Source: an uncultured Gammaproteobacteria bacterium (lineage in GTDB: Bacteria > Patescibacteriota > Microgenomatia > CAZETR01 > Amesbacteraceae). From it: a DNA stretch of 64,000 bases. Position 1 is the first letter of the stretch. Each line of letters begins with the position of its first letter. The position numbers and the translations under genes were made by a program. Of this stretch, positions 1 through 64,000 are shown piece by piece. The stretch is taken from the NCBI GenBank assembly GCA_964518565.1, contig CAZFGX010000001.1, positions 360,409 through 424,408 of the forward strand, in the 5' to 3' direction. The notes below the pieces were generated by a model. That model was not told where the DNA came from, did not search any database, and was given only the letters and a program-made list of their open reading frames with translations.

Positions 1-762
1 TCTCCGGGGCCTATGACCAAAACAGTTACAGATGCTCAAACACTTTTGGATATTATTACTGGCCAAGATCCTTACGATGCCACAACATCAGCCAATAAGC
101 CGGTATTACAAAAAGAAAAAAAATTGCGGCTAGGTTTACCAAAAGAGTATTTGCTAAGCAATATGCGTTCGGAAGTGAAAACATGTATATTATCCGCTGC
201 CAAGCAGTTCGAAAGTCTTGGCGCATCAGTCGAAGAAATATCTCTTCTAGATCCGAAATATTCGATAGGTGTGTATACAATTATCCAGCGCAGTGAAGTT
301 AGTTCAAATCTGGGTCGATATGATGGTATTCGCTATGGGGGCACGCGAGATGAATTTGGAACTGAAGCTAAGCGTCGAATTATGCTGGGAACTTACGCAT
401 TATCTTCAGGTTATTATGATCAGTATTACAAAAAAGCCCAAAAAGTGAGAACATTAATTATGAGAGATTTTGCAAAGGCGTTCGAATCTGTAGACCTGAT
501 TATTGGCCCCACATCCCCAGGTCCCGCTTTGGCCAAGGGTGCCAGTAAAGACAATCCTATGTTTGGGGAAATGGAAGATATGCTTGTAGAAGCGAGTAGT
601 ATTGCTGGATTACCAGGCATTAATATTCCAGCAGGTTTTGTAGATGGACTACCAATTGGCTTACAAATTATGGGCCCTCAGTGGAGTGAATCTTTGATTG
701 TTCAAACTGCAAACCTCTACCAACAATCGACTGCCTGGCACCATGAAAGACCAACACTTTAA
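1..762 (+). CDS. gatA: Glu-tRNA(Gln)/Asp-tRNA(Asn) amidotransferase subunit A, C-terminal portion (5' end outside window)
   Basis: ORF runs from window edge; C-terminal GatA-like motifs (DLIIGPTSPGPA, GLPGINIPAGF, GLPIGLQIMGPQWSE); followed by gatB downstream. Confidence 0.8.
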   Translation, partial: SPGPMTKTVTDAQTLLDIITGQDPYDATTSANKPVLQKEKKLRLGLPKEYLLSNMRSEVKTCILSAAKQFESLGASVEEISLLDPKYSIGVYTIIQRSEVSSNLGRYDGIRYGGTRDEFGTEAKRRIMLGTYALSSGYYDQYYKKAQKVRTLIMRDFAKAFESVDLIIGPTSPGPALAKGASKDNPMFGEMEDMLVEASSIAGLPGINIPAGFVDGLPIGLQIMGPQWSESLIVQTANLYQQSTAWHHERPTL

Positions 763-1981
763 ACAAGTATTCAAAAACAAAAACTTCCTCAAGCTCTGGG
801 CGACGCAAATGTTGTCCCAATTTACGATTCAAATTATGAATTTTTATATTTTGACTCGGATTTATGCAATTACCCATTCCACCATTGCTGTTTCCCTTAT
901 GTGGGTAGCAGGATCGTTACCTGCGCTTATGTTTGGACCGTTTTCTGGGGCAATTGTAGATAGTTTCAGTCGCCGAAAAATTATGATTATTACCAATATC
1001 CTTCAAGCAATCGTAGTCGCATTGTTGCTGATAAACAATCATCGTATTTTTTATCTATACACCATCGTATTTTTATATTGGCTATTAGACCAGTTCTATT
1101 TTCCTAGCCAACAAGCCAGTGCTCCAGCGCTTATCGCTAAAGAAAGTTTACCAGCTGCCAATGGTCTATTTCTCTTGACCCAACAAGCATCTGTTCTCAT
1201 AGGATTCGGCCTGGGGGGGATAATGTTGACCTTTTTAGGACCAAAAATCACAATACTTATTGCCGTCGTTAATTTAGTTCTAGCAACATTTGCAGTTTAC
1301 TATCTACCTAAAGATAAACCCCATACGAACTTGATGGAAAAAGATTTTAGCCAGTTTTGGAAAGATTTTGTCGACGGTTATCATTTTATTCGCTCACAAA
1401 AAAATATTTTAGCCCCACTAATCGTCTTGATTATTGTTCAAGTATATATCTCAGTAATCTCTACTTTATTGCCTTCGTATACCTCAGAAGTCTTACATTT
1501 AAATCTAAATCAATCCAGTAGTCATCTGATAGTCCCTGGAGCCGTAGGTGCAGTTATTACTACCTATTTACTCCCAAATATTCTCAAACGTGTTCGTAAA
1601 AATCGTCTCGTTCTTTCTGGATTAAGTCTTGCCGGATTATGTCTGTTTGGTATGTCTGCCATCGATCTTATCCCTTGGGCCAAATCTTTGGCGGCAATCA
1701 CTTGTGCAATTGGTCTAGGAGTAGCTATTGCTATGATACTGGTGCCTACGCAATCTGTAGTTCAGGAAAAGACTCCAGCTTCGCTTCAAGGTCGAGTATA
1801 TGGCCATTTAGGATTTTTATTAATTTTAGCCACGACTGTGCCACTTATTCTTTCTGCTACTATCGCTGATTTGCTAGGAGTTGGTGTATTGATGGGAATT
1901 TTGGGTCTGCTATTATTAGCCGGCGTTACTGTTATTTATGTCAAAAAACTCCATGTCATGGCAAACGGTGCTCGGGTTTGA
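743..1981 (+). CDS. MFS-type transporter (about 12 TM helices)
   Basis: 413-aa hydrophobic ORF with MFS-like loop motif (GAIVDSFSRRKIM); start chosen at MKDQHF just before gatA stop. Confidence 0.65.
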   Translation: MKDQHFKQVFKNKNFLKLWATQMLSQFTIQIMNFYILTRIYAITHSTIAVSLMWVAGSLPALMFGPFSGAIVDSFSRRKIMIITNILQAIVVALLLINNHRIFYLYTIVFLYWLLDQFYFPSQQASAPALIAKESLPAANGLFLLTQQASVLIGFGLGGIMLTFLGPKITILIAVVNLVLATFAVYYLPKDKPHTNLMEKDFSQFWKDFVDGYHFIRSQKNILAPLIVLIIVQVYISVISTLLPSYTSEVLHLNLNQSSSHLIVPGAVGAVITTYLLPNILKRVRKNRLVLSGLSLAGLCLFGMSAIDLIPWAKSLAAITCAIGLGVAIAMILVPTQSVVQEKTPASLQGRVYGHLGFLLILATTVPLILSATIADLLGVGVLMGILGLLLLAGVTVIYVKKLHVMANGARV

Positions 1982-3221
1982 AGTCCACGTCGAATTAGCT
2001 ACCGAGTCAAAAATGTTTTGCGGCTGTCCAGCCGATCATTTTTCTGCCCCGCCAAATTCTCAAACTTGCCCTGTTTGTCTCGGTCTACCCGGCGCCTTGC
2101 CTGTTCCAAATGCCAAGGCTATTCAGTGGTGTATTCAGCTAGGATTAGCTTTGGATTGCAAGATAAATTTAACCTCAAAGTTCGATCGGAAAAATTATTT
2201 TTATCCAGATCTGCCCAAGGCCTATCAAATTAGTCAATACGACCAACCGTTTTGTTTTGGTGGTTATTTAGATCTGCCTAGTTCAGGTAAGCGTATTCGT
2301 ATTACTCGAGTTCATATGGAAGAAGATACCGGTAAACTGCAGCACTCAGGCGATAAAACTCTTATAGATTTCAATCGCTCCAGTGTACCCTTGGTCGAAA
2401 TTGTAACCGAACCAGACTTTAACAATCCTGAAGATGGTATAGAGTTTCTGAAAGAAGTCCAACAAATTATCCGTAGTCTAAAAATCTCTACTGCAGACAT
2501 GGAAAAAGGATCTATGCGTCTAGAAGCCAATATTTCCGTTCGCCCCTCAGGTCAAATCGAACTACCAAATTACAAAGTCGAAGTAAAAAATGTCAATTCA
2601 TTTCGTTTTATCAAAAAAGCCATTGAATACGAAGTAGATCGCCAGACAAAACTTTTAGAAGCAGGCGAAACACCAGATCAAGAAACCCGTGGTTTCAATG
2701 AATCAAAAGGTGAGACGGTCAGCCAACGCCGCAAAGAAAACGCCCATGACTACCGCTATTTCCCTGAGCCCGACATCCCGCCAATTGTATTTAATAAAGA
2801 ACAGATTGAGACTTGGAAGTCTGAACTCCCCGAACTCCCCGCCACGATTCGTCAAAAGCTTGTTTCGTTAGGAGTATCAGTCAATGTTGCAACGACATTA
2901 GTATCCTTACCTATGAGATTGGCTAAATTTTATGAACTCACTCAATTATCAAAAGAATATAAAGCAATCGCGGATCTTGTTGCTAACGCTCCCGAAGATA
3001 AAGTTGAATCAATTCAATACACCAAAAAAACTTTCATTACCGATGAGTCGATTATTCGTCCACTTGTAGACCAAATAATCAGTGCCAATCCCAAGGCTGT
3101 GGCAGATATTAAATCAGGCAAAACCCAAGTGATGTTTTTTTTAATTGGTCAAATCAAGAAACAACAGCCAGATATCGACATCGAAATAACTCAAAAAATT
3201 ATTCAAGAATTAATTGACTAA
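1938..3221 (+). CDS. gatB: Asp-tRNA(Asn)/Glu-tRNA(Gln) amidotransferase subunit B
   Basis: N-terminus (M)SWQTVLGFEVHVEL, CGCPADHF...CPVCLGLPGALP zinc-site motif, C-terminal GatB/YqeY-like tail; true start may be ATG at 1953. Confidence 0.9.
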   Translation: MSKNSMSWQTVLGFEVHVELATESKMFCGCPADHFSAPPNSQTCPVCLGLPGALPVPNAKAIQWCIQLGLALDCKINLTSKFDRKNYFYPDLPKAYQISQYDQPFCFGGYLDLPSSGKRIRITRVHMEEDTGKLQHSGDKTLIDFNRSSVPLVEIVTEPDFNNPEDGIEFLKEVQQIIRSLKISTADMEKGSMRLEANISVRPSGQIELPNYKVEVKNVNSFRFIKKAIEYEVDRQTKLLEAGETPDQETRGFNESKGETVSQRRKENAHDYRYFPEPDIPPIVFNKEQIETWKSELPELPATIRQKLVSLGVSVNVATTLVSLPMRLAKFYELTQLSKEYKAIADLVANAPEDKVESIQYTKKTFITDESIIRPLVDQIISANPKAVADIKSGKTQVMFFLIGQIKKQQPDIDIEITQKIIQELID

Positions 3222-3224
3222 TTC

Positions 3225-3611
3225 ATGCCGAAATTTCACTTCAATAAATTAGTTCGCGACAAAATTCCTGAACAAATGGTGGCTGCAGGGGATACGCCTC
3301 ACGGAAAAACACTTGATCCAGAACAAACAATTACCGAACTAGTCAGAAAATTGGCCGAAGAAACCTCTGAACTCCAAACTGCCTCCTCCCAAGAAGTCAC
3401 AAATGAACTGGCAGATATCCAAGAAATTGTCGATGCTATTCGGGATAATCTGGGTATTACCCCGGATCAGCTCAAAGATGCCCAAGACCATAAAAGACAA
3501 CTAAGAGGAGGCTATCAATTACGTAAATATATCAGTTGGGTTCAGGTCAACAAGGATTCTGTGTGGCTAAAATACCTTCGGCAATCGCCCAAAAAATACC
3601 CCGAAGAATAA
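3225..3611 (+). CDS. MazG-like/phosphoribosyl-ATP pyrophosphohydrolase-like nucleotide pyrophosphohydrolase
   Basis: 128 aa, hallmark N-terminal KLVRDKIPE motif and acidic helix (EETSELQ...ELADIQEIVD). Confidence 0.55.
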   Translation: MPKFHFNKLVRDKIPEQMVAAGDTPHGKTLDPEQTITELVRKLAEETSELQTASSQEVTNELADIQEIVDAIRDNLGITPDQLKDAQDHKRQLRGGYQLRKYISWVQVNKDSVWLKYLRQSPKKYPEE

Positions 3612-3660
3612 CCGAAATATAAGTCTTGACGAAATCCTATTCTGCTGTCAACATGGACAT

Positions 3661-3849
3661 ATGACTAGCCACACAATTCTTGAAGAGACCATCACAAAAT
3701 CACTCAAACCGATGATGAAAAAAATAAATACACTAAATAAAAAACTCGACATTATCATCGACCACTTCGACCGAAGAGTAATTGATGTTGACAAACGACT
3801 GATAAAAGTAAAAAAACAAGTAGGGTTAGATACAAACCCATATATTTAA
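3661..3849 (+). CDS. small hypothetical protein (62 aa)
   Basis: ORF only; no recognisable domain; lies between MazG-like gene and dnaE. Confidence 0.3.
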   Translation: MTSHTILEETITKSLKPMMKKINTLNKKLDIIIDHFDRRVIDVDKRLIKVKKQVGLDTNPYI

Positions 3850-3884
3850 TTTTAGAAACAGCCGTTAATCGACTGAAAACAACT

Positions 3885-6800
3885 ATGGCCAGCAATTTTA
3901 TTCATCTTCATTGTCATACCGAATATTCGCTTCTTGACGGGCTTTCTAAGGTCAAAAAATTGGTCAAACGTGTTAAAGAACTGGAAATGCCAGCTCTGGC
4001 CATGACTGATCACGGGGTTATGTATGGAGCCATTGAGTTTTATAAAGAATGTCAAAAAGAAGGCGTCAAGCCATTGATCGGTTGTGAAATATATACGGTT
4101 AATTTCGACCACACGAAACGTGAAGGAAAAGGAGAAAACAACCATTTAATCCTCATTGCTAAAGATCATGAAGGCTATAAAAATTTAATGAAAATTTCCT
4201 CAATCGCTCATACAGAAGGCTTTTATTACAAACCCCGAATTAGCAAAGATATCTTACGCCAATATGCCAAAGGGCTATTGTGTACCTCTGCTTGTCCCAA
4301 GGGCGAAATTGCCGAATTAATCGAAGCCGGCAATATAGACGAAACTAAAAAAGCAATCTCTTGGTATCAGGATACATTCGGAGCCGAAAATTATTATTTA
4401 GAAATTCAACGCCATCAATATAAAAATCATTTTGAAGCCGTCAAATCTAATCCAAAAATTCTGGACCGTCTGCAAAAGCTCCAATCTGGTGAAGATGTCT
4501 GGGTCAAGACTCTTATTAATCTTAGTCGCGAGTTAGGTGTTCCTCTCGTAGCCACCAATGACGCGCACTATATCAAACAATCTGACGCCAAAGCCCAAGA
4601 TGCCTTAGTCTGTATCTCTACTGGAAAAAATGTGTCGGATCTTGAACGTATACGCTATATCGACGCCCCTGCATTTTTCGTGACCTCAGAACAAGAAATG
4701 CAGTCCCTCTTTCCAGATGTACCAGATGCCCTGACTAACACACTTAAAGCTGCCGATTCTATTGATTTGCAAATAGAGCTTGGTAAGTGGTATTTCCCCC
4801 AAATCGAACTTCCTGAGGGTAAAGATGCTGGTACTCAGCTTAGATATCTCTGTGACCAGCGTTTGCCAGAACGCTATACAAATATCACTCCTGAACTCGA
4901 GCAACGTATGGAATTTGAATTGGAGGTTATTTGTACAAAAGGCTATGCCTCATACTTTTTGATGCTTTCAGACTTGGTGAACTGGTGTACTGATAACGGA
5001 ATAATCACCAATACCCGAGGTTCAGCTGCCGGCTCAATGGTCTCATTTGTTATGGGTATTACCACCGTCGATCCGATCAAATACCAATTACCTTTTGAAC
5101 GTTTTCTCAATCCTTTCCGACCTTCGCCGCCTGACATAGATCTTGATATTGCTGATGACCGGCGTGAAGAGCTCATTGCCTATGTGACTCAAAAATTTGG
5201 CAAAGACAAAGTGGCTCAAATTTGTACCTTTGGTCGAATGTTGGCCAGAGCTGCTGTTCGTGATGTGGCGCGAGTACTCGGACACCCGTATGCTGTTGGC
5301 GATAGAATCGCCAAGGTCATCCCTCAAGGTGCTCAGGGTTTTCCCATGACATTTGAACGAGCGCTCAACGAAGCTCCAGAATTTCGCACCATGTATGACA
5401 CAGACCCAGTAGTAAAAGAGATTATTGATTTAGCTCGCGATATTGAAGGTAATGCTCGTCATTCATCTGTTCATGCAGCTGGTACCGTGGTTTCGCCCAG
5501 TGATATGCGCGATTTTACCCCTCTTCAGCTCGAACCTAGTGGTGAAAAAATTATCACCCAATACGAAATGCATGCCTGCGAAGACGTGGGGTTGGTGAAA
5601 TTCGATATTCTTGGTATCCGCAATTTATCTATTCTAGGGGCTGCTCGGGATATCGTTCAAAAATCCCGCGATATCAAAATCGATCTCCGTCAAATCCCAG
5701 TAGACGACAAAAAAACCTTTACCATGCTGGCGCGAGGCGATACTATGGGAACATTTCAGCTGGGTGGCTCCGGTATGACCAAGTGGCTCAAAGAGCTCAA
5801 GCCTAACCGGGTCGAAGATATCATGGTCATGATCGCTCTATTTCGTCCAGGTCCTATGGACAATATTTCAGAATTTATTTCGCGCAAACAAGGCAAAAAG
5901 GAAGTCGTCTACATGCACCCCAAAATGCAAAAGTTTTTGGACAAGTCCTACGGCGTGTTGGTATATCAGGACGATCTGCTCTATACCGCATTGGAGTTGG
6001 CAGGCTATGACTGGGGAGAAGTAGATAAGTTTCGCAAAGCAGTGGGCAAAAAAATCCCTGAAGAAATGGCCAAACAACATGTCAAATTCGTTGAAGGTTG
6101 TATAAAAAACTCTGGTCTTACAAATGAAGAAGCCGAAAAAATTTGGGATCTGTTCGTACCGTTCCAGGGATATGGCTTCAACAAAGCGCATGCTGCGAGT
6201 TACGGAATTATCTCTTACCGTACTGCGTACATGAAAGCCAATTACCCAGTCGAATACATGACAGCACTTCTTACTGCCGAAGCCGGCAATACAGATACAA
6301 TTGTCGAAGCTATTGAGGAATGCCGTCGTCTAGGTATCACAGTCCTTGCCCCGGATATCAATGCTTCTGAGACTGGTTTTACTATTGAACCAGACGAAAA
6401 GTCTCTAGATGGACGCGCAATACGTTTTGGCTTATCAGCTATCAAAAATGTTGGTTCTGTTGCGATCGATCTTATTTTACGCGCCCGCCAAGACAAACGA
6501 TTTGCCACTCTGACAGATTTTATCTTGCGAGTAGACAGTCAAAAAGTAAATCGTAAAGTCTTAGAAAGTCTGACTAAGGCCGGCGCCTTAGACGAATTTG
6601 GCAATCGAGCAGCTATTTTGGCAGGGCTAGATAAAATTCGCGAAAAAGGCATCTCAATATCCAAGGCCAAAGAGTCTGGTCAGTTTAGTTTGTTTGGTGA
6701 CGAAGATACTCAGCATGACACAGTCGACGCCTTACCAAATGTCCCTGAATTTGAAAAAGAACAACGCTTGAATTTAGAAAAAGAGTTATTAGGGTTTTAT

Positions 6801-7472
6801 CTGACCGAACATCCTCATGCTGAGAAACTAAATCAGATGCAAGATGTCACCTCCCACAAAATTACCGAGCTGTACGACGAAAGTTTCATGCGTCAGTATG
6901 TTACCGTTGGTGGTATTGTTGAACAGGTCCGTCAAGTTGTTACCAAGGCGAGTAACTTGCCTATGTGTTTCGCCAAATTGACAGATCTCAATCGTACAGT
7001 CGAGGTGGTCGTTTTCCCCAAAGTCTACGCCGTTACCTCTGCAGTTTGGAAACAAGATAATGTTGTAGTGGTCGCAGGCAAAATTGAGGTTCGTCAGGCT
7101 GCAGCTACCGATGATGACCAAGTCCAAGCCGAGCAAGAAGCCACTATTATTGCCGATACTGCTGCTATGTTTATAGGACCTGAGACTGAATTGCCCAAAA
7201 TACCCACCAATCGAAGATCTGGCTTTGTTTCTACTCCTGCGCCAGTAGTCGAGCGAGTGGTAATTGAAAGACCAATCGTCATAGAAATCCCCAAGGGTAC
7301 GCCACAAAACACACTAGTCGAGCTCAACACGCTGTTGCAAAATTCCAAAGGCAACCGTAAAGCCTCTTTATCATTTATCAATGGTGCCAATACTCGCAAT
7401 ATAGATCTCCCATACCCTCTCGCTTGGGACGAAAGTTTGGCCCAAAAAATTAAGACATTGCTAGGCATGTAG
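3885..7472 (+). CDS. dnaE: DNA polymerase III alpha subunit
   Basis: 1195 aa; N-terminal PHP domain (HLHCHTEYSLLDG), polymerase core, C-terminal OB fold. Confidence 0.95.
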   Translation: MASNFIHLHCHTEYSLLDGLSKVKKLVKRVKELEMPALAMTDHGVMYGAIEFYKECQKEGVKPLIGCEIYTVNFDHTKREGKGENNHLILIAKDHEGYKNLMKISSIAHTEGFYYKPRISKDILRQYAKGLLCTSACPKGEIAELIEAGNIDETKKAISWYQDTFGAENYYLEIQRHQYKNHFEAVKSNPKILDRLQKLQSGEDVWVKTLINLSRELGVPLVATNDAHYIKQSDAKAQDALVCISTGKNVSDLERIRYIDAPAFFVTSEQEMQSLFPDVPDALTNTLKAADSIDLQIELGKWYFPQIELPEGKDAGTQLRYLCDQRLPERYTNITPELEQRMEFELEVICTKGYASYFLMLSDLVNWCTDNGIITNTRGSAAGSMVSFVMGITTVDPIKYQLPFERFLNPFRPSPPDIDLDIADDRREELIAYVTQKFGKDKVAQICTFGRMLARAAVRDVARVLGHPYAVGDRIAKVIPQGAQGFPMTFERALNEAPEFRTMYDTDPVVKEIIDLARDIEGNARHSSVHAAGTVVSPSDMRDFTPLQLEPSGEKIITQYEMHACEDVGLVKFDILGIRNLSILGAARDIVQKSRDIKIDLRQIPVDDKKTFTMLARGDTMGTFQLGGSGMTKWLKELKPNRVEDIMVMIALFRPGPMDNISEFISRKQGKKEVVYMHPKMQKFLDKSYGVLVYQDDLLYTALELAGYDWGEVDKFRKAVGKKIPEEMAKQHVKFVEGCIKNSGLTNEEAEKIWDLFVPFQGYGFNKAHAASYGIISYRTAYMKANYPVEYMTALLTAEAGNTDTIVEAIEECRRLGITVLAPDINASETGFTIEPDEKSLDGRAIRFGLSAIKNVGSVAIDLILRARQDKRFATLTDFILRVDSQKVNRKVLESLTKAGALDEFGNRAAILAGLDKIREKGISISKAKESGQFSLFGDEDTQHDTVDALPNVPEFEKEQRLNLEKELLGFYLTEHPHAEKLNQMQDVTSHKITELYDESFMRQYVTVGGIVEQVRQVVTKASNLPMCFAKLTDLNRTVEVVVFPKVYAVTSAVWKQDNVVVVAGKIEVRQAAATDDDQVQAEQEATIIADTAAMFIGPETELPKIPTNRRSGFVSTPAPVVERVVIERPIVIEIPKGTPQNTLVELNTLLQNSKGNRKASLSFINGANTRNIDLPYPLAWDESLAQKIKTLLGM

Positions 7473-7496
7473 TTCTATAGTAAAATACTCCCTATT

Positions 7497-7826
7497 ATGG
7501 CTATTTCTCTATCCATCAAAGATACTCCAGTTCATATTGGCGATCTTGTTCGTGTACACCAACGTATTCTCGAGGCTGAAAATAAAGAACGTATTCAAAT
7601 TTTTGAAGGCTTGGTAATCAAGATTCGTGGTCGTGGAGATAGTAAAACCTTCACCGTCAGAAAAACCGGCGCCAACAATATCGGAGTAGAAAAAATCTTC
7701 CCCGTAAATTCTCCTTGGATTGCCAAAATGGAAGTTAAAAAAACTGGTCACGTCCGCCGAGCCAAGTTGTACTATATTCGCGAAAAATCAGCCCGCCAAA
7801 TCGCCACGATTACCCAACAGGCATGA
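7497..7826 (+). CDS. rplS: 50S ribosomal protein L19
   Basis: 109 aa; L19 signature ([16 protein letters not shown]...TFTVRK...[11 protein letters not shown]). Confidence 0.95.
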
Positions 7827-9451
7827 AATCGCGTCTGCTTGTCTTAAGCAGCATTCTTCTTCTCGCTATCTTCCTTCGTTTTTTCTCTCTTTCGCATACG
7901 CCAAATGGGTTTTATTGGGATGAAATAGATGTCGGCTTCCAAGCCAGATCTTTACTAGAGACTGGCAGAGACTATTTTGGAAATCCCTTGCCCCTCTTTT
8001 TACACTCAATGGCCGATTACCGTGCCCCGGTTTTGCTATATAGTGCAGTCCTCCCCAGTAAACTTTTTGGTTTTACGGTATTTAGTACTCGTCTTGTGCC
8101 CGTTATTTGGGGAATATTGGGTATCGCAGCTGCTTATGTATTGGGACAGAGCTTTCGTAAATCAGGTCTTATTTTTTCTTTCGTCATGGCAGTTAGTGTT
8201 TGGCATCTTCAGTATTCTCGTGTCGCCCAAGAACCTGTTGCCATGATTACTTGTCTCCTCATAGCAGCAGCAGCTTGGCAAAAAAGCCGTCAAAAGCCCA
8301 TTTGGTTTACTATTTCACTAGTATTTTTTGGCCTTAGCTTGTTGGCATATAGCACCGCCAAACTTTTTGTTCCTCTCTGGCTAGTAGTATTGGCTATCTG
8401 GTGCCGGCCAAAAAAAATAAGCCGGTTAGGTATTTTTGCATTCTTTTTAATTGCCATCCCGGTAGGGCTAGATTCGCTATTTGGTCACAGCGGCATGCGC
8501 TTTCACGACTTGGCCGTCTATACCAACCCAGTAGTGCCAACAGAAATCGATCAAAAACGTCTAGAAACTCAGATAGGACTAAAAAATCAGCGTACAGTCG
8601 GTATATCGCCGAGTTTGGCAGATAAATTTGCTTACAACAAGCCGGAAGAATGGGTGAGTACAATTTCCAAAAATTATCTTAGTGCTTTTTCGTCTGACTT
8701 TTTGTTTATTAAAGGAGACGTTCAACTTCGTCATTCACCGTCCAGTAACTCTATTGGCATGCTATTTGCCATAGAATCAATTGCATTAATTATTGGTCTA
8801 TTTGCCACACGCCAGCTTTCAAAGCCTCAAAAGATTTTTTTGCTTTCTTGGATCCTTCTTGCTCCATTACCCGCTAGTCTCACGCGAGACGGTTTTGCTC
8901 ATGCTGGACGTCTAATGATACTCATGCCAGCACTTCTGCTTTTAGTCGGACTGGGGCTAAAATCTCTTGCCAATTATAAATTCTTCCGTACTGTCTTTTG
9001 GCTTATTTATATAGCGACAATTGCCAATACGTATTATTTTTATTTTTCCAGATATCGATTGGAATCTGCTATTCCATTCCAATATGCCCACATTCAAGCG
9101 GCCAACGCTGCTATAGCCAAAACAGTGGAATCTGATCAGGTTATTCTAGATATGGCCGACGATTCTGGCCTGATGGCCTACATCTTTGCCAGTCATGTGA
9201 CACCAGCTCAGTTTCAAGCGAACCTGCCTTTAAAATATGTCGAAATAACCCCTGATATTCGTGGCTACGCATTTGGAAAACTTGTAGTGTTAGAACCAGG
9301 CAAACGCAATTGGACCGATCAAAAATTCAAAACCAAAACCTATATCGTCGCTTCCGCCAAAGAGCCGCTTCTGGACACATATCAACCCAAGCCAGACCAA
9401 ATCAATTATCCCGACGGTACGCCTGCGTTCTATCTCTTTTCTTCTAAGTAG
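7823..9451 (+). CDS. GT39/GT83-family (ArnT/PMT-like) membrane glycosyltransferase
   Basis: 542 aa multi-TM; N-terminal motif [28 protein letters not shown] typical of dolichyl/undecaprenyl-phosphate-sugar dependent glycosyltransferases; ATGA overlap with rplS. Confidence 0.7.
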
Positions 9452-10787
9452 TCACCTCATGCAGCAAGCCATTATTTAATCGCATTTGCCTCTGTACGCA
9501 CGCTCGGACTAAATGCTGGTCGTGTGAGACCAAAAGCAGAGTTCCTTCATATGTTTGTAAAAATCTTTCCAATGCCAAAACCGTTCGTAGATCTAGATGA
9601 TTGGTTGGTTCATCTAAGACCAAAATATCTGGATTGGTGGCCAAAAACTTTGCCAACTGCAAACGCGACTTTTGTCCGCCACTGAGCAATTTAATTGGTT
9701 GGCCAATTTGTGCCGCAGAAAACAAAAATTTTTTCAAATACGCAATTCCGTCATAATGATATATTCCCTTACTTTTTTGTAATTCCTCCAGAGGTGATAA
9801 TTGTTCATCTAATGCTGCCAAATGATCTTGGGCATAATACCCGATTCGTAGTCCTGAACCAATCTGCACAGTTCCAGAATCAGCCGATGTTTTGCCCACA
9901 ATAATATTAAGCAGAGTAGATTTCCCCGAACCGTTTGGAGCCGATATTGCTATCTTTTCACCACAAAACGCATGTAAATGCGTTCCATGTAACACATGAT
10001 TTTTGCTGTAAGACTTTTCCAATTTATCTATATACACCGCTGTTTTTTTGGCATGTTGATCTTGTATCTGAGTCTGCATGTGCACAGTCTTTTGCTCAGG
10101 TGGCTTTTCTACCATATCTCGTACCCAGCGGTCATACCGCTTTTCCGCACTGTGATATCGCCCGACAAATGCATCATTTGCTGCGGCCTGAACACGCAAT
10201 CGTTTGACCAGATCCAAAAGTCGCAATCGTTCTTTTTCTTGCACTTCCCACAAATGTTGCCGGCTGGCCATGGTATCTTCATAAATATCGCGAAATCTTT
10301 TATAGCCAAATGAATACGCCGTGACGATTGCTTCCTCCAAATGCCAAATATTATCCACTGCCTCCTCCAAAAAGGTTCTATCATGGGAAATCACTATCAC
10401 AATGCCCGAAAATTCTTTCACTAATTCCATAAACCACTGTTTGTGATCCAGATCTAGATGATTGTCCGGCTCATCCAAGAGTAAGACGTTTAAATCCGAA
10501 TAAAACAGTTCAGTAATCTTCAAAATTTTTTTCTCTCCACCTGATACATCAAAGCTATCTGACACAATTTCTTGCTCCAAATAGCCGATTTTGGTATCCT
10601 GGCTCCACAAAATTTCACCGCTATCAGCAGTTTCTCCTCCTGACAAAATTTTCAAAAGAGTCGATTTTCCAGATCCGTTGTCGCCAATCAATCCAATTTT
10701 CATCGTCCCCCGTGCCTGCAAATTCACCCCAGTAAACAGAGGTTGTACAAAACCTTTTGAAATAGTTTTTACCTGTAATTGAGCCAT
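9444..10787 (-). CDS. ABC-F family ATPase (two tandem ABC domains, no TM domain)
   Basis: 447 aa; N-terminus MAQLQVKTISKGF resembles EttA/Uup; two Walker A motifs (GLIGDNGSGKST, ISAPNGSGKST) and two LSGG signatures. Confidence 0.85.
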   Translation of the reverse strand: MAQLQVKTISKGFVQPLFTGVNLQARGTMKIGLIGDNGSGKSTLLKILSGGETADSGEILWSQDTKIGYLEQEIVSDSFDVSGGEKKILKITELFYSDLNVLLLDEPDNHLDLDHKQWFMELVKEFSGIVIVISHDRTFLEEAVDNIWHLEEAIVTAYSFGYKRFRDIYEDTMASRQHLWEVQEKERLRLLDLVKRLRVQAAANDAFVGRYHSAEKRYDRWVRDMVEKPPEQKTVHMQTQIQDQHAKKTAVYIDKLEKSYSKNHVLHGTHLHAFCGEKIAISAPNGSGKSTLLNIIVGKTSADSGTVQIGSGLRIGYYAQDHLAALDEQLSPLEELQKSKGIYHYDGIAYLKKFLFSAAQIGQPIKLLSGGQKSRLQLAKFLATNPDILVLDEPTNHLDLRTVLALERFLQTYEGTLLLVSHDQHLVRACVQRQMRLNNGLLHEVTT

Positions 10788-10831
10788 AAAAATAAAAAAA
10801 ATGCTGTGGGACAGAAATATCTATCCCACAG
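10788..10831 (-). terminator. rho-independent terminator (8-bp stem CTGTGGGA/TCCCACAG + U-tract on minus strand)
   Basis: hairpin 10804-10831 followed on minus strand by T-run (plus-strand A-run 10788-10800); sits directly upstream of ABC-F start. Confidence 0.6.
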
Positions 10832-10840
10832 CTAGTCACA

Positions 10841-11254
10841 CTAATGATTTCCTGGCAACGCTGCCCAGGTATCGTCCAAGATCTTTCTTACACCAGCCGG
10901 AATCCAGTATTCCCATGACGGACTTTTTGTCCGCAGAAAATACCCTTGTTCTGACTGAGTTCCGATCTCGAGCTGATCTACTTGGTATCGATTTTTTACC
11001 GACTTGGCCGGATCTCGCGCCTCAAACACATGAAACCAAGAAAAGTGAGCTGGTGGTTTCCCTAAATAATCACCAGATTGCTTGATCACATGATCAATAA
11101 AATTTGATCCTGGCTCAAATGCGATACGTCGACTGCAATCAAACAGATGCACCCCGCTATACACAATGCCTTTGGATACGATCACCAACAGGCGATTTTG
11201 CGGATTGTTCGGCGAACCCAAGAAAAAATATTGAATCTTCACGCATTCCTCCAA
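10841..11254 (-). CDS. hypothetical protein (137 aa)
   Basis: ORF in higher-GC block; first of five co-directional small ORFs downstream of tRNA-Lys. Confidence 0.4.
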   Translation of the reverse strand: MEECVKIQYFFLGSPNNPQNRLLVIVSKGIVYSGVHLFDCSRRIAFEPGSNFIDHVIKQSGDYLGKPPAHFSWFHVFEARDPAKSVKNRYQVDQLEIGTQSEQGYFLRTKSPSWEYWIPAGVRKILDDTWAALPGNH

Positions 11255-11305
11255 AAAGAAAAATGCGCCTGAAGCTTTGCAAAAAGCCCCAGGCGCAACG
11301 TATCT

Positions 11306-11581
11306 TTAGACATTGTGCCGATTGGCGCTGACAATAGTCGAAGCTGCCAAAGCTGTGATCGCGAGCACAATTGCCCCTATTCCACAAAACAGCGCCAAAA
11401 ACAGACGCTCTACGATTGGCACATAACCGGCTTGTCTACATATATCGACAAACAAACTACTTGGCACGCACTGTGCCAATTGATGTTGTCGGTATGCTTC
11501 CAGGCCAATCATGGCCAAAAATGCTCCTAGGAAAAAGACAAAACAAAATGCCCCCAGTGCTTGCCTTGTACCTTTGTCCAT
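11306..11581 (-). CDS. hypothetical small membrane protein (91 aa)
   Basis: ORF with 2-3 hydrophobic helices; GC about 50%. Confidence 0.35.
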   Translation of the reverse strand: MDKGTRQALGAFCFVFFLGAFLAMIGLEAYRQHQLAQCVPSSLFVDICRQAGYVPIVERLFLALFCGIGAIVLAITALAASTIVSANRHNV

Positions 11582-11594
11582 AAAGCTACCCTCC

Positions 11595-11948
11595 TTAACG
11601 AGGAATTCTCTTTTGCTTGGGTCGGTGCCAACTCATGAGTTGGTCAAAATGCCACAAGATTTCCTCGACCACTTTGGCATCACTGACCAATGCCTCAATC
11701 CACATTCGCCGAGTTCGATACAACATCAGCCGAAAACATAGATACCGTCTTGTCGCCGCCTCATGAATCGCGTCTCGCAACGCAATCGCGATTTGATCCG
11801 ATGACATAGACTTTCCTTGATGCTTCGACAGTGTCCGGCAAATTTGCATCCGGACTGGCTTTGGTAGCCAACGTGTCTTCAAACATTTCATGCAAGCTTC
11901 CACATCTTTGGGTATCACGTATCTTGAAGGTCGATTTTCACTGTTCAC
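11595..11948 (-). CDS. hypothetical protein (117 aa, Arg-rich)
   Basis: ORF only; strand choice by operon context. Confidence 0.35.
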   Translation of the reverse strand: MNSENRPSRYVIPKDVEACMKCLKTRWLPKPVRMQICRTLSKHQGKSMSSDQIAIALRDAIHEAATRRYLCFRLMLYRTRRMWIEALVSDAKVVEEILWHFDQLMSWHRPKQKRIPR

Positions 11949-12172
11949 GAAAACTTCTCCTTTTTCAGATTTTGTAACATCTGATTCATGAAAGTTGCTT
12001 GTGGATCACTACTGGGGGTAGTGTCCTCAAACATCGGTAAGGACTTCGTGGTCTCCCATAAACTGCCCATCACACGCACTCGAAAAGCCTCTTGGCCTTC
12101 AGACTCAGAATACTCAGGCAGTCCTAGGTCTTGGGCTATTTCTATCAACCGCTCCAAACAAACATCTGGCAT
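11945..12172 (-). CDS. hypothetical protein (75 aa, acidic)
   Basis: ORF only; 4-nt overlap with downstream ORF. Confidence 0.3.
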   Translation of the reverse strand: MPDVCLERLIEIAQDLGLPEYSESEGQEAFRVRVMGSLWETTKSLPMFEDTTPSSDPQATFMNQMLQNLKKEKFS

Positions 12173-12244
12173 TACGCCTCCAGAAAGTTAAGGTGCTCCG
12201 TAAAAAACGGATGAGTAATTATAGCGTAAATCCAGTTTGTATTA

Positions 12245-12592
12245 TCAGTTCTGTCGCATGTCTGCAGCTGGAAAACGTAACACACCAGTGTACCAGAGCA
12301 GGCTGTTCGCAATATTTGTCTCTTTGTCGCGAAACATTCTCTGGATTTCAGCCACTGATTCGCATACGTACAAATATTCCCGACTATCATCCATTTGACC
12401 ACAAATCAAATTGCGCAGCGGATCATCTATTTCTGGCATCTCACTCGGCAATTCGTTCAAGGCAAATGGCTTCAGATCGCGCACCAATGTCCCTTCAGAA
12501 TTTCGTCTTAGTCCCAAATTAACCATAGAGTATCGCTCCTTTGTAAAACTGCAAGTTCCGAAGAAAGTTTTCGGTAGCAAATTATACCGCAC
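12245..12592 (-). CDS. hypothetical protein (115 aa)
   Basis: ORF starting 15 nt downstream of tRNA-Lys 3' end. Confidence 0.35.
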   Translation of the reverse strand: MRYNLLPKTFFGTCSFTKERYSMVNLGLRRNSEGTLVRDLKPFALNELPSEMPEIDDPLRNLICGQMDDSREYLYVCESVAEIQRMFRDKETNIANSLLWYTGVLRFPAADMRQN

Positions 12593-12606
12593 TACAGGCC
12601 AAATTA

Positions 12607-12678
12607 GTGAGGCGACTGGGACTCGAACCCAGAACCCACAGCTTAAAAGGCTGGTGCTCTACCATTGAGCTATCGCCC
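12607..12678 (-). tRNA. tRNA-Lys (anticodon TTT)
   Basis: reverse complement GGGGCGATAGCTCAATGGTAGAGCACCAGCCTTTTAAGCTGTGGGTTCTGGGTTCGAGTCCCAGTCGCCTCA folds as a cloverleaf; anticodon loop CTTTTAA; T-arm GGTTCGAGTCC; no encoded CCA. Confidence 0.85.
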
Positions 12679-12732
12679 CAGAAGGGGTAATCTGGTCAAT
12701 TATAGCCTCTCTTTCGCTTTCCTGCACCTGAG

Positions 12733-13182
12733 TTGGCATATAAAATAGGGAGTATGGTTTGGCTAGAAGCATTCTTTTTGTTCATTTGGCTGAAGTGTAT
12801 TTGGGTAGGCGTGCACAGTAAACAGATGTTCAAACCTACTCCAGCCTTGTTTCCATTAGGCATATACGTATATGGAGACGGAATAATAGTTGGTGCATGG
12901 TGGAGTTTGTTGACACTTCTCACATTGGCTATTGGTAGTTGGGACTGGTGGGCGCTGGGAGCGTGTTGTTTTTGGTTAATTAGAGCTGGTGGGGAAGTGA
13001 TCTATTGGCTTATCGAGCAGTTTGCCGCTACACACCGAAATAATCCTAGAGACCTGTGGGGTTATCGTTGGGTAAAAGATGAATCTATTTGGTTTATATA
13101 TCAATTAATAAACCAATGTTTTATGATTTTTGCATTGCTGGGTATTTTTTATTTTGTAAAACGTATCTACTTCGGTGACTGA
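12733..13182 (+). CDS. hypothetical Trp-rich membrane protein (149 aa, about 4 TM)
   Basis: ORF between the two tRNA genes; hydrophobic segments. Confidence 0.5.
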   Translation: MAYKIGSMVWLEAFFLFIWLKCIWVGVHSKQMFKPTPALFPLGIYVYGDGIIVGAWWSLLTLLTLAIGSWDWWALGACCFWLIRAGGEVIYWLIEQFAATHRNNPRDLWGYRWVKDESIWFIYQLINQCFMIFALLGIFYFVKRIYFGD

Positions 13183-13217
13183 TATCCAGTCTTTCAGGTA
13201 TAATATATCTGTTATTT

Positions 13218-13290
13218 GGCCTTATCGTCTTAGTCCCGCAAGGCGGGACGGTAAAGTGAGTGCCAAGCACGAACGTCTCGGCTAGGACAC
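13218..13290 (+). pseudogene. partial tRNA-Glu 5' portion (acceptor/D-arm to start of anticodon stem) interrupted by a roughly 47-nt insert
   Basis: GGCCTTATCGTCT ... TCGGCTAGGACAC matches the 5' 30 nt of the downstream tRNA-Glu (GGCCTCATCGTCTAGCGGCTAGGACAC); insert carries a hairpin GTCCCGC-AAG-GCGGGAC; a TATAAT box lies about 20 nt upstream. Confidence 0.4.
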
Positions 13291-13304
13291 ATTTAAAATT
13301 TATT

Positions 13305-13376
13305 GGCCTCATCGTCTAGCGGCTAGGACACCGGGCTTTCATCCCGGTAACCGGGGTTCGATTCCCCGTGAGGTCA
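13305..13376 (+). tRNA. tRNA-Glu (anticodon TTC)
   Basis: GGCCTCATCGTCTAGCGGCTAGGACACCGGGCTTTCATCCCGGTAACCGGGGTTCGATTCCCCGTGAGGTCA folds as a cloverleaf; anticodon loop CTTTCAT. Confidence 0.85.
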
Positions 13377-13481
13377 CAAATTATATCCTATAATATTTAC
13401 TTCTTGGGCAATTTTTGCTATACTTCAGCCTCACTCTCGCGCATTGAAAAATTGTGAACTGAAACTTTTGTAGGAGGCTGT

Positions 13482-13895
13482 ATGGGAAAAAGAGCAGTAA
13501 GAAATGATAGTTTTCTCTATCGATATTGGATCTGGGATTTTCCAGAAATTAAGGCTGAAATCGAATCACTATTCGCCGAAGCGGGCACTGTCAAAATCTT
13601 GGATGACGACGAAAATTCGTTGAAAATCGAGTTGGAATTGCATAAACCACTAGCGATAGTTCGAACTAGTGGTGCAGATGGAATTATGGTAAACACCTCC
13701 ACATATACATGTGTGGGGACTAAGCCGTCGGTACATCTGTACCAGATTCCAAAAAAAGGTGATAAAACAATCATTTTTTTCATAGATCTGGAACTAGAAA
13801 CGTCGATTGAATATAAAACGCTAACACCAGACGACTTGCGCCAGGCTATCAGAAGTGTCGCGAAAGCGATGACCGAAACCTGGCACATCATCTAA
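13482..13895 (+). CDS. hypothetical protein (137 aa)
   Basis: ORF with AGGAGG-like RBS (gtaggaggctgtATG); first gene of a 4-gene cluster. Confidence 0.55.
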   Translation: MGKRAVRNDSFLYRYWIWDFPEIKAEIESLFAEAGTVKILDDDENSLKIELELHKPLAIVRTSGADGIMVNTSTYTCVGTKPSVHLYQIPKKGDKTIIFFIDLELETSIEYKTLTPDDLRQAIRSVAKAMTETWHII

Positions 13896-13934
13896 AAGAC
13901 AAAAATTCGAAGTTGAATAAAAAGAGAGGTATGT

Positions 13935-14411
13935 ATGGACGAAAAATCTTGGCAAGGAATTGCTATAACCGGACGTTGGGTCTTGGGAACAATTGCACTA
14001 TCTGTATTTGCAATCATGATACTTGTCATGATCTTTACGTATCCCTTTGTCACTCTGTTGCAGGGATATGGGATTGAAGATGTAAACAATCCAAAGATAG
14101 TCGTCATTGCATTGATCATGGTGGTCGCCTTTGTCTGCACGCTTATTTTCAATGGCAACATGATCTTTGGAAATCCTGCTCGAGATGCCGCAATATTCTT
14201 TCTCATTTCGACAGGAATCGTCTGGATATCTTTTGCTGCGAGTGGGATAAGTATGCGTCCAGAAATCGCAGATGCGGCTTGGGATGCAATGCTGTGGTAC
14301 TTTGGAATTTCGGTGTTTAACTTTCTGTTTGAGATCGTTTATTCGATCTTTATGCCCGAAAGTATTGTTGCACCTGAAACCAGTGAGCAAGTAGAAAGTG
14401 AAGGAGCGTAA
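13935..14411 (+). CDS. hypothetical membrane protein (158 aa, about 5 TM)
   Basis: ORF, hydrophobic; RBS agagagg upstream. Confidence 0.55.
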   Translation: MDEKSWQGIAITGRWVLGTIALSVFAIMILVMIFTYPFVTLLQGYGIEDVNNPKIVVIALIMVVAFVCTLIFNGNMIFGNPARDAAIFFLISTGIVWISFAASGISMRPEIADAAWDAMLWYFGISVFNFLFEIVYSIFMPESIVAPETSEQVESEGA

Positions 14412-14413
14412 AA

Positions 14414-14953
14414 ATGAAAAATACAGTAACCGCCGAAGAGATTCTTGCAAGTTTGGCACTAGACGCAGAATGGATGAAAACCCCAAGTGATATCCAAAAA
14501 GTGTTGCAACCATTCATCGGTCAATTGCCAAAACTACTGGCCGATTTGCTGCCAAAAACCGTAAATCTCAAACAGGTTTTGGATGCAAAAATCATTTTCA
14601 TCCGCTACTGTCTGGAAAATGGTTTGATTGCGGCCCTAGCGCCTAATGTCAGAAAAAATCTCAAACTTACAGTAACTCTAGATGGCGAAACATCGGCCAA
14701 TCTTACTGATATTATGGGTGACATATTTGACATGTCAGACATGATCTTAGATGCGTTGACTACTGCTTTGGAACAAGTGACCGAGCTGAGTGCAAATCTA
14801 GATTCAACACTCAAAGACTATGGTTTGACCGAACGTGAGGTATTGGTCAAGATGGGACTTAGTGGCACGACTTTAGAAAAGTATGACCGAGAGTCACTGA
14901 CATTTGCCGATCTGCTGCGCACGCAGCCAATCGTGATTGTCAAAGAAAACTAA
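14414..14953 (+). CDS. hypothetical protein (179 aa)
   Basis: ORF, 3-nt spacing from upstream gene; RBS gaaggag. Confidence 0.55.
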   Translation: MKNTVTAEEILASLALDAEWMKTPSDIQKVLQPFIGQLPKLLADLLPKTVNLKQVLDAKIIFIRYCLENGLIAALAPNVRKNLKLTVTLDGETSANLTDIMGDIFDMSDMILDALTTALEQVTELSANLDSTLKDYGLTEREVLVKMGLSGTTLEKYDRESLTFADLLRTQPIVIVKEN

Positions 14954-14969
14954 AGTATAAAGGAGAAAC

Positions 14970-15329
14970 TTGGCTACGAAAACCTTTTTTCGAGTGTTGA
15001 TTGCCGTAGTTGTTTTGCTGGTAGCTTGCAATTCCGAGCCCGCCAAAATAACTCTGGATGTGGGTGCTCAAATTCTTATTCCTGACGGGTATACGCTAAT
15101 TGGCGTTTCTTCATGGGGTGAGTTTAGTGCACATGAAACCTTCTACTGCAAAAACAACAAAACCGGACGAGCGTATGTATGTAACGACAGAACGATTAGT
15201 ACAGAAATAATTGTTCCCGATGGTTATACCTTGGTAGATGTTACAGGATGGGGGAGATTTAATTATCATCCTATCTACTACTGCCAAAAAAACGGTACAA
15301 ACGCGATTGTAGTTTGTAATCCAAAATAA
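14970..15329 (+). CDS. putative lipoprotein with two tandem roughly 45-aa repeats
   Basis: signal/lipobox LLVAC; repeat 1 ILIPDGYTLIGVSSWGEF..YCKNNKTGRAYVCN, repeat 2 IIVPDGYTLVDVTGWGRF..YCQKNGTNAIVVCN. Confidence 0.55.
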   Translation: MATKTFFRVLIAVVVLLVACNSEPAKITLDVGAQILIPDGYTLIGVSSWGEFSAHETFYCKNNKTGRAYVCNDRTISTEIIVPDGYTLVDVTGWGRFNYHPIYYCQKNGTNAIVVCNPK

Positions 15330-15460
15330 ATCAAAGCACCGAATGGGTGAGGAAAAACAAATAAGTGACGTGACCAAAATGCTTGGCCTACATCACAAGT
15401 TTGTCTTTCCTCTAAAAAACCCATGAGGTGCTTTTTTCGTTTCTGGGGTATACTTTTCCC

Positions 15461-15871
15461 ATGAATCCAATCTCTGTCCAAACTACCGTCAATGCACCTA
15501 TCGAAAAAGTTTGGGAATTTTGGAATGGAGTAGAACATTTTGCTGGGTGGGCATTTGCCTCAGACGACTGGGCAGCTGAAGGAGTAGAAAATAATGTCAC
15601 AGTCGGTGGCCAACTCAAAGTTCACAATTTTGCCAAAGATCAGAGTATGAGCTTTTATTTTCAGGGTACATATACAGTCGTGGAGCCACAAAAATTACTA
15701 GAGTTTGATCTCAGTGACACCCGTCATGTCCGAGTAGAATTTGTTCCCATAGAGGGTGGTGTCCAAGTGGTCGAGACATTTGATCCAGAAAATGAAAATT
15801 CAATAGATATGCAGCGCGCCGGCTGGCAAGCCTATCTAGACAACTTCAAAAAATACGTCGAATCGCACTAA
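15461..15871 (+). CDS. SRPBCC (AHSA1/START-like) domain protein
   Basis: motif NAPIEKVWEFW typical of Aha1-like SRPBCC ligand-binding fold; ATG at 15461 preferred over upstream GTG. Confidence 0.6.
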   Translation: MNPISVQTTVNAPIEKVWEFWNGVEHFAGWAFASDDWAAEGVENNVTVGGQLKVHNFAKDQSMSFYFQGTYTVVEPQKLLEFDLSDTRHVRVEFVPIEGGVQVVETFDPENENSIDMQRAGWQAYLDNFKKYVESH

Positions 15872-15894
15872 CTCGTTCGTGCTACCATAAATAT

Positions 15895-16683
15895 ATGGGT
15901 TGGGGCAAAGTAGGTAAAAGAATTTTGGTGCTATGTGTTTTTGTCGGCTTGGGGTTGGCATATGTGTTTGCCTCGGGTTGCAACAATGGCGATATGTTTG
16001 CTCCATTGTGTGGGTTAGGCCAACTCATGTTTTTGGCATTAGGTATTGGCCTGATCGTGGCATTTACCTTGGTCAGTCTGATCATTTTCCGCCCTTGGAA
16101 ATCCTCGGTCTCCGTACTCCCAAACAAGAGTGAGATCTTCAAATTTGTTATCACGCTTTTGTTGGCGATTCCTGTCTGTGGACTTATTTTGGGTGGCATA
16201 TTCTATGGCTATTTAGGAGTCACATTGTTGGCCGACAATCGCACCAAAACCCAAACCATAAACAATTACTCAGTCCAAAATTTCTCTGAATCCCCAGTAG
16301 TCAATCAGGTCACCAAAAAATATACCGCCATCACCGTCAAATTTACTCTGACTGCTGCCAAAGCTGGCAATTATAGTGGAGTGGTTCAGCTAGATGAGTA
16401 TTTTGGCCATTATATGACTACTCGATTCGACGGAGTCTATCTGCCGGCCAACACACCTGTACCATTTATGTTCATTCTTGAACCACAACCTGAATTTTTT
16501 ACCTCACAGGCTAATGGTCCATATTATCTCAATCTAGATATTTGGCCAGTAGATCCGGGCAGTGCGTTTCGCCATGTAAAAATTACTGGCGACAAAAATG
16601 GAACCAATACGTTAGGAGGTCCGACCAAATATATTCCTGGTCTACAAACTCGCAGCTATCTATTTACCGATTTTGCCAATTAA
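15895..16683 (+). CDS. hypothetical membrane protein with extracytoplasmic domain (262 aa)
   Basis: 3 N-terminal TM helices followed by a roughly 150-aa polar domain. Confidence 0.5.
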   Translation: MGWGKVGKRILVLCVFVGLGLAYVFASGCNNGDMFAPLCGLGQLMFLALGIGLIVAFTLVSLIIFRPWKSSVSVLPNKSEIFKFVITLLLAIPVCGLILGGIFYGYLGVTLLADNRTKTQTINNYSVQNFSESPVVNQVTKKYTAITVKFTLTAAKAGNYSGVVQLDEYFGHYMTTRFDGVYLPANTPVPFMFILEPQPEFFTSQANGPYYLNLDIWPVDPGSAFRHVKITGDKNGTNTLGGPTKYIPGLQTRSYLFTDFAN

Positions 16684-17792
16684 ATTCCCAATCCCTGCCA
16701 AAAGTTTTTCAATGCTCCATACGCTGGCTTGTTATAAATACCCCAATAATCTTCATTTGCCTTCTGGTCAAAACAAGTCAAACAAACCCACGACTGACCT
16801 GCGTCAGGTGTGGCCTGATTGGGATCGCCGATTTTTGACCAATCATCGGTAAAAGCAAATAGAAATGCTCCAGCAAAAGTATTTGGTCGTAGCCTGCTCG
16901 CTTGTTCCACAATACTGGTCATCTGTATCAATCGATCTGCCTGAGTGGTCTGGTTTTCACTCATGGTTCGCACATCAAAGCTGTCTGAACCGTATTCATG
17001 TAACAATACTGAGATCCCAGGCCATTGAGTGGTGACACGATCAATTCGAGCCAGTAATCCTGCCAGGGTATCCCATTCATAATCATTTATCGTATACGTA
17101 GTCAGGTGTGGGGCACTAGTTTTGAGATAAGGGAGTGCTACCAAATTTGAGTTGTCAGCATAGAGCACTTGTTTACCTGGAGCAGTTTTAGCTGTCCAGT
17201 CGACCATAGAGCCTATCCAGCTGGCATATGCCTGTCTACTCTCCTGTGTCGGCAATTGTTCAAATACTTCGTTACCTATCAAATAGGCATATACATTTGT
17301 ATTTGTCATCGTATCTTTGACTAAAGCTTGAAATTGGCTGGTTGCTCGCGAAATAGTTGCAGATTGTGTCCAATCTTGAGTAGAGTTAGAAAAATAGCCA
17401 ATCAAAAGCTTCAAATTTCTTTGTTTTGCTACTGGATAGACGGTTTCGCAAAATGTCTTTCCAGAAGTAATATTCCAATTCGAATACCAATCAAATAGAC
17501 CACAGTTATATAGTCCTACTGCCCTGGCTCCTGTATCAGCCAAAGCGTTCATTTGTGCCGAAATACTCGCAGTGTTTGTTTCCAAAGCAGTTTCGTTCAT
17601 GGGGTTGTAGTTTATCCCGCGCAAAAAATCTGTTCGTGTAGGCACCATGGTCGGGGTTGGAATCAAAGTAGGGGTAGGGGAAGGTTTTTTGGACTTTGCT
17701 GACATGGCAAATGAAGGCGCAAATACGACTCCGATTCCTAGCGCTACGACGCTCAAAACAATAAAAAATAATTTTTGCTTTTGCATGAACAA
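16680..17792 (-). CDS. secreted glycoside hydrolase, clan GH-A (GH5-like TIM barrel)
   Basis: signal peptide plus Pro/Thr-rich linker; IGNEVFE (acid/base NE) and LHEYGSD (nucleophile E) motifs spaced as in GH5-type enzymes. Confidence 0.6.
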   Translation of the reverse strand: MFMQKQKLFFIVLSVVALGIGVVFAPSFAMSAKSKKPSPTPTLIPTPTMVPTRTDFLRGINYNPMNETALETNTASISAQMNALADTGARAVGLYNCGLFDWYSNWNITSGKTFCETVYPVAKQRNLKLLIGYFSNSTQDWTQSATISRATSQFQALVKDTMTNTNVYAYLIGNEVFEQLPTQESRQAYASWIGSMVDWTAKTAPGKQVLYADNSNLVALPYLKTSAPHLTTYTINDYEWDTLAGLLARIDRVTTQWPGISVLLHEYGSDSFDVRTMSENQTTQADRLIQMTSIVEQASRLRPNTFAGAFLFAFTDDWSKIGDPNQATPDAGQSWVCLTCFDQKANEDYWGIYNKPAYGALKNFWQGLGI

Positions 17793-17812
17793 GTACTATA
17801 CCATACCCAGAT

Positions 17813-17841
17813 TTGCTAATAGTCCTATAGTATTATATAAT
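17813..17841 (+). promoter_or_regulatory. sigma70-like promoter TTGCTA-17-TATAAT with embedded CCTATAGTATT motif
   Basis: -35 at 17813-17818, -10 at 17836-17841, ATG of GT2 gene at 17851. Confidence 0.5.
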
Positions 17842-17850
17842 ATAGAAGAT

Positions 17851-19776
17851 ATGGACAAAAAGTCAATATTTTCTCCTCGACAATGGCTAGTATTTTCTAT
17901 TCTTGTTTGTGCCTGGTTGGCCTCTGTTTGGCTATTTTGGGGTTGGTGGTTGCGACCCGAGCATCGCGGCGACCCTCTTTTATTCTGGTTAGTTAGCTTC
18001 GCCTTCTTCTACGACGGGACTTTTTTGCCGACGATGTTTTTGTATTATCTTGGTCGAGCCAAAAAACCGGTGACCAAAAAAGTTACTGAAAAATTATCTA
18101 CAGCCAAAGTCGCCATGATCTCGCTCACTGTGCCAGGGTCAGAAGCCTTGGAAATAGTCGAACGTCAGCTTGTGGCTATGAAGGCTGTAAAATTTCCCCA
18201 TGACAGCTGGATACTAGTAGACAAAGTTCATTCTCCTGAAATAGCCAAATTGGCCAAAAAACACGGAGTAAAGTATTTCTGTCGTCATGATGCAGATGCT
18301 TGGGGAGCGGATAAAGTGGCCTATTGGAATCAATCGGTTCCTCCTTTCAAAGCTAAAACCAAAGCCGGAAATGTAAATGCCTGGATCGACGCCCACGGAG
18401 CCAAATATGACTATTTTACCCAGCTAGATATTGATCATTTGCCAATCCCTGAATATTTAGACAAAGTATTGGGCTATTTTGCCAAACCAACCATTGCTTG
18501 GGTGCAGGCACCAAGTGTGTATGGCAATTTGGAGTATTGGACTGCTAAAGGTGCCGCCGAACAAGAACTCGTCCTCCAAGGACCATTGCAAATGGGCTTT
18601 TATGGCAGTACCGATACTCCATTTATTATTGGTAGTCACAGTACCTATCGCATGTCCGCAGTCAAAGAAATTGGTGGATTTCAGCCTACTCGTGCCGAAG
18701 ATCATTTAGACACACTTTATCTGGCCACCAAAGGATACACTGGAGTATTTTTGCCTGAAGTTATTGCTACCGGTGACGGGCCAGAAACGTTTGAAATTTA
18801 TCTGTCCCAACAGTTCGCTTGGGCCTATTCGTTGGTTCAAGTACTAATGAGCCATGCACCAAAAGCTCTCTGGCGTCTAAAGCCATCTGTGGCATTACAA
18901 ATGTTGTTTGCCGAGACTTGGTACCCACTGTGGACACTGGCCATGCTTACCTTGTTTATCTCTCCGTCTATTGCCCTGATCACAGGCCGACATATTTCAG
19001 TCGTCAATTTCTGGGACTTCACACTTCGAAGTGCCGGCATGGGGCTAGTTGGTTTTGCTGCCTGGCTGTGGAGCCGTCGCTGGCATCAGCCCAAAGGTTT
19101 GGGTCTATCATGGCGGGGGATTATGCTGCACAGTGCCCGTTGGGTGGTAGTATTTTCAGCTATTATCCAAGCAGTATTCCGAGTAAAAAAGCCGTACATG
19201 ATTACCCAAAAAGGCGGCAACGAAGGCAAGACTGTGAGTATTGGTGCTCTGATGCCGTATATTATTCTATTGTACTCAGTTCTAGGTGTTTGTTTGTGGT
19301 ATATCAGCCGAGTCGGTATTGGGCCTACCCAGGGGTATTTACTCTTTAGCCTAGAGGGTGCATTTTTTATGAGTATTGTCGCCATATTACCTGTAGTTTT
19401 ATTAATTAAAGAACATGGTTGGATCTCTTTCAAAAACCATAAATTAGCCCTAAGTGTCATTGGTATTGCCTTTATCGTATTTATTGTCGATTCGCTCTTT
19501 GCTTATCCATTAGTCACCAAGGCCATCTGGAACGAATCAGAACAACCAATGCTTATGCCAGTAGCTAATACTATCATTACGCCAACAGTAACCCCTTCAC
19601 CAACTCCAGTTCCATCTATCAGCACATCAAATATTCACATCGTTCAAAACGGTGAATCCCTCTGGTCTATCGCCCAAAAATATTATGGCGACGGGTCAAA
19701 GTGGCCCCACCTCTCTCGATCGTTTAACTCAACTACGATTCACCCCGGCGACCGAATCGAATATAATCTCCCTTAA
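17851..19776 (+). CDS. GT2-family processive glycosyltransferase (cellulose/chitin synthase-like) with C-terminal LysM domain
   Basis: multi-TM; catalytic-core motifs (QLDIDH, RAEDH, SQQFAWAYS); Pro/Thr linker then LysM (IHIVQNGESLWSIAQKYYGDGSKWPHL...IHPGDRIEYNLP). Confidence 0.75.
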   Translation: MDKKSIFSPRQWLVFSILVCAWLASVWLFWGWWLRPEHRGDPLLFWLVSFAFFYDGTFLPTMFLYYLGRAKKPVTKKVTEKLSTAKVAMISLTVPGSEALEIVERQLVAMKAVKFPHDSWILVDKVHSPEIAKLAKKHGVKYFCRHDADAWGADKVAYWNQSVPPFKAKTKAGNVNAWIDAHGAKYDYFTQLDIDHLPIPEYLDKVLGYFAKPTIAWVQAPSVYGNLEYWTAKGAAEQELVLQGPLQMGFYGSTDTPFIIGSHSTYRMSAVKEIGGFQPTRAEDHLDTLYLATKGYTGVFLPEVIATGDGPETFEIYLSQQFAWAYSLVQVLMSHAPKALWRLKPSVALQMLFAETWYPLWTLAMLTLFISPSIALITGRHISVVNFWDFTLRSAGMGLVGFAAWLWSRRWHQPKGLGLSWRGIMLHSARWVVVFSAIIQAVFRVKKPYMITQKGGNEGKTVSIGALMPYIILLYSVLGVCLWYISRVGIGPTQGYLLFSLEGAFFMSIVAILPVVLLIKEHGWISFKNHKLALSVIGIAFIVFIVDSLFAYPLVTKAIWNESEQPMLMPVANTIITPTVTPSPTPVPSISTSNIHIVQNGESLWSIAQKYYGDGSKWPHLSRSFNSTTIHPGDRIEYNLP

Positions 19777-19843
19777 TCCGCAGTTCTCAATCGCTGAGAA
19801 CAGTTGGATCATATTTGGGTTCTTTCAAAAATTGGAGGTTGTC

Positions 19844-20356
19844 ATGCAGATGCAGCTTACTCCCGCTGATATCGATTCTTTGCATATTGGTCAAAAAGTA
19901 ACGTACAAGACTGGAGGTGATCAAAACTGTGTTCATGCTATCGGTGTAGTCGCAGATAAGCCAAAAGGCACCGTAGTCAAAATTCGCTTGCAAAAAATCA
20001 TCTTTCTCGGCAGGCTGGCTCGGGTTCGTAAAGGACAAAAAATTACCGCCTACCGCGATCAGTTGTTTACCTACCTCATTCCTGGCCTCGAAATTGTTAC
20101 GCGTTTTGGTGTGACCAACGACGCATTCAATCCTAGTCTGCCATATCTATTAGAAGTCGAAACTGGCCCCGTTTCCCGTAGGCAGCTAGCTTTTCACTTT
20201 ATGAACGAGTTAGAGACTGACCTTACTGTCGCCAGAGCCAATTCATTGACCGCGATCAACGAGTTTATCGCCCAAGAGGGGTTTCAGTCACATCCTGGTC
20301 TCATCAGCCTCACAATTACCGGCCCTAAAGGCAAAATAGTCAAAAAAACGAAATAA
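19844..20356 (+). CDS. hypothetical protein (170 aa)
   Basis: ATG with GGAGG RBS 5 nt upstream; larger upstream ORF extension overlaps GT2 gene and is rejected. Confidence 0.5.
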   Translation: MQMQLTPADIDSLHIGQKVTYKTGGDQNCVHAIGVVADKPKGTVVKIRLQKIIFLGRLARVRKGQKITAYRDQLFTYLIPGLEIVTRFGVTNDAFNPSLPYLLEVETGPVSRRQLAFHFMNELETDLTVARANSLTAINEFIAQEGFQSHPGLISLTITGPKGKIVKKTK

Positions 20357-20373
20357 AACTAATGTCTTCTCCT

Positions 20374-20411
20374 GGCGCGGCGGCGGATCAGTCCACCCCG
20401 CGCCATTTTTT
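20374..20411 (+). terminator. putative rho-independent terminator
   Basis: GGCGCGG...CCGCGCC stem with long loop, then ATTTTTTAT. Confidence 0.45.
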
Positions 20412-20431
20412 ATATCAAATAACCTATAGTA

Positions 20432-20460
20432 TTGATTTTTAGGCTCAAATCGTGTAAAAT
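20432..20460 (+). promoter_or_regulatory. sigma70-like promoter TTGATT-17-TAAAAT preceded by ACCTATAGTA motif
   Basis: same architecture as promoters at 24955 and 26010. Confidence 0.55.
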
Positions 20461-20547
20461 GCAACTATTAGAAAACGTTTGGCAACACGCCGGATAGACT
20501 TCTAAAAATCTCGTTCTTTGATATTTCTGCAAATAAAAGGAGTTTGT

Positions 20548-21471
20548 ATGAATAGCATTGCCATATTAAAGGCTCGGGTTTCTGTGCTTACAGAACAAAT
20601 AAAACCAGCAGTCCGCGATCACAGGTTCTATCTAATACTACTAGGCACATTCACCCTAGTTTTACTGATTCGACAGTTCACAAACAGTATCCCGTTTAGT
20701 ATGTTCAACTTTTTTTTCATTCGCTGGGAATGGGGAGAGTTTCTAAATATTCCTTGGTTCCTACTTCTAGTAGGACCAATTCGAAACTTGATTGATTGCA
20801 TTCGCACCAGAAACACCAAACGCGAAAATATGCTCATCTTATCGAATTTTGAAAGCAACATTGTAACGTCATTCTTGGCTGGAATTTTCGAAGAAATATC
20901 GTATCGTTGGCTCGGTTTTTACTTCGCGATCTCCACATTCTATCTGAGTGAACTATTTACTGGTACGCGATTGGGGATGTGGATTTATTCACATCTCGTG
21001 GTGTCAATTGGAATAACCCTTGTCTTACTAGGTATTGGGGCGGTATCTTACATAAACGGAATCGAATCTTTTCCAAGTATGGCCGTTGCTGCAGTATGTT
21101 TGGTTCTTTTTGTATTGTGCGCGATCATGGTCGGTCTCGCAGCTTCGAAACAACTCTATACTTCAATCATCATTCCTATCGTCGATTGGGTAACTCAATA
21201 TAAGTTAAGCACTCAATTGCACGAATATGGTTGGATTGTGGGCGCAGCAGTTATTAGTGTAAATGGCAGATTTAGTAGTGGCCATGGATATCAAGGGTTT
21301 TTCGGCTTAGTCAACTCTTGGATCGGTGGAATTCTGTTGTTTTGGTTTATGTTCAATTTTGGCTTACCTGTCGCGATTGGTATACACGTGCTATATGACG
21401 TGGTTATCAATTCTATTGTTGGAGCAGACTCTTTTATTGAAATGAGCACAGCTACATATAAACGTAGCTAA
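20548..21471 (+). CDS. CPBP-family (CAAX protease/Abi-like) intramembrane metalloprotease
   Basis: multi-TM; EExxxR motif (FEEISYRWLGF) and C-terminal HxxxD (HVLYD); AAGGAG RBS 7 nt upstream. Confidence 0.55.
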   Translation: MNSIAILKARVSVLTEQIKPAVRDHRFYLILLGTFTLVLLIRQFTNSIPFSMFNFFFIRWEWGEFLNIPWFLLLVGPIRNLIDCIRTRNTKRENMLILSNFESNIVTSFLAGIFEEISYRWLGFYFAISTFYLSELFTGTRLGMWIYSHLVVSIGITLVLLGIGAVSYINGIESFPSMAVAAVCLVLFVLCAIMVGLAASKQLYTSIIIPIVDWVTQYKLSTQLHEYGWIVGAAVISVNGRFSSGHGYQGFFGLVNSWIGGILLFWFMFNFGLPVAIGIHVLYDVVINSIVGADSFIEMSTATYKRS

Positions 21472-21490
21472 GGTTGCAGAAATAGTCACC

Positions 21491-21517
21491 GCCCGCTTAC
21501 CAAAGCGGGCTTTTTTT
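21491..21517 (+). terminator. rho-independent terminator (GCCCGCTT/AAGCGGGC stem + T7)
   Basis: perfect 8-bp stem, 4-nt loop, TTTTTTT; between convergent CPBP and response-regulator genes. Confidence 0.7.
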
Positions 21518-21893
21518 ATCCCTGTTGCGAAAGAAATGAATTCAATTCCGACAAAATATTTTGTGGCTTTACCTGGGCTTTTATCAAATACCCTTGAGCA
21601 CCTAGATCAAATGTCTGGCCAATAATATCTTCTTGGCCCAGATTAGTTAGCATAAACACTGGGGTAGCTTTAGAAGGGGAGCCGTCTTTACGAATATCTT
21701 TCAAAATAGAAATCCCGTCTTTTCCTGGCAACATGATATCCAGTAGTACTAGGTCATATGCTTTAGCATTCACTTTTTCCAATCCATCATTTCCGTTCAA
21801 AGCAATATCCACTTCATATCCACCATCCGTCAATATTTTTTTATAAATATCAACGATATAGGCATCATCTTCAATCAGTAAAATCTTTTTCAT
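21516..21893 (-). CDS. single-domain response regulator (CheY-like receiver only)
   Basis: 125 aa; LLIEDD...DLVLLDIMLPGKDG...K receiver motifs; no output domain. Confidence 0.85.
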   Translation of the reverse strand: MKKILLIEDDAYIVDIYKKILTDGGYEVDIALNGNDGLEKVNAKAYDLVLLDIMLPGKDGISILKDIRKDGSPSKATPVFMLTNLGQEDIIGQTFDLGAQGYLIKAQVKPQNILSELNSFLSQQG

Positions 21894-24220
21894 ACAGAAT
21901 AGATATTAGGATTCAATATAACGCCATGCGGCTTTGATTGCAAATGGCTCCTATCTGCCACTTTTGCCTTTTCTAGCTCCATTGCACTTGGCATGGGTAG
22001 GTCAAAGAAAAAAGTCGACCCTTGACCAACAATACTTTTTACCCCTATTTTTCCCTTGTGCATATCAATTATGGATTTAGAAATAAATAGACCTAGTCCC
22101 GTACCCTTGGATCCCATTTCCAGCGTCCCATGTACTCGATAAAACTTGGTAAACAAGTGAGAAATAGCCTCTTGAGGTATGCCGTGTCCCGTATCACTAA
22201 TTTCTACTCGTAAATATGGCAATTCCTCAAAAATTTGCGTACCCAATTTTATAGTGACCGTGCCTTCAGGTGATGTATAGCGAATCGCATTGGTTAACAA
22301 ATTGGTTACCACTTCCCGAATTCGCATAGGGTCCACAATCAGTTCAGAATGCGCCATATCAAACCCTTCTGTCTGGACATGCAAATGTTTCATTTCAAAC
22401 TGGTCTGCTAGCATTTCTAAGACGTCTCGCAAAATTTGCTTCATATCCACAACTGTGGTTTCCATAGACATTTTGCCATTTTCGATTCGTGATGTATTCA
22501 ATAAATTGTCAATCAGCCCAGACAAATTTTCTGCACTCGATCCTAGCCGTTTTATTATTTCGGAATCCTCACTACTCCATTGTTTTTGTTTCAATATTTC
22601 TGTATACCCACGAATAGCCGTCAACGGAGTACGCAGCTCATGAGCTGCCATAGATACAAAGTCTAGTTTCATTTCTTCGAGTTGGCGTTCTTTGGAGACA
22701 TCATGAATTGTCAAAATACAGCCAATCCCGACGCTTCGTCCCTCACGAATTTGTCCGGATACTACATTTACAAATTTTTCTCCAGTCAACCGAGCAGTTT
22801 TAAGTAAGAGGTTTTTTTGACTCCACAATATGCCCGTTGCCTCCTCCAGATCTACTGGGCTATAAATCGCCGTTGGCACCTCAATATCCTGGTTAAATAG
22901 CTGCATTACACCATCAATAGGCTTGCCCAATACTTCAGCTTGGCTAAATCCTGTAATATCGCTAGCAATAGCATTAAACAGCACGATATTTCGTTTGATA
23001 TCGATCGCAATCACTGCATCCGAAATACCTGAAATCACAGTAGCCAATTTATTTCGTTCAGCTGAAATAATTTCTCGATCGTTTTTTATGCGCGACGCCA
23101 TAGTATTAAAAGAGTGAGCTAGAGTTTCTAGTTCGTCACGAGAGTTTATATTTACTCGGTAGTCAAAATTGCCCATACCCAGTGCATTGGCTGCATTTAC
23201 CAATAAGGCGATTGGATCAGTAAATTTTCGAGTAATAAAGTAGCTCAGCGGTCCACCGAGACATACTCCACCAATCAGTAGCAATACAGCAAAGGTGGAT
23301 ATACGTACCACATCTGCCATAGCCACATCGTATGGCTGTTGAATAATAATTGCCCAGAGCGTTTTTGGAATACTGACGAATGTTCCATATACATCTTGCT
23401 TGTCTTCATTGATATATCGAACAATATTTGCGGTTTCGTGAGTCGAATCCTCTTTTTGCACTGAATTTATATACTGCTGGACAGGTAAAAAGTGACTAAA
23501 GTCAGCCCCATTTACCAGAAAATCTTTATTGCGATGTGCCACCACTTGACCATTACGATCTACGATATATACAAACCCAGATTGATCCGATCCTAGTGTA
23601 GTTAGTTCGCCAAACAAGTTGCTCAGATTTACGGTTACTTCTAAAACACCCAAAATATCTCCCGGACTGCGAATCACTCCTACACCTGCGGTTGTTAAAT
23701 CTGTCAGTCGCTGTCGGTATTCTGGAATAGTGATTGGAATAGCAATAACCACTGTCGGTTTGTCATCTACAAACGACACATCGGAAATAGACTCCTTGCC
23801 ATAGCGAAATGTCGTCGTCAAAAAAGACTGGCTTTTACTTTTATCTTGTAGCAGCTGGGTGGGTATTTCACCTTGTTGAGTAATCGCCAGTTCCTCATGA
23901 CCTGTCATATCTATCACTGAAATTTTTTCTATATCCTGATCTTGAGCCAAGAGTGTAAATAGTTCAGTTCGTTGAAGTGGCTTATTTTGGGACAAAAAAG
24001 CGGCTGATTGCGAATGGATAATCAGTGCTTGAATCTTGGCAGTAATATAGTCTTCTACTTTTTCTGATGCTCGAAATCCGATCTGTTGTTGCGCGTCTTG
24101 AAGTCTGGAGTGGAGGATTGGCTCGACTGTTTTGATCCAAAGTATGTCGATCGCTAGCAAAATAAACCCCATCAGACTGGCTGTGGTTAAGAGTACTTTT
24201 GCTCGCAGGGACAGATGCAT
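21890..24220 (-). CDS. sensor histidine kinase (2 TM, extracytoplasmic sensor, HAMP, PAS, HisKA, HATPase_c)
   Basis: H-box MAAHELRTPLTAIRGY; G-boxes DTGHGIP and GTGLGL; PAS-like segment; overlaps RR gene by 4 nt. Confidence 0.9.
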   Translation of the reverse strand: MHLSLRAKVLLTTASLMGFILLAIDILWIKTVEPILHSRLQDAQQQIGFRASEKVEDYITAKIQALIIHSQSAAFLSQNKPLQRTELFTLLAQDQDIEKISVIDMTGHEELAITQQGEIPTQLLQDKSKSQSFLTTTFRYGKESISDVSFVDDKPTVVIAIPITIPEYRQRLTDLTTAGVGVIRSPGDILGVLEVTVNLSNLFGELTTLGSDQSGFVYIVDRNGQVVAHRNKDFLVNGADFSHFLPVQQYINSVQKEDSTHETANIVRYINEDKQDVYGTFVSIPKTLWAIIIQQPYDVAMADVVRISTFAVLLLIGGVCLGGPLSYFITRKFTDPIALLVNAANALGMGNFDYRVNINSRDELETLAHSFNTMASRIKNDREIISAERNKLATVISGISDAVIAIDIKRNIVLFNAIASDITGFSQAEVLGKPIDGVMQLFNQDIEVPTAIYSPVDLEEATGILWSQKNLLLKTARLTGEKFVNVVSGQIREGRSVGIGCILTIHDVSKERQLEEMKLDFVSMAAHELRTPLTAIRGYTEILKQKQWSSEDSEIIKRLGSSAENLSGLIDNLLNTSRIENGKMSMETTVVDMKQILRDVLEMLADQFEMKHLHVQTEGFDMAHSELIVDPMRIREVVTNLLTNAIRYTSPEGTVTIKLGTQIFEELPYLRVEISDTGHGIPQEAISHLFTKFYRVHGTLEMGSKGTGLGLFISKSIIDMHKGKIGVKSIVGQGSTFFFDLPMPSAMELEKAKVADRSHLQSKPHGVILNPNIYSV

Positions 24221-24281
24221 AGATTCCTAGTTGACGAACTGTTTAATAAATGGTTACCATTAAGTATAGAGACTGTCTCGT

Positions 24282-24935
24282 ATGCCAAGCAATAACGGAA
24301 ATAACGAAACAATTCCCCAAGCCCCAAAAACTTCTCATGTTGCAGTATATATTCTGGTTTTCTTGTTAGTTTTCTTTGTCGGTGTATCAGGATATCTGCT
24401 CTACAATACCTATACTTCACCCAAATCTGACACCAAGTCGATGACTAAGGCAGCCAGTACCCCTCAATTGTCTATACCCAAAGATGCAGTAAAAATTTCC
24501 GGCTGTATTTCCCATGAGGGTGAGCATTGGGTTCAACCCCAAAATCTTCCCAATGGACCATTTTACGTTGCCTACAACAACAAAGTATTGGCTTTTGAGT
24601 ACATGCTTTCAGCAGACCAAATTCCAGGCAACGACATTGCCCACATGACTCCAGAGCAGTCGATGAAATACCTCCAAGACAACAAAATGTCTCTCTCAGA
24701 TTTTGTCCACCAACTAGACAAGACCTATGAATTACCCGCTAGCAGTCTCAAAGACTTTAGTATCCACTGGACACCTCCCCATGCCGGCTTTGTCGTTCCA
24801 CATTACGATATCCATTTTTACTTGGTGGACAAGTCAGAACGTGACCAAGTCTGTCCAGCAGCCACCTTTGACCAAATTCTCCCAGCCGACATGGTCCAAG
24901 ATCTGAAGCAACGTGGTATCGCTGTCCCGCAATAA
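24282..24935 (+). CDS. membrane-anchored hypothetical protein (217 aa)
   Basis: single N-terminal TM then polar domain; divergent from HK gene. Confidence 0.5.
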   Translation: MPSNNGNNETIPQAPKTSHVAVYILVFLLVFFVGVSGYLLYNTYTSPKSDTKSMTKAASTPQLSIPKDAVKISGCISHEGEHWVQPQNLPNGPFYVAYNNKVLAFEYMLSADQIPGNDIAHMTPEQSMKYLQDNKMSLSDFVHQLDKTYELPASSLKDFSIHWTPPHAGFVVPHYDIHFYLVDKSERDQVCPAATFDQILPADMVQDLKQRGIAVPQ

Positions 24936-24954
24936 CCTTCTGTATCCTATAGTA

Positions 24955-24983
24955 TTGACTTTTTAGCTTCAAAATGGTATTAT
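24955..24983 (+). promoter_or_regulatory. sigma70-like promoter TTGACT-17-TATTAT preceded by ATCCTATAGTA motif
   Basis: consensus -35, 17-nt spacer containing TAGCTTCAA, -10 TATTAT; roughly 100-nt leader to ATG 25086. Confidence 0.6.
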
Positions 24984-25060
24984 AAAGGCTATATAAGCCT
25001 ATCAAACAGCCTCAATCTCGTGGCTACTTTGGAGGATTATTTATCTAGTTTAGTACCTTA

Positions 25061-25073
25061 AAATTGCGGATTT
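25061..25073 (+). repeat. leader motif AAATTGCGGATTT (inverted partner of the post-stop AATCCGCAATT motifs)
   Basis: immediately 5' of RBS AGGAGA of gene 25086; reverse complement of motif at 27289. Confidence 0.5.
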
Positions 25074-25085
25074 AGGAGAAAAAGT

Positions 25086-25358
25086 ATGTTATCCATACTA
25101 GTGACGTTTGTTGTAGGTCTTGCGTTAGCTTGGTTTGGTGAAGGTCGAATCATCGACATTCGTACAAATGAAGCCTACGCCGAAATATCTGATCAACCTC
25201 ACAGCGATTTCCAAAAAAACGAATCAGAACGTTTTGTTACAGTTTTTGCCCTAATTATGGGGCTGGGAATCATTCTGATTGTCATAAGTATTGTTGGCCT
25301 TGTTCTGTTTCTTTTCGCCCAAACTTGGGTGATAGATATAAACATTCATTTTCGATAA
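25086..25358 (+). CDS. small membrane protein (90 aa, 2 TM)
   Basis: ORF with AGGAGA RBS. Confidence 0.5.
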   Translation: MLSILVTFVVGLALAWFGEGRIIDIRTNEAYAEISDQPHSDFQKNESERFVTVFALIMGLGIILIVISIVGLVLFLFAQTWVIDINIHFR

Positions 25359-25376
25359 ATAAGGAGAAAAACAGAT

Positions 25377-25622
25377 ATGCAACCTATCCAAAGTTTTATG
25401 CCACTCGTAGGTGTCGTTCTTCTGGTCATTGGCTTTTTTGTTTTTGGTGCGTGCCGTATGTATATACGGGTCGCAAGCCGGTCAATCGTCCAGTTCGCCG
25501 AAAGTCAGGAGGGCACAAAGCCCGGGGCTATGGGACGAGCACTCACCGCGCTACTCCAAGGCGTAAGTATTGCGGCAATCGGTGCCGGAATCATCGCGTT
25601 GGGTCTCGCAGCGATTCAATAA
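25377..25622 (+). CDS. small membrane protein (81 aa, 2 TM)
   Basis: ORF with RBS aggagaaaa. Confidence 0.5.
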   Translation: MQPIQSFMPLVGVVLLVIGFFVFGACRMYIRVASRSIVQFAESQEGTKPGAMGRALTALLQGVSIAAIGAGIIALGLAAIQ

Positions 25623-25657
25623 CTCAATCATTTTTTCAAATTCATAAGGACAAATGA

Positions 25658-25924
25658 ATGATAAACCAAACAATTAGTTTTGTGCTGCACTATCCCTTTC
25701 ATCTCATTGTTGGTGGAGTGATTGCAGCCGTAGTCTTCGGTGTCATTTCTCTGGTCGTTGCAGCTATCGGCAAAGAAAAGTCTAGTTTCACTGTCGGTGG
25801 CGCATATGTGTTCTATGGCTTGATGTATTTGAGTGGAGGAGTGGTGGCAATCACTATCTTCATAAACATATCGTTTGCAGTCATCGTATTTCTATCGAGC
25901 GTCATTTACGCATTGCAAACATAA
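25658..25924 (+). CDS. small membrane protein (88 aa, 2-3 TM)
   Basis: ORF with RBS aaggac. Confidence 0.5.
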   Translation: MINQTISFVLHYPFHLIVGGVIAAVVFGVISLVVAAIGKEKSSFTVGGAYVFYGLMYLSGGVVAITIFINISFAVIVFLSSVIYALQT

Positions 25925-25956
25925 CAATCCCGTTTTTAATCCGCAGTTTTCGCTTT

Positions 25957-25991
25957 GGCGCTTGGGGTTTTACCCTAGGCGCCATTTTTTT
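25957..25991 (+). terminator. rho-independent terminator
   Basis: GGCGCTTGGGG...CCCTAGGCGCC stem then ATTTTTTT; preceded by TAATCCGCAGTTTT motif (25938-25951). Confidence 0.6.
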
Positions 25992-26009
25992 GCTATATAA
26001 CCTATAGTT

Positions 26010-26038
26010 TTGATTTTTTAGCCTCAATAGCGTATAAT
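26010..26038 (+). promoter_or_regulatory. sigma70-like promoter TTGATT-17-TATAAT preceded by ACCTATAGTT motif
   Basis: near-duplicate of promoter at 24955 including spacer TAGCCTCAA. Confidence 0.6.
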
Positions 26039-26104
26039 TGAATCCATATAAACCTATCAAACAGCCTCAAACACTGAAGCTAGGCGATAGAGTTTAGAAC
26101 CTTA

Positions 26105-26119
26105 AAAATTTGCGGATTT
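26105..26119 (+). repeat. leader motif AAAATTTGCGGATTT
   Basis: second copy of the leader motif, 20 nt upstream of ATG 26139. Confidence 0.5.
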
Positions 26120-26138
26120 TTAAATTCAAATAGGAGAA

Positions 26139-26903
26139 ATGTATATGATACTCGCAAGTCTTTTGTTCCTTATTTTAGCCACGTTGAATATAGCGATCTA
26201 TCGACAGTACAAAAATGTATTGCCCCAAGCCAGCAAGATTGGACTACTGATCTTGTCGGTAATGTACGCCATCCTTTCTGGTGCTTACATTTTTACGATC
26301 TTTGACACAAATTTTTCAGTCAGCGTTCTAAAACTGTATGGCGTGATACTTATGTCTGTATCCTACATGGAAATAGTTGTTATAAAAGGACTGGAGTCAG
26401 ACTTCCCAGAGAGTAATCCCAAGATTGGTCAAATACCAATTCTTTATCTCTGTTTAGTCTTGCTTGCAGCAGGTTTTGGGTTGTTTGTTATTGGAAGTTT
26501 TGAAACAGAGGACTCTGCCTTTCAAGTAAATATCCTCATGTCGACGCATGTGTTGGCCTTTCTTATCTTATCTAGTTTTTGTCTTTATATCGAAAGAAAA
26601 TATCGACATCTAGTTCACGATAGAGTGGACTGGAGTCTCGTCTCACTGGCCATTTTGTGCAGTCTACTTTCAAGCATATCTTTATGTACAATGTCTCTGT
26701 CAGTGGTTGATATTCTTTGGATTCATATTGGTGGATATTTGATTGCCTTGTTTGCCGCAATTGTGGCAATCATGCAGTTTGTTCTCCTCCAGGTCGAATA
26801 TCCTTCAATCAAATCAGTTGCACAATATATGGTCTTAGGGTGTTCAATCTCTCTTATCATTCTCGGCGCGATTCTCACGAGGGTTGTAATGCCTCAGGGG
26901 TAA
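26139..26903 (+). CDS. polytopic membrane protein (254 aa, about 8 TM)
   Basis: hydrophobic ORF with RBS TAGGAGAAA. Confidence 0.55.
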   Translation: MYMILASLLFLILATLNIAIYRQYKNVLPQASKIGLLILSVMYAILSGAYIFTIFDTNFSVSVLKLYGVILMSVSYMEIVVIKGLESDFPESNPKIGQIPILYLCLVLLAAGFGLFVIGSFETEDSAFQVNILMSTHVLAFLILSSFCLYIERKYRHLVHDRVDWSLVSLAILCSLLSSISLCTMSLSVVDILWIHIGGYLIALFAAIVAIMQFVLLQVEYPSIKSVAQYMVLGCSISLIILGAILTRVVMPQG

Positions 26904-26906
26904 GAA

Positions 26907-27284
26907 ATGATGCTATCGCACGGGTTTGTAATAACAATCTGGAGTTTGGTTTTTATGAATGGAGCCATAAGTCTGGTTAGGCAAAATACAAATAAAGTCC
27001 TACCGTGGGTCTTTTTGGTAGTGACGTTAGTATTGTTATTCTTAGGCACGGCGATTATTGGTGGAAGAATCTTGCCAAACCCGCTCAGGTCTGGGACCGA
27101 ATTAGGATTGGTCAGCGAAGCGTTGTGCGTAATTCTTTGGATAGGTTTGGTGATTTACAAAATCACCAAAAGCCAAAATCTTTTCCTCCGATATATTTGG
27201 CTTGGCATGTTCAGCACCACTTACGTATCTCTAGGGATTGGCGCTTGGCTAATCATGGCTGGTCTAAGTAGTTACTATAAATAG
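26907..27284 (+). CDS. membrane protein (125 aa, 4 TM)
   Basis: ORF 3 nt after previous gene. Confidence 0.5.
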   Translation: MMLSHGFVITIWSLVFMNGAISLVRQNTNKVLPWVFLVVTLVLLFLGTAIIGGRILPNPLRSGTELGLVSEALCVILWIGLVIYKITKSQNLFLRYIWLGMFSTTYVSLGIGAWLIMAGLSSYYK

Positions 27285-27306
27285 AAAAATCCGCAATTTC
27301 TTTTCC

Positions 27307-27345
27307 CGGCGTCTGACAGACAAAATCTGTTAGGCGCCTTTTTTT
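27307..27345 (+). terminator. rho-independent terminator (about 12-bp stem + T7)
   Basis: GGCGTCTGACAG/CTGTTAGGCGCC stem followed by TTTTTTT; preceded by AAAAATCCGCAATTTC motif at 27285-27300. Confidence 0.65.
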
Positions 27346-27469
27346 ATTTTCGCTTGGAAAAATGGTAAAATCTAGCCTCAAACAACCATATACTACAGCT
27401 GTGTATGACTTGTTCTAGTAGTACATTCAAATTGCAGATAAAAATTCGAACAAAAAAAGGAGAATCTGT

Positions 27470-27826
27470 ATGATTCAAGTAATTGAACCAACTCAGGAAA
27501 TACTGAGTAAGTTTATCGGTGGTCAACATGAAGTCCATGACAAAAGAAATACATATGTATACCGTGGTGAAACACAAAACATCACATTGAATGAAGGTAC
27601 GATAAGCATTACTTATGTCTGGCAGGCAAAGCTTGTTGATGGAATCTGGTATGAAGTTAAGCCAGAAACGTATGCAACTGATATCACCATTAGCCTTTTT
27701 GCTGCGCGTCGAGATGGAGTTTTATGTTATCAAACCACTATTATCGGTGAAATCGGCACACTTTTCCCACAAAGTTGGCACGAACCATTGCGCCGGCCAG
27801 TCGTGAGTTTAAAGGAGGAAACATAA
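27470..27826 (+). CDS. hypothetical protein (118 aa)
   Basis: ORF with RBS AAAGGAGAA. Confidence 0.5.
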   Translation: MIQVIEPTQEILSKFIGGQHEVHDKRNTYVYRGETQNITLNEGTISITYVWQAKLVDGIWYEVKPETYATDITISLFAARRDGVLCYQTTIIGEIGTLFPQSWHEPLRRPVVSLKEET

Positions 27827-28135
27827 ATGAGTTCAGTTCTCAACGAACTTCAGCCCTATATCGGTAAAGTCTTGGAAATTGAAGATAATCGTAAGTTGTA
27901 TTTAGGCCAAATCCAACAAATCGAAATCATTGCCCACGGTTTCCTCAAAATCACTTTCTCACAACTTATCACTAAAGAAGGCGCTTTTGGTTGGATTGGG
28001 ACTACGGCAAATGCGTATGCCATTTTTGTTGACCGCATCAAGTGGTTTAGAAATGCTGACAAAAAAATTACCGGTTTCCAGTATGACCAACAAACCTGTA
28101 GGTTCCTAGAACCATCTGCAATGCAAATTGTTTAG
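27827..28135 (+). CDS. hypothetical protein (102 aa)
   Basis: start ATG abuts stop of upstream gene; RBS AAGGAGGAA. Confidence 0.5.
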   Translation: MSSVLNELQPYIGKVLEIEDNRKLYLGQIQQIEIIAHGFLKITFSQLITKEGAFGWIGTTANAYAIFVDRIKWFRNADKKITGFQYDQQTCRFLEPSAMQIV

Positions 28136-28141
28136 TTTTCA

Positions 28142-28169
28142 TAGCGCCCTTTAATCGGGGCGCTTTTTT
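28142..28169 (+). terminator. rho-independent terminator (AGCGCCC/GGGCGCT stem + T7)
   Basis: perfect 7-bp GC-rich stem, 7-nt loop, TTTTTTT. Confidence 0.75.
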
Positions 28170-28192
28170 TATAAAACTGCTAAGATAAATAT

Positions 28193-28795
28193 ATGGCAGT
28201 CGTTACGCCAGTCAAAAATACTTCTAGTGTCTTCGTCCGAGTCATTATTTTTATACTCATATTGGCCGTTATTATTGGCCTAGGTGTCTATCTGTTTCGT
28301 TTATTACGACCTAACAAATCAAACTTCAGCTTCCCCCAAAATACATTTTCTTCCCGAGTCGAGCCTCGCACATATATCGACAAAGATGGTAAAAAAATCA
28401 CCTACTATGTCCTCAACACTCAAAACCAGACCCGTGAAGATTATTATAGTTGTAAATTTGTAGTTGTAGCCAAGGGAACCCTGACTCAATACCAGGGATT
28501 TTTATCAGACTATCAACTCAAAAATTGTAATGCTGCAGGTCGAGAAGTTCGACCCAATTATGAATGTCGCCTAGATAATGGCATTAAAAAATATTTCAAA
28601 TACGAACCTGCTATCACTCTGCGAAAATTTCCTGCCAATTCTAGCCATGAAATCGCCGTGAGTCGATTTTATATTTCCCAGACACTTCTATCCGAAAGCT
28701 TTCTGACTCAAAACCAATTATCCGATATTTTCGAGTATCAAATTTCCTGTAACACGGAGGCTGGCAAAACTGGACTTCACATTCAGACACTGTAA
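28193..28795 (+). CDS. membrane-anchored hypothetical protein (200 aa) with Cys-containing extracytoplasmic domain
   Basis: N-terminal TM anchor; polar C-terminal domain. Confidence 0.5.
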   Translation: MAVVTPVKNTSSVFVRVIIFILILAVIIGLGVYLFRLLRPNKSNFSFPQNTFSSRVEPRTYIDKDGKKITYYVLNTQNQTREDYYSCKFVVVAKGTLTQYQGFLSDYQLKNCNAAGREVRPNYECRLDNGIKKYFKYEPAITLRKFPANSSHEIAVSRFYISQTLLSESFLTQNQLSDIFEYQISCNTEAGKTGLHIQTL

Positions 28796-28826
28796 AAAAG
28801 TCCCCCAATACAGTACAATATCCTCT

Positions 28827-30218
28827 GTGCAAAACAAAAAAACCAAAATCGTCACTACAATTGGTCCATCTTCAGATTCAGCTGAAAAAATGGAAGAACT
28901 CATGCGCGCTGGCGCCAATGTCTTCCGATTCAACATGAAACATGCCACGGTCGAATGGCATGAAGAGCGAATTAAGCTAGCTGACAGCATCGCCAAAAAA
29001 ATTGGTCACACACTAGGAATTTTGATTGATCTTCAAGGTCCGGAAATTCGTCTGGAAACAAAAGACAAAGCTGAAATCAGTGTAGCCAAAGACGAAGTAG
29101 TCGAATTTCATTCCACTTTCAAAGATGACTCAGTCGTGTTTTGCCTCCCGCATGCTTCAATCTTTGATATTCTCAATGCCGGAGATGAATTGCTCATCGA
29201 TGACGGATTCATGGAATTTGATATCCAAAAAGTGACACCAGATCTGATCGTTGCTAAATCTCGAGATGATTATCGCGTCAAAAATCGTAAAGGTGTAAAT
29301 TTCCCAGGTAAAGACATAGATTTGCCCTCCCTTATTGATCCAGATCTAAAAAAGTTAGATATGGCTACCAAAAATAAAGTCGACTTTGTGGCTCTTTCCT
29401 TTGCTCGTCGAAAAAAAGATATCGATATTCTTCGTGCTGAAATGGACAAACGTGGCGTGACCGCAGCTGTGATTGCCAAAATTGAGAGTCAGCAATCTAT
29501 TGATAATTTTGACGAAGTTCTCACCGCCTCAGACGGTATCATGATTGGTCGGGGAGATTTGGGCGTCGAAATACCCATTGAACAATTGGCCTACTGGCAA
29601 AAACAAATCGTTCACAAATGTCGTCTAGCTGGTAAACCGGTCATTGTTGCCACCCAAATGCTCCAAAGTATGACTGAAAATCCTCGTCCGACTCGTGCCG
29701 AAGCCACTGACGTAGCCAATGCCGTCTGGGATGGTACAGATGCCGTCATGCTCTCTGGAGAAACCGCCTTTGGTAAATATCCCATTAAATCCGTTGAAGC
29801 CATGGCCAAAATTGCCGAGTACAACGAAACCAAAGCAGTCATACCTCAACTAGATTTTTCTTCAGACACTTCTACAAAAGCCGTAGTCTCTGCTGCTGCT
29901 ATGTTTAAGCCTAGTGTGTATCTTATCTTTACAGAATCTGGCTACACTGCACGTTTATTATCTAGTTATCGGCCAGATGCCAGAATCATTGCAGTCACTA
30001 AAAATCACAAAGTCGTCGAAGAGTTGAGTTTGTCATATGGTGTTCAGGGAGTAGTAGATAGCCAGCCAAATACTGATTTTCACCTAGACAAACAATTGCT
30101 AGCACATCTCAAGGCACAAAAACTGATCAACTCCGGCGAACAAATGTTGGTCATCCATGGTCAACATGGTCAAATCGCGGGAAGCACCAACAGTCTACTA
30201 CTGACAGTAGTAGAATAA
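28827..30218 (+). CDS. pyk: pyruvate kinase
   Basis: N-terminus (M)QNKKTKIVTTIGP, MKHATVEWHEE, GDLGVEIP; GTG start inferred. Confidence 0.9.
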   Translation: MQNKKTKIVTTIGPSSDSAEKMEELMRAGANVFRFNMKHATVEWHEERIKLADSIAKKIGHTLGILIDLQGPEIRLETKDKAEISVAKDEVVEFHSTFKDDSVVFCLPHASIFDILNAGDELLIDDGFMEFDIQKVTPDLIVAKSRDDYRVKNRKGVNFPGKDIDLPSLIDPDLKKLDMATKNKVDFVALSFARRKKDIDILRAEMDKRGVTAAVIAKIESQQSIDNFDEVLTASDGIMIGRGDLGVEIPIEQLAYWQKQIVHKCRLAGKPVIVATQMLQSMTENPRPTRAEATDVANAVWDGTDAVMLSGETAFGKYPIKSVEAMAKIAEYNETKAVIPQLDFSSDTSTKAVVSAAAMFKPSVYLIFTESGYTARLLSSYRPDARIIAVTKNHKVVEELSLSYGVQGVVDSQPNTDFHLDKQLLAHLKAQKLINSGEQMLVIHGQHGQIAGSTNSLLLTVVE

Positions 30219-30225
30219 ATCTACA

Positions 30226-30984
30226 ATGCACATCTCTATACGGCCCGAGACCTTATTCCATATTGGCAATATTGGTATAACAAATTCACTTCTGACATCC
30301 TGGATTACGGTACTAATCCTAATTATCGTTGGTATAGCTGTAGGAATGTCATTCAAACGATTGCCGTCAAAACTTCAGCAAATCTTCGAGTTAGCATATG
30401 AAACCTTTGACACGATGGCAGTAAATATTATTGGCGAACAGGGCCGTAAATATGTCCCGTTTGTCGTCACATTTTTTCTTCTTATCGTCGTGTCGAACTG
30501 GTTAGGAGTTCTTCCTGGAGTTGGCTCATTGGGATTTTGGCATACCGTACACAATGAAACTGAATTTACTCCACTATTTCGAGGTGCAAATGCAGATTTA
30601 AATACTACACTTGCCCTTGCCCTCGTCAGTGTCGTAGCAACACAAGCAATCAGTATTAAAGCCAATGGCCTACGGGCTCATATATTACACTTTAAAAACC
30701 CACTCGAAATCGTAACCGAATTTTCTAAAATTCTGTCTTTTGCTTTCCGTTTATTTGGCAATGTTTTTGCTGGTGAAGTCTTGCTGGTTGCAGCTGCGTC
30801 TATGATCACCTTAGCTATTGGAAAACCTGCTCTGTGGCATGCATTCCCAGGAGGCCTAATTCAGGCTCCGTTTTTATTACTCGAAGTTTTTGTCGGCTTT
30901 ATTCAAGGCTTTATTTTCTCAGTATTAACCCTCAGTTTTATTGGATTATTCGTCTCCCATACCCCCTCTTCCAAACACGCCTAG
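30226..30984 (+). CDS. atpB: F0F1 ATP synthase subunit a
   Basis: 252 aa polytopic; conserved Arg-containing helix region; first gene of atp operon. Confidence 0.85.
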   Translation: MHISIRPETLFHIGNIGITNSLLTSWITVLILIIVGIAVGMSFKRLPSKLQQIFELAYETFDTMAVNIIGEQGRKYVPFVVTFFLLIVVSNWLGVLPGVGSLGFWHTVHNETEFTPLFRGANADLNTTLALALVSVVATQAISIKANGLRAHILHFKNPLEIVTEFSKILSFAFRLFGNVFAGEVLLVAAASMITLAIGKPALWHAFPGGLIQAPFLLLEVFVGFIQGFIFSVLTLSFIGLFVSHTPSSKHA

Positions 30985-31019
30985 TCTCTATACAAATTCA
31001 GCGAAATTCGTTAGAATAA

Positions 31020-31241
<222 letters not shown>

Positions 31242-31244
31242 ACC

Positions 31245-31733
31245 ATGGAAACCTTAGGGGTAGACCCAGCGCTGGTTATCGCGCAAATCATTAGCTTCAT
31301 TATCCTCTTCGTCGTGTTGAGAAAATTTTTATACCCTCAAATTGAATCAGCACTCAAGTCTCGCCGTCAAGCTATCAAAGACGCTTATCAGGGCAAAGAA
31401 GAAATCGAAGCTCGTCTCAAACAATTTGAAGCTGAAAAAGCTACTGAACACGAAAAATTAAAAAACGATATCCAAAAATTACTTTCCGAAGCCAAGTCAG
31501 AAGCCAGTCAGCTAAAACAAGCAGGCAAAGAAGCCGCCAAGGTCCAAGCATCAAATGAAATTTCATTGGCCAAAAAACAGATCGACCAGCAAAAAGAATT
31601 GGCCAAAAAAGAAATAGAAAAACATGGAACAGATATCGCCAAATCCATTGTCGATGAAATCTTGTCGCAAAAAAAAGCTGATATCAAATGGCAAAAATCC
31701 CAAATCCAGTCCGCTTTAGAATCTTTGAAATAA
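31245..31733 (+). CDS. atpF: F0F1 ATP synthase subunit b
   Basis: N-terminal TM then long charged coiled coil (KQAEKE-rich). Confidence 0.8.
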   Translation: METLGVDPALVIAQIISFIILFVVLRKFLYPQIESALKSRRQAIKDAYQGKEEIEARLKQFEAEKATEHEKLKNDIQKLLSEAKSEASQLKQAGKEAAKVQASNEISLAKKQIDQQKELAKKEIEKHGTDIAKSIVDEILSQKKADIKWQKSQIQSALESLK

Positions 31734-31735
31734 TC

Positions 31736-32062
31736 ATGACCAGCCACACTCCTTCTACAGACCAAATTGTCTCGGGGATCATTAAATATTTATCTGATAT
31801 AGATCAGATCGCTCGCTTACCTGAAATTATTTCCGCCCTCCAAAAACACATTCCGACCATAACGAAAGTTCGCGTAGAGTCAGCAATTGCTCTTTCAGAA
31901 GATGAAAAAGAAACGCTTATGGCATGGATAAAAACACATCTTGAGCAATCGCATGCCGATTTTATGGTCAATCCAGATTTGGTCGGTGGTCTAAAGATCT
32001 GGCTGGGTGACCAAGTATTAGATTTATCTGTTCAAGCCAAGTTGGGAGGATTGTATGTTTGA
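31736..32062 (+). CDS. atpH: F0F1 ATP synthase subunit delta (short form)
   Basis: position between atpF and atpA; C-terminal delta-like motif LVGGLKIWLGDQVLDLSV. Confidence 0.65.
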   Translation: MTSHTPSTDQIVSGIIKYLSDIDQIARLPEIISALQKHIPTITKVRVESAIALSEDEKETLMAWIKTHLEQSHADFMVNPDLVGGLKIWLGDQVLDLSVQAKLGGLYV

Positions 32063-33584
32063 TGCCGCAGATATTGCTGCTTCAATCAAAAAAGAAATTG
32101 CTCACACTCCGAACATTGCTCTAAGTAGTGTTGGTCATGTTCTAACAGTTGGTGATGGAGTGGTTGCGGTTTCAGGTCTGTCTCAAGCTATGGTAGGAGA
32201 GCGCGTAAATTTTGCCAATGGGCTTGATGGAGTAGTATTCAATCTCAAGCCAGACCATGTCGATATTATTTCGCTTGGCAATTCAGATCATCTACGGCCA
32301 GGGGACGAAGTCAAAACTACTGGTGAAATTTTGTCTGTCTCAGCTTCAGATGAACTACTAGGACGAACTGTGGATGGACTACTTGTACCTATCGATGGGC
32401 TCGTTACTAAAATAAAAAAAGTTCACAAAGTTCCTGTAGAAAAAATTGCACCTGGAGTAATCCGGCGTCAGGATGTGCGCACGCCATTGCAGACTGGGGT
32501 AAAAGTCATCGATGCCTTGGTGCCTATTGGTCGTGGACAACGTGAATTAATTATTGGTGATCGCGGAACAGGCAAAACCGCCTTAGCACTGGATGCCATC
32601 ATCAACCAATCTCGATTAAACAAAAATTTAGGCCCCGACCAAAAGCGAGTCATCTCTATTTATGTAGCTATCGGTCAAAAACAAGCCAAAATTGCTCAAG
32701 TCGTAGGCGAGCTCCAACAAGCCAATGCACTCACAGAAACAGTCATCGTTGCTGCAAGTGCATCAGATAGTGCGAGTATGCAATACTTGGCACCGTTTGC
32801 CGCGACTTCCTTGGCCGAATATTTTATGGATCAGGGTGAAGACGTACTTATTGTGTACGACGATCTGACCAAACATGCTTGGGCGTATCGCCAGTTATCC
32901 TTATTGCTACGCCGTCCTTCGGGTCGCGAAGCATACCCAGGGGATATTTTCTATGTTCATAGTCGATTACTAGAACGAGCTGCTCGAATGCATGATGACT
33001 TAGGTGGTGGCTCAATTACTGCCCTACCTGTCATCGAAACCCAAGCCGCTGATATTTCTGCTTATATTCCTACCAATGTTATCTCCATTACGGATGGTCA
33101 AATATTTTTAGACCCAGATGTGTTCAATGCGGGTATTAGACCGGCAATTTCAGTCGGACTCTCAGTCTCACGTGTGGGTGGGGATGCGCAGATCAAAGCC
33201 ATGAAACAAGTGGCTGGAAAAATGAAGCTCGACTTGGCTCAATATCGCGAATTGGCTGCATTTGCCCAATTTGGCTCAGATGTCGATGATGATACAAAAA
33301 AACGTTTAGATCGAGGTAGAGCGCTTACACAATTACTCACACAGCCACAGTTCCAGCCACTAGCGGTTGAGCACCAAGTTGCTCAAATCTGGTTAGGTAT
33401 GAAAGGCTATCTCGACGACATACATATCGACCAAATTTCTACTGCTGTCGAAAGCTTTGTCACTCTTTTATCTGAACATGATGCCAAAGTTCTAGAGCAA
33501 ATCAAAGTAGAAAAAGTTGTGTCGCCTGAATCAGAAAAACTATTAGAAACAGTTGCTCAAAAATTATTAACTCGATTTACCTAA
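32055..33584 (+). CDS. atpA: F0F1 ATP synthase subunit alpha
   Basis: Walker A GDRGTGKT; alpha-type signature and DDLTKHA region. Confidence 0.95.
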   Translation: MFDAADIAASIKKEIAHTPNIALSSVGHVLTVGDGVVAVSGLSQAMVGERVNFANGLDGVVFNLKPDHVDIISLGNSDHLRPGDEVKTTGEILSVSASDELLGRTVDGLLVPIDGLVTKIKKVHKVPVEKIAPGVIRRQDVRTPLQTGVKVIDALVPIGRGQRELIIGDRGTGKTALALDAIINQSRLNKNLGPDQKRVISIYVAIGQKQAKIAQVVGELQQANALTETVIVAASASDSASMQYLAPFAATSLAEYFMDQGEDVLIVYDDLTKHAWAYRQLSLLLRRPSGREAYPGDIFYVHSRLLERAARMHDDLGGGSITALPVIETQAADISAYIPTNVISITDGQIFLDPDVFNAGIRPAISVGLSVSRVGGDAQIKAMKQVAGKMKLDLAQYRELAAFAQFGSDVDDDTKKRLDRGRALTQLLTQPQFQPLAVEHQVAQIWLGMKGYLDDIHIDQISTAVESFVTLLSEHDAKVLEQIKVEKVVSPESEKLLETVAQKLLTRFT

Positions 33585-33585
33585 C

Positions 33586-36219
<2,634 letters not shown>

Positions 36220-36223
<4 letters not shown>

Positions 36224-36429
36224 ACCAAGAATGTCTGAAAACATATTTAGAAGCCAATCCGCAGTTGACTCAAAATTTGAGTTGGAAAACTGATATGAAA
36301 ATTATGTATAGCTGGTGGTCAGCAGTGTGCGGCCAATGTCACTCAGCAATTGCCTTGGAAAAGTCCCGTGATCCCAAACAGCCAGAAATCAAAATCTCGC
36401 CATTAAACAATTTTTGCCCCAAAAAATAG
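36220..36429 (+). CDS. small hypothetical Cys-containing protein (69 aa)
   Basis: ATGA overlap with atpC stop; contains AATCCGCAGTT motif inside; possibly non-coding. Confidence 0.25.
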
Positions 36430-36430
36430 C

Positions 36431-37147
36431 CTATTTCACACACCACAAGCTGCCGATAGGTTGCCACTCTGATAATTGTATTTCTTCAGAAAAAAATGTT
36501 GATGCCGACCCACCATCTAGATTTACCGCCGCTACGATGTCAAATTTATGTGTTTGCTCAAACTCTGTAATCAAGCCAGGTAGCTCTGCCAAAAGCGGAC
36601 CATCTAAAGAAGATGCATCAGTATAAAAACTTAAAAACAACAAATCTCCACTAGAAGTAGCGGCAGCCACCATTCGTCGAGCTTGTTTGTCTCGAACCAG
36701 CTGCAACTCGACCGGTTCGCCCTTATAAAACAGTATCGGTCCAGTTTGTACACCAGACCAAACTTCTGTTTTAGGCAATATATTATCAATCTCTGCCCGT
36801 CCTTGTAGATCTCGAGATAAAAACCCATTAAATAAACTATTTTTTTGAGATGTGTTTATTTGTTTTCCATCTTCGACAAACCACCCAATTGGCGTGTGTG
36901 ATTCGGAATAAAACCCACCATTTATTCCGGCGATGCAGCCATGAGTCTGCTGCAGTGTACTAGAGTCAGCTTTTTGGGAAAAATTGGCGATCAGAGACAA
37001 GGATTGATCTGGATATACATGAAAAAAGCTGGTCTGATATTTTGACGCAGTTTGAGCCAATACTGCTGGCGTTGGTGTGGGAACTACTACGGCCTGCGGT
37101 AGTAATATTCCTCCCAACCAGCCAATAATCATTGTCATAAGTCGCAT
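36431..37147 (-). CDS. secreted phosphodiester glycosidase-family (NAGPA/DUF2233-like) protein
   Basis: signal peptide; motif AAVNLDGGSASTFF characteristic of the phosphodiester glycosidase family. Confidence 0.55.
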   Translation of the reverse strand: MRLMTMIIGWLGGILLPQAVVVPTPTPAVLAQTASKYQTSFFHVYPDQSLSLIANFSQKADSSTLQQTHGCIAGINGGFYSESHTPIGWFVEDGKQINTSQKNSLFNGFLSRDLQGRAEIDNILPKTEVWSGVQTGPILFYKGEPVELQLVRDKQARRMVAAATSSGDLLFLSFYTDASSLDGPLLAELPGLITEFEQTHKFDIVAAVNLDGGSASTFFSEEIQLSEWQPIGSLWCVK

Positions 37148-37167
37148 ATAAATGCTATTGTACCGTA

Positions 37168-37671
37168 GTGAGAATACTCGGTATCGATCCAGGCACTGCC
37201 ACTACTGGCTTTGGCGTACTCGACGCAGATTCGACAGATGCCTTTACATTAATCGACTATGGACTAGTCGAAACCCCCAAGACCTGGGAGCATGGCAAAC
37301 GGCTGGAATTTATTTACGACAACATCACAGACATCCTTACCAAACACAAGCCTGAAATCGTTTCTATTGAACGATTATTCTTTGCCACCAATGCCCTTAC
37401 TGCTATTGCAGTTGGTCAAGCAATTGGAGTTATAAAGCTAGCTATTCATCACCATGGCGTACCTGTATTTGATTACACTCCGATGCAGGTCAAGCTCTAT
37501 GTTGGAGGAGATGGTCGTGCTGATAAAAAAGTGATGAAAGCTGCAGTCAAAACCATGTTTAATATCGAAGAAAAAAAAGGTGAAAAAACTCATTTTGATA
37601 ACACAGCAGACGCGATTGCGATTGCTGTTTGCCATGTTCGTAAGTTAGCCAAAGACGCGAAAAAAGTATAA
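37168..37671 (+). CDS. ruvC: crossover junction endodeoxyribonuclease RuvC
   Basis: N-terminus MRILGIDPGTATTGFGVLD and C-terminal acidic residues (ADAIAIA). Confidence 0.9.
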   Translation: MRILGIDPGTATTGFGVLDADSTDAFTLIDYGLVETPKTWEHGKRLEFIYDNITDILTKHKPEIVSIERLFFATNALTAIAVGQAIGVIKLAIHHHGVPVFDYTPMQVKLYVGGDGRADKKVMKAAVKTMFNIEEKKGEKTHFDNTADAIAIAVCHVRKLAKDAKKV

Positions 37672-37678
37672 TAAATCA

Positions 37679-39160
37679 GTGAAAAAAATTTTGCTTGGTT
37701 TTATCGGCCTAGTTGTGTGCTCCCTTTTAAGTGGTGGCAATAGTGTGCATGCAATTTATCCGCCATTATCTGTTCCAAATAATCGGGTTGGTGTACACAT
37801 ATTAGATCCGAATGAAATTTTTTCCGCTGCCAAACTCGTCAATAGTAGCGGCGGAGATTGGGGATATGTCACATTACCCATTCGCAGTGACGATCGAGAT
37901 ATTGCCAAATGGACTGAATTTTTTCAAAACTGCCGTAAATTACATATCATCCCAATTATTCGGCTCACCACCTATGTCGATCGCACAAATTGGGAATCTC
38001 CGACAGTCTACGACCTGGTAGATTTCGCAAATTTTTTGGATCAAATGCCTTGGCCCACAAACAATCGTTATATCATCGTTTTTAATGAGCCAAATCATGC
38101 CAATGAATGGGGTGGCCAGATTAACCCCGCTGAATACGCCAAACTATTAGTAAACGCTAAAAGCATTTTTTCGGCCCGTTCACCCGATTTTTTCATTCTC
38201 AGTGCTGGACTGGATATGTCCGTTCCGACTAGCAAGACGTCATTAGAAGCATTTCAATTTTATCGGCGTATGACCCAAGCTGTGCCAAGATGGATTGATT
38301 CAGTGGATGGCTTATCTGTGCATTCGTATCCCAATCCTGGATTTTCTGCTCCAGTCAATTCTCGCTCGCGATTTGGACTAAAAAGTTATGACTACGAACG
38401 GACGTATTTACTATCATTAAACTTAACTCGGGTTCAGTCGTTACCATTTTTCGTCACCGAAACAGGTCGGAAAAACCAATATCCGTTTTACACTCCGGCA
38501 TTTACTTCAGTCTGGACTGAGCCAAATATTGTTGCTATCACGCCATTTTTACTCTTTGCTGCTTCGCCAGATTTTGCATCATTTTCCTTGCTGGATCAAA
38601 ATCATCAGCCCAAAGATGTCTACAAAGAAATAGAATCTTTACCTAAGATAGTCGGCAGTCCATTACTGAACCCAAATCAGTCCGTCCTTAGTCCCCGGCA
38701 AAATACCACGGCTTCAGTCCAGGTGGATCCCCAAAAAACCCCATTGATCAATAAAGTGATCAATTTATTTAAAAGAACATTTGCTAAAGAACACTTAGCC
38801 ACGTTAAAAGTACGCGATGTTCAAATTACGATTGAAATCGCAGATACTGAATCCGCCCTGGCTCATGGTCTTTCAGACCGGCCAAGTCTACCAAGTGATC
38901 GTGGTATGTTATTTATTTTTCCAACGGTAGAACCACATAGTTTTTGGATGAAAGATATGCATTTTCCTTTGGATATGATCTGGATCAATAACAACCAAAT
39001 CGTCGCAATTACCGATCGTATCCCACCTCCTGCCGAAACTGGTGGGGTTCCACAGATTGTCTCGCCTGGTGTCCCCACAGACAAAGTCTTGGAGGTAAAT
39101 GCTGGGTTTGCAAAACAGCACAATATCCAAATCGGTGATACCATCGTGCTGCAACAATAA
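37679..39160 (+). CDS. secreted fusion protein: GH-A clan glycoside hydrolase-like TIM-barrel domain + C-terminal DUF192 domain
   Basis: signal peptide; FNEPN and VTETG catalytic-type motifs; C-terminal DUF192 segment (MLFIFP...FWMKDMHFPLDMIWINNN...KVLEVNAG). Confidence 0.6.
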   Translation: MKKILLGFIGLVVCSLLSGGNSVHAIYPPLSVPNNRVGVHILDPNEIFSAAKLVNSSGGDWGYVTLPIRSDDRDIAKWTEFFQNCRKLHIIPIIRLTTYVDRTNWESPTVYDLVDFANFLDQMPWPTNNRYIIVFNEPNHANEWGGQINPAEYAKLLVNAKSIFSARSPDFFILSAGLDMSVPTSKTSLEAFQFYRRMTQAVPRWIDSVDGLSVHSYPNPGFSAPVNSRSRFGLKSYDYERTYLLSLNLTRVQSLPFFVTETGRKNQYPFYTPAFTSVWTEPNIVAITPFLLFAASPDFASFSLLDQNHQPKDVYKEIESLPKIVGSPLLNPNQSVLSPRQNTTASVQVDPQKTPLINKVINLFKRTFAKEHLATLKVRDVQITIEIADTESALAHGLSDRPSLPSDRGMLFIFPTVEPHSFWMKDMHFPLDMIWINNNQIVAITDRIPPPAETGGVPQIVSPGVPTDKVLEVNAGFAKQHNIQIGDTIVLQQ

Positions 39161-39162
39161 AT

Positions 39163-39774
39163 ATGCTCATAATCCACGGTGATAACCAAGTCCAATCTCG
39201 CCAATTTTTTCTGGCTCAAAAACAATCCGCAAAAGCCAAAGGTATAGAACTGGTCGAACGAAATGGTGACCAAATATCTGTGAGTGAAATGGGACAAATA
39301 TTGGGTACCATGACTCTTCTCGGTCAGACTCCGATGCTCGTGCTAGAAAATGTATACAGTCGCCGCCAAAGCGCCGAAAAAAAACAACTTTTAGAGTATG
39401 TAGTCGATCGCCAAACGGAACAAATACTCATTTGGGAAAACAAAGAGCTCACCGTATCGCAACTAAAAGGCATTCAAGCCAGCAATATAAAAGTTTTTCC
39501 TTTGCCCAAATATTTATTTGATTTTTTAGACACACTCACTATTGAATCGTTTCACAAATCTATAGAAACTATGCCAGTCGAACAGGTATTTGCCAGTTTA
39601 GTCACTCGTCTTCACAAGGTCATCACTGGCGAAGGTCGAATCAAAAAGACTTTTTCTGAGAATGATTTATTGAGTAAATATGAACAACTTTTGTATATCG
39701 ATTATGCTCAAAAAACCTCTTCCAGTCCGTTTGATCTCACTTCTGCGCTTGAACTGTGGCTTGTAAAACGGTAA
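39163..39774 (+). CDS. possible DNA polymerase III delta (HolA)-like protein, short form
   Basis: N-terminal pattern MLIIHGDN...LLGQTPMLVLENV resembles HolA N-domain; only 203 aa, so tentative. Confidence 0.3.
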   Translation: MLIIHGDNQVQSRQFFLAQKQSAKAKGIELVERNGDQISVSEMGQILGTMTLLGQTPMLVLENVYSRRQSAEKKQLLEYVVDRQTEQILIWENKELTVSQLKGIQASNIKVFPLPKYLFDFLDTLTIESFHKSIETMPVEQVFASLVTRLHKVITGEGRIKKTFSENDLLSKYEQLLYIDYAQKTSSSPFDLTSALELWLVKR

Positions 39775-39783
39775 TCTAAATTC

Positions 39784-40803
39784 GTGTCAACTGATTCACT
39801 CAATGTTTTGTCTTCCGTAAATGCCTTTCCGCAGCAATGCAGTCAAGTATTGACAGATCTAGCGGAATTTTCCGTCCCCTCAGAGTATTTGCATCTTCAA
39901 AACATTGTTATTTCAGGTATGGGTGGCTCTGCCTTGGGTGGTCGAATTTTAGCCAGTTTGGAACGTCAGGTTCTAAAAGTTCCACTGTTTATTTCTACCC
40001 AATATCATCTGCCAAATTTCGTTGACCAAAATACATTAGTCATCGCATCGTCTTACTCAGGCAACACCGAAGAAACGCTTTCCTCATTAGACGAAGCATT
40101 TGCCAGAAATGCCAAAGTAATTATTCTAGCCTCTGGTGGCAAACTCGCTGAAATAGCCGAACAAAAGCGTGTTCCAAAATATATATTTACACCCAGTCAC
40201 AATCCAAGTGGCCAACCACGCATGGCACTTGGCTACAATATTATTGGCCTGCTACGAATTTTGTCTGTCTGTGATTTGATGCATGACCAGGGGAGTCTTG
40301 CAGATTTAGCTAGTTTTTTGACTTCAAAACAAAAAGATCCCCAAATCGAATCACTTGCAACCACCTTGTTAAACAAAATACCAGTCTTAGTCAGCAGCGA
40401 ACATCTCCAGGGTGCAGCCATTGCGTTTCGTAATCAAATAAATGAAAACGCCAAATGTTTTGCCACATATTTCGATCTTCCAGAACTGAACCATCATCTC
40501 ATGGAAGGTCTGACGCACCCAACCTCCAATTCACAAAATTTATGCTTTGTTTTGGTTGAATCTGACAAATATCATCCTCGTATCAAAAAACGTTACCAAT
40601 TAACCAAACAATTACTAGCCAAACAAAATATTCCTACTGTCTCGTTCTCAGTTTCAGCTATCTCGACACTATATGAAACCCTCCAGCTCGTCCAAGCTGG
40701 TGCTGCAGTCGCATACGCACTGTCTCAAAAAGAACAAACAGATCCTGGCCCCATACCCTGGGTAGACTGGTTTAAAGACGAAATGGCCAAAAGTACAAAT
40801 TAA
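39784..40803 (+). CDS. pgi: SIS-domain bifunctional phosphoglucose/phosphomannose isomerase-type glucose-6-phosphate isomerase
   Basis: SIS motif ISGMGGSALGG, second SIS half; sits in glycolytic gene run. Confidence 0.65.
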   Translation: MSTDSLNVLSSVNAFPQQCSQVLTDLAEFSVPSEYLHLQNIVISGMGGSALGGRILASLERQVLKVPLFISTQYHLPNFVDQNTLVIASSYSGNTEETLSSLDEAFARNAKVIILASGGKLAEIAEQKRVPKYIFTPSHNPSGQPRMALGYNIIGLLRILSVCDLMHDQGSLADLASFLTSKQKDPQIESLATTLLNKIPVLVSSEHLQGAAIAFRNQINENAKCFATYFDLPELNHHLMEGLTHPTSNSQNLCFVLVESDKYHPRIKKRYQLTKQLLAKQNIPTVSFSVSAISTLYETLQLVQAGAAVAYALSQKEQTDPGPIPWVDWFKDEMAKSTN

Positions 40804-40806
40804 TAT

Positions 40807-43098
40807 ATGAAATACATTAAATGGTTTTCCGAACTTCATAAAAACGATGTAGATATCGCTGGCGGCAAAGGCGCCAATTTGGGCGAGCTAACATCTGCCA
40901 ATATTCCGGTACCTCCAGGATTTGTCGTTCTATCTACTGCGTATTTCTATTTTCTCGACCACAACAATCTTCGGCCCAAAATCAAAGAAGTGCTCTCTGG
41001 CTGTGATGTAAACAATCCTGATCAGCTCAAAAAAGCTGCCGACAGTGTTCAAAAGCTATTAGCTTCTGGTGAAATGCCTAGTGATCTGTCTCAAGAAATT
41101 ATCACCAGTTATCACGAACTGGCCAAACAGCATCGTGGACATATGGAAAATTTAGCTGTTGCGGTACGTTCTTCAGCCACAGCCGAAGATTTACCAGACG
41201 CTTCGTTCGCTGGCCAACAAGAATCATATTTAAATATTAGCGGCGACGCGAATGTGGTTCTCAAAATTCGTGAATGCTGGGAGTCATTATTTGGTCAGCG
41301 GAGTATTTTTTACCGAGTACAAAAAAACTACGACCATTTCAAAGTCGGTATCGCTGTACCCATCCAAGCTATGATCCAGTCCGAAGTTTCTGGAGTTATG
41401 TTCACAGTCGACCCGATTAGCAAAGACAAAGACAAATTAGTCATCGAAGCCGTCTGGGGATTGGGAGATTATATTGTCCAGGGTGTGGTTACCCCGGATC
41501 ATTTTGAAATCTCCAAGTCTCAATCCAAAATTCTTGGCAAACAACTTAGTACTCAAGAGGTCAAAGAAATCCGCAATAGTCAGGGAGTAAAACAAGAAGC
41601 AGTGCCAAAAAACGAACAATCTATCCAAAAGATTTCCGATGCCCACGTTTTAGAATTAGCTGAACTCGGTAAAAAAATCCACCAGCATTATTTTTTCCCT
41701 CAGGATATCGAGTGGGCCTATGCCAATAACACCCTCTATATCACTCAAGCCCGACCCATCACCACCCTGGGCGACGAATCAGCTAAAGCCACTACCCCTA
41801 AAAACCCCACCATTTCCCTACAAAAACTGCTTACTGGTTCCCCAGCTTCCCCAGGGCTAATCTCAGGTCCTGTCCGACTTGTACCTGATATTAAGCAGCT
41901 GGATAAGGTGAAAAATGGGGATATTTTGGTGACTGAAATGACCACGCCAGACTTTGTTCCTGCTATGAAACGAGCTGCAGGCATTATTACCGATCGAGGA
42001 GGACTCACATCTCATGCTGCCATCGTCTCACGCGAGCTGGGTGTTCCGTGTATCGTAGGTACTACCACTGCGACCAAAGCACTCAAAGATGGCATGATTG
42101 TCACCCTCAATGGTTCTACAGGCGATGTATATGCCGGTACGTTGACCAAAACTCAAATGAGCGTGTTGGCTCCCAAAGCTGAGACAGAGTATGAAGATCA
42201 TACTACCGCTACCAAATTATATGTAAATCTAGCCGAGCCCGATCTGGCTGAAAAAATCAGTCAAAAACATGTCGATGGTGTTGGATTATTGCGTGCCGAA
42301 TTTATGATTGCTGGTATCGGGGTTCATCCAAAAAAAATGATAGCCGATGGTAAGTCGGATCAATATATCGACAAATTGGCCGAACAGCTTGGCCAGTTTT
42401 GTAAAGCCTTTTTCCCTCGACCTGTCATCTACCGAGCCACAGATTTCAAAACCAATGAGTACCGCAGTTTAAAAGGTGGAGAGTTATATGAACCTCAAGA
42501 ATCAAATCCTATGTTAGGGTTTCGTGGAGCGTATCGGTATATTAAAACTCCAGAAGTCTTTGCTTTAGAGCTCGAAGCTATCAAAAAAGTTCGTAACAAG
42601 TTGGGTCTCACCAATCTCTGGCTAATGATCCCTTTTGTTTCTACTGTCAATGAAATGACAGAGGTCAAAAAATTAGTCGCTGGTGCCGGCTTGTATCGTT
42701 CCGCTACCTTCAAACTATTTATGATGGTCGAAATTCCTGCTAATGTCATATTGTTGGATCAATTTATCGACGTTGGTATTGATGGAGTGTCTATCGGTAG
42801 TAACGACCTAACCATGTTGACACTTGGTATCGACCGCGACAATTCTGAAGTAGCGCCAAATTTCGATGAACGTAACCCTGCTGTCATGTGGGCACTAGAA
42901 AAAACCGTCCGCACATGTGCTCAACGCGGCATTATGTGTGGAATTTGTGGCCAAGCTCCTTCAGAATACCCCGAACTTGTAGAAAAGCTGGTAGAGTGGG
43001 GAATCACCAGTATTTCTATCAATCCCGATGCCATTGCTCGAACCCGTGATACCATCTTTCATGCGGAACAAAAATTTATTTCCAAAAACAAAAAATGA
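40807..43098 (+). CDS. ppsA: phosphoenolpyruvate synthase / PEP-utilizing enzyme (pyruvate, water dikinase)
   Basis: N-terminal ATP-grasp motif GGKGANLGEL, phosphohistidine domain GGLTSHAAIVSRELGVPCIVG, C-terminal PEP-utilizing TIM barrel. Confidence 0.85.
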   Translation: MKYIKWFSELHKNDVDIAGGKGANLGELTSANIPVPPGFVVLSTAYFYFLDHNNLRPKIKEVLSGCDVNNPDQLKKAADSVQKLLASGEMPSDLSQEIITSYHELAKQHRGHMENLAVAVRSSATAEDLPDASFAGQQESYLNISGDANVVLKIRECWESLFGQRSIFYRVQKNYDHFKVGIAVPIQAMIQSEVSGVMFTVDPISKDKDKLVIEAVWGLGDYIVQGVVTPDHFEISKSQSKILGKQLSTQEVKEIRNSQGVKQEAVPKNEQSIQKISDAHVLELAELGKKIHQHYFFPQDIEWAYANNTLYITQARPITTLGDESAKATTPKNPTISLQKLLTGSPASPGLISGPVRLVPDIKQLDKVKNGDILVTEMTTPDFVPAMKRAAGIITDRGGLTSHAAIVSRELGVPCIVGTTTATKALKDGMIVTLNGSTGDVYAGTLTKTQMSVLAPKAETEYEDHTTATKLYVNLAEPDLAEKISQKHVDGVGLLRAEFMIAGIGVHPKKMIADGKSDQYIDKLAEQLGQFCKAFFPRPVIYRATDFKTNEYRSLKGGELYEPQESNPMLGFRGAYRYIKTPEVFALELEAIKKVRNKLGLTNLWLMIPFVSTVNEMTEVKKLVAGAGLYRSATFKLFMMVEIPANVILLDQFIDVGIDGVSIGSNDLTMLTLGIDRDNSEVAPNFDERNPAVMWALEKTVRTCAQRGIMCGICGQAPSEYPELVEKLVEWGITSISINPDAIARTRDTIFHAEQKFISKNKK

Positions 43099-44351
43099 AA
43101 ATCTCTCAAGTATATGCCCGAGAAATTATTGACTCTCGTGCCAATCCTACAGTTGAAGCCGCAGTTTTTTTAGATAATGGTGAATATGGTGTTGCTTCGG
43201 CTCCTTCAGGTACATCTGGCAGCTATGAATCCGAAGAACTCCGTGATGGTGATCTTAATCGTTATTTAGGTATGGGTGTACTCAAGGCAGTTGGTCATGT
43301 AAATAACGAAATCAATCATGCCTTAGTAAATCAATCGTTCGACAGTCCGTTTCAATTAGATAACGCCTTGATCACTCTAGACGGCACACCAAACAAAACA
43401 AATCTGGGAGCCAATGCCATTTTAGCTGTTTCAATGGCTGCTACTAAAGCCATGGCTTCTGCTGCCAAGCTACCTTTGTATAAATATATTGCAACACTAG
43501 CTAGTAATACTTCACCACTGTTTATTCCTTCACCAGTTTTCAACATGATCAATGGCGGTCTGCACGGCGCTGGTAATTTGGATTTTCAAGAATTTTTACT
43601 CATTCCTCGTCGAGTGGACACTTTTGCCAATCAACTACAAACAGGAATTATCATTTATCAAACCATCAAAAAATTACTCGCTCGTCGCGGTGCTATTCAT
43701 AGCGTGGGAGACGAAGGCGGATTTGCTCCAAATTTGTTCACAAATCTGGATGCTTTAGAAATCCTCAATGAAGCAATTGTTGAGACTCGCAAGCAACCTG
43801 TCACAGATGTAGAACTAGGTCTCGATGTAGCAGCAGACACATTTTATAAAGATGGTAGGTACACGATCAAAGACCGTTCCTCGCCTATGGAAACCGCCGA
43901 GTTTATCGAATATTTACGTGATTTAAACAACGAATATCATTTGCGACTTCTGGAAGACGCATTACACGAAGACGATTGGCGTGGTTGGACCAGTCTAACT
44001 GCCGAGCTGGGAAATCAGCTAACAGTCGTCGGTGATGACTTACTGGCTACAAACAAAGAGCGCGTCGCAAAAGCGATCAATGAAAAAGCCTGTTCAGCAG
44101 CGATTATCAAGCCAAATCAAATCGGAACCATTACAGAAACACTCGAAGTGGTCAAACAAGCCCGCAATGCCGGTTGGAAAATTGTCGTCTCTCATCGCTC
44201 AGGTGAAACGATGGATACTTTTATTGCCGATTTTGCCGTAGGTGTCAGTGCAGACTATGCCAAAATGGGCGCCCCAGCCCGAGGAGAACGTGTAGCCAAA
44301 TACAATCGCTTCTTGAGTATCGAATCAGAGCTGATGCAAAATAAAAGCTAA
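43095..44351 (+). CDS. eno: enolase
   Basis: N-terminus MKISQVYAREIIDSRANPTVEA; IKPNQIGT and SHRSGETMD motifs. Confidence 0.95.
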   Translation: MKISQVYAREIIDSRANPTVEAAVFLDNGEYGVASAPSGTSGSYESEELRDGDLNRYLGMGVLKAVGHVNNEINHALVNQSFDSPFQLDNALITLDGTPNKTNLGANAILAVSMAATKAMASAAKLPLYKYIATLASNTSPLFIPSPVFNMINGGLHGAGNLDFQEFLLIPRRVDTFANQLQTGIIIYQTIKKLLARRGAIHSVGDEGGFAPNLFTNLDALEILNEAIVETRKQPVTDVELGLDVAADTFYKDGRYTIKDRSSPMETAEFIEYLRDLNNEYHLRLLEDALHEDDWRGWTSLTAELGNQLTVVGDDLLATNKERVAKAINEKACSAAIIKPNQIGTITETLEVVKQARNAGWKIVVSHRSGETMDTFIADFAVGVSADYAKMGAPARGERVAKYNRFLSIESELMQNKS

Positions 44352-44359
44352 CACCCCAA

Positions 44360-44380
44360 CCCCTCTTAATTTAAGAGGGG
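44360..44380 (+). repeat. perfect palindrome CCCCTCTTAA-T-TTAAGAGGGG (hairpin; likely eno terminator and left boundary of DUF559 insert)
   Basis: 10-bp inverted arms directly after eno stop, 4 nt before DUF559 ATG. Confidence 0.7.
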
Positions 44381-44384
44381 CAAT

Positions 44385-44768
44385 ATGAAAAAAGTATTTC
44401 ATTTCAACAATAAAAATTTATTAGAGCGTAGACGACAATTAAGAAACAACCCATCTCCCCCTGAAATAATGCTTTGGGGGAAAATAAAAAATCGCCAACT
44501 TGGCTACAAATTTATCAGACAATACAGTGTCGACGGGTATGTGATAGACTTTTTCTGTCCTAAATTACATATAGCAATAGAAGTTGACGGAAAATATCAC
44601 CAACTCGAGTCTCGAAAAAAGTATGATATATATAGAGACAAGTGGCTGCTTGCTTTCAATATAAAGACTATTCGCATACCTGCAGTTGAAATTATGAACA
44701 ATGTTGAAAAAGTTATTACTAGTTTGATCCCCCTCTTGAATCAAGAGGGGGGTGGGGGGGTGTTATGA
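44385..44768 (+). CDS. DUF559 endonuclease-domain protein (Vsr/restriction-endonuclease-like fold)
   Basis: 127 aa; motifs EIMLW, GYKFIRQYSVDGYVIDFFCP, IAIEVDGKYH typical of DUF559. Confidence 0.7.
   Translation: MKKVFHFNNKNLLERRRQLRNNPSPPEIMLWGKIKNRQLGYKFIRQYSVDGYVIDFFCPKLHIAIEVDGKYHQLESRKKYDIYRDKWLLAFNIKTIRIPAVEIMNNVEKVITSLIPLLNQEGGGGVL
44729..44760 (+). repeat. palindrome CCCCCTCTTGA-A-TCAAGAGGGGG followed by G6TG7 homopolymer tract
   Basis: near-copy of the 44360 palindrome at the 3' end of the DUF559 gene, overlapping gpmI RBS/start. Confidence 0.7.
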
Positions 44769-46408
44769 CTCATCTAAAACCCGTAGTTCTGGCTATCTTA
44801 GACGGTTGGGGAATCGCCCCTTCGGGTGAGGGCAATGCTATTAGTCTGGCCAAGACGCCAAACATGTCCAAATTTTGGAGTGCATTTGTCCACACCCAAC
44901 TTATCGCTCATGGGGAATCTGTCGGACTCCCTAAGCGCGAACCGGGTAACACAGAAACAGGTCACTTAAATATTGGCGCAGGCAGTATTATTTACCAGGA
45001 TTTGCCTAGAATAAATATGTCTATTGCCGATGGCAGTTTCTTTCAAAACCAACAGCTCCAAGCTGCTGCCGCTCATGCCAAAAAATTTAATAGCGATGTA
45101 CATTTGTTGGGTTTGGTTGGTGGTGGTGGAGTTCATTCAGATTTGTCACATTTTTATGCGTTAATTCGCTTTTTACATGAACAAAATATCAACAATGTCT
45201 ATATTCATGTCTTCACAGATGGTCGAGATTCCCCACCCTCATCAGCAATCACCTATATCAACCAGCTCGAATCAGTTTTAAACCAGGAAAAAACTGGAAA
45301 AATTGCTTCTGTCATGGGCAGGTATTACGCTATGGATCGTGATTTTCGCTGGGATAGGACAGCCAAAGCCTACGAATGTCTGACGCATGGCACTGGCAAA
45401 TCAGCCGAATCTGTCCAGCAAGCTGTCTCAAATGCTTACTCCCAAAATTTAACCGATGAATTTATAGAACCAACAATTATCACTAAAGAAAAAAACATCC
45501 CCTTGGCACTGATCAAATCGAACGATGTGGCAATATTTGTTAATTTTCGTATCGACCGTCCTCGTCAGCTCACAAAAGCCTTTGTTCTAGACGACTTTGA
45601 AAATACTGCCAACACCGTCGGTTGGGACCCTTTTGCCACCAAATACCAAAAAAAACATGTCGCTGAAAATGAATCATCAAGTCGCCCCAAGCCTTTTACC
45701 CGAGGTTCAAAAATAGACAATCTCTTTTTTATTACAATGACTGAATATGAAAAAAATCTACCAGTCCAAATTGCCTTTCCACCTCAAGCAGTAGACAACC
45801 CCGTCGCACGAGTAATATCCGAACATGGACTACGCCAAATACACATGTCGGAATCCGAAAAAGAACGTTTTGTTACCTATTACTTCAATGGTCTGCGTGA
45901 CGCACCGTTTACAAGTGAAGAACATCTCATTGTCCCATCCCCAAAGGTACCTACATATGACAAAAAGCCAGAAATGTCTGCACGTGAACTCACGACTCAA
46001 GTAATAGACAAAATTACTTCCCAGGCGTACGACTTTATTGTGGTCAACTTTGCCAATCCGGATATGGTTGGCCACACAGGCAATATTCCAGCAGCAATTA
46101 AAGCTTGTGAAACAGTCGATGAGTGTATCGGTAAAATTGCAGATACTGTTTTAGCTATTGGTGGCGCTCTATTTGTCACGGCCGACCATGGCAATGTCGA
46201 AGAAATGATCAATCTGACAACAGGTCTGTCAGACACAGAGCACAATGCCAATCCAGTGCCAGCAATTATTGTTTCCAAAGAGACTCAGACCGCGTCACAA
46301 GTGCCTCAAGGTATTCTGGCCGATGTTGCCCCCACACTGCTTCATCTACTCCAGATTCCTATCCCCATCACTATGACTGGTCGCAATCTGCTTGGGAATA
46401 TACACTAA
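44765..46408 (+). CDS. gpmI: 2,3-bisphosphoglycerate-independent phosphoglycerate mutase
   Basis: N-terminus VVLAILDGWG; metalloenzyme motifs (TADHGN, SHVGH-like) and size. Confidence 0.9.
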   Translation: MTHLKPVVLAILDGWGIAPSGEGNAISLAKTPNMSKFWSAFVHTQLIAHGESVGLPKREPGNTETGHLNIGAGSIIYQDLPRINMSIADGSFFQNQQLQAAAAHAKKFNSDVHLLGLVGGGGVHSDLSHFYALIRFLHEQNINNVYIHVFTDGRDSPPSSAITYINQLESVLNQEKTGKIASVMGRYYAMDRDFRWDRTAKAYECLTHGTGKSAESVQQAVSNAYSQNLTDEFIEPTIITKEKNIPLALIKSNDVAIFVNFRIDRPRQLTKAFVLDDFENTANTVGWDPFATKYQKKHVAENESSSRPKPFTRGSKIDNLFFITMTEYEKNLPVQIAFPPQAVDNPVARVISEHGLRQIHMSESEKERFVTYYFNGLRDAPFTSEEHLIVPSPKVPTYDKKPEMSARELTTQVIDKITSQAYDFIVVNFANPDMVGHTGNIPAAIKACETVDECIGKIADTVLAIGGALFVTADHGNVEEMINLTTGLSDTEHNANPVPAIIVSKETQTASQVPQGILADVAPTLLHLLQIPIPITMTGRNLLGNIH

Positions 46409-47029
46409 AATTGTCACCTCGCCCTTCAGCTGTGCAATGTCACTCGGGTCATCGTTGTACAAAATAAATCGTTCGTGAAACTTCGTCAGCTCATTTGCAA
46501 CGACAATGTCTGCATCAGGATATGTAGTACGCAGTGTTTCAAGAGTTTTCACCAATCGTACTGGAGATTCAAAAAAAATGTTCGTGGCTTCAGGTAGCAA
46601 TGAATATTTTTTGTCCCAAAAACCCCAAAACAAAAATCTATTACTTGGTAATCCTGCCGCCGATAGAGCAGTGGTGACAGCAGACACCCCAGGAATAGGT
46701 ACTACCTTCACCCCTAGCTCCAAAGCCCGTCTGACGATTTTAAACCCGGGATCTGATATGAGTGGTGTACCTGCATCGGAGACAAGTGCCACATCCTCTG
46801 CGATCAATACGGCCATAAGTTTGTCGACCTGATCTCTTTCATTCCAGTCTCGGATAGATAAATACTGTTTTGAGATCGGTGCATCTTTTGCTAAGAGTTT
46901 GAGTAGTTGTCCAGTCCGTCGCGTATCCTCGCAGGCAATCACGCGTGTAGCCAACAAAATGTCTCTGGCTCGCAAGGTAATATCTTGCAAGTTGCCGATA
47001 GGTGTTGCTACCACGTATAATGTCCCCAT
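46346..47029 (-). CDS. rsmI: 16S rRNA (cytidine1402-2'-O)-methyltransferase
   Basis: N-terminus GTLYVVATPIGNLQDITLRA...IACEDTRRTGQLL; convergent 63-nt overlap with gpmI 3' end. Confidence 0.85.
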   Translation of the reverse strand: MGTLYVVATPIGNLQDITLRARDILLATRVIACEDTRRTGQLLKLLAKDAPISKQYLSIRDWNERDQVDKLMAVLIAEDVALVSDAGTPLISDPGFKIVRRALELGVKVVPIPGVSAVTTALSAAGLPSNRFLFWGFWDKKYSLLPEATNIFFESPVRLVKTLETLRTTYPDADIVVANELTKFHERFILYNDDPSDIAQLKGEVTILVYIPKQIATSHSDGDRNLE

Positions 47030-47666
47030 GAGCCAGATTATAGACCTAGTTCATCATCTTCTAAAACCGGAAAACTTTTTAGTCTCACTCGGTCCTTGGG
47101 CGGTCATTGCGGTCACAGCCATCGTATTTGCCGAATCTGGACTCTTTTTTGGCTTCTTCTTGCCTGGGGATAGTCTGTTATTCACTGCCGGACTTTTAGC
47201 ATCTCAAGGCTATGTAAATATATTTTTACTATTAGTCTGTAGTTTTGCCGCTGCAGTCTTGGGCGACAATGTTGGCTATATGTTTGGCCACAAAGTCGGG
47301 CCCAGAATTTTTGCCCGCGAAGACTCAAAGTTATTCAAAAAACATCATTTAGAAGCCGCCAAAAAGTTTTATGAAAAACACGGCTCCAAAACTATAGTTT
47401 TAGCTAGATTTGTCCCATTTGTTCGCACATTTGCCCCAATCGTTGCTGGTGCTGCCCAAATGCCATACCGGACATTTATGACCTACAATCTATTAGGAGG
47501 ACTGCTTTGGGCCGTTGGTCTTACCCTCATGGGGTATTTCTTGGGCAATATTCCCTTTATTCGTCAACACAATGAAACCATTATTATAATTATCATTTTA
47601 GTTTCCGTGGTTCCTGTAATCACCCACGCAATCCAAGCGAAACTCGATTCCAAAAAAACTCACTAG
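47028..47666 (+). CDS. DedA/SNARE-associated family membrane protein
   Basis: motif ESGLFFGFFLPGDSLLFTAG; start set at MSQIID abutting the rsmI start. Confidence 0.75.
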   Translation: MSQIIDLVHHLLKPENFLVSLGPWAVIAVTAIVFAESGLFFGFFLPGDSLLFTAGLLASQGYVNIFLLLVCSFAAAVLGDNVGYMFGHKVGPRIFAREDSKLFKKHHLEAAKKFYEKHGSKTIVLARFVPFVRTFAPIVAGAAQMPYRTFMTYNLLGGLLWAVGLTLMGYFLGNIPFIRQHNETIIIIIILVSVVPVITHAIQAKLDSKKTH

Positions 47667-48298
47667 TTACTAGCACTAAATTTTCGTATCACTCCCACAC
47701 ATCGGCCCTGGATTTTTACTTTGGTCACAAAAATAGGGGACATCGTAGAATTTGCTGGTTCCAGTCTTACTCGTGTTGCTTCTTTGTAATAGCGTTTTAA
47801 TGTGGCAAAACCATTGTCCAAAAGTGCTACGACTACATCACCATTTTTAGCATCTTCCACTTGTTCTATTACTACATAATCTTTGTCATATATTCCTGCT
47901 TCAATCATTGATTCTCCTTTTACTTGCAAGACAAAACAACGTTTTTTGCTATTGATCATACTAGGTGGTACAGCAAAAGTAGCACTTGGATCAGTAAATG
48001 GTTCTATTGGTTGTCCAGCAGCAATAAAACCCATAACAGGCAGGTCAATTGCTGCTACTGATTGCGTCCGATCAGCAGCTTGTTTGTCTAATATTTCTAT
48101 ACCTCGTACCGAGCCGTCAAATCGTTTGATTACCCCTTTACGTTCCATGGCTTCCAAATGTTCGTGAACTGTTGCCAGTGAAGACACTCCCAATGCTTTA
48201 GCAATTTCTTGTAGAGTTGGGGAGTAACCATTGGTTTGGATATATTGAGCTACAAAATCCAAAATCTGTCTTTGGCGATTATAGAGTGTGACTGGCAT
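47663..48298 (-). CDS. lexA: LexA repressor
   Basis: N-terminal wHTH (LQEIAKALGVSSLATVHEHLEAMERKGVI) and S24 peptidase domain (VKGESM...K). Confidence 0.85.
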   Translation of the reverse strand: MPVTLYNRQRQILDFVAQYIQTNGYSPTLQEIAKALGVSSLATVHEHLEAMERKGVIKRFDGSVRGIEILDKQAADRTQSVAAIDLPVMGFIAAGQPIEPFTDPSATFAVPPSMINSKKRCFVLQVKGESMIEAGIYDKDYVVIEQVEDAKNGDVVVALLDNGFATLKRYYKEATRVRLEPANSTMSPIFVTKVKIQGRCVGVIRKFSASN

Positions 48299-48329
48299 AC
48301 CCTTAATCTACCCGAAGAAAAACCAAATG

Positions 48330-48584
48330 TCAACTACCCAGATGCTCAAATTCTCGTTTAGTTACATAACTAGTATCCAACACTTCTACTACTCGATCAA
48401 TAATTGACTCGGACATATCTTTTAAATCTTCTTTTGTAGCAAATTGCTCTAGATCTTTTTTAGTGGCAAACCGTTCCAAGTCCTCCTTTGTAGCAAAAGT
48501 GTCAAATCGTTTTTCTAGACTCAGTCGAAAATCTGCCAATGCTTCTAGTAATTGTTCTTGAGTCAACGGAGCCTGTGGAACCAT
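48330..48584 (-). CDS. hypothetical protein (84 aa) with three tandem 9-aa repeats (FATKEDLER/FATKKDLEQ/FATKEDLKD)
   Basis: ORF immediately upstream of lexA on same strand; 27-nt DNA repeats each containing TTTGNNNCAAA; coding status uncertain. Confidence 0.4.
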   Translation of the reverse strand: MVPQAPLTQEQLLEALADFRLSLEKRFDTFATKEDLERFATKKDLEQFATKEDLKDMSESIIDRVVEVLDTSYVTKREFEHLGS

Positions 48585-48617
48585 AAAACTATATTACCAG
48601 ATCTGTATAATGAAGTC

Positions 48618-50651
48618 GTGTTTAAGCTTCATAGTAATTACAAACCCACAGGAGATCAGCCTACAGCTATAAAACAGCTTTCTGCTGGCTTAGACAAAGG
48701 TCTCGATCATCAAGTACTTTTGGGTGTTACTGGTTCAGGTAAGACCTTCACTATGGCCAATGTAATTCAGCATTATCAGATGCCTACGTTGGTCATATCT
48801 CACAACAAGACTTTGGCTGCCCAGCTGTATCAAGAATTCAAGGAATTTTTCCCAGAAAATGCCGTGTCCTATTTTGTCTCTTATTATGATTATTATCAGC
48901 CAGAAGCGTATATTCCCCAAAGTGATACCTATATCGAGAAAGAAACTGATATCAACGATGAGATCGACAAGCTGCGATTAGCCGCCACAACAAATCTTCT
49001 TACCCGCAAAGACACTATTGTCGTCGCTTCTGTTTCCTGTATTTACAATCTTGGTTCACCAGTCGAGTATGGCAAATCTATTTTAGATTTAGTCGAAGGT
49101 CTCCAAGTGACACGGGATCAAATTTTCATGCGTTTAAATGATATTCAATATGTTCGTTCAGATTACGATTTTCATCGTGGAACCTATCGTATTCGCGGCG
49201 ATGTGGTGGATATTTATCCAGCATACGAAGATGTATGTATTCGTGTACACCACAATCTGGGCAAAATCATGCGAATCGAAAAACTAAATCCTTTGACTGG
49301 TGACCAGATTCCTTGGCCACCAGAACAAATGTCGCACCGAGTGACTATTTATCCAGCCAAACATTATATTGCTGGCAAAGACAACCAGGCCGAAAAATTG
49401 ACCGAAATCATGGCCGACATGGAAGCACAAGTCAAACATTTTGAAAGTATTGGCAAGCCACTCGAAGCCCACCGAATCAAACAACGAGTCACCTATGATA
49501 TCGAAATGTTACGCGAACTCGGGTATGTCAACGGTATAGAAAATTATTCTCGCTACTTTGATGGCCGTAATCCCGGTGATCCTCCGTATGCACTGCTTGA
49601 ATACTTCCCTAAAGATTATTTGCTAATCATCGACGAATCACACATGAGTCTGCCGCAAATTCGTGGCATGTACAATGGCGATCGAGCCAGAAAATCCGTG
49701 CTTATTGATTATGGTTTCCGCCTCCCAGCAGCGCTCGACAATCGGCCATTACGTTTCGACGAATTCCAACGCCGCCAAGGCAAAACCGTCTATGTCTCAG
49801 CTACTCCAGACGAGTATGAAGTCTCGCTCGCCGAAGGCAATATTGCCGAACAATTAATTCGTCCTACTGGTCTAGTTGATCCGAAAATTGAAATTCGCCC
49901 CACTGATGGCCAAATTGCCGATTTAGTCAAAGAAATAAAACTCCGCACCGCCAAAAAACAACGCGTGCTAGTCACTACGTTGACAAAACGCATGGCCGAA
50001 GATCTGACCAGCTATCTACTCGAGCAAGATATTAAGGTTCAATATTTACATGCCGACGTAGAGACGCTAGAGCGTCTAGATATCTTGGCCGATTTGCGCA
50101 CTGGGTCGTACGATGTGGTCGTCGGTATCAATTTGTTGCGCGAAGGCTTAGATCTGCCAGAGGTTTCTCTGGTGGCTATTTTAGATGCCGACAAAGAAGG
50201 TTTCTTGCGTTCTCGTACTTCACTTATTCAGACCATGGGTCGGGCTGCTCGTCACGTAGAAGGTGTCGTGATTATGTACGCCGACAAAACCACAGATTCT
50301 ATGAAAGCGGCCATTGGCGAAGTCGAACGTCGCCGAGAAATTCAAATCAAATACAACACCGATCACAATATTACACCTCAATCGATTATGAAAGCTGTTC
50401 GTGAACGTATTGTGGAAAAGACTTCGGACGAACCCATCAAGCTCGACCCCAAACAAATCCTCAAATCCAAACGCCTTATTGATGCCGCCGATGTAGACAT
50501 GTCCAAGGTCAACCAACTCGCGCCTTCTGATATGACCAAACTGCTCAAAATGATGTCTCGTCAAATGCATGAAGCCGCCAAACAGTTAGATTTTGAAACC
50601 GCCGCCAAAATCCGCGACCGAATTCAAGAGATAGAAAAAATTGCTCAATAA
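48618..50651 (+). CDS. uvrB: excinuclease ABC subunit B
   Basis: (M)FKLHSNYKPTGDQPTAI, Walker A GVTGSGKT, helicase motifs, C-terminal UVR-domain motif (AAKQLDFETAAKIRDRIQEIE); no in-frame ATG near the conserved N-terminus, so GTG at 48618 is proposed (ORF opens at 48552). Confidence 0.85.
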   Translation: MFKLHSNYKPTGDQPTAIKQLSAGLDKGLDHQVLLGVTGSGKTFTMANVIQHYQMPTLVISHNKTLAAQLYQEFKEFFPENAVSYFVSYYDYYQPEAYIPQSDTYIEKETDINDEIDKLRLAATTNLLTRKDTIVVASVSCIYNLGSPVEYGKSILDLVEGLQVTRDQIFMRLNDIQYVRSDYDFHRGTYRIRGDVVDIYPAYEDVCIRVHHNLGKIMRIEKLNPLTGDQIPWPPEQMSHRVTIYPAKHYIAGKDNQAEKLTEIMADMEAQVKHFESIGKPLEAHRIKQRVTYDIEMLRELGYVNGIENYSRYFDGRNPGDPPYALLEYFPKDYLLIIDESHMSLPQIRGMYNGDRARKSVLIDYGFRLPAALDNRPLRFDEFQRRQGKTVYVSATPDEYEVSLAEGNIAEQLIRPTGLVDPKIEIRPTDGQIADLVKEIKLRTAKKQRVLVTTLTKRMAEDLTSYLLEQDIKVQYLHADVETLERLDILADLRTGSYDVVVGINLLREGLDLPEVSLVAILDADKEGFLRSRTSLIQTMGRAARHVEGVVIMYADKTTDSMKAAIGEVERRREIQIKYNTDHNITPQSIMKAVRERIVEKTSDEPIKLDPKQILKSKRLIDAADVDMSKVNQLAPSDMTKLLKMMSRQMHEAAKQLDFETAAKIRDRIQEIEKIAQ

Positions 50652-50668
50652 TTTGTTAGACTAGATAC

Positions 50669-51169
50669 ATGCCTGAGTCAACTACGGGTTTAGATTATTT
50701 GACGAAAGAAAAACGTCGCAAATTTCCACTTCGAAAAGATCATGTAGATAAAAAACGCTCAGGCGAAAATAAAAAACATTTTTTGAAACGTGAAGAAAAA
50801 GCTGAAACAGCATATCAGCGTCATAAATTACCCCGTTTCGATGAAGAAATAGGTGAACCAGAATTAATCGAATCCCCATCACCTTTCCCTTCAGCTGAAA
50901 CAGAGCCTGAAATGCTCAAAGCAGAGCTAATGTACGAATTAAGTAATGAAGTCTGGAATTTAGTAAATGAAACTGATAAATCCGAAGAGAACAAGTCTCG
51001 TTACACAATAGAACAAATATTTTCGACTGCCGAGGTAATAGCTGTGTACGCAAAAAAGTATCCTGACCTAGACCTATCTCGTCCAATGCGACGGTTAATG
51101 GAAAATACGCAAGTGATGTTTAGTGAGTCTTTTAGTCCGATTGTTGAAGATGAGGATGTGATGCAATAA
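50669..51169 (+). CDS. hypothetical protein (166 aa; basic N-terminus, acidic C-terminus)
   Basis: ORF between uvrB and giant ORF; no domain recognised. Confidence 0.5.
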   Translation: MPESTTGLDYLTKEKRRKFPLRKDHVDKKRSGENKKHFLKREEKAETAYQRHKLPRFDEEIGEPELIESPSPFPSAETEPEMLKAELMYELSNEVWNLVNETDKSEENKSRYTIEQIFSTAEVIAVYAKKYPDLDLSRPMRRLMENTQVMFSESFSPIVEDEDVMQ

Positions 51170-51202
51170 GCAGATTGGAGTCATGCTAATGGCGTACGAA
51201 TA

Positions 51203-54200
51203 ATGTATCAGATTTGTAAAACAGCCAACGTCTTTCCTACTCGATTAGTCGACCGTTCGCCAACGCTTGGAATTCCAGAGAGTGACCTACTCAATAGTCG
51301 AGACGCGCTGCTAAATTTAGTAGCAGAAGCGGGTAAGTTTAGTAACGAAAAACAAGCAGACGATTGGATAGAATCTACAGCTTCGCGTATTTCTGAATTC
51401 ACCATGAGTCGTGCTCAGATCCAAGCAGAGGCTATTAAATCCAGCCTGAGTCCAGTAGTTATTAAAGATACAGTCCGTAGCATGCTTACTTCAGAACATA
51501 ATGTGGATTTCGATCAGTATTCATTGCAAACAATCGCTGCATTAGCCGAAGCTACAAATATGCCTGGTCCTTTTATGGAAAATGACCAAATTCGTGAACA
51601 TGTTATAAAACAAATTAGCTATACATATACACGCGTAGACGATGGTGTCTATTGGCAGGCCAGACGAAGTGAATGGATTAGTGCATACAAAAAATTATTT
51701 GGCGAAGATCTCGAAGCTGCTGTCAGTACAGAAGATTTGGCAAGAGTCGCAAGTCAATATTTCGATTGGTTGCGTGACGGCAATCAACTAACAAAAGATC
51801 AGATTCATATCTTAACTCGCGATAAAGACAAATTTTACCCCGGAGGTGATGTAATGAATCGTTTTATTACTCAAGAAGTATATAAATATTTAAATCAGGT
51901 AGACAAAGACACGCAAAACTTTGGCAGAATTGAACTATCATATAGAAATTTTATAAACCATCTTCGAACATTTTCCCAAGACTATTTAGACAATGACCCG
52001 ATATTGGCGAGTCCTGAGAATCCACAACTACTTGGAAATATAGAATATTTTTTATCCAGCAAAGATTTTTTACACCAACAAGATAGATTGGTTGATTTCT
52101 TACATGCTGTTGATGAGTCACTGGGCTGTCCCGTCTCACAAGAAATAAATTTAGGAATAGCATTTTTACACAGCAATATTGAATCTTTAGTAGACAATAT
52201 GCCGGAAAGTTATAAATCATACAAATCCTTAGCTGAAAAAATATCCTGCAATTTTTCATTTACACCCGAGCAAGCCAGTCAGCTAATAGCCAAATTGATC
52301 AATAAATACCAATTTTCCAACTACACCACTCCGAGAGCCCTCTCTGAAGATATAAAAAAAATGTATCAGTTGTTGGGTCAGGCGCCAGATCGAGAACGGG
52401 ATGTCATGCTTCTGACAAGAAAAGCCTACGATTCTGCCTGGGGTTCAGAAACCAAACTTGAAGAAATGCGCGATGAGTTTAGCCTGAATTATGATCCAGA
52501 TAGGCTGCAAGCAATTCAAAAAAACTGGACCAACAGATTTTTAGAGCGACCAACAGACAATGGTATGTCATTGATTGCAGCTGCAAAATATGCCGCGTTT
52601 CGACCGACAGGTGAACAAGGTGTAAGTCAAAAAGCGGTCGAATCTAGATGCTGGAGTCTACTTCGATCCAAAAACGGTATCCACCAAATTGAACTACTTC
52701 GTGAAGCAACAGGTATAACTCCCACATTCGATGATCAAAATCGTCTCAATCAAGCATATGCTGGCGCGCTTTTTGATAAAGATTTTAGTTTGTACAAATC
52801 AATTCAATCGCTGACCGGCATTCAGCCAGATTTTTCCGACCGGCAAGTAAACTCTGCTGTAAAAGGCTATATCAAATATTGCATATCAAGTAGAGGACAT
52901 GGTTTTAAGGAAACAGTTACTGAACTTAGTGAACAACTTGGAGTACCCCTAAATTATAACGAAGACGAACTTAAAGAAATTTTACGTTCGTCTTTAGGTG
53001 TGCCTCAAGAATCCAGTCCAGTCGTGAAAGAATTCTTGACTCGAATAACTGGCAAAACTGAACTGCCATTTGAAATGGTAAATGGGTCAGTTCAGTCCCT
53101 ATACCACAGGATTATTAATCGTGCTGGAAATATGGATATCATGGTTTCAAACCTACAAGAATTTACCGGTATCAAACCAGAATGGAATCAAAAAGAAGTT
53201 TTAGATTCAATGGCAGCGTTTATAAGCACTCCTTTCGTTTGCGTCAAAATAGCCGAGACAACCGGCATTAAACTTTCCATGGCTGATGAAAGTTTTATTC
53301 ATCATGTCAAAGATCAGTATATAAAATTTTTAATCCGCAAAAATACTTCTGCTGCCGAAGCATTGATTGTGGCTTTTGGTAAAGAAATAACAGTTTCTCC
53401 AGCTGATGCTGTTCAAATATTAAAAGATAATTATATATCTGCAAAAACAGATCTGACAGGCATGCTGGATCTGGTCGAACAAGCCAAAGAGGGTGGGGTA
53501 TTTTCCCTAGATGCTCAAAGGATTGACCAACTGGTTCAAGAGTGGGCCAATGTCGTATCTACGTCAGACACCACTAGTCGAGTAGGAGAACTACGTCTGG
53601 CCTGTGAAAAATTTGGCTTCTCTTATTCAAAATTATCCTCTCCAGCGCAACAAAAATTTGCCGCGTGGTTTTTGGATCCTCAGGTGGCCAACGAAGCTAG
53701 ATATTTTGCCACATCGCCAAAAACAGAAATTCAAGAGCCATTTAAACGTGAATTGGAACAAGTTCTAAAAAAGACCCTTATATCAAATTCACCAGAGCAT
53801 ATGTGCACACTGCTCGATAACGTCAAAGACAACTATCCGTCTTTGGCTGAACAAGTTCGTTCGCGAATATATATCCAATGTAGAGACAATTTGAGCCGTA
53901 TTATCGTTTTATCTGGTTTAGATGATTGGGTTCCTTTGTTGGAGACAATGGCCCCATCACCTCAAGAACGACAAAGTTTTTACGCCCAAATCATGGAAAA
54001 TCGTGTACCTAATCCAAATGAAATGGAACAATTTATTAAATATTCGTTACTCGCTGGCAAGCAAGTAGATTTAGAACAATACACCACACCATTAATCAAT
54101 AGTTTTATGTTAAACCCTCTCTCTGCTACCAGCTTCTTTTCGGTACTCGACGGTTTGTCTGAAAAAAACCCAGCCATAAAATTTTCATATTCCCAATTAA

Positions 54201-57200
54201 AAAAACATCCCTGGATCGACTCCTTTAACAAGCTTGTCCTACTCCAACGTCGTACTACTAACACAGAGCATGATCCCTGGGTGAAAGAGCTTCCTGGTTT
54301 GCTAAGCACCATCAAGTCAAATCATCAATTAGATTTTGATAGTTCAGCACAGGCTCGAGCCTTCAATCGATATTTTGAAAATTTTGGCATGTTAAACTTA
54401 CCCACTATTTTTGGCATGTATTTCGAATTAGGGACGACAGATATCAAAAACATAGATCCAAATATGCAAAAAACTCTAGCGGAAATTGGCATTGCCACTA
54501 CATTTTCAGGTGGAAAACCACGCGAAATGCAAGATATATTTGTAGATTTTGAAGCCTTTTGTCACCAGTTTCGCATTTCGCTCACCCACGATAGGCTGCC
54601 TCCTGGCATCCAGACAGCGGTAGGTCGTGAATATTACGAATATTTACGTGGCGCCTCTAGCCATTCAAGCAGTACTTATTCTACCGAACAGGTCTTGCGC
54701 CAAGTAGAAAATATGTACACCAGCCAACCAGAAAAGTACAAAGTCCCCGAATATTTACAACCTGCCACATTCACCGTCGAGTCAAAAAAAAGAAACAATT
54801 CTTCAGCCATAACCAAAGAAAAAGCCGTCGCCACCAAAAAAATTCTTGAAAGCAGTCAGTCGACCGAAGTGTTTAGAGCTCCCTATGCGGCCATGTCAGA
54901 AGCGTTTTCTACTCCTCGTACATTGTCAGAAATGCGTGATCAAGTCGTAAACACCCTTGAAGCAAAACAAACAAAAATGCTCCAAACACTAGGCTGGTCT
55001 GTAGAAAATCTAGATGTTTTATTGGCCAATTCCGAATCATCAGATAGAAAAACAGCCGGTCTAGTCGAAAATCTCAAAGGCGTCAGAACTGCTATGACAG
55101 ATATTAGACAGACCGCCAACATAGCTGTTGAACCGGGTACAGAAGCTGAAACCGGATATGTGGAACAGGTCGCTTTTTTGACAGCGTTGGCAAAAAATAT
55201 TTCTCAAGTCAAAATCGAATCACTGCGCACCGCCTCTTTGCAATTTTTTGCCTCGTTGCAGTCTCCTGAGATGAAAACTCAAATGTTGGGTATTAAAAAT
55301 TTGATCGATATAGCTGATCCAACAGGTGCGTACTACTATGCAGATGCACTAAAAAACAACGTGTTAGAACATTTCTTATTTAACACTGGCACACCTGAAG
55401 AAATACGTGCCCATTCGGGCCACCAACCATTTGATCCTGAAACTCATCATGCTATTGCCAAAGCTTTAGGGGTAAATGTTATGCAACAAGACAAACGATC
55501 AACCATCCCTATCGACGCACTACTTGACCGGCTAAAGCAGTTAGATGAAGAAACCGAAGAAGCCAGTAAAATAAAAGAAAATATATCAATGATTCCTGTG
55601 GGGGGTATTGGCCTTGTTATGGCTCCGTATTCCGGTGATATGTGCGCTTCGAAACTTGATATGGATATTGCTCGAACAACTAAATACCCTGGGCTAAATG
55701 CATATATGTATGTCACAAATGAAGGCAAGTCAAATGAAAAAATTGTCGGTAGTATGTTTGTCATGTCCACGAAAAGTGAAGATGGAGCACCGACACTTTT
55801 ATTCCGGGCAAATAATCCCCGCCAAAATTACATCAAAGATATGAATGCGGAGCAGTTTGTAAAAGCCTCCGTCGGCCATATTGTAGACGATGCTCGACGT
55901 CTCTGGGCCACTCAAGAGCCCAGAACAAAAGTCAGAGTTGTCACCCCAATTGATGGAGCTAGTCAAAGTGCCACAAATCGGCCAGATATTTTTGCCGCTA
56001 CCTTGAGTCTGTTGGGTCAACCAAAACCCATTCCGCTCGAATATTCAGAGACGACATATTTTAACCAGTATGCAAGTTACGACTCCACCCTAACTCAGCC
56101 AGGTTATAATCGTGCCAGCCGACTAGTATTTGAAATAGACAACGATGGCACAGAAACCTGGCATGCCAAACAAGATTACATGGGCATAAATAAGCAATCC
56201 GAGCATTTTCCTGCCCCTGCCTTATCTATCAAACAATTGGATTCCAACTCTGGTCGAGAAATAGAAGGTATCGCTTCAGCGGAGCTCAACTTCCGCCGTT
56301 TGCGTAGTGATAGAGACTATTCAGTATTGTCTCAAAATTCTCGTATCACCGGTTCGGAAAATTTTTCAAAATATGTCTATTTCATTGATACGGTTGGAGA
56401 AGAAGATATCCAGACATTGCAAGTCGAAGCCCCACATTGGCGATCCGTCACCTCCAAAGAACCAGAAGTAAAATTTGAATACAACTTCACGACACCAGAT
56501 GGAAATGTAATTAGCGAACCATATTTTGTAGCAAATACAAAAGGCTGTGGGTACACCAAACCCACTGCCAAAGGTCAAAATTTCGCCAACTATTCCAGTT
56601 GGACATTAGATCCAAAAAATTCCGAATCCAAAGTCTATGGATGTATTTCCGAATGGGAAGGGGAAGATACTAGTTTTTATGTCGAAAAATCAAACGAACT
56701 GACTGCAGCCGGCTTACGCTGTGAAATGAATTGGGCTACGACAAAAGTTGAAGCTTTGCCGTTTCGGGGTAAGATGCGTTCCGTAGCATGGTTAAAACAA
56801 CATGGAGTATTGCCTAATGATCCAGATTATTTCCCAGTCATAAATGTCCGTCTTCTAAAAACTAATACCCGAATAGAAGAAGCTCTTGAGGCTTCTGGGC
56901 GTCGAAAAGAAATTTTTAACGAAGCGTTTGAAACCTTTAACAAAGAACAAGCCTACAAAGGCCAGTCAGTATTTCCAGTCGAATCGCAAATTACCAAAGA
57001 TGCTTATTTTAAATTTTTCTTTGAATCGATGGCCAAAAATATGGCCGTCTTATTAAACGGGGATTATATCTATGCCGGAGATTCATCGTCACTTCACTCT
57101 TCAAATGTCAGCATGGCTGCTGAAGTAATGGATATCGATACGGTACACATAAATTCAGAAAACGCCCAAGACAATCCGGAACAATTAGTTCAAACGTTTG

Positions 57201-57493
57201 GCGTCGCATTGGGACATTTAAAAGATATGGGCAATGTTGCCACTGGATTACGTGATCTACTCAATGCTGCCGACGCAGCCAAGATCAAGTATCAAGGCGC
57301 CGAAGATTTGGTCGATATGTTTATGGCAAAGTTGGATCAAGAGTTGTCAGAAGAAAAACTTAACGTATTCGATCACAAAAAAGAGGACGTGACAAAATGG
57401 ATGGAGTGGCTACTTAGAAAGGTCGTCATCAATGGTGATGGACTTCCGTCTCTAAAGCGGGTAGATATATCAGAGTGGGGCAGAACCCGATGA
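51203..57493 (+). CDS. giant hypothetical protein (2096 aa), no signal peptide or TM segments, internal roughly 40-aa repeats
   Basis: single uninterrupted ORF of 6.3 kb; composition similar to neighbouring genes; repeated xxTGIxP modules at aa 496-710. Confidence 0.7.
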   Translation: MYQICKTANVFPTRLVDRSPTLGIPESDLLNSRDALLNLVAEAGKFSNEKQADDWIESTASRISEFTMSRAQIQAEAIKSSLSPVVIKDTVRSMLTSEHNVDFDQYSLQTIAALAEATNMPGPFMENDQIREHVIKQISYTYTRVDDGVYWQARRSEWISAYKKLFGEDLEAAVSTEDLARVASQYFDWLRDGNQLTKDQIHILTRDKDKFYPGGDVMNRFITQEVYKYLNQVDKDTQNFGRIELSYRNFINHLRTFSQDYLDNDPILASPENPQLLGNIEYFLSSKDFLHQQDRLVDFLHAVDESLGCPVSQEINLGIAFLHSNIESLVDNMPESYKSYKSLAEKISCNFSFTPEQASQLIAKLINKYQFSNYTTPRALSEDIKKMYQLLGQAPDRERDVMLLTRKAYDSAWGSETKLEEMRDEFSLNYDPDRLQAIQKNWTNRFLERPTDNGMSLIAAAKYAAFRPTGEQGVSQKAVESRCWSLLRSKNGIHQIELLREATGITPTFDDQNRLNQAYAGALFDKDFSLYKSIQSLTGIQPDFSDRQVNSAVKGYIKYCISSRGHGFKETVTELSEQLGVPLNYNEDELKEILRSSLGVPQESSPVVKEFLTRITGKTELPFEMVNGSVQSLYHRIINRAGNMDIMVSNLQEFTGIKPEWNQKEVLDSMAAFISTPFVCVKIAETTGIKLSMADESFIHHVKDQYIKFLIRKNTSAAEALIVAFGKEITVSPADAVQILKDNYISAKTDLTGMLDLVEQAKEGGVFSLDAQRIDQLVQEWANVVSTSDTTSRVGELRLACEKFGFSYSKLSSPAQQKFAAWFLDPQVANEARYFATSPKTEIQEPFKRELEQVLKKTLISNSPEHMCTLLDNVKDNYPSLAEQVRSRIYIQCRDNLSRIIVLSGLDDWVPLLETMAPSPQERQSFYAQIMENRVPNPNEMEQFIKYSLLAGKQVDLEQYTTPLINSFMLNPLSATSFFSVLDGLSEKNPAIKFSYSQLKKHPWIDSFNKLVLLQRRTTNTEHDPWVKELPGLLSTIKSNHQLDFDSSAQARAFNRYFENFGMLNLPTIFGMYFELGTTDIKNIDPNMQKTLAEIGIATTFSGGKPREMQDIFVDFEAFCHQFRISLTHDRLPPGIQTAVGREYYEYLRGASSHSSSTYSTEQVLRQVENMYTSQPEKYKVPEYLQPATFTVESKKRNNSSAITKEKAVATKKILESSQSTEVFRAPYAAMSEAFSTPRTLSEMRDQVVNTLEAKQTKMLQTLGWSVENLDVLLANSESSDRKTAGLVENLKGVRTAMTDIRQTANIAVEPGTEAETGYVEQVAFLTALAKNISQVKIESLRTASLQFFASLQSPEMKTQMLGIKNLIDIADPTGAYYYADALKNNVLEHFLFNTGTPEEIRAHSGHQPFDPETHHAIAKALGVNVMQQDKRSTIPIDALLDRLKQLDEETEEASKIKENISMIPVGGIGLVMAPYSGDMCASKLDMDIARTTKYPGLNAYMYVTNEGKSNEKIVGSMFVMSTKSEDGAPTLLFRANNPRQNYIKDMNAEQFVKASVGHIVDDARRLWATQEPRTKVRVVTPIDGASQSATNRPDIFAATLSLLGQPKPIPLEYSETTYFNQYASYDSTLTQPGYNRASRLVFEIDNDGTETWHAKQDYMGINKQSEHFPAPALSIKQLDSNSGREIEGIASAELNFRRLRSDRDYSVLSQNSRITGSENFSKYVYFIDTVGEEDIQTLQVEAPHWRSVTSKEPEVKFEYNFTTPDGNVISEPYFVANTKGCGYTKPTAKGQNFANYSSWTLDPKNSESKVYGCISEWEGEDTSFYVEKSNELTAAGLRCEMNWATTKVEALPFRGKMRSVAWLKQHGVLPNDPDYFPVINVRLLKTNTRIEEALEASGRRKEIFNEAFETFNKEQAYKGQSVFPVESQITKDAYFKFFFESMAKNMAVLLNGDYIYAGDSSSLHSSNVSMAAEVMDIDTVHINSENAQDNPEQLVQTFGVALGHLKDMGNVATGLRDLLNAADAAKIKYQGAEDLVDMFMAKLDQELSEEKLNVFDHKKEDVTKWMEWLLRKVVINGDGLPSLKRVDISEWGRTR

Positions 57494-57506
57494 TATAATC
57501 TCTCCC

Positions 57507-57830
57507 ATGTCCAAAGAATGTCCAGTCATTTCCCAGCTGCGTGAATCATTAGAGATGGATTTGCAGGTTGCCATACCCCATGTTGTAAATACACGAGAGC
57601 CGTATGTGAGTATTACGCCTCTATTGCCACTAGAGTGCCAATCTTGCAGATTCAAAGCCACAGCTGAGACCCAATTTACTGTTGGACTTCGAGGTGGAGA
57701 TATAGGTGGAGCATTCAGACAATCTGCTGGGCAATCCTGTGACCAAATCCAAAAAAATCCTGCTAACTCAAAAGATATAACTCCCACCTTGGCAAATATC
57801 GTCCGGACGATCATGACTTCGGCTAAATAA
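57507..57830 (+). CDS. small hypothetical Cys-containing protein (107 aa)
   Basis: ORF starting 14 nt after giant ORF stop; competing antisense ORF would run through a terminator hairpin. Confidence 0.35.
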   Translation: MSKECPVISQLRESLEMDLQVAIPHVVNTREPYVSITPLLPLECQSCRFKATAETQFTVGLRGGDIGGAFRQSAGQSCDQIQKNPANSKDITPTLANIVRTIMTSAK

Positions 57831-57840
57831 TAAAAATTGC

Positions 57841-57878
57841 AAAAAAAAGGCCGGACAATGCTTTCGCACTCTCCGGCC
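57841..57878 (-). terminator. rho-independent terminator (GGCCGGA/TCCGGCC stem + U8 on minus strand)
   Basis: plus-strand A8 57841-57848 then hairpin 57849-57878; downstream of minus-strand TRAM gene. Confidence 0.6.
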
Positions 57879-57910
57879 ACAGAACAATTAATTACACATT
57901 GTCGAATAAG

Positions 57911-58801
57911 CTACAGACCCAAAAGAGTCTTTCCACCTACGCTGACCCACTCGTTGCGCTGTTTGGCTACCTTTGCCTCAAATGCCGAAGGGGCACCTGA
58001 CTGCAACAAGCGTGATTGTTTGGGAGGAGGAGTTCGGAGCAATTCCAGTCGGCGCATTTCAGCGATTTGCGCCTCGGTGTGCTCCATTGAGCCAAACAAG
58101 CGGCTCATCTTTTTGGAGTAAACCACTAGTTTTCGATTCCGACCTTTCAGAGCGCGACGTGCACGCTTCCGATCGACTACTTCTGCGAGTCGAGCCAAAA
58201 TCTGCTCATCCGTCATCCGGCTGATCACCTTTGGCTGCGGGAGAACAACTGGCGTGATTCTGACCGGCATGTATGCCGGGTTCACGTTCAACTGTTTTGC
58301 CTCTTTCTCGATCTTTTTGTCGATCTTTGGCGGCTGATTAAAAAATCTTGCCCTCAGCACAATGCCGTGGTGGTCGTCAGGACATTCTCCGGCAAATACA
58401 AACTTATCGATTTTGCCGGGCTTGGCACTTGAGGGTACATAGACCCTCCGTCCATCCACCTCTACAAAACGTAGATCGCCATCAGCACAAACCAGCCACA
58501 TGTAGGTCTGTCCCACAACCAAGCTTGAGACTTTTGTATCATCAAGTCTTGCAACGAGACAATTTTTCCCCACATGAACGATTTTGACCTTGTGGGTACC
58601 AAGAGGTACCCCATGACCAAAAACTATCACTTTTCCGAGCCTGCCAACGGGATCAACTCCTCGCTGATTTGGCTCAAACGTAATCGTGTGCACATCTCCG
58701 ACCTTTGTTGGAGGGTTTTGGAGTTGTGCACGTGGGGTCTGCTGAACATTTTGAGAGTTGAAATTTGAACGAGTTGCAACTGGCATAACTAACGTAGTCA
58801 T
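57911..58801 (-). CDS. TRAM-domain protein with basic C-terminal region
   Basis: segment KVGDVHTITFEPNQRGVDPVGRLGKVIVFGHGVPLGTHKVKIVHVGKNCLVARL matches TRAM beta-barrel pattern; start at MTTLV with GGAAGG RBS; GC about 50%. Confidence 0.5.
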   Translation of the reverse strand: MTTLVMPVATRSNFNSQNVQQTPRAQLQNPPTKVGDVHTITFEPNQRGVDPVGRLGKVIVFGHGVPLGTHKVKIVHVGKNCLVARLDDTKVSSLVVGQTYMWLVCADGDLRFVEVDGRRVYVPSSAKPGKIDKFVFAGECPDDHHGIVLRARFFNQPPKIDKKIEKEAKQLNVNPAYMPVRITPVVLPQPKVISRMTDEQILARLAEVVDRKRARRALKGRNRKLVVYSKKMSRLFGSMEHTEAQIAEMRRLELLRTPPPKQSRLLQSGAPSAFEAKVAKQRNEWVSVGGKTLLGL

Positions 58802-59051
58802 ATTTACCTTCCATTTGTTCAACCTAATTTCTGCCGATATCCATAGTCGCAACTATGTCATCTCAGTCACAGAATCCCCATTCGGTCAGGTGGGAACCAA
58901 AAAAGCCCAAAATTTAGGCACTTTTGCTTCCCACCTGGAATATGTAATTATTGTCTGTTAAAGAGCTAAATATAGCCTCAAATTAGCCATGTTTCGCATT
59001 GAATCTAGGCCAACAGATCTATATCCTATAGTATAGCACATTTTTGCCTGC

Positions 59052-59080
59052 TTGGCAACTTGTCAGCCTGGGTGTATATA
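59052..59080 (+). promoter_or_regulatory. sigma70-like promoter TTGGCA-17-TATATA
   Basis: ATG at 59089 only about 8 nt downstream, suggesting a leaderless/short-leader mRNA; ATCCTATAGTAT motif 20 nt upstream. Confidence 0.45.
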
Positions 59081-59088
59081 TAGGACAA

Positions 59089-59406
59089 ATGGTAGAGTGC
59101 CCTGTGGCCAAATACCTGAAACCAGACATGAAATACGCTCTAGAGATAGGCGTAGGGACAGCCTACCAAACCGGCCGAAACGTCCACTATACTTCCGATC
59201 CCATTCGTACTGAATGCACAGCCTGTCCTTTCTCAGATACTGTAGTGATCTCTGTAGAATGTACTACTGGTGTAGAAATCGCTGCCTCAGTCAGATCCGA
59301 AAAATCAACTGATATTTGTGAAACAGGTAACCAAGCACTGGGTATGGTAATCCAAAAATTTATTCACGATGAATTTGTAGCTCCACAAAACGCTCATAAC
59401 AACTAA
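59089..59406 (+). CDS. small Cys-rich hypothetical protein (105 aa)
   Basis: in-frame ATG downstream of promoter; ORF track extends to a TTG at 59044. Confidence 0.4.
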   Translation: MVECPVAKYLKPDMKYALEIGVGTAYQTGRNVHYTSDPIRTECTACPFSDTVVISVECTTGVEIAASVRSEKSTDICETGNQALGMVIQKFIHDEFVAPQNAHNN

Positions 59407-59412
59407 ATTCCA

Positions 59413-59450
59413 CAAAAAAAGCGCCTGTGGATCTTTAGGATCCGCAAGCG
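59413..59450 (-). terminator. rho-independent terminator (about 12-bp stem, U7 on minus strand)
   Basis: GCGCCTGTGGATC...GATCCGCAAGCGC hairpin with plus-strand A7 upstream; between convergent genes. Confidence 0.6.
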
Positions 59451-59459
59451 CAAACGAAA

Positions 59460-59756
59460 CTATTGAAAAGCCTTGTGCTGTACAAAGCCTTCACCAGGAT
59501 GCCAGCCAGCTGTCAAACAGCTTTGAAAGGCATGCACCCTTTTTTCAAAATTAGGGATAGAAGGGAATTGTAGGCAGTCAGGATGAAAGACAACCTGATC
59601 TGCTGCGGGTAAAATAGCTACTACTTGAGGGTCTGCATGTTCATCGCGAAAAAAGTTTTCATGCACCCAAAAACCCTTGACCCAAAAGTACCAAATATTA
59701 CCTACTCGAATAGCGGAACCTTCCTCGGGTAAAACAGTTGCAAAACGCATAGTCAT
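59460..59756 (-). CDS. hypothetical protein (98 aa)
   Basis: ORF followed by terminator. Confidence 0.45.
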   Translation of the reverse strand: MTMRFATVLPEEGSAIRVGNIWYFWVKGFWVHENFFRDEHADPQVVAILPAADQVVFHPDCLQFPSIPNFEKRVHAFQSCLTAGWHPGEGFVQHKAFQ

Positions 59757-59761
59757 CCTCC

Positions 59762-60202
59762 TTAACCTTGAAATGTATCAAAAATTGGCACACTGTGTTT
59801 AATGTCCAATAATTCTTTAGGCCTGAATTTAGCAACTATCGCACGAAGTCGAGTTGACATAATTTCCACAAAAACAGGGATATTGTTTGTCATCCACAGT
59901 AAGTTCACCGTCTGTGTAAACAAATATGTTCCATACCCCTTACCACGAAACTCAGGCTTAATATAAATTGCCGAAATTGAAGTGAGTGGCAACTCTGACA
60001 CCAAGGTTTGCTCAACCTTTCCTAGTAAGCACACGCCAATCAACACATTATCTAGATATAGACCAGTACCTGAATCAAGACTTTGAATCAAAATATCCTG
60101 ACTAAATAGCAGTCTTTTCACATGACTATCGGGGAGTTTTGCAATCCACATCAAGAGTTGTTCTTTAGATACTGGATACACGATATATGTGCTCATATCC
60201 AT
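59762..60202 (-). CDS. GNAT-family N-acetyltransferase
   Basis: motif A IYIKPEFRGKGYGTYLF. Confidence 0.7.
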   Translation of the reverse strand: MDMSTYIVYPVSKEQLLMWIAKLPDSHVKRLLFSQDILIQSLDSGTGLYLDNVLIGVCLLGKVEQTLVSELPLTSISAIYIKPEFRGKGYGTYLFTQTVNLLWMTNNIPVFVEIMSTRLRAIVAKFRPKELLDIKHSVPIFDTFQG

Positions 60203-60216
60203 CCTCCTTATCTTGT

Positions 60217-60684
60217 CTAAAAATCATTCAACAAATCGAAATTGATTGATGCTGGCTCAACGTGAACCAGATCGGTTGTAAAGAGAGCCAGAATTCTGGA
60301 AAGACTGCGAGAACCAGCGGTCACATGAATAGGCGTCAATTTCATAGAATCACAAATCTCTAGTGTCAGTTGTAATAAAAATGTTCCATAGCCTTTGCCA
60401 CGAAATTCTGGAATTACATAGATTGCCGAAATACGGGGTATTTCGCGTGCAATAATTGCCGTCACGCCTACGAGTCGATCATCTACATATAACCCCGTTG
60501 CGCCATCCATAATGCCCAATGTTTCAGGGGAAAATAGTTTCAGTGTCAAAGGTGTGCGACGCAGACCCTTTACCCAGCCGTGAAATTCCGAAGTGCTCAA
60601 ATAGGTTACTCGAGCAGACATAAAGCCTCCTAAATCCAAATTTGAAAGGTACTCTCGCACAATTAGCCTCATGCAAGAGCCCAT
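60217..60684 (-). CDS. GNAT-family N-acetyltransferase (paralog of 59762..60202)
   Basis: motif A IYVIPEFRGKGYGTFLL; shared LVGV...I block with neighbour. Confidence 0.7.
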   Translation of the reverse strand: MGSCMRLIVREYLSNLDLGGFMSARVTYLSTSEFHGWVKGLRRTPLTLKLFSPETLGIMDGATGLYVDDRLVGVTAIIAREIPRISAIYVIPEFRGKGYGTFLLQLTLEICDSMKLTPIHVTAGSRSLSRILALFTTDLVHVEPASINFDLLNDF

Positions 60685-60710
60685 AGTATACTCTCTTCTA
60701 ATCCAAAACT

Positions 60711-61424
60711 CTACTCTTCATCTGGGTCAAAACTCCGAATCGTAGTCTCAAAAGGACTTTCTTGAGCCATATTGGCATTATCTTTACTCAAAAGCATTTT
60801 TACCCTTTGGCCAAAATCTTCAAATTTTGCTTTTATCTGATTTGTTTTTTCACTCACAGCTTTCTTTCCAAAAAATAAAGCCAGCTTAGGTATAGCTTCC
60901 CAGCGATTTACCACCATAGTTTTTTCGACCACCTGATCTCTAAAAGGAACAGTCATATGAAATGGTAAGACTTTCCACCCAGGCATTTTTTCCACAGTAT
61001 CAACCAAATCTTTGGTAATAAACAAACTTACTGGAATAGGCGAGTCAACCAATTCTTTCATGAGTCGATATCCTCCTCTGAGAGTTTTTGGGGCAAAGTG
61101 GGTCGGGACAAATACGCCATCCACCGAACTGCCTAGTAAATATCCATCCTTATCTGCTCCGTATGCCAATGATTCATTATAATTTCCGTGATTAAAAAAA
61201 TGATTCTCAAAACTGTTTTGATTCAACGGCTCTCGGCCTCTTCGTTCAATCGCCGCTGCATAGTATTCATAAATCTCTTCCATTAATAAATATTGTTCAC
61301 GATTTGTTAGACCATGTAAAAGTTCTGTTGTCGTAGTCAAACGATTTTTACTCAATTGCTTTTCTGCTGCCAGATCATGTTCTGAAAAACTATTACCTTC
61401 AGCCATACTTTTTAAGTATAGCAA
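60711..61424 (-). CDS. hypothetical protein (237 aa), possibly GNAT-fold
   Basis: RGGYRLMKEL resembles the GNAT motif A R/QxxGxG/A element; otherwise unrecognised. Confidence 0.45.
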   Translation of the reverse strand: MLYLKSMAEGNSFSEHDLAAEKQLSKNRLTTTTELLHGLTNREQYLLMEEIYEYYAAAIERRGREPLNQNSFENHFFNHGNYNESLAYGADKDGYLLGSSVDGVFVPTHFAPKTLRGGYRLMKELVDSPIPVSLFITKDLVDTVEKMPGWKVLPFHMTVPFRDQVVEKTMVVNRWEAIPKLALFFGKKAVSEKTNQIKAKFEDFGQRVKMLLSKDNANMAQESPFETTIRSFDPDEE

Positions 61425-61429
61425 AGCAC

Positions 61430-61456
61430 AAAAAAAGCGCCGGGGTCACCGGCGCT
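61430..61456 (-). terminator. rho-independent terminator (GCGCCGG/CCGGCGC stem + U7 on minus strand)
   Basis: perfect 7-bp GC stem, 5-nt loop, plus-strand A7 at 61430-61436. Confidence 0.65.
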
Positions 61457-61515
61457 AAAAGATAAATCAATTTAGTCAAAAACATTTCGCATTGAAATTA
61501 TTTCAACTAAATAGA

Positions 61516-61950
61516 TCATTGCCCAAACAATGGGCGGACATACTGGACAAAAATCCACCCCGACAGATACGCAATGCTCACGATTGCTTGAAAAATCGTC
61601 AACAGTTTTAGCCACATTGGTGGCACGACATTATCTGTCAACATTTTTTCCGCATACTCCAGATACCACAACAGATTGGCGACATGTGTCGAAGCAAATA
61701 TTGCCACATACACTTTCAGCCAGACCGGAGCAGGGACAAAAACAATCACCCCAGCGCGAATAATCGCTGAAGCCAGAGACTTAAACAGATGCCCCACCTC
61801 TTTTGGACCACCTGTAGCGATAATCTTGCCCTTGTAGCCATGTTTGGCTACCCAGTCTTCAAAATATCGTCCCTTGTGACCAATTTGTTCAGCCAAATAC
61901 ACGGCCTGATTCAAAATCACCAAAACAGCCAATACCAGTAACATATCCAT
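61516..61950 (-). CDS. hypothetical membrane protein (144 aa)
   Basis: 3-4 hydrophobic helices. Confidence 0.5.
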   Translation of the reverse strand: MDMLLVLAVLVILNQAVYLAEQIGHKGRYFEDWVAKHGYKGKIIATGGPKEVGHLFKSLASAIIRAGVIVFVPAPVWLKVYVAIFASTHVANLLWYLEYAEKMLTDNVVPPMWLKLLTIFQAIVSIAYLSGWIFVQYVRPLFGQ

Positions 61951-61968
61951 GCCTCCTAAATAGAAGAT

Positions 61969-62247
61969 CTAATATCGTACGACTCGTCGCCGCAAACCTG
62001 GCCGTACCGGCGAGATTAGTGTATCAGTCAACATCGGATCTATCTCCACCTGCTTCACCTCAAAACCTTCCAAGGTGACTGTGGCATGTACAGTGTACGC
62101 AGATCGATTAAGATTTGAATATCCTGTGACATGATAGGTGGTTTGACTTGGCGAAAGTTTTCGCAAGAACAAAATATATTCTGGTATACCATGACCCAAA
62201 TCAATCATTTTTTGAATCACAGCTCGCATTGAATGAGAAATTTTCAT
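61969..62247 (-). CDS. hypothetical protein (about 92 aa)
   Basis: ORF; start moved to internal Met (MKISH) to give a 4-nt overlap with the upstream gene. Confidence 0.35.
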   Translation of the reverse strand: MKISHSMRAVIQKMIDLGHGIPEYILFLRKLSPSQTTYHVTGYSNLNRSAYTVHATVTLEGFEVKQVEIDPMLTDTLISPVRPGLRRRVVRY

Positions 62248-62621
62248 ACCGTCTCCCGTAAAAAATCCTGGATATCTGGCCAATGATGTGGCGGCTCATC
62301 ACCAACCACACCTAGCTGCTTCAACTCATCTGCCACATCGCTCATTGTGCCGTCTGCGTGATTCACGGCATTGTGCCGACAATATCGCCATAGGGCAACA
62401 GCACGCGAATCAGTGGGTGGAATTTCGCCATTGCGAATTTGATTTAACACCGCCTGATCCACATCCGACCATCCAGCGTAATCCAACGCAATCCAATCTC
62501 TATCGTGTCTTCGTATCTCATATTCCCTCCATTCGAATGAAAACATCACGAGATTCAGCAAGTACGGAATTGAACCGTCAGTATCTAACACTAGATACCT
62601 GCCACCAGGCCAGCTGCACAA
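62244..62621 (-). CDS. hypothetical protein (125 aa)
   Basis: ORF, GC about 53%; antisense ORF of equal length is low-complexity and rejected. Confidence 0.4.
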   Translation of the reverse strand: MCSWPGGRYLVLDTDGSIPYLLNLVMFSFEWREYEIRRHDRDWIALDYAGWSDVDQAVLNQIRNGEIPPTDSRAVALWRYCRHNAVNHADGTMSDVADELKQLGVVGDEPPHHWPDIQDFLRETV

Positions 62622-62788
62622 ACAACATACGTCTACGTATTATTTATCTGCAACTTATCGATTGATACTCTCAGATCACATTTGCACGCTTCCTTCTGAA
62701 ATTTTTTCAGCTAGTACGCTATGAATGTGTTCTTCAGCGAGTATAAACCGCATCGTATTTTACTCTAGGACAAATAATACATATTCGA

Positions 62789-63133
62789 TTAGGCGTTCAC
62801 AGTCCAGATTCCAAATGCAAATGTTGCATTCGCAATCTGTTCGTCATTGTACTGTGCGGTGCCTTCCAATCTAGGAAGACCTCGGACAGACAAGACGATT
62901 ATCGAGTCTCCGACCCGCAAAGACACTTTCGGTGCCCCAACGGTCGAAATCTCAATACTGTGTTTAGCTTGCAAAGCAGCCAAAGTATTTGCATGGCTTG
63001 CGTTACAACAGGAAACAGCAGTTTTACTCAATTGCCGCACCTCTTCGACCGAAAGTGGTCGCCGAGATATAGCCGCATTTAAGTCAAACATGCTATCACC
63101 AATCGCCAAACCGATATATGTTGTTCCAGACAT
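62789..63133 (-). CDS. hypothetical protein (114 aa)
   Basis: strong RBS AGGAGGGA; promoter TTGAAA-17-TATTTT with ATCCTATAGTAT motif on minus strand at 63224-63235. Confidence 0.45.
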   Translation of the reverse strand: MSGTTYIGLAIGDSMFDLNAAISRRPLSVEEVRQLSKTAVSCCNASHANTLAALQAKHSIEISTVGAPKVSLRVGDSIIVLSVRGLPRLEGTAQYNDEQIANATFAFGIWTVNA

Positions 63134-63353
63134 CCGTCCCTCCTAACTAAAAAAAGATTGTAAACGTTCGAGTGAGGCCAAAATCCTCCCTCTCAAAATA
63201 CCATATTTCACCAACTATTTCAATACTATAGGATAAAAATACAACCAAAAAAGCGCATGAAGCCGACTGCGATTTTATTCTCTCTTTTGGCCTGTCCTCC
63301 AAAAAAGTAAAATCACAGACAGCGTCATGCGCTCTTAAATAATTATCAATTTC

Positions 63354-63391
63354 AAAAAAAGTGGAGAGATGGGGCGTACCCATCTCTCCAC
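63354..63391 (-). terminator. rho-independent terminator (perfect 12-bp stem GTGGAGAGATGG/CCATCTCTCCAC + U7 on minus strand)
   Basis: hairpin 63361-63391 with plus-strand A7 63354-63360. Confidence 0.7.
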
Positions 63392-63491
63392 AAACTAACA
63401 AAACAGATTTTTCATAGAAATTTCACGCAAAAAGTGAACTCTATAAAAAGTCTGTCATTTACGCATCGAGCATTCAAAAGCAGAATTTTGA

Positions 63492-63908
63492 TTACTGGCG
63501 TTGTGATTTGCGTTGAGCCACCATTGGCTCAGACACCCACTCGACCCAAGCCTTGAGTAGACCTGAGCGTAATGCAGTCAACAAATCTAGACTACCACCG
63601 CCCACATATCCGACTGCTATCGAGCTTGAGTCAGGGTCGGCGCTACTCGGATTGTGGGAAACTGTATAGGTCGTCCCTTCAAAACCGAAGTAACGGGTTT
63701 GATCATCAAACTGGTAATTACGAGTTTGTGAAGCTATTGCACCCCACAACTCTCGAATTTCGGCTTGCTCTCGAGCGAATCGAGTGCGTATTTCTTCAAA
63801 TCTAGACTGGTTCATTTCGACTCTTTGAGTCGGAATGAACCTGACCATACCAAAAGCAGGATACGCAAAGTCTCCATAAATGCCTTCGATCGTCGAAGAA
63901 GTAATCAC
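63492..63908 (-). CDS. hypothetical protein (138 aa)
   Basis: GTG start overlapping (ATGTGA) the stop of an upstream partial ORF. Confidence 0.45.
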   Translation of the reverse strand: MITSSTIEGIYGDFAYPAFGMVRFIPTQRVEMNQSRFEEIRTRFAREQAEIRELWGAIASQTRNYQFDDQTRYFGFEGTTYTVSHNPSSADPDSSSIAVGYVGGGSLDLLTALRSGLLKAWVEWVSEPMVAQRKSQRQ

Positions 63909-64000
63909 ATTTCCGCGCTCTCTAGTATGTAACGAGTCCTCCCGTTCTCGTCTATCTTGTTGTGCTTGTTCCAGAGATTTGGCGTCAAACCCATAACCTC
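63905..64000 (-). CDS. 3' end of a hypothetical gene continuing beyond the window
   Basis: open frame to window edge, stop TGA at 63905-63907. Confidence 0.25.
   Translation of the reverse strand, partial: EVMGLTPNLWNKHNKIDENGRTRYILESAEM

Follow-up and report, generated by a model that had tools for sequence, protein, structure and literature searches.

Flexible islands and the layout of the block

The described systems that lie closest to the locus reported here are flexible genomic islands. Lopez-Perez and Rodriguez-Valera (2016, PMC4898812) describe tRNA-adjacent additive islands in Alteromonas whose cassettes remain almost the same in strains of diverged background, and tRNA genes are common sites of island insertion (PMC4898812). 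The same paper characterizes replacement flexible islands as loci at which allele classes replace one another, for example O-antigen or glycotype clusters (PMC4898812; Lopez-Perez et al. 2014 cited there). Classical tyrosine-integrase islands and prophages at tRNA genes, as well as integron cassettes, provide further points of comparison.

The block described here is part of the approximately 1 Mb genome of a candidate-phyla-radiation (CPR) bacterium, one of the Microgenomates-type Patescibacteria, and was analysed within a 64-kb stretch of DNA, referred to below as the window. It consists of five minus-strand genes, A to E, of 93, 75, 117, 91 and 133 aa, which together occupy 1.75 kb directly 3' of tRNA-Lys, run co-directionally with it and start 80 nt past its 3' end. 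We consider the chances about even that this block is a small flexible (accessory) islet, horizontally acquired and recombining, at a synteny break that separates tRNA-Lys from the ABC-F/PMT_2/L19/DnaE cluster. The features concerned are:

12607 to 12679, minus strand: tRNA-Lys (anticodon UUU), found by ARAGORN; Rfam tRNA match of 72 bits
12245 to 12526, minus strand: gene A, 93 aa, acidic (pI 4.7); AAGGAG 9 nt before the ATG
11945 to 12172, minus strand: gene B, 75 aa, acidic (pI 4.4); GGAGG Shine-Dalgarno site
11595 to 11948, minus strand: gene C, 117 aa, very basic (pI 10.3), predicted all-helical
11306 to 11581, minus strand: gene D, 91 aa, small membrane protein; AAGGAGG Shine-Dalgarno site
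11264 to 11297, minus strand: terminator T1, 15-bp stem and T-tract; -29 kcal/mol, z -6.5
10841 to 11242, minus strand: gene E, 133 aa; GTG start behind GGAGG
10803 to 10832, minus strand: terminator T2, 13-bp stem and T-tract; -25 kcal/mol, z -6.9
9444 to 10787, minus strand: ABC-F ATPase gene, a conserved flank outside the islet

The tRNA, which a preliminary description of this DNA had reported as a minus-strand tRNA-Lys(TTT) ending at 12607, is placed at 12607-12679 by both ARAGORN and Rfam; over 10-14 kb, Rfam returned two tRNAs and nothing else. On reading the sequence, a TATAAT box is located at 12699-12704, 19 nt upstream of the 5' end of tRNA-Lys, and another at 12581-12586, between the tRNA and gene A. 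The block comprises two units, A-B-C-D ending at T1 and E ending at T2, and within the first of these the stop of gene B overlaps the start of gene C (GTGA). T1 is a strong terminator between D and E which had been overlooked in the preliminary description; it splits the block in two, closing the A-D unit and marking the 5' edge of the variable E cassette. The terminator against the ABC-F start, which had already been recognized, was recovered as T2. Its T-tract extends to the ABC-F ATG at 10787, and the boundary of the islet on the ABC-F side is sharp, lying within a few bases of this ATG.

In its position beside a tRNA at a synteny break, and in its content of mostly hypothetical small genes, the block resembles the additive islands, from which it differs by its tiny size of 1.75 kb and five genes. 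Cassette-number variation, another property of additive islands, is not seen among the three lineages sampled, which are mostly represented by fragments. Gene E further recalls an integron cassette, as it is a promoterless single-gene unit between hairpins that is exchanged as a whole. In contrast to integrons, T1 and T2 are canonical intrinsic terminators with perfect stems and T-tracts, no GTTRRRY core is visible by eye in the T1 or T2 region, no IntI gene occurs within 10 kb, and there is no cassette array.

Coding status and composition of genes A to E

Five co-directional ORFs on the minus strand after the tRNA had been reported previously, and all five starts indeed lie behind Shine-Dalgarno motifs, with an independent assembly yielding the identical five gene calls. 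It is scarcely credible that these ORFs are chance non-coding frames in an intergenic spacer, and for C, D and E this is already refuted. While homologues are missing from every family library and the codon-usage scores of all five genes are low (0-15th percentile among window genes), the annotated frame outscores both shifted frames in codon usage in each gene, the strain differences in C and D are mostly synonymous, and E is conserved at 39-43% between its allele classes, with length and aromatic core kept and a dN/dS of 0.067 within one class. The check for coding capacity that had been proposed therefore ends in favour of real genes.

The composition of the block had been given as about 50% GC within surroundings of roughly 40%. 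The block in fact measures 45.5% GC and the window as a whole 42.2%; among windows of equal size (SD 1.8%), the block ranks in the top 2.8%. The 60-nt segment 11281-11340 does have 50% GC, as previously noted, but it includes part of the G+C-rich T1 stem. At synonymous sites the shift is coherent: GC3 amounts to 0.43-0.49 in all five genes (93rd-98th percentile of 61 window genes), while the pooled GC3 is 0.464 compared with 0.375 (z 4.1), a value that just 0.5% of codon runs of equal length attain in the rest of the window. The earlier claim of a GC content above the surroundings hence stands in direction, whereas its size had been overstated; synonymous sites do show a genuine shift, albeit a modest one, and with this qualification the block shares with flexible islands a composition atypical of the core.

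Deviant codon use is common in short, weakly expressed genes. Other small genes of the window also display it.

Regarding their likely functions, A to E gave no significant match in Pfam, PHROGs, NCBIfam, PADLOC or PDB, in agreement with the earlier statement that they hold no recognisable domains, and the E alleles of related strains (class E2, see below) gave none in Pfam, NCBIfam or PADLOC. Judged by these sequence comparisons, A-E would not belong to a known toxin-antitoxin or anti-phage defence family. Known relatives of gene A were not found in the same libraries or in phage and plasmid searches, and those of gene B were not found outside strain L084 in family, phage and plasmid searches. 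Gene C shows a weak, sub-threshold match to HTH_20 at residues 31-57 and may be a candidate small DNA-binding regulator; its AlphaFold single-sequence model (pLDDT 55) is too poor for use, and Foldseek with this low-confidence model returned no match below E = 1. Gene D has hydrophobic segments at approximately residues 8-26 and 60-83 according to hydropathy, whereas the product of gene E is soluble, with no signal peptide and no transmembrane segment; its single-sequence model (pLDDT 45) is likewise too poor for use.

The deep homology search of protein collections was conducted for gene E only. When 1.84 billion representatives were searched exhaustively with HMMER, the only genuine matches were E itself and one E2 cluster. 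A word-indexed search with E did not return these E2 alleles, and the absence of hits in word-indexed searches is therefore weak evidence. All proteins looked up, five from the block and four from its neighbourhood, fall into 90%-identity clusters of 1-2 members. The block is accordingly lineage-restricted, with relatives of its genes known from close relatives of the organism only. Scans of JGI metagenomes (with C and with the E alignment) revealed no relatives, scans of viral contigs with A-E no real ones, and tblastn of A-E against phages and plasmids no matches; phage and plasmid blastn of the block region matched the tRNA alone. Within the 64-kb window, A-E have no paralogues.

Several apparent matches were rejected. 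Those of gene A to RecA fusion chains, and those of gene E to a 2891-aa cadherin-like repeat protein and a 230-aa repeat protein, are inflated by repeats. The viral-contig "relatives" of gene D cover 25 hydrophobic residues of its second segment only, have no covering reading frame and are spurious.

Genomic neighbourhood and marks of integration

In three relatives (L088, L089 and L091), whose ABC-F genes are 65-70% identical to that of the window, ABC-F, L19 and DnaE are kept together, with PMT_2 also present in L088 and L089. Upstream of ABC-F, these genomes carry a Cho-like nuclease or a pentapeptide-repeat gene; at the position equivalent to the block they contain none of A-E and no tRNA. 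The block is thus absent from the equivalent position in these three relatives, a comparison that the preliminary description had proposed for closely related genomes, and it appears accessory in character, as had been suspected, by its atypical GC3, by this absence and by a history unlike that of ABC-F (see below). Since the syntenic relatives are without tRNA-Lys at this position, the ancestral state was probably not a tRNA-Lys beside ABC-F that later received a simple insertion. The relatives are also distant, as the ABC-F identities indicate, so that ordinary rearrangement could explain their different upstream neighbours.

The same observations bear on the proposal that the block is a decayed integrase-mediated island, i.e., the remnant of a prophage, integrative element or satellite in the 3' end of tRNA-Lys whose integrase and att repeat have been lost. 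This is decidedly unlikely. The block shares with classical tyrosine-integrase islands its place directly 3' of a tRNA, its co-directional small genes of no known family and its shifted composition, and it is missing where syntenic relatives would be expected to carry it. Nevertheless, integrase and recombinase families are absent from the five genes and from the Pfam matches of the genes between window position 1 and about 23.9 kb. The tRNA-Lys 3' end (22 nt and 17 nt) has no second copy in the 64 kb even when 3 mismatches are tolerated, and the region 9000-16000 has no relevant direct repeats. The earlier remark that no integrase or att duplication is visible consequently holds over these ranges. 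In this respect the islet departs from classical islands, which have attL/attR repeats and phage or conjugation genes, and from the additive islands, in which a tRNA-fragment direct repeat marks many such insertions. Neither PHROGs, viral contigs nor any phage or plasmid record exhibits homology to the islet. Furthermore, because relatives have no tRNA-Lys beside ABC-F, the tRNA may have come with a rearrangement rather than having served as a target. Decay agrees badly with the genes themselves, which are intact and under selection: Shine-Dalgarno sites are kept in all five, C and D hardly differ from strain to strain and E has a dN/dS of 0.07. Taken as a whole, the preliminary observation is partly confirmed and its interpretation partly supported, while integration at the tRNA is not supported.

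The locus also lacks the features of a diversity-generating retroelement target, as no reverse transcriptase family was detected among the neighbouring genes and no repeat of the E sequence in the window.

Mosaic divergence and the E cassette

The strain comparison involves L084 and L092, short metagenomic contigs of 1914 and 612 bp, and chimeric assembly could produce part of the mosaic described in this section; a single genome shows A, the greater part of B and the junction on the tRNA side, and none of the sequences compared displays an empty site. T1 is conserved in L084 and in the sequenced part of L092. Between the window and L084, gene B is invariant over the part compared (0/85 nt, with the last 28 residues identical), gene C differs at 1/354 nt (a single synonymous change and no non-synonymous one among 118 codons; dS 0.013) and gene D at 6/276 nt (4 synonymous and 2 conservative changes; dS 0.064). 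The same pair of strains differs in ABC-F by a dS of 0.274, and in E synonymous divergence is saturated. As in the additive islands, the B-D segment accordingly shows very little difference in a strain pair with a diverged core (dS 0.013 compared with 0.27).

The window carries an E allele of class E1, and L084 and L092 carry class E2, which encodes 134 aa. The two classes share 39-43% aa identity (window and L084, 39%), with length and aromatic core positions preserved and differences distributed across the entire gene. At the nucleotide level, E is 82% identical between L084 and L092 and 54-55% between the window and either of them. The start of ABC-F follows a different pattern, being 94% identical between the window and L084 and 68-69% between L092 and either. 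T2 follows the allele class of E: L084 and L092 agree at 49/49 positions, their T2 is 75% identical to that of the window, and the stem changes between E2 carriers and the window compensate each other. The tree thus switches at the ABC-F ATG, as E and T2 join L084 with L092, whereas ABC-F joins L084 with the window. On these short contigs, the history of the cassette is disconnected from the core phylogeny, which is likewise a property of additive flexible islands.

In the window, L084 and L092, E1 and E2 occupy a single site between the same T1 and ABC-F flanks. Since E2 is continuous with T2 and the diverged ABC-F start in two independent assemblies, the two classes are alternatives at one locus. 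The arrangement therefore resembles replacement flexible islands, as E and T2 exist in two deeply diverged versions (39-43% aa) at exactly one position, with sharp boundaries within conserved flanks and one version common to different species. It differs from them in that E is a single 133-aa cytoplasmic protein rather than a surface-polysaccharide cluster, and in that E1 and E2 are still homologous rather than unrelated genes. Selection on E is strongly purifying: the E2 alleles of L084 and L092 have a dS of 1.12 and a dN of 0.075, hence a dN/dS of 0.067. With 42.5% GC, the E2 alleles are genome-typical in composition.

That the mosaic is an artefact, in which chimeric metagenome contigs of co-occurring strains imitate cassette exchange, is very improbable. 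L084 and L092 are short and come from highly fragmented metagenome assemblies, and Logan contigs of the organism break repeatedly at tRNA-Glu, which indicates a tangled assembly graph. Apart from the continuity of E2, T2 and the diverged ABC-F start in two assemblies, an artefact is at odds with the gradual rise in L084 divergence from B through C to D, which displays no abrupt switch, and with boundaries that coincide with gene and terminator edges instead of arbitrary positions.

CPR genomes are rich in family-less small genes. A to E could have been passed down vertically, without any transfer, as small genes peculiar to a thinly sampled CPR clade, with odd codons because they are short and weakly expressed, a fast-evolving E and strongly constrained C and D. 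The genes beyond the tRNAs (12.7-17.8 kb) are likewise without family match, mobility genes are absent, and the block, or at least T1-E-T2, is present in three lineages, which extend to about 81% ABC-F aa identity if L092 represents the L090 lineage (sister sample). Even so, we regard purely vertical descent as unlikely. The same strain pair exhibits a 20-fold synonymous gap between C (0.013) and the adjacent ABC-F (0.27), for which constraint on the protein cannot account. In addition, the tree of E and T2 contradicts that of ABC-F, E is not fast-evolving within its allele class (dN/dS 0.067), and GC3 is displaced jointly in all five genes.

These data are more consistent with an ordinary small flexible islet in which one gene, E, is unusually variable, and they point to a horizontal origin and to exchange by recombination. 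The islet would have reached a recent ancestor of a narrow clade by horizontal transfer, and would at present be reshuffled among strains and neighbouring species through recombination without a resident integrase, with E and T2 acting as a replaceable cassette of two old allele classes. The polymorphism of E might, speculatively, be maintained by frequency-dependent selection. A similarly speculative division of roles would treat the block as a small module complete in itself, in which C regulates by binding DNA, D resides in the membrane and E acts in the cytoplasm as a specificity or immunity-like protein.

The finding is minor and descriptive, with three lineages sampled. If the flexible-islet reading is correct, Patescibacteria with genomes of about 1 Mb and a poor mobilome still hold tRNA-adjacent flexible islets that pass from strain to strain, and from one species to another, with recombination as the only means, and the persistence of one gene as two ancient alleles would be a signature of frequency-dependent selection, e.g., by phage or host interaction. 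The locus would then be a useful marker for strain tracking in this clade and E a candidate new small immunity or defence protein.

The junction with ABC-F deserves separate mention. In the window, the ABC-F gene has no Shine-Dalgarno site and is without the promoter box that relatives have 6-7 nt upstream of the ATG. An improbable extension of the islet reading takes A-E as a CPR-specific functional module, e.g., one of phage exclusion or immunity, in which E and T2 form a swappable specificity cassette between terminators with two ancient allele classes across species, and in which the ancestral promoter of ABC-F, a translation factor, was perhaps replaced, such that ABC-F would be expressed by read-through of T2. 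Such a dependence would couple retention of the islet to a housekeeping gene. A scan of a genome collection with the ABC-F protein returned generic ABC-F genes of about 30% identity, among which the pattern DEPTNHLD is universal.

Organization of the block between tRNA-Lys and the ABC-F gene

The 3' end of tRNA-Lys(UUU) is followed by five co-directional small ORFs on the minus strand, genes A to E, which extend to the start of an ABC-F gene (9444-10787, minus). This arrangement, noted in the preliminary description, is borne out by ARAGORN and Rfam for the tRNA, by Shine-Dalgarno motifs that were read in the sequence 4-9 nt before the start codon of all five genes and fix their starts, and by identical gene calls in an independent Logan assembly.

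Features of the block and the adjoining tRNAs (tRNAs from ARAGORN and Rfam)
13305-13377, plus: tRNA-Glu(UUC)
12607-12679, minus: tRNA-Lys(UUU)
12245-12526, minus: gene A, 93 aa, ATG, Shine-Dalgarno AAGGAG
11945-12172, minus: gene B, 75 aa, ATG, Shine-Dalgarno GGAGG
11595-11948, minus: gene C, 117 aa, GTG start that overlaps the B stop codon, Shine-Dalgarno AGGAG
11306-11581, minus: gene D, 91 aa, ATG, Shine-Dalgarno AAGGAGG
11264-11297, minus: terminator T1, between D and E, 15-bp stem, -29 kcal/mol, z -6.5
10841-11242, minus: gene E, 133 aa, GTG, Shine-Dalgarno GGAGG
10803-10832, minus: terminator T2, 13-bp stem, -25 kcal/mol, z -6.9

The terminator previously reported against the ABC-F start is real and corresponds to T2, whose T-tract extends to the ABC-F ATG at 10787. 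The stronger T1 was missing from that account; it lies between D and E, and the block therefore comprises two units, A-D and E. Perfect TATAAT hexamers occur on the minus strand upstream of A (12581-12586), upstream of B (12218-12223) and at 12699-12704, 19 nt upstream of tRNA-Lys. As candidate -10 boxes, they may provide the tRNA, A and B-D with promoters of their own; none of the three has a -35 match, and a consensus promoter scan did not call them.

Base composition sets the block apart to a modest degree. Its GC content is raised (45.5% vs 42.2% for the window; windows of equal size have a standard deviation of 1.8%, and 2.8% of them are as high), but the earlier figure of about 50% was overstated, and the 60-mer cited for it, although its value is right, overlaps the G+C-rich stem of T1. 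Synonymous sites show the shift in all five genes alike: GC3 values of 0.43-0.49 fall in the 93rd-98th percentile of 61 window genes (mean 0.377, SD 0.044), and pooled GC3 is 0.464 vs 0.375 (z 4.1), a value reached by 0.5% of equal-length codon runs elsewhere in the window. Codon-choice scores lie in the 0-15th percentile, and by the same score the annotated frame outscores the shifted frames in every block gene.

Mosaic divergence and probable replacement of the E cassette

The comparison with closer lineages rests on two short metagenomic contigs: L084 (GCA_020050275.1, 1914 bp), which extends from the end of B through C, D, T1, its E gene and T2 and covers half of ABC-F, and L092 (612 bp), which begins with the 3' arm of T1 and continues through its own E gene and T2 into the start of ABC-F. 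In both, the E gene belongs to a diverged allele class (E2, 134 aa).

Divergence between the window and L084
End of B to T1: 98.8% nucleotide identity
C: one synonymous change, none non-synonymous; dS 0.013
D: four changes synonymous, two conservative; dS 0.064
E: 55% nucleotide, 39% amino acid identity; dN 0.55, dS saturated
ABC-F: 92.4% nucleotide identity; dS 0.274, dN/dS 0.06

Pairwise identity (window/L084; window/L092; L084/L092)
E: 55%; 54%; 82%
T2 region: 75.5%; 73.1%; 100% (49/49)
ABC-F start: 94%; 68%; 69%

Between the window and L084, identity drops from about 99% to about 55% within the T-tract of T1, and high identity resumes at T2 and the ABC-F ATG; the stem of the window's T2 is preserved by compensating changes. 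Within 2 kb, then, each of three segments has a history of its own, and the tree of E and T2 contradicts that of ABC-F. These conflicts require that the E-T2 cassette was replaced by recombination one or more times, and that two strains with a diverged core acquired their B-D segment from a recent common source. Chimeric contigs could conceivably produce such a mosaic, but two independent assemblies each join E2 to T2 and ABC-F without a break, and divergence climbs gradually through D.

The two E2 alleles differ by a dS of 1.12 and a dN of 0.075; the resulting dN/dS of 0.067 indicates that E is a constrained protein within its class, and the proposed decay of the block finds no evidence here. 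From these sequence patterns, the block is best described as a putative small flexible genomic islet. It agrees in its features with what has been published on additive islands next to tRNAs, in which cassettes stay nearly identical across diverged backgrounds (PMC4898812). The E cassette behaves like the replacement loci of the same study, but with one gene.

Relatives and the junction at tRNA-Lys

Three syntenic relatives have ABC-F proteins 65-70% identical to that of the window. Their clusters comprise ABC-F, PMT_2, L19 and DnaE (L089), PMT_2, ABC-F, L19, DnaE, GatB, MFS, GatA and GatC (L088), and ABC-F, L19 and a truncated downstream gene at the place of DnaE (L091); contigs L085-L087 show no synteny with the window locus. 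Upstream of ABC-F lies a Cho-like nuclease gene in L088 and L089 and a pentapeptide-repeat gene in L091, and none of the three has a tRNA or an A-E homologue beside ABC-F. The block therefore coincides with a break in synteny and is absent from these three contigs, although the relatives are distant and also lack the tRNA at this place. The ancestral arrangement, as read from these sequences, would not have been tRNA-Lys adjoining ABC-F.

In L085, L086, L088 and L089, a TAnAAT box that resembles a leaderless-type promoter lies 6-7 nt before the ABC-F ATG, with no Shine-Dalgarno site. The window (10788-10802), L084 and L092 have neither this box nor a Shine-Dalgarno site; there, the T-tract of T2 directly abuts the ATG. 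The islet seems to have displaced the ancestral ABC-F promoter, so that ABC-F transcripts may arise from read-through of T2.

The preliminary description had suggested an island inserted at the tRNA-Lys 3' end. Accessory, exchanged DNA fits the data, but targeted insertion is without evidence: no recombinase family was found among called genes from window position 1 to about 23.9 kb, no repeat of the tRNA-Lys 3' end occurs across the 64-kb window with up to 3 mismatches, and no relevant direct repeats flank the block. The tRNA-side junction is seen in one genome. With every testable hallmark negative, integrase-mediated integration at the tRNA appears an unlikely origin for the block.

Encoded proteins and genomic surroundings

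As anticipated, the five ORFs have no recognisable domains (0/5 matched in Pfam, PHROGs, NCBIfam and PADLOC). PDB sequence searches with A, B, C and E gave no real match; in phage and plasmid collections only the tRNA matched at the DNA level and nothing at the protein level, and scans of viral contigs with A-E and of JGI metagenomes with C and E returned no relatives. Negatives of the word-indexed protein search are weak, as it missed the 39-43% identical E2 alleles later found by exhaustive search. This deep search covered E: across 1.84 billion representatives, HMMER recovered E itself and a single cluster whose 134-aa members are related to it (P0130, 43% identity, E-value 3e-26); two further matches were spurious, inflated by repeats. 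C is very basic (pI 10.3), with a sub-threshold HTH_20 match and an all-helical model of low confidence, D contains two hydrophobic stretches, E is soluble, and both A and B are acidic. Judging by these physico-chemical properties and the population pattern, C might act as a regulator, D might be a membrane protein, and E might be polymorphic for a specificity- or immunity-like role.

An NCBI contig of 1,001,365 bp is recorded as the source of the proteins of the locus. The collection contained nine proteins from the block and its neighbourhood, among them DnaE, and all nine fall in 90%-identity clusters of only 1-2 members. The nearest named ABC-F homologues (45-57% identity) come from Patescibacteria, Microgenomates and Amesbacteria metagenome-assembled genomes. 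One flank of the block carries ABC-F, PMT_2, L19, DnaE, GatB, an MFS transporter and GatA, the other a gene for a membrane protein of 142 aa, tRNA-Glu and a series of genes without a family match. ABC-F and the PMT_2-like gene (7823-9451, plus) are convergent, with 3' ends overlapping by 8 nt (9444-9451); among relatives, PMT_2 lies downstream of ABC-F in L089 but upstream of it in L088.

L001, L082 and L083, each a contig of a different Logan assembly, all stop inside tRNA-Glu (13341-13383). In runs SRR29476910 and SRR29476927, the flank to the right matches the window at 100% over the 10.5 kb and 1.4 kb compared, in the former on a 67.6-kb contig; none of the left-hand proteins (142-aa protein, A-E, ABC-F, PMT_2, DnaE) is on record from either run. 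These observations suggest strain variation or a repeat-induced break at tRNA-Glu.

A 2096-aa ORF at 51203-57493 is of the kind that encodes the giant proteins of CPR genomes. A second raised-GC stretch, the highest in the window, consists of family-less minus-strand genes at 57470-63908, six of which were scanned with no significant Pfam match; its 313-aa ORF (57911-58852, minus; 49% GC, GC3 0.49) has the lowest codon score in the window. Amid a long plus-strand gene run, a 127-aa DUF559 gene (Vsr-like restriction-endonuclease fold; 44385-44768) with 35.7% GC and atypical codon use could represent a small insertion, either selfish or related to defence.

What the first reader, a model, noticed from the sequence alone, without database searches (positions are those of the whole stretch)
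24936..27345. Two small-membrane-protein gene cassettes with duplicated promoter/leader modules, bracketed by inverted AAATTGCGGATTT / AAATCCGCAATTT motifs
Cassette 1 (genes 25086, 25377, 25658) and cassette 2 (genes 26139, 26907) each begin with a near-identical module. It reads CCTATAGT(A/T)TTGA(C/T)TTTTTAGC(T/C)TCAA-N7-TA(T/A)AAT, then a roughly 100-nt leader containing CCTATCAAACAGCCTCAA, then CCTTAAAA(A)TTGCGGATTT just before the RBS. Each cassette ends, after the last stop codon, with the reverse-complement motif (TAATCCGCAGTTTT at 25938, AAAAATCCGCAATTTC at 27285) and then a terminator hairpin. The arrangement looks like a duplicated expression cassette (promoter-leader-L motif-genes-R motif-terminator) whose cargo genes encode unrelated tiny membrane proteins. 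The L/R motifs could be protein- or RNA-recognition sites, or a 5'-3' pairing element, or footprints of a small mobile cassette.
Basis: seen in the sequence. Interest (0 to 1): 0.6.

Follow-up and report, generated by a model that had tools for sequence, protein, structure and literature searches.

The report
Operons clasped by 5'-3' UTR pairing
Four neighbouring operons of an uncultivated small-genome bacterium share an unusual promoter, and each carries a short sequence before its first gene that matches, in reverse complement, a sequence right after its last gene; this most likely lets each mRNA close on itself, a rare kind of bacterial gene control seen here as a whole family.

Summary
Four adjacent transcription units share the plan, not two: U0 20423-21510, U1 24946-25984, U2 26001-27338, U3 about 27363-28164. 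The plan is promoter, 5'UTR element L, genes, complementary element R at or just after the last stop codon, then an intrinsic terminator.

L and R form 9-13 bp helices around an invariant TGC core. The flanking bases differ between units but co-vary within each unit (10 of 15 aligned pairs change on both sides).

Folding each whole predicted mRNA (0.8-1.4 kb) puts the L:R helix in the minimum-energy structure with pair probabilities of about 0.9-1.0. This holds in all eight transcripts folded, including two strain variants and a unit from a distant relative.

U0-U2 also share a rare promoter with a conserved spacer box. The cargo, mostly orphan membrane proteins, is hypervariable between strains while the modules stay conserved.

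Best reading: an RNA-level 5'UTR-3'UTR clasp, like hbs in B. subtilis but used as a family. Site-specific DNA inversion at the same inverted repeats is not excluded. No Rfam, Pfam, genome or metagenome match exists outside this narrow lineage.

The parts
20423..20460 (+). U0 promoter module: CCTATAGT, then -35 TTGATT (20432), spacer box TTTTTAGGCTCAA, then -10 TAAAAT (ends 20460)
20522..20532 (+). L0, 5'UTR element TATTTCTGCAA, 3 nt upstream of the SD-containing AAAGGAG (20536-20542)
20548..21471 (+). U0 cargo: 307-aa multi-pass membrane protein, weakly CPBP/Rce1-like
21474..21484 (+). R0, TTGCAGAAATA, 2 nt after the stop codon; perfect 11-nt complement of L0
21491..21510 (+). U0 intrinsic terminator
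24946..24983 (+). U1 promoter module: CCTATAGT, -35 TTGACT, spacer box TTTTTAGCTTCAA, TG-extended -10 TATTAT
24998..25015 (+). U1 leader 18-mer CCTATCAAACAGCCTCAA (second copy of the AGCCTCAA box, 43 nt after the first)
25060..25072 (+). L1, AAAATTGCGGATT, 1 nt upstream of SD AGGAG (25074-25078)
25086..25924 (+). U1 cargo: three small membrane proteins (90, 81 and 88 aa; 25086-25358, 25377-25622, 25658-25924)
25938..25950 (+). R1, AATCCGCAGTTTT; pairs with L1 over 13 bp including one G-U
25956..25984 (+). U1 intrinsic terminator
26001..26038 (+). U2 promoter module: CCTATAGT, -35 TTGATT, spacer box TTTTTAGCCTCAA, -10 TATAAT
26053..26070 (+). U2 leader 18-mer CCTATCAAACAGCCTCAA
26110..26121 (+). 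L2, TTGCGGATTTTT, 10 nt upstream of SD (26132-26136)
26145..27284 (+). U2 cargo: 252-aa multi-pass membrane protein (26145-26903) and 125-aa membrane protein (26907-27284). Both are lineage-specific orphans and only about 50% identical in protein between strains.
27285..27296 (+). R2, AAAAATCCGCAA, starting at the base after the stop codon; 12-bp complement of L2 (13 bp with L1)
27308..27338 (+). U2 intrinsic terminator
27363..27381 (+). U3 putative extended -10 promoter (TGGTAAAAT) followed by the AGCCTCAA box (27374-27381). The promoter call is weak and rests on my own reading of the sequence.
   Evidence: the scan did not list it
27431..27439 (+). L3, ATTGCAGAT
27470..28135 (+). U3 cargo: two small soluble, weakly paralogous proteins (118 and 102 aa)
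28114..28122 (+). R3, ATCTGCAAT, inside the last 7 codons of the 102-aa gene; 9-bp complement of L3
28143..28164 (+). U3 intrinsic terminator
19773..19785 (+). Lone R-like copy TTAATCCGCAGTT overlapping the stop codon of the glycosyltransferase gene. It is identical over 13 nt to R1, is followed by a hairpin, and has no cognate L in its own transcript.

Best explanation
L and R are the two strands of a long-range RNA helix. Each of the four operon mRNAs carries a 9-13-nt element in its 5'UTR, ending 1-18 nt upstream of the Shine-Dalgarno sequence. Each also carries the exact complement at or just after the last stop codon, a few bases before the terminator hairpin. Once the 3' end is made, the mRNA closes on itself, so the ribosome-binding region and the last stop codon sit next to a duplex that abuts the terminator stem.

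By analogy with the 14-bp 5'/3'-UTR interaction of B. subtilis hbs mRNA, I infer that the clasp shields the 5'UTR and 3' end from ribonucleases and/or lowers initiation on idle mRNAs. A ribosome terminating on the last cistron would have to melt R, which would tie the open or closed state to translation.

The same R element on a 3'-end fragment could also act in trans on L1/L2. I count that as a variant of the same RNA-level mechanism.

What is shown: the complementarity, its co-variation, its fixed position, its conservation across strains, and its dominance in thermodynamic folds. What is inferred: that pairing happens in the cell, and what it does.

Separately, U0-U2 share a rare promoter with a conserved spacer box, which suggests co-regulation at the transcription level (inferred).
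For: 1. **Cognate complementarity.** U0 has 11 nt, U2 12 nt, U3 9 nt, and U1 13 bp with one G-U. Among 864 pairings of a 5' region with a 3' region in the window, runs of at least 11 nt occur in 1.3%.
2. **Specific to these units.** Among 21 terminator-like sites, only these units have a complement of at least 9 nt in an upstream intergenic region, apart from one 9-nt match at a weak minus-strand site that I did not follow up.
3. **Co-variation.** In the TGC-anchored alignment of 7 L/R pairs, 10 of 15 pairs change on both sides. 82.9% of cells are paired, against 69% in shuffles (0 of 500 reach the observed value) and 31-50% when the partner is slid.
4. **Whole-transcript folds.** The L:R helix is in the minimum-energy structure for U0-U3, and pair probabilities are about 0.9-1.0 in U0-U3, strain B U1, U2 and U3, and unit Ua of the distant relative L025.
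5. **More end-to-end pairing than controls.** Expected 5'-end/3'-end pairs are 9.4-26 for the four units and 0-8.2 for 13 control genes. All four exceed all controls.
6. **Inside the predicted transcript.** L and R always lie between the predicted promoter and terminator.
7. **RNA-compatible mismatch.** The only internal mismatch (U1) is a U-G on the sense strand, and it is kept in both strains.
8. **Helix length preserved.** L2 differs between strains A and B, so the helix slides (12 bp versus 13 bp) on an unchanged R2.
9. **Conserved against a diverged background.** L is 10/10 identical in lineage C, where the flanking gene is 73% identical in DNA.
10. **Precedents.** hbs has a 14-bp 5'/3'-UTR interaction (PMC5737220). 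icaR and OppZ/CarZ are reviewed in PMC7821165. Long-range pairing of 8-mers hundreds of nt away works in vivo in B. subtilis (PMC12697547).
Against: - There are no RNA data. Transcript ends, pairing and any effect are all predictions.
- A DNA inverted repeat would show the same complementarity and co-variation.
- The evidence comes from one narrow lineage: three strains plus one distant contig. U1-U3 are paralogous, so the number of independent events is small, and U0 and Ua were partly found because they showed complementarity.
- Distant homologs of the U0 gene do not keep a clear L:R pair. L026 has an L-like motif without R. L024 has only a 7-bp SD/anti-SD match.
- A lone R-like copy sits at 19773 with no partner.
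- L does not overlap the SD, so a direct block of translation is not evident.
- Helices of 9-13 bp across about 1 kb must compete with ribosomes in the cell.
Confidence: 0.55

Rival explanations
1. L and R are DNA inverted repeats used by a site-specific recombinase. Inversion of the promoterless segment (SD plus genes) between a fixed promoter and a fixed terminator would switch each operon off and on. This would be phase variation of strain-variable envelope proteins.
For: - The inverted repeats are 9-13 bp with a shared core (TGC with flanks) and unit-specific arms, as expected for several sites served by one recombinase that must not cross-react.
- The cargo is hypervariable membrane protein, a typical target of phase variation.
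- Lone motif copies exist.
- One Logan contig of strain B begins inside L3, which could mark an assembly break at a polymorphic junction.
- Invertons are bounded by inverted repeats (bioRxiv 10.1101/2023.10.25.564076). That repeats as short as 9 bp occur, as in the E. coli fim switch, is from my own knowledge.
Against: - The promoter lies outside the segment, unlike classical invertons.
- All strains and contigs show the same orientation.
- No recombinase was found among the genes of the window that were annotated. One elsewhere in the genome cannot be excluded.
- No alternative ORFs lie on the opposite strand of the segments.
- R3 lies inside a coding sequence.
- The internal T/C difference in U1 is tolerated in RNA (G-U) but breaks the DNA repeat.
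Confidence: 0.15
2. R plus the terminator is released as a 3'UTR-derived small RNA. It acts in trans on the L sites of its own and sister operons, giving autoregulation and cross-regulation like OppZ/CarZ.
For: - R sits directly upstream of a terminator hairpin with a U-tail, which is the layout of 3'UTR-derived sRNAs.
- R2 matches L1 perfectly over 13 nt as well as L2 over 12 nt.
- The lone R-like copy at 19773 could be another source of such an sRNA.
- Precedent: OppZ/CarZ (PMC7821165).
Against: - Unit-specific co-variation (U0, U3, Ua) argues for one-to-one partners.
- Cis pairing is already strongly favoured thermodynamically.
- L does not cover the RBS.
- No processing site or chaperone is known here.
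Confidence: 0.15
3. L and R are DNA operator sites for one regulatory protein that binds at both ends of each operon, or they are terminal inverted repeats left by a small mobile cassette.
For: - The motif core recurs, including single copies without a partner (L026 5'UTR; 19773).
- The modules bracket the cargo that is exchanged between strains. Homology after the replaced third gene of U1 resumes exactly at R1.
Against: - An operator model does not explain why the bases flanking the core are identical within a unit but differ between units.
- I saw no target-site duplications and no transposase.
- U2 breakpoints between strains lie about 85 nt inside the first gene and 37 nt before the last stop codon, not at L/R.
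Confidence: 0.08

Closest known systems
B. subtilis hbs mRNA 5'/3'-UTR interaction (Braun, Durand and Condon 2017, PMC5737220)
   Same: A short (14 bp there, 9-13 bp here) long-range helix joins the 5'UTR and 3'UTR of one mRNA. The 5' partner lies upstream of the SD. The proposed role is protection from ribonucleases, linked to translation.
   Different: [quoted passage not shown] Here a family of at least four adjacent operons (and one in a distant relative) uses a shared TGC core with co-varying arms, spans polycistronic mRNAs of 0.8-1.4 kb, and comes with a special promoter. Nothing is experimentally shown here.
S. aureus icaR mRNA 3'UTR anti-SD interaction (reviewed in PMC7821165)
   Same: The 3'UTR pairs with the 5'UTR of the same mRNA.
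   Different: In icaR the 3' element is a UCCCC anti-SD that covers the RBS, and the duplex is cut by RNase III. Here L lies beside the SD, not on it, for U1-U3, and the helices are short for RNase III. Only the L024 homolog shows an anti-SD (ATCCTCC) right after its stop codon.
Autoregulatory 3'UTR-derived sRNAs OppZ and CarZ of Vibrio cholerae (reviewed in PMC7821165)
   Same: A sequence just upstream of the operon's terminator is complementary to the 5' part of the same operon.
   Different: OppZ/CarZ act in trans after RNase E processing, at translation start sites, and trigger Rho-dependent termination. None of these steps is testable here.
Invertons / invertible DNA segments (bioRxiv 10.1101/2023.03.11.532203 and 10.1101/2023.10.25.564076)
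   Same: Short inverted repeats with a common core flank segments next to genes for surface-related proteins.
   Different: Classical invertons contain the promoter. Here the promoter and terminator are outside and the whole coding block is inside. No second orientation and no recombinase were seen.
Integron gene cassettes (from my own knowledge)
   Same: An array of small, unrelated, strain-variable genes separated by repeated imperfect inverted-repeat elements.
   Different: Each unit here has its own promoter and terminator. There is no attC-type structure with a GTTRRRY core, no integrase and no common Pc promoter.
rRNA operon processing stalks (from my own knowledge)
   Same: Sequences flanking a long transcript segment pair with each other to close it into a loop.
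   Different: Those stalks are much longer, are RNase III substrates, and flank stable RNAs rather than mRNAs.

Membership tests
mRNAs with a cis 5'UTR-3'UTR interaction (hbs type) | Complementary segments in the 5'UTR and the 3' end of the same transcription unit | tested here: met
   9-13 bp in U0-U3 and in L025-Ua
mRNAs with a cis 5'UTR-3'UTR interaction (hbs type) | Both segments lie within the transcript | tested here: inconclusive
   They lie between the predicted promoters and terminators. There are no RNA end data, and the U3 promoter call is weak.
mRNAs with a cis 5'UTR-3'UTR interaction (hbs type) | Evolutionary support for pairing (compensatory changes) | tested here: met
   10 of 15 pairs change on both sides; 0 of 500 shuffles reach the observed values. 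Caveat: the rows are paralogous and partly ascertained through their complementarity.
mRNAs with a cis 5'UTR-3'UTR interaction (hbs type) | Physical pairing, and an effect on mRNA stability or translation | not testable with these tools
   Only thermodynamic prediction is available: pair probabilities of about 0.9-1.0.
icaR-type anti-SD 3'UTR | The 3' element pairs with the Shine-Dalgarno sequence | tested here: not met
   L ends 1-18 nt upstream of the SD in U0-U3. Only U0 has an extra predicted helix between the SD and the CDS 3' end.
3'UTR-derived autoregulatory sRNA (OppZ/CarZ) | A seed upstream of the operon terminator that is complementary to its own operon | tested here: met
   R lies 5-9 nt upstream of the terminator stem in U0-U2 (about 20 nt in U3).
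3'UTR-derived autoregulatory sRNA (OppZ/CarZ) | A stable processed sRNA acting in trans | not testable with these tools
   No transcript data
Inverton / invertible segment | Inverted repeats flanking the segment | tested here: met
Inverton / invertible segment | Promoter inside the invertible segment | tested here: not met
   Promoters lie 48-70 nt upstream of L.
Inverton / invertible segment | Both orientations present in a population | not testable with these tools
   Only the forward orientation appears in the window, L001, L002, L015 and L016.
Inverton / invertible segment | Recombinase gene nearby | tested here: inconclusive
   None among the annotated genes at 16145-36903 or 20 further proteins. 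Some small ORFs of the window and the rest of the 1-Mb genome were not examined.
Integron cassette array | attC sites, an integrase, and promoterless cassettes | tested here: not met
   Each unit has its own promoter and terminator. No integrase domain was found.
Any Rfam RNA family (riboswitch, leader, sRNA) | A covariance-model match at or near the gathering score | tested here: not met
   Only two tRNAs in the window. The best hits in 24800-27600 have E values of 2.7-7.7.
Structured cis-regulatory leader (riboswitch-like) in the 100-nt leaders | A conserved fold more stable than chance, with co-variation | tested here: not met
   z-scores range from -1.7 to +1.2. The consensus fold has 6 bp and no compensatory pair.

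The most novel reading that the evidence does not exclude
The clasp is a dedicated system rather than four coincidences. In this reading, a regulon of operons for strain-variable envelope proteins shares a special promoter, and their mRNAs are all closed by a 5'-3' helix built on one conserved core duplex (UGC/GCA with co-varying arms). That duplex is recognised as such by a dedicated factor, such as a double-strand RNA-binding protein or nuclease. mRNA closure would then act as a common, addressable control layer in a reduced-genome bacterium.
Probability: 0.25. Interest if true: 0.8.

Novelty: new variant of a known kind. Interest (0 to 1): 0.62.

Why it matters
Base pairing between the two ends of a bacterial mRNA is known from a handful of single genes (hbs, icaR, RNAIII).

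- **A family, not a one-off.** Here the device recurs in at least four adjacent operons and in a distant relative, with a shared core and compensatory variation. That would show it can be a reusable, evolvable regulatory module.
- **A natural test set.** The units offer different helix lengths, different distances to the SD, and an R placed inside or outside the coding sequence. This would allow direct tests of how mRNA closure affects decay and translation.
- **Link to strain variation.** The modules bracket genes that differ radically between near-identical strains of an uncultivated small-genome bacterium. They may therefore mark the envelope proteins under the strongest diversifying pressure in that lineage.
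- **If the repeats are recombination sites instead.** This would be an unusual whole-operon phase switch.

Tried and rejected
**Known RNA families and leader structure**
- Rfam at gathering and permissive thresholds gave nothing relevant.
- The leaders do not fold better than shuffles, and the consensus fold has no co-variation. The riboswitch or attenuator reading was dropped.
- No complement of at least 9 nt to the 18-mer region exists elsewhere in the window.

**Cargo proteins**
- The cargo proteins and their neighbours gave no significant hits against Pfam, NCBIfam, PADLOC and PHROGs.
- An exhaustive HMMER search with the U2 252-aa family found only its one known relative among 1.84 billion representatives.
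- The AlphaFold model of the 118-aa U3 protein was unusable (pLDDT 45.8), so no fold search was made.

**Collection scans**
- The leader 18-mer in genome-contig hit only unrelated taxa by chance.
- The promoter 21-mer in metagenome contigs gave only chance hits.
- The promoter box in viral contigs gave only unrelated, apparently coding hits.

**Methods and readings abandoned**
- RNAduplex energies against mononucleotide shuffles were uninformative for these AT-rich pieces. They were replaced by exact-run statistics and whole-transcript folds.
- I first read U0 as carrying the motif in flipped orientation. Anchoring on TGC aligns all units in one orientation, so I dropped that idea.
- Extra helices between the conserved CDS ends of U2 are predicted in strain A but not in strain B. 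I treat them as incidental.

**Taxonomy**
- It could not be established. Cluster look-ups carry no names. 'CPR-like' is only my impression from the 1.0-Mb contig and the gene content.


Full report
**1. What is in the sequence**

Two modules, at 24946 and 26001, share three elements:
- a 27-nt promoter block, with 2 matches and none expected;
- an 18-nt leader word, CCTATCAAACAGCCTCAA, with 2 matches against 0.05 expected;
- the word AAATTGCGGATTT close to the ribosome-binding site. Its reverse complement follows the last stop codon of each cassette.

The consensus scan finds good sigma-70-type promoters at 24955-24983 (TTGACT-17-TATTAT, with a TG extension) and 26010-26038 (TTGATT-17-TATAAT). 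It finds strong intrinsic terminators at 25956-25984 and 27308-27338.

The five cargo ORFs are real open frames. All have two or more hydrophobic segments. None matches Pfam, NCBIfam, PADLOC or PHROGs.

**2. The pattern extends beyond the finding**

Downstream, the 125-nt region before gene 27470 is a degenerate third module. It holds the AGCCTCAA box at 27374 and L3, ATTGCAGAT, at 27431-27439. The last codons of the second gene of that unit contain ATCTGCAAT (28114-28122), the exact complement, followed by a terminator at 28143-28164.

Upstream, the same promoter block occurs at 20423 (CCTATAGTATTGATTTTTAGGCTCAA...TAAAAT) in front of a 307-aa membrane-protein gene (20548-21471). Its 5'UTR holds TATTTCTGCAA (20522-20532). 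Two bases after its stop codon lies TTGCAGAAATA (21474-21484), and a terminator follows at 21491-21510.

So four consecutive units on the + strand, which I call U0 to U3, have the same plan. Only a two-component system (a receiver-only response regulator and a dCache/HAMP/PAS kinase on the - strand) and a 217-aa gene interrupt the series.

**3. Is the complementarity more than chance?**

- Among 864 combinations of 5' regions and 3' regions taken from all genes of the window, perfect complementary runs of at least 9 nt occur in 4.7%, of at least 11 nt in 1.3%, and of at least 12 nt in 0.7%. Several of the long ones are just terminator stems or T-runs.
- The cognate pairs score 11 (U0), 12 (U2) and 9 (U3). 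U1 has 13 bp with one G-U.
- Among 21 terminator-like sites in the window, only those of U0, U2 and U3 (and U1 if G-U is allowed) have a complement of at least 9 nt in an upstream intergenic region. The one exception is a 9-nt match flagged at a weak minus-strand site (stem 11392-11408), 3.5 kb away, which I did not follow up.

The feature is therefore specific to these units and is not a genome-wide habit within this window.

**4. Co-variation**

When the L elements and the reverse complements of the R elements are aligned on their invariant TGC, all units line up in one orientation. The bases flanking the core differ between units but agree within each unit:

| Unit | Paired L sequence | Length |
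|---|---|---|
| U1 | AAAA(T/C)-TGC-GGATT | 13 bp, one G-U |
| U2, strain A | T-TGC-GGATTTTT | 12 bp |
| U2, strain B | AAAT-TGC-GGATTT | 13 bp |
| U3 | AT-TGC-AGAT | 9 bp |
| U0 | TATTTC-TGC-AA | 11 bp |
| L025-Ua | T-TGC-AGAAAG | 10 bp |

(Sequences.)

Counting on this alignment gives 10 of 15 pairs with changes on both sides. 82.9% of cells are paired, against 69% in shuffles (0 of 500 reach the observed value) and 31-50% when the partner is slid by 1-3 columns.

Caveats: U1-U3 are paralogues, and U0 and Ua were recognised partly through their complementarity. The number of independent events is therefore modest.

**5. Relatives**

The lineage is rare.
- The 252-aa U2 protein has one relative among 5.8 billion sequences and among 1.84 billion representatives searched exhaustively.
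- The flanking 217-aa protein has five relatives.
- Scans of the genome, metagenome and viral collections with module words returned only chance hits.

Three strains or lineages carry the modules:
- A: the window, identical to L001.
- B: L002, L014 and L016, of which L016 and L002 overlap and merge into one locus.
- C: L015.

Between A and B the pattern is sharply mosaic. Promoter, leader, L, R, terminator and the whole of U3 are 92-100% identical. The interior of the two U2 genes is about 60% identical in DNA and 51-53% in protein. The third gene of U1 is replaced by an unrelated 157-aa gene plus about 200 nt, and homology resumes exactly at R1.

The U2 breakpoints lie inside the coding sequences, about 85 nt after L2 and 37 nt before the stop codon. 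The exchange therefore looks like homologous recombination using the conserved modules as arms, not site-specific exchange at L/R.

In lineage C the flanking gene is 73% identical in DNA. The promoter and first 85 nt of the module are about 88% identical, by my count on the alignment, and L is 10/10 identical. That indicates purifying selection on these blocks.

A distant relative, L025, was reached through the U0 protein at 40% identity. It contains a unit, Ua, encoding an unrelated 213-aa protein. Ua has:
- the same promoter class (CCTATAACTTGACTTTTGAGCTCAAAT...TATTAT);
- L = TTGCAGAAAG in the 5'UTR;
- R = CTTTCTGCAA directly after the stop codon;
- a terminator.

A further unit there, Ud, has the promoter class with TTTAGCCTCAAAT. 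It also has a different predicted closure between its 5'UTR/SD and the 3' end of its coding sequence.

The U0 homologs in L024, L025 and L026 do not keep a clear L:R pair. L026 has an L-like CCTTAAATTTCTGCGGAC but no R. L024 has ATCCTCC right after its stop codon, complementary to its own SD. The clasp is thus not universal in the wider clade.

**6. RNA folding**

I folded each complete predicted transcript, from the predicted start to the end of the terminator (0.8-1.4 kb).

| Unit | L:R helix | Pair probability (core of the helix) |
|---|---|---|
| U0 | 11 bp | about 0.98-1.0 |
| U1 | 13 bp | 0.93-1.0 |
| U2 | 12 bp | 0.9-1.0 |
| U3 | 9 bp | 0.8-0.93 |
| Strain B U2 and U3 | as above | equally high |
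| Strain B U1 (1387 nt, different third gene) | 13 bp | equally high |
| L025-Ua | 10 bp | equally high |

For U0-U3 the helix is also in the minimum-energy structure.

The expected number of base pairs between the first and last 70 nt is 26.0, 17.0, 14.4 and 9.4 for U0-U3. For 13 control genes of similar length from the window it is 0-8.2. All four units exceed all controls, which by rank has a chance of 1/2380.

The leaders upstream of L do not fold better than shuffled sequence, and the consensus fold has no compensatory pairs. I therefore do not read them as a riboswitch-like element.

**7. The promoter class**

The pattern TTGAY(7-10 nt)TCAA(3-9 nt)TANNNT, preceded by CCTATAGT, occurs at U0, U1 and U2. 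Its one other match in the window (7621, minus strand) lacks the CCTATAGT block and the spacer box. It also occurs at Ua and Ud in L025.

The AGCCTCAA box sits in the spacer between -35 and -10. In U1 and U2 it recurs exactly 43 nt downstream, inside the 18-mer. In U3 it follows the -10. A conserved promoter spacer suggests a dedicated regulator or sigma specificity, but that is inference. The neighbouring response regulator has no DNA-binding domain.

**8. Mechanism**

Shown:
- paired, co-varying elements at fixed positions inside the predicted transcripts;
- conservation across strains whose cargo has been replaced;
- dominance of the helix in thermodynamic folds.

Inferred: the mRNAs close through L:R.

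The closest experimentally studied case is hbs of B. subtilis. There a 14-bp 5'/3'-UTR helix modulates RNase Y cleavage in the leader (PMC5737220). icaR and the autoregulatory sRNAs OppZ/CarZ are related precedents (PMC7821165). An 8-nt sequence several hundred nt from the RBS can pair with it in vivo in B. subtilis (PMC12697547).

In these units L ends 1, 3, 10 and 18 nt before the SD. R starts 0-13 nt after the last stop codon, or inside the last codons in U3. A terminating ribosome would therefore have to open the helix. I propose that the clasp protects or silences mRNAs that are not being translated and is opened by translation. This step is speculative.

**9. Rivals**

The main rival is DNA-level. 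The same inverted repeats could be recombinase sites that flip the promoterless coding block. Co-variation, the common core and the variable surface-protein cargo all fit that reading.

Against it:
- the promoter lies outside the segment;
- the orientation is the same in all available contigs;
- no recombinase was found among the annotated genes;
- no ORFs lie on the opposite strand;
- the one internal mismatch is a G-U on the sense strand.

Only read-level data can settle this. A trans-acting 3'UTR sRNA is a variant of the RNA model. Operator sites or transposon ends explain the data poorly.

**10. Verdict**

The element is best described as a family of expression modules whose mRNAs carry a co-varying 5'UTR-3'UTR clasp. 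It is a new variant of a known but rare kind of bacterial post-transcriptional device. It is attached to a special promoter class and brackets strain-hypervariable orphan genes. Confidence in the RNA-level reading is moderate (about 0.55 for cis pairing and about 0.7 for any RNA-level pairing). The function is inferred, not shown.

Noticed in passing
window 20423-20460, 24946-24983, 26001-26038; L025 1913-1955 and 4470-4505: A rare promoter class. CCTATAGT lies directly upstream of a TTGAY -35, and the spacer is conserved (TTTT(T)AGSYTCAA, which reads as TTGA-N9/10-TCAA dyad symmetry). It occurs at U0, U1 and U2 (one further regex match at 7621 on the minus strand lacks the block and the box) and recurs in a distant relative. 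This suggests a dedicated regulator or sigma specificity.
   Followed up: partly
window 26198-27247 versus L002 1380-2425; window 25623-25936 versus L002 426-1120: The cargo genes are hypervariable between strains A and B (about 60% DNA and 51-53% protein identity, or outright gene replacement). The flanking modules and U3 are 92-100% identical. This is a recombination mosaic with sharp edges.
   Followed up: yes
window 19773-19785: A lone copy of the R motif (TTAATCCGCAGTT, identical over 13 nt to R1) overlaps the stop codon of the 709-aa glycosyltransferase/LysM gene and is followed by a 7-bp hairpin without a T-run. It has no complementary partner in its own transcript, but it could pair with L1 over 11 bp including one G-U.
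   Followed up: partly
window 20548-21471: The U0 protein (307 aa, multi-pass) has invariant E115, R120, H246, H280 and D284 in its six-member family. Two of the six members weakly match Pfam Rce1-like/CPBP (best E 2.8e-4). It is possibly a divergent CPBP-type intramembrane protease.
   Followed up: partly
window 21516-24220 (- strand): A two-component pair sits between U0 and U1: a 776-aa dCache/HAMP/PAS histidine kinase and a 125-aa response regulator that is a receiver domain only. It is syntenic with the 217-aa gene in relatives that lack the cassettes (L011, L012, L013).
   Followed up: partly
window 27470-28135: The two U3 proteins (118 and 102 aa) are soluble, have no family match, and are weakly similar to each other (E 0.002). 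The AlphaFold model of the first is low-confidence (pLDDT 45.8).
   Followed up: partly
L014 position 1 (Logan SRR8893623 contig): This strain B contig begins inside L3 (...TTG|CAGATAAAAATTCG). L016 ends and L002 begins within 40 nt of each other in the first gene of U1. These assembly breaks at the variable locus could reflect co-existing alleles or a structural polymorphism.
   Followed up: no
L002 930-1123: In strain B the space between the replaced third gene of U1 and R1 holds two short overlapping frames (MKLTAENVKQIMVA* and a 50-aa frame ending in the TAA of TAATCCGCAG). They look like one frameshifted small gene.
   Followed up: no
L024 3558-3564 and 4480-4486: In this distant U0 homolog the sequence ATCCTCC directly after the stop codon is complementary to the gene's own SD (GGAGGAT). 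This is an icaR-like anti-SD arrangement, predicted to pair.
   Followed up: partly
window 51203-57493: A 2096-aa ORF with no Pfam match at E <= 1e-4.
   Followed up: no
window 17836-17853: The glycosyltransferase gene seems to be nearly leaderless. The ATG at 17851 lies 9 nt after the -10 TATAAT of promoter 17813-17841, whereas the gene caller used an upstream start at 17647.
   Followed up: no

Follow-up and report, generated by a model that had tools for sequence, protein, structure and literature searches.

A recurrent CTATAG-centred, promoter-associated element and candidate operator in a Microgenomates genome near Amesbacteria

A 12-bp sequence, ATCCTATAGTAT, lies at the upstream edge of a predicted promoter in a stretch of 64,000 nucleotides (the window), and recurs, exactly or with few changes, in other intergenic spaces of the same DNA. 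The question raised by this locus is what the repeated sequence does there: whether it is bound by a regulator, contacted by RNA polymerase itself, used as part of a second promoter, or carried along passively by a larger duplicated unit. The window was read together with 2.5 kb on its left (L001) and 14.1 kb on its right (L024), for a total of 80.6 kb, corresponding to about 8% of a genome of roughly 1.0 Mb. The gene map used over these 80.6 kb combines public gene calls with ORF evidence.

The consensus of the motif is A(T/A)CCTATAGTAT, with CTATAG as its palindromic core. Nine good copies are found in the 80.6 kb, seven within the window and two, in tandem, on its right, upstream of uvrA. 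Within the window, the exact 12-mer is present at 24944-24955 (+), 59023-59034 (+) and 63223-63234 (-); copies with one mismatch are located at 13385-13396 (ATCCTATAATAT), 17822-17833 (GTCCTATAGTAT) and 20421-20432 (AACCTATAGTAT), and a copy with two mismatches at 25999-26010 (AACCTATAGTTT). An earlier, sequence-only reading had counted eight copies in the window: seven of them are retained here, the eighth, upstream of rplS, carries three mismatches, and homology among several promoters, described below, means that the copies do not represent eight independent events. Three of its coordinates were off by one base.

The recurrence itself is well beyond expectation. The 9-mer CCTATAGTA occurs five times in the window, against 0.19 +/- 0.44 expected from 100 dinucleotide shuffles, none of which reached five; the 12-mer, with up to 2 mismatches allowed, is found 15 times in the window, against 4.5 +/- 2.3 expected. 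Under an order-3 Markov model, no other 9-mer or 10-mer of the window is as over-represented as CCTATAGTA and CCTATAGTA(T), respectively, the latter with 5 occurrences observed and 0.08 expected. Intergenic DNA accounts for only 5.9% of the 80.6 kb, and all nine good copies fall there, as had been proposed; most of the intergenic regions of at least 150 bp contain one. Each of the nine points towards the downstream gene, so that, although the core is a palindrome, as previously noted, the site is not symmetric in use. The density is about 1 copy per 9 kb, as compared to about 1 per 20 kb in relatives. An effect of restriction-site avoidance was discarded, since the overall count of CTATAG, 14, shows no depletion with respect to the 13-18 expected. 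The 12-mer is a real cis element, attached to promoters and kept in relatives.

In five copies (13385, 20421, 24944, 25999 and, on the minus strand, 63223) motif and predicted -35 hexamer overlap by one base, the final T of the former being the initial T of the latter, and a spacer of exactly 17 bp separates this hexamer from the -10 element. The sequence-only reading had described such abutment in four cases; the contact is confirmed and the count is raised to five (TTGACT, TTGATT twice, TTGAAA and a weaker TTTACT). At 24944-24955 (+), 9 nt past the stop codon of a gene for a hypothetical protein, hyp217 (24282-24935), the exact ATCCTATAGTAT leads into the core promoter of the mem90 operon (24955-24983, +), composed of TTGACT, the 17-bp spacer and (TGG)TATTAT, and followed by a leader (24984-25085, +). 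This leader, a paralog of 26039-26144, carries AGGCTATATAAGCCTATCAAACAGCCTCAATCTCG and TTGCGGATTTAGGAG as conserved blocks. The mem252 operon promoter (25999-26038, +), preceded by a terminator hairpin at 25956-25984, contains AACCTATAGTTT, TTGATT and TATAAT at the same spacing; the promoter of a CPBP/CAAX-like membrane protein gene (20548-21471), at 20421-20460 (+), contains AACCTATAGTAT, TTGATT, the 17-bp spacer and TAAAAT. The exact ATCCTATAGTAT is found again in the promoter of hyp114 (63195-63234, -), with TTGAAA, 17 bp and (TGG)TATTTT, and ATCCTATAATAT in that of hyp137 (gene at 13482-13895; promoter at 13385-13424, +, 8 nt past tRNA-Glu), with TTTACT, 17 bp and (TGC)TATACT. All five have the features of sigma-70-type promoters, including A2 and T6 in the -10 element, which is often TGn-extended, and their genes begin 86-134 nt downstream. 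With respect to the predicted starts of transcription, the CTATAG dyad is centred at about -40.5 to -41.5 (-40.5 if the -10 element is taken to span -12 to -7). A comparison of the motif with the -35 and -10 boxes, as suggested earlier, thus revealed a fixed register in these five copies.

Two observations concern the DNA next to these promoters. Within the 3' half of tRNA-Glu (13341-13383), one Logan contig stops at 13383 and another, from an independent assembly, begins at 13341, which suggests a repeat or a strain-variable junction; no second copy of the 13341-13383 stretch is present in the 80.6 kb. Beside hyp217 and the motif-bearing operons, the segment 21516-24220 (-) encodes a histidine kinase of Cache-HAMP-PAS type and a 125-aa response regulator, which consists of a receiver only and lacks a DNA-binding domain. 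The order of kinase, receiver and hyp217 is kept in the relative locus L037, and a scan of a genome collection with the histidine kinase returned only distant kinases, with at most 41% identity; a further look-up of the kinase gave no match.

An invariant -35 register with 17-bp spacers in five copies is what an intrinsic promoter element would produce, namely a lineage-specific element, of the upstream or "extended -35" kind, with which the polymerase would make contact via sigma region 4 or the C-terminal domain of alpha, and which would raise promoter strength without any regulator. The fixed orientation with respect to transcription in 9/9 copies fits this possibility, as does the position of the motif just past terminators, given that a gene located there would need a strong promoter of its own. 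However, its sequence is unlike the A/T-tract consensus of UP elements, and it is absent from promoters expected to be among the strongest or to serve housekeeping genes, such as those of tRNA-Glu, the atp operon, HSP20, Obg and uvrA (P1). We consider direct recognition by the polymerase rather unlikely, although it deserves to be kept in mind. The remaining copies are found in quite different positions.

The promoter of the GT2-LysM gene, TTGCTA-17-TATAAT at 17813-17841 (+), contains GTCCTATAGTAT (17822-17833) within its spacer, against the -10 element. The ATG at 17851 follows the -10 element by only 9 nt, and the mRNA is therefore probably leaderless. An automatic gene call (709 aa, start at 17647) would place the copy inside the gene, and would contradict the intergenic location of this copy, which holds on the combined gene map. 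A start at 17851 seems preferable, as supported by the equivalent start of the ortholog in L021, by the conserved promoter of its own, and by the signal peptide of the divergent gene. This minus-strand gene (16680-17792) encodes a clear signal peptide if its start is set at 17786, a reading that needs the DNA occupied by the long GT2 call. The overlapping public calls (306 aa at 16680-17792, -, and 709 aa at 17647-19776, +) are probably wrong. Distances of just 6-10 nt between -10 element and start codon are observed for GT2-LysM (17836-17853), rplS (7481-7499), hyp231 (61404-61430, -) and hyp200 (28170-28195), and also in the relatives L021, L025 and L037, so that leaderless or near-leaderless mRNAs seem to be common in the clade.

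The exact ATCCTATAGTAT at 59023-59034 (+), upstream of a Cys-rich ORF of 105/120 aa, abuts no -35 hexamer; a predicted TTGGCA-17-TATATA promoter (59052-59080) begins 17 bp downstream of it, which places the motif at about -58. The uvrA pair, AACCTATAGTATAT-ATCCTATAGTAT, located about 1.2 kb past the right end of the window, has a 14-bp period and lies some 30-45 bp upstream of TTGAAC-17-TACAAT, a promoter conserved in a relative, with the two copies at about -68 and -82; the proximal one is also in register with a poor TTATTT-18-TATCTT. The weak copy upstream of rplS (TTCTATAGTAAA, 7473-7484, +) falls in the spacer of the rplS promoter (TTGCTA at 7458-7463, 17 bp, TAAAAT at 7481-7486). Beside its 3 mismatches, it has only CTATAGTA in common with the motif, and its TAGTAAAAT part recurs at other -10 regions in the genome. 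Membership of rplS in a regulon, as envisaged by the sequence-only reading, is doubtful on these grounds.

An element read by the polymerase would have to satisfy all these geometries at once: the same 9-mer is found against the -10 element in spacers (17822, and in the relatives L025 and L038), at about -58, -68 and -82, and inverted in L037, arrangements that would involve different surfaces of the enzyme. Another possibility is that the motif is itself a -10-type element (CC followed by TATAGT), belonging to an upstream tandem promoter or acting as a decoy for sigma. TATAGT does serve as a -10 element in the clade (L037, 11676-11802), ACC or CCC directly precedes TATAAT in L021 and L025, and CCCTATAATAT is the -10 element in the GT2 ortholog of L021. 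Inspection of the flanks revealed no -35-like hexamer 16-18 bp upstream, nor a TGn extension, in any of the nine copies; CC ahead of the -10 element is not a general feature of promoters in this genome, and two -10 elements 14 bp apart, as at uvrA, make no sense as promoters. A role as a second -10 element is accordingly regarded as very improbable.

Many of the copies are not independent of each other. The promoters at 20421, 24944, 25999 and 63223 and, more distantly, 13385 are homologous as promoter-plus-leader modules in a gapped alignment, and a sixth homologous region, at 27285, lacks the motif. The copies at 24944 and 25999 are 81% identical over 73 nt (repeat family D1), those at 20421 and 25999 are 74% identical over 54 nt (D4), and these are the largest direct repeats of the window; 63223 and 13385 can be aligned to the module as far as the ribosome-binding site. 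The genes driven by the modules are not homologous to one another; homologous promoters in front of non-homologous genes, the hallmark of propagated promoters, are observed for 4-5 copies only. Four or five copies belonging to a single duplicated family cannot be taken as independent events. The sequence-only reading had allowed that the motif could belong to a larger dispersed repeat unrelated to promoters: part of the copies do belong to a larger repeat, and the repeat is itself a promoter.

When copies were compared together with their flanks, the similarity showed a sharp 5' edge at A[T/A]CC, the 38 nt upstream being at background identity (about 25%). The 12-mers are 75-100% identical to each other; similarity through spacer and -10 element (46-71%) is limited to 20421, 24944, 25999 and 63223, and a common leader, in this comparison as opposed to the gapped alignment of modules, to 24944 and 25999. 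Beyond the 12-mer, the copies at 17822 and 59023 and the uvrA pair have no similarity to the rest, which indicates a discrete and portable element. These data bear on the possibility that the motif is just the passive 5' end of a duplicated module, having a function only by descent. The D1 and D4 repeats, the alignment of 63223 and 13385 to the module and the unrelated genes downstream would all be accounted for in this way. The 17822, 59023 and uvrA copies, with nothing but the 12-mer in common, would not, and within the module family the 12-mer (75-100%) is far better kept than the spacer (46-71%). Passive descent is judged improbable, also for reasons provided by the relatives, given below.

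A miniature transposable element (MITE) or REP-type repeat was similarly rejected, as in four copies the similarity spans only 12 nt, inverted partners are missing and 9/9 copies are co-oriented with the gene. The leaders have features of their own. Blocks of the type (C)AGCCTCA(A/C) near the predicted start, together with AAATTGCGGATTT before the ribosome-binding site, are present at 24984-25085, 26039-26144, 27330-27469 and 13425-13481; 6/10 window copies of AGCCTCA are intergenic, and TTGCGGATT has 7 occurrences against 0.5 expected. A structured leader RNA, such as a riboswitch or another RNA motif, was rejected: among Rfam models, gathering scores were reached only by two tRNAs and none had an E-value of 1 or less in 24930-26150, and the leader showed no covarying structure and no compensatory pairs.

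Conservation, the decisive test, was evaluated at the promoter downstream of hyp217, in the relative loci L035, L036 and L037, as well as in GT2 orthologs and other promoters of relatives. The segment ATCCTATAGTATTGACTTTTTAG, which comprises motif, -35 hexamer and 6 nt of the spacer in an unbroken block, is unchanged in L035 (98% protein identity) and identical at 23/23 positions in L036 (77% protein identity). In the latter, nucleotide identity amounts to 74% in the flanking gene, falling to 51% when only third codon positions are counted, and to 75% over the whole intergenic region, where spacer, -10 element (TATTAT to TATAAT) and leader differ. In L037 (54% amino-acid identity, same kinase-receiver-hyp synteny), CCTATAGT-TTGAGC-17-TATAAT is found directly after the stop codon of the ortholog. 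Conservation upstream of orthologs, which the sequence-only reading had proposed to check, is thus supported. Invariance in an ortholog whose silent sites, at 51% identity, are nearly saturated argues against passive descent, as does the recurrence of the motif in promoters of relatives in other arrangements; the continuity of the block through motif, -35 hexamer and 6 nt of spacer is favourable to a direct contact with polymerase.

GT2 orthologs feature CCTATA[AG]TA in or at the spacer or the -10 element (L021, L037). In L037 the promoter reads TTGACA-ag-CCTATAATA-atatag-TATTAT, while in L021, the only locus returned by a metagenome scan with the GT2-LysM protein (60% identity), CCCTATAATAT constitutes the -10 element itself. 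In four relatives' loci, for a total of 67.6 kb, 3 copies of the exact 9-mer are found where 0.32 would be expected (Poisson P about 0.004), in a sample somewhat biased by the fact that two of these loci were fetched via neighbours of motif copies. All three occurrences are in promoters: inverted and abutting TTGACT-17-TATAAT in L037, within TTGAAT-N11-CCTATAG-TATAAT in L025, and within TTGACA-N10-CCTATAG-TAAAAT in L038, upstream of the hyp114 ortholog. The locus L026, from a more distant relative (50% GC), contains no 9-mer. The copies in L008 (Woykebacteria) are located inside long ORFs and were treated as due to chance. The UvrA protein is 74-78% identical to its best database relatives, several of which are named Amesbacteria. 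A literature search with the motif string matched only unrelated primers, and provided nothing relevant on promoter or regulon motifs of the Candidate Phyla Radiation (CPR).

The explanation that we favour, with a probability of roughly 0.45, is that the motif, attached to sigma-70-type promoters in a family-level clade of Microgenomates near Amesbacteria, is the operator of a putative, probably dimeric, sequence-specific DNA-binding regulator. In the main arrangement, with the site abutting the -35 hexamer, the protein would either contact the alpha subunit and region 4 of sigma or compete with them; in the second one, with the site in the spacer against the -10 element, it would block RNA polymerase. 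We infer binding by a dimer from the palindromic core. In this genome the sites have spread partly by duplication of whole promoter-plus-leader modules, which now drive several unrelated genes for small membrane or hypothetical proteins. Repression or modulation appears somewhat likelier than obligatory activation, because the core promoters are near consensus (for example TTGACT-17-TGGTATTAT) and because some sites lie in spacers; activation from -41 is possible. Of the two alternatives proposed by the sequence-only reading, an operator or a UP-like promoter element, the former is thus preferred, given a sequence unlike UP elements and the copies in spacers, at -58, in tandem and inverted. 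A single 9-mer placed at -41, in spacers, farther upstream, in tandem and, in a relative, inverted is more simply explained by one DNA-binding protein than by several surfaces of the polymerase.

Four features fit an operator less well. A single orientation in 9/9 copies is odd for a symmetric dimer site, and descent from a common module explains it only in part; classical helix-turn-helix dimers would be expected on sites longer than 12 bp, with half-site centres more than about 6 bp apart; RNA polymerase itself, through a direct contact, would account equally well for the exact -35 register of five copies; and the motif is much less dense in relatives. As to the protein itself, Pfam scans of the products of small neighbouring or motif-driven genes detected no DNA-binding domain.

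One of these products, hyp114 (114 aa, 62789-63133, -), encoded by the first gene behind the 63223 copy, had been considered as an autoregulated DNA binder, on the basis of a weak, STIV B116-like Pfam match. This was rejected, as its AlphaFold model (pLDDT 91) has the ring-nuclease fold of AcrIII-1 and Crn2, matching the DUF1874 fold common to STIV B116, AcrIII-1 and Crn2. These proteins we take to be cyclic-oligoadenylate ring nucleases, AcrIII-1 being a viral anti-CRISPR protein. Foldseek matches include 2j85 (E 5e-6), 6scf, 2x4i and 8y7f, and 10 homologues keep H47 and the R84-E90 segment without any change. Judging from the model, hyp114 would be ring-nuclease-like. Its gene is located between uvrB and uvrA, which are adjacent in L025 and L026, and separated here by about 14.6 kb (50.67-65.2 kb; the block begins at 50669, and uvrA at window-equivalent position 65271). 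This intervening DNA, probably an accessory or mobile segment that was inserted here, contains many small hypothetical genes besides that of the ring-nuclease-like protein, and encodes a pair of paralogous GNAT acetyltransferases as well as a 2096-aa protein without Pfam match. The presence of hyp114 within it implies that at least some motif-driven genes have an accessory or mobile-element origin. An att site, or an integron-like cassette boundary, was discarded as an identity for the motif, for want of paired or inverted partners and of a copy at the uvrB side of the inserted block.

Other known sites were compared with the motif and rejected. The tandem pair at uvrA prompted a comparison with the SOS (LexA) box: no copy with up to 2 mismatches is found in the lexA/uvrB promoter region, and the uvrA promoter has in common with L025 only a segment (TTGAACAAAACCCGAA...) that is located past the motif pair, on its downstream side, and is free of the motif. 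Separately, lexA (47663-48298, -) is divergent to uvrB, and a box of the CCGAA..ACCC type is conserved upstream of it in the window (47663-48620), in L025 and in L026; TTGAACAAAACCCGAA is conserved upstream of uvrA (L024, 9950-10000; L025, where 7823-7922 and 9951-10000 contain the candidate boxes). These two elements, which have no relation to the CTATAG motif, are candidate SOS boxes of the clade. The TTGACA promoter of HSP20 (L024, 19720-19782; window-equivalent 74990-75052) is overlapped by a CIRCE-like inverted repeat (TTAGCACTC-N9-...TTGCTAA), with the same layout in L025. NrdR and DnaA boxes differ from the motif in length and core, according to their known consensus, and neither an nrd nor a dnaA context is present. 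T7-type promoters are conserved over about 23 bp, from -17 to +6; of the opposite-strand ATACTATAGG, only ACTATAGG matches the T7 core. Transcripts from a T7-like promoter would, for each of the copies, be antisense to the gene that precedes it, and no such polymerase is encoded in the region. A scan of viral contigs for CCTATAGTATTGAYTTTT, as a possible signature of phage promoters, produced five single matches in AT-rich phage contigs (27-35% GC), a result consistent with chance.

A broader interpretation can be proposed more tentatively: the CTATAG box might be recognised by a global regulator restricted to this clade, or by a factor associated with RNA polymerase, coordinating envelope genes (GT2-LysM and the operons for small membrane proteins), genes derived from mobile or anti-defence elements (the AcrIII-1/Crn2-like ring nuclease) and a second uvrA promoter. 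If so, this would be among the first definable regulons of an uncultivated lineage poor in regulators. To our knowledge, almost nothing is known about the control of transcription in CPR/Patescibacteria, whose tiny genomes contain few recognisable regulators and which lack cultures. The box, sharply defined and conserved among relatives, can be used as bait in DNA-affinity capture, or in DAP-seq with heterologously produced proteins, to find the protein that would bind it; it allows the prediction of a regulon from sequence alone in metagenome-assembled genomes, and it marks the duplication of promoter modules in a very compact genome.

The element can finally be compared with known systems, and a new principle is not revealed by it by itself; both operators beside the -35 hexamer and duplicated promoters are already well known. 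UP elements, with consensus AAAWWTWTTTTNNNAAANNN, are A/T-rich tracts located at -38 to -59. The motif resembles them in being directly upstream of the -35 hexamer of apparently strong promoters after terminators; the identity was rejected because the motif consists of 12 bp with invariant CC and G, has unrelated upstream flanks, occurs also in spacers and is missing from the promoters of Obg, HSP20, the atp operon and tRNA-Glu. In five promoters a pseudo-palindrome at the upstream edge of the -35 hexamer recalls class II sites near -41.5, such as those of CRP/FNR, or of lambda cI at OR2. Those sites, however, span 16-22 bp, with half-sites about 10 bp apart, whereas the motif has 12 bp and a 6-bp core and is found also in spacers; no CRP/FNR-type regulator is encoded in the 80 kb examined. 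A very short palindrome, a tandem pair and an overlap with the core promoter are shared with operators of the ribbon-helix-helix type (the MetJ met-box, Arc, Mnt, CopG). With a half-site spacing of about 6 bp and a 14-bp tandem, the motif would be closer to the sites of small ribbon-helix-helix repressors than to those of helix-turn-helix dimers of the classical kind; a search of the 80 kb for ribbon-helix-helix genes revealed none. Lastly, homologous modules before non-homologous genes are reminiscent of the putative mobile promoters described under the term "promoter propagation in prokaryotes"; in contrast to these, no transposase or MITE structure accompanies the modules, and the 12-mer is found also outside of any module and conserved at orthologous sites.

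Follow-up and report, generated by a model that had tools for sequence, protein, structure and literature searches.

How a small nuclease gene came to lie within a run of glycolytic genes, and what the structured sequences at its two ends are, are the questions raised by the eno-gpmI junction examined here. The stretch of DNA that we analysed, referred to throughout as the window, is 64 kb long and belongs to an Amesbacteria-like lineage of the candidate phyla radiation. Pfam assigns the genes around the junction to a pgi-like (SIS) protein, a ppsA-like protein with pyruvate phosphate dikinase / PEP-utilising family domains, enolase and cofactor-independent phosphoglycerate mutase (iPGM). An initial annotation of this DNA had placed a DUF559 open reading frame (ORF) with two near-identical palindromes between eno and gpmI, and we confirmed these positions on the sequence. 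The features of the unit had been placed correctly, but its ends extend further outward than had been described: the left end takes in CACCCCAA together with the final two nucleotides of the eno stop, and the right end runs up to the base before the gpmI ATG. The features of the locus, with the evidence for each, are as follows.

43095..44351, plus strand: eno (enolase); Pfam Enolase_N and Enolase_C
44349-44351, plus strand: eno stop codon TAA; sequence
44350..44764, no strand assigned: whole inserted cassette; absence at the junction in 21 relatives, base composition
44350..44380, minus strand: left triplex-type module; sequence, pattern search, folding, mirror test
44360-44380: palindrome A, CCCCTCTTAA-T-TTAAGAGGGG; sequence
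44385..44768, plus strand: ORF of 127 aa for a putative DUF559 (YcjD-like, Vsr-fold PD-(D/E)XK) nuclease; Pfam, alignment, PDB profile, AlphaFold2/Foldseek
44729-44751: palindrome B, CCCCCTCTTGA-A-TCAAGAGGGGG; sequence
44729..44764, plus strand: right triplex-type module; sequence, pattern search, folding, mirror test
44747-44760: G6-T-G7 tract; sequence
44765..46408, plus strand: gpmI (cofactor-independent phosphoglycerate mutase); Pfam iPGM_N and Metalloenzyme

The whole cassette is ~415 bp long and comprises a module, the DUF559 gene and an inverted second module, with both tails pointing outward. Each module places on one strand a pyrimidine arm and a purine arm, followed by a G-rich tail that mirrors the latter. 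Read on the minus strand, the left module has a hairpin with a 10-bp stem and 1-nt loop (44380-44360, CCCCTCTTAA-A-TTAAGAGGGG), a 2-nt linker TT (44359-44358) and the G-rich tail GGGGTGTT (44357-44350), which agrees with the mirrored purine arm at 8/8 positions and covers the eno stop codon at its last two positions (44350-44351). The right module has an 11-bp stem with a 1-nt loop (44729-44751), a 4-nt linker GTGG (44752-44755) and the tail GGGGGTGTT (44756-44764), which agrees with its mirrored purine arm at 9/9 positions. This module encodes the last 13 codons of the DUF559 ORF, includes the poly-G tract and terminates one base short of the gpmI ATG, so that the gpmI start, which overlaps the DUF559 stop codon (ATGA), abuts it. 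The body of the DUF559 gene has a GC content of 33%, compared with 43% in eno, gpmI and the window.

A comparison with related genomes bore out the suspicion that the unit interrupting pgi-ppsA-eno-gpmI is a lineage-specific insertion. Far from being universally present with the same flanks, the gene is absent from the junction in 21/21 relatives that keep these genes: in 19 of them the eno-gpmI gap measures ~0-130 bp and holds neither a DUF559 gene nor a G/C palindrome, and in the remaining two an unrelated insert lies between eno and gpmI. The closest DUF559 homologue is 49% identical, and the homologue of the nearest relatives occupies a different locus, after secF; the secDF locus is absent from the 64-kb window, which likewise holds no second module copy and no second DUF559 gene. 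As no module is found at eno-gpmI in the 21 relatives, the gene and both modules arrived together. The cassette is an insertion that entered the eno-gpmI junction of this lineage as a single piece and without disrupting the operon; no target-site duplication is visible around it. The insert is present in all four contigs with an identical enolase (four assemblies of the species), so that no within-species polymorphism was seen. The unit may be a selfish or mobile mini-element, as had been proposed; its actual mobility, and any mechanism for it, we infer.

The initial annotation had further read the G7 homopolymer as a potential phase-variation tract, and had allowed that the palindromes might be ordinary terminators found genome-wide. 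The two can be joined into a single account, one that makes G7 a slipped-strand switch acting on gpmI or DUF559 and treats the palindromes as terminators or chance occurrences; we regard it as barely credible. G7 does lie 4 nt before the gpmI start codon, inside the 3' end of the DUF559 ORF, but the run looks to be the conserved third-strand segment of the module, whose tail GGGGGTGTT mirrors the purine arm throughout. The 127-aa DUF559 product is identical in the four assemblies, which must accordingly share the same G-run length, and a change in tract length would leave the gpmI reading frame unshifted. As for chance, a degenerate palindrome pattern allowing <=3 mismatches gave exactly 2 matches in the 64 kb against 0.01 expected, and 0/100 shuffles gave two; no such palindrome was found elsewhere in the window or across 205 kb of the relatives' loci. 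We also rejected an intrinsic terminator, as neither hairpin is followed by a T-run (CAATATG follows hairpin A and GTGGGGGGG follows hairpin B) and there is none on the minus strand either. As single-stranded DNA, both hairpins have folding energies of -8.4 to -11 kcal/mol (z = -4.3 to -5.1), and no shuffle was as stable. Rfam searches of the region at permissive thresholds and of the whole window at gathering thresholds returned no relevant family, only two tRNAs.

What, then, are the hairpin termini? Hairpins are indeed present, but rather than generic palindromes they belong, as two inverted copies, to a known repeat class, the BoxC / PIT / intrastrand-triplex motif. BoxC, PIT and TM repeats entered the catalogues about 30 years ago, and the BoxC, PIT and TM_ECO motifs reportedly go back to work by Bachellier in the 1990s and by Hoyne and Maher in 2000. 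To our knowledge, these repeats have no known function, spreading mechanism or partner protein. The TM definition (class II purine motif, Holder 2015) begins with a C-rich stem (6-15 nt) and a loop (1-6 nt); the complementary G-rich stem follows on the same strand, then another loop of 1-6 nt and a second G-rich block that follows the triad code, with <=1 mismatch. Both modules of the window have these three blocks, and neither matches the TM_ECO consensus CCCTCNCCC-N3-6-GGGNGAGGG-N3-GGGNGAGGG, their arms being CCCC(C)TCTT(R)A. Judged by sequence, the three-part module has the code expected of a purine-motif intramolecular DNA triplex, and the window modules are members of the same class as TM_ECO and of a different sequence family. 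As single-stranded DNA, such a module could form a Watson-Crick hairpin, along whose purine arm the tail would then bind by reverse-Hoogsteen contacts (G·G, A·A and T·A). Single-stranded TM_ECO DNA forms a stable triplex in vitro by CD and NMR; Holder et al. saw the triplex neither in double-stranded DNA nor by in vivo DMS footprinting (PMC4666352).

The mirror relationship extends well beyond the window. Across 84 DUF559 loci, a mirror-code tail accompanies 136 of the 169 pyrimidine/purine hairpins, against a permutation mean of 57 (maximum 73) and 61 in a direct-repeat control. CCTCCCC hairpins go with GGWGGGG tails by 36:0 and CCCCTCC hairpins with GGGGWGG tails by 31:2 (Fisher p = 1e-17), W in those tails being A 38 times and T 29 times. 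The linker length of the modules at these loci peaks at 3 nt. At several loci the two tails, one upstream and one downstream, lack Watson-Crick complementarity with one another; each is nonetheless the mirror of the hairpin it belongs to. Taken together, these counts demonstrate a mirror code at the level of the predicted modules. A G-quadruplex may be an alternative conformer of the modules, although such a conformer does not predict the mirror covariation.

The modules are also concentrated around DUF559 genes. Within 250 bp of these genes their density is 2.35/kb, as opposed to 0.156/kb elsewhere on the same contigs (~15x), and across 416 kb of unrelated loci it is 0.014/kb. Modules within 250 bp were found at 64/84 DUF559 loci from many phyla under strict criteria and at 76/84 under loose ones, with the tails facing the gene at 37 loci and facing outward at 7, including the window. 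Copies dispersed away from the gene occur on other contigs (L128, L130 and L093) and in Escherichia coli, but not within the 64-kb window. There are, in addition, 'empty' doublets, made up of a C-tail, hairpin 1, a spacer, hairpin 2 and a G-tail, that adjoin DUF559 genes or lie at a distance from them (for example upstream at L054, and at L064 and L071; far copies at L093). These data establish, for the modules as predicted, a cross-phylum association of the DUF559 family with triplex-type repeats, and on this evidence the gene-repeat pairing is general for YcjD-like DUF559 genes. Unlike the module class itself, the link between gene and module appears to be undescribed so far: our literature search found no paper that connects inverted-repeat mobile elements or BoxC with DUF559 or ycjD, and none in which 'boxC' and 'ycjD' occur together.

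One way to account for this proximity is that the modules act in cis as signals for the expression of the DUF559 gene and the genes beside it. Their hairpins in the mRNA would mask or provide a Shine-Dalgarno-like GGAGG, make the transcript more stable or keep down the expression of a toxic nuclease, and their dispersal to other places would have nothing to do with this. A purine arm or tail does lie 4-8 nt upstream of the DUF559 ATG in many loci, and in the window and in Sphingomonas one precedes the gene that lies downstream (gpmI and pntAB, respectively). We nevertheless hold this to be decidedly unlikely. GGTGGGG is as frequent as GGAGGGG, an A/T equivalence unlike Shine-Dalgarno pairing; the modules lie on opposite strands around the gene, so that the mRNA has just one of the two in its G-rich form; and 32/40 long ORFs in the window have no Shine-Dalgarno-like motif. 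The interchange of A and T in the tail and the scarcity of Shine-Dalgarno motifs among the window's genes led us to rule out tails acting as Shine-Dalgarno or anti-Shine-Dalgarno sequences. Furthermore, RNA does not form purine-motif triplexes, and PIT elements have neither promoter nor terminator activity (PMC4666352).

We next considered the protein. The DUF559 ORF matches Pfam PF04480 over residues 12-115 (E=4e-22, 78.5 bits against a cut-off of 20.6), and the D...E.D..H motif is intact, with D55, E66 and H72 invariant in the alignment. A sequence profile matches PDB 3hrl, N. gonorrhoeae NGO0050 (E=3e-21), and the AlphaFold2 model (pLDDT 84) is matched by Foldseek to 3hrl (TM 0.82 on target) and to 3r3p. 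From its residues and predicted fold, the protein looks like an active nuclease. Its score of 47.6 bits against the NCBIfam YcjD equivalog NF007294, whose cut-off is 218, makes it a member of the DUF559 family but not a YcjD orthologue. Membership of a defence system was dropped, PADLOC having given only weak matches, to methyl-directed restriction nuclease domains. The DUF559 family comprises 17,862 cluster representatives at E<=1e-10 (also given as >37,000); we know of no substrate for its small members and of no established function for the family. A phage or plasmid vehicle is ruled out by the records, as the gene occurs in 11/72,556 plasmid records, in 0 phage records and on only 4 viral contigs; by the same rarity, the DUF559 gene is not an aggressive mobile element.

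In E. coli, where gene and repeat can be compared across strains, the ycjD stop codon lies inside a degenerate module, and a copy ~170 bp downstream of ycjD is the catalogued eco:9_BoxC. In a spread sample of chromosomes, the median number of BoxC-like places was 22 in ycjD+ strains (n=37) and 8.5 in ycjD- strains (n=22; p = 9e-10), a difference that is confounded by phylogroup; several ycjD- lineages nevertheless hold 13-20 BoxC copies. Holder et al. (2015) reported 29 TMs in strain 55989 and 1 in IHE3034 (PMC4666352), and strain 55989, which is ycjD+ in our sample, has 29 places, in agreement with that count; IHE3034 lies outside the sample. Other cases that Holder et al. name are Salmonella, which has no TM_ECO, and Enterobacter asburiae with >300 TMs, as against <30 in E. 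aerogenes. The ycjD gene is located at the site of the eefRABCD operon, which is inferred to have been lost at least twice, and eef-less strains carry ycjD there (PMC12817139).

These counts bear on the suggestion that DUF559 is a Vsr-like repair nuclease that clears or processes replication-blocking triplexes for the host, linkage being the outcome of co-selection. The Vsr-family fold is in keeping with such a role, as is Caulobacter VsrA, a DUF559-domain protein that elicits the SOS response in a subset of cells when its partner methylase is missing, and PIT elements block DNA polymerase in vitro (PMC4666352). Removal of modules, however, predicts fewer BoxC copies in ycjD+ strains, where we found more, and neither the bracketing of the gene by inverted modules nor their joint insertion into an otherwise module-free region is explained. 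We therefore consider this unlikely.

The explanation that we favour, while holding it about evenly balanced against the others together, is that the cassette is a compact nuclease plus triplex-repeat unit whose action, by analogy, would resemble that of REP-RAYT systems. The nuclease and the modules would form a cognate pair: a module that is transiently single-stranded, for instance at replication forks, would fold and in this state be recognised or nicked by the enzyme. The resulting breaks would be repaired by recombination or gene conversion, which would maintain and spread the modules and occasionally move the gene along with its two flanking modules. Against this stands the inability of a PD-(D/E)XK hydrolase alone to carry out strand transfer. 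The DUF559 nuclease may then be the missing enzyme partner of the BoxC and triplex repeats. More tentatively, as a possibility that we would not yet bet on, YcjD-like DUF559 proteins could be dedicated nucleases for the folded intramolecular DNA triplex, in a REP-RAYT-like partnership with BoxC / PIT / TM repeats across phyla. The phyla in this proposed partnership are the candidate phyla radiation, Ignavibacteria, Cyanobacteria and Proteobacteria, including E. coli. Holder et al. describe TM loci as unstable, without knowing the mechanism, and found no transposase, integrase or mobility genes nearby (PMC4666352); nuclease-driven breaks would account for this instability.

The same instability hot spots can be read in another direction, with DUF559 as a free-standing, homing-endonuclease-like selfish gene that targets or recombines into pre-existing triplex-motif doublets. 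The doublets would have spread by some other route, and the modules would be an insertion site rather than a substrate for propagation. That empty doublets exist (upstream at L054, and at L064, L071 and L093) speaks for this, and the fold is like that of I-Bth0305I. The joint arrival of gene and modules, with no module at eno-gpmI in the 21 relatives, points the other way, insertion into the spacer of a doublet would not be expected to produce the commoner geometry (tails facing the gene at 37 loci), and this reading gives no account of why ycjD+ E. coli have more BoxC copies. We regard it as doubtful.

If the nuclease-repeat partnership is correct, it names the enzyme behind the instability and spread of TMs as well as the function of the DUF559 family, which would then be the first family of proteins with a known specificity for a purine-motif triplex of biological origin. 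The two open questions of the partner of the repeat and the substrate of DUF559 would become one, namely whether YcjD/DUF559 proteins cut folded TM DNA and so change TM loci. The pair of gene and repeat is at its most compact in the window, where it forms a clean insertion, and the comparative data make the pairing general. For annotation, the pairing also accounts for the small 'endonuclease domain-containing' genes that recur wedged into operon junctions.

Among known systems, REP / REPIN-RAYT (TnpA-REP) elements offer a parallel in working. In both, a single-copy nuclease gene lies between inverted copies of a short structured repeat. REP repeats are scattered through the genome that carries the gene; for the modules, dispersal is seen on other contigs and in E. 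coli but not within the 64 kb of the window. Both have inverted doublets, are mainly chromosomal and rare on plasmids and phages, and show fewer repeats where the gene is absent. RAYTs, however, are HUH/Y1 transposases that use covalent intermediates on plain hairpins, whereas the window encodes a DUF559 PD-(D/E)XK hydrolase and its repeat has a predicted triplex-forming third segment. As the protein is not of the HUH / Y1 (IS200/IS605-type) kind, the analogy would be one of working and not of membership.

With MITEs and insertion sequences with terminal inverted repeats (TIRs), such as Correia/NEMIS and IS200/IS605 with subterminal hairpins, the cassette shares its short length, inverted structured ends, intergenic insertion and gene-less derivatives; unlike them, it has no transposase or target-site duplication, and its end geometry varies (tails in or out). 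We rejected a classical TIR transposon or MITE on these grounds and on the imperfection of the inverted ends (TAACACCCC... / ...GGGGTGTTA), with no flanking duplication and no transposase domain. The non-complementary tails at several loci also speak against a TIR transposon, to which the two opposite tail geometries are a poor fit.

The repeat itself most resembles BoxC / PIT / TM_ECO, with the same C-rich arm, short loop, G-rich arm, ~3-nt linker, second G-rich block and purine-motif triad code. Both are intergenic, and the class is dispersed in some genomes and seen as single units and as inverted ('palindromic') pairs. The window modules differ in sequence (CCCCTCTT... as opposed to TM_ECO CCCTCNCCC) and occur only twice in 64 kb, where they bracket a gene. 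The protein is akin to E. coli YcjD, NGO0050 and Caulobacter VsrA in fold, in its D/E/H residues and in its stand-alone size of ~120 aa, but is only 25-49% identical to any known member of the family. Finally, it has a catalytic fold related to that of the I-Bth0305I-type Vsr-fold homing endonucleases (3r3p; Foldseek E=6e-4, profile E=0.015). Those enzymes reside inside group I introns or inteins and carry an extra DNA-binding domain, while the gene described here is free-standing and intergenic with structured repeats at its flanks; by analogy, a selfish-gene lifestyle like theirs is plausible.

The junction between eno and gpmI in the window is occupied by a cassette of ~415 bp (44350-44764) that consists of a module, a DUF559 gene and an inverted module. 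The palindromes, the DUF559 gene and the G tract that the initial annotation had described here are all present:

44349-44351, eno stop codon TAA
44360-44380, palindrome A, CCCCTCTTAA-T-TTAAGAGGGG
44385-44768, DUF559 ORF, 127 aa
44729-44751, palindrome B, CCCCCTCTTGA-A-TCAAGAGGGGG
44747-44760, G6-T-G7 tract
44765, gpmI ATG, overlapping the DUF559 ORF stop (ATGA)

The 127-aa ORF matches Pfam DUF559 (E=4e-22), and its neighbours are an SIS-type pgi, a ppsA-like gene with pyruvate phosphate dikinase / PEP-utilising family domains, enolase and iPGM. Stop and start codons overlap or abut at many gene boundaries of this glycolytic run, ppsA and eno sharing ATGA. When the 64-kb window was searched for further palindrome copies using a degenerate pattern (≤3 mismatches), exactly the two known occurrences were found against 0.01 expected, and both hairpins exhibit a stability far above that of shuffled sequence. 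Elsewhere in the window, tRNA-Lys(UUU) (12607-12679, minus strand) and tRNA-Glu(UUC) (13305-13377, plus strand) are the sole Rfam/ARAGORN matches, and 32 of 40 long ORFs have no upstream Shine-Dalgarno-like motif.

Enolase relatives place the organism in Microgenomates near Candidatus Amesbacteria, the best enolase match being 74% identical. In 19 of the 21 relatives that keep pgi-ppsA-eno-gpmI, eno and gpmI are separated by ~0-130 bp, with stop and start codons overlapping in several, and in all 19 the junction lacks both a DUF559 gene and a G/C-rich palindrome. The unit is therefore a lineage-specific insertion, which entered whole between the stop codon of eno and the start codon of gpmI. 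Two Amesbacteria relatives carry a different insert of ~1.1 kb at the same junction (L011:5276-6295 and L012:5258-6280, both minus strand), which encodes on the opposite strand a shortened (~340 aa), divergent enolase paralogue with Pfam Enolase_N and Enolase_C domains and 31-37% identity to eno. Insertion has thus taken place at this junction more than once. The DUF559 gene body has a GC content of 33%, versus 43% in eno, gpmI and the whole window. Even the most similar DUF559 homologue found in any genome shares 49% identity. The nearest relatives have their homologue at another place, behind secF; one such case is on a second contig of the assembly from which locus L002 comes. The insert is present in all four assemblies carrying this exact enolase, among which no within-species polymorphism of the insert was found.

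We examined the flanks first of the DUF559 homologues and later of 80 metagenomic DUF559 loci, and found like hairpins near almost every DUF559 gene inspected. The 5' arm consists wholly of pyrimidines and the 3' arm of purines; the hairpin is followed by a short linker and a G-rich tail. This tail mirrors the purine arm, with G for each arm G and A or T for each arm A. In the cassette, all 9 positions of the right tail GGGGGTGTT (44756-44764) agree with the mirror of TCAAGAGGGGG, and all 8 of the left tail GGGGTGTT (44357-44350, minus strand) agree with the mirror of its own purine arm. Across loci, a mirror-code tail accompanies 136 of 169 hairpins, compared with 57 on average and at most 73 when tails were permuted among hairpins, and 61 in a direct-repeat control. 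In the clearest test, which sets two hairpin types against each other, CCTCCCC hairpins have a GGWGGGG tail 36 times and GGGGWGG 0 times, while for CCCCTCC hairpins the numbers are 2 and 31 (Fisher p = 1e-17); at the W position A occurs 38 times and T 29 times. The distribution of linker lengths has a sharp peak at 3 nt, and in some loci the linker forms a small hairpin of its own. At several loci (L083, L084, L125, L126 and L117) the tails flanking the gene are not mutually complementary and each mirrors its own hairpin. In the closest relative (L052:3347-3452), the DUF559 gene follows secF, the upstream module is absent and two identical modules lie in tandem downstream; because their 13-nt tail keeps to the mirror of the purine arm where the stem has a mismatch, it is this arm, and not the pyrimidine arm, that the tail tracks.

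Judged from these sequences, mirror covariation in which A and T are interchangeable is the pattern that a purine-motif (reverse-Hoogsteen) intramolecular triplex would produce. Watson-Crick pairing, Shine-Dalgarno pairing and terminal inverted repeats were rejected, as such covariation is not their signature. As the tail obeys the triplex code, the poly-G tract would be the third-strand segment of the right module, and the proposal that G7 is a phase-variation site was not borne out; phase variation or terminators are a scarcely credible explanation of these elements. The initial observation is confirmed and its interpretation partly supported: insertion and palindromes as structured ends stand, phase variation is not supported.

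We worked out the mirror code from the sequences first and then met it in published work. E. coli ycjD is followed by a repeat that stands as eco:9 in a published BoxC list (PMC2267715 supplement), and BoxC equals both the PIT elements described by Hoyne and Maher (2000) and TM_ECO of Holder et al. 2015 (PMC4666352), with the consensus CCCTCNCCC-N3-6-GGGNGAGGG-N3-GGGNGAGGG. The latter study found a stable triplex by CD and NMR in TM single-stranded DNA and none in duplex DNA or when footprinting was done in vivo; it also reported that TM counts differ strongly among closely related strains and that TM loci are unusually rearranged, by a mechanism unexplained there. The module class is already known, as is the DUF559 family, which is without assigned function. 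RNA cannot form purine-motif triplexes (Holder et al. 2015, PMC4666352) and the two modules lie on opposite strands, which points to action at the DNA level; that the modules are cis-regulatory elements, for which the placement of a purine arm or tail just ahead of start codons might speak, is very unlikely.

Counting complete modules with a linker of ≤8 nt, we found 2.35/kb within 250 bp of DUF559 genes. The remainder of those contigs has 0.156/kb, and the value for unrelated enolase loci (416 kb in all) is 0.014/kb. Modules were present at 64 of 84 loci by strict criteria and 76 by looser ones, and on both sides of the gene at 54. Some contigs (L128, L130 and L093, for example) also have copies of the same module type scattered at a distance from the gene. 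On a Sphingomonas parapaucimobilis plasmid (L146, NZ_CP155755.1, 67228-67623), pntAA and pntAB of the transhydrogenase operon are separated by a DUF559 gene, which resembles that of the window in the operon-junction placement of gene and module; the upstream module (CCTCCCCGAAACGGGGAGG, linker hairpin, GGAGGGGG) begins directly past the stop codon of pntAA, and the pntAB ATG has a GGGGAGG arm 7 nt upstream of it. In Picosynechococcus sp. PCC 7002 (L144, plasmid pAQ6, 21037-21402), several all-G modules (CCCCCAGAATGGGGG-tca-GGGGG) flank a DUF559 gene between a PIN-domain gene and a DUF1156 gene, which likewise adjoins DUF559 on a Synechocystis plasmid (L145). DUF559 genes are 14-fold enriched among predicted programmed-inversion targets (PMC9881135), as expected of genes bracketed by inverted repeats. 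Our literature search found no paper mentioning both BoxC and ycjD, and the sequence-based link between DUF559 gene and module, here minimal and cleanly inserted, appears to be new to the literature.

The stop codon of ycjD in E. coli K-12 falls in a degenerate module's loop, and ~170 bp downstream there is a BoxC copy, a proximity with a chance of ~0.003 by our own estimate (23 TMs in 4.6 Mb). Downstream of ycjD (L142, NC_000913.3, 1351040-1351407) are a partial copy of its 3' end (ggagacggtgctggagaatattc...), half a module (GAAAGGGTTAGGGG) and the full BoxC copy, which looks like the scar of a rearrangement at a module. Among E. coli chromosomes sampled at even spacing, BoxC-like places had a median of 22 (range 17-33) in 37 ycjD+ genomes versus 8.5 (range 2-20) in 22 ycjD- genomes (Mann-Whitney p = 9e-10), a contrast that, being confounded by phylogroup, is suggestive only. 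Strain 55989 (ycjD+) had 29 such places, in agreement with the 29 TMs of Holder et al. 2015 (PMC4666352), who report 1 in IHE3034, a strain outside our sample. The gene ycjD occupies the site where other phylogroups have the eefRABCD operon, whose loss is inferred at least twice, strains without eef having ycjD there (PMC12817139).

Residues D55, E66 and H72 of the DUF559 protein are invariant among homologues. Profile searches matched N. gonorrhoeae NGO0050 (3hrl, E=3e-21) and the homing endonuclease I-Bth0305I (E=0.015), as did the AlphaFold2 model (pLDDT 84) by Foldseek. Against the PDB, the model (44385-44765) also resembles several Toxoplasma and Tetrahymena mitoribosomal proteins and, weakly, R2 retrotransposon proteins; the fold, as modelled, may serve also in binding structured nucleic acid. 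The module sequence specifies the 13 C-terminal residues; the C-terminal helix reaches residue 121 and the final four residues are poorly predicted. The family comprises 37,556 cluster representatives (E≤1e-3), mostly stand-alone and of 110-170 aa; its genes are rare on plasmids, and none was found in phage records. The modules might be landing pads for a homing-type gene, a reading that the I-Bth0305I match would suit and that we consider unlikely.

We hold the descriptive part of this account with high confidence. That DUF559 nuclease and module form a cognate pair is an even call, and the pairing is open to direct experimental test; a host nuclease that processes triplexes to the cell's benefit is quite unlikely. 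More tentatively as to exact mechanism, the nuclease would recognise or nick the module while it is transiently single-stranded and folded, and repair by recombination or gene conversion would maintain and spread modules, at times moving the gene too. Each hairpin is a palindrome, so the two are direct as well as inverted repeats of each other, and recombination between them could invert or excise the gene, excision leaving one hairpin with both tails; single hairpins of this kind were found in a few loci. In its logic this scheme resembles the REP-RAYT system of repeat and nuclease gene, although the DUF559 enzyme is a hydrolase whereas RAYT is an HUH transposase.
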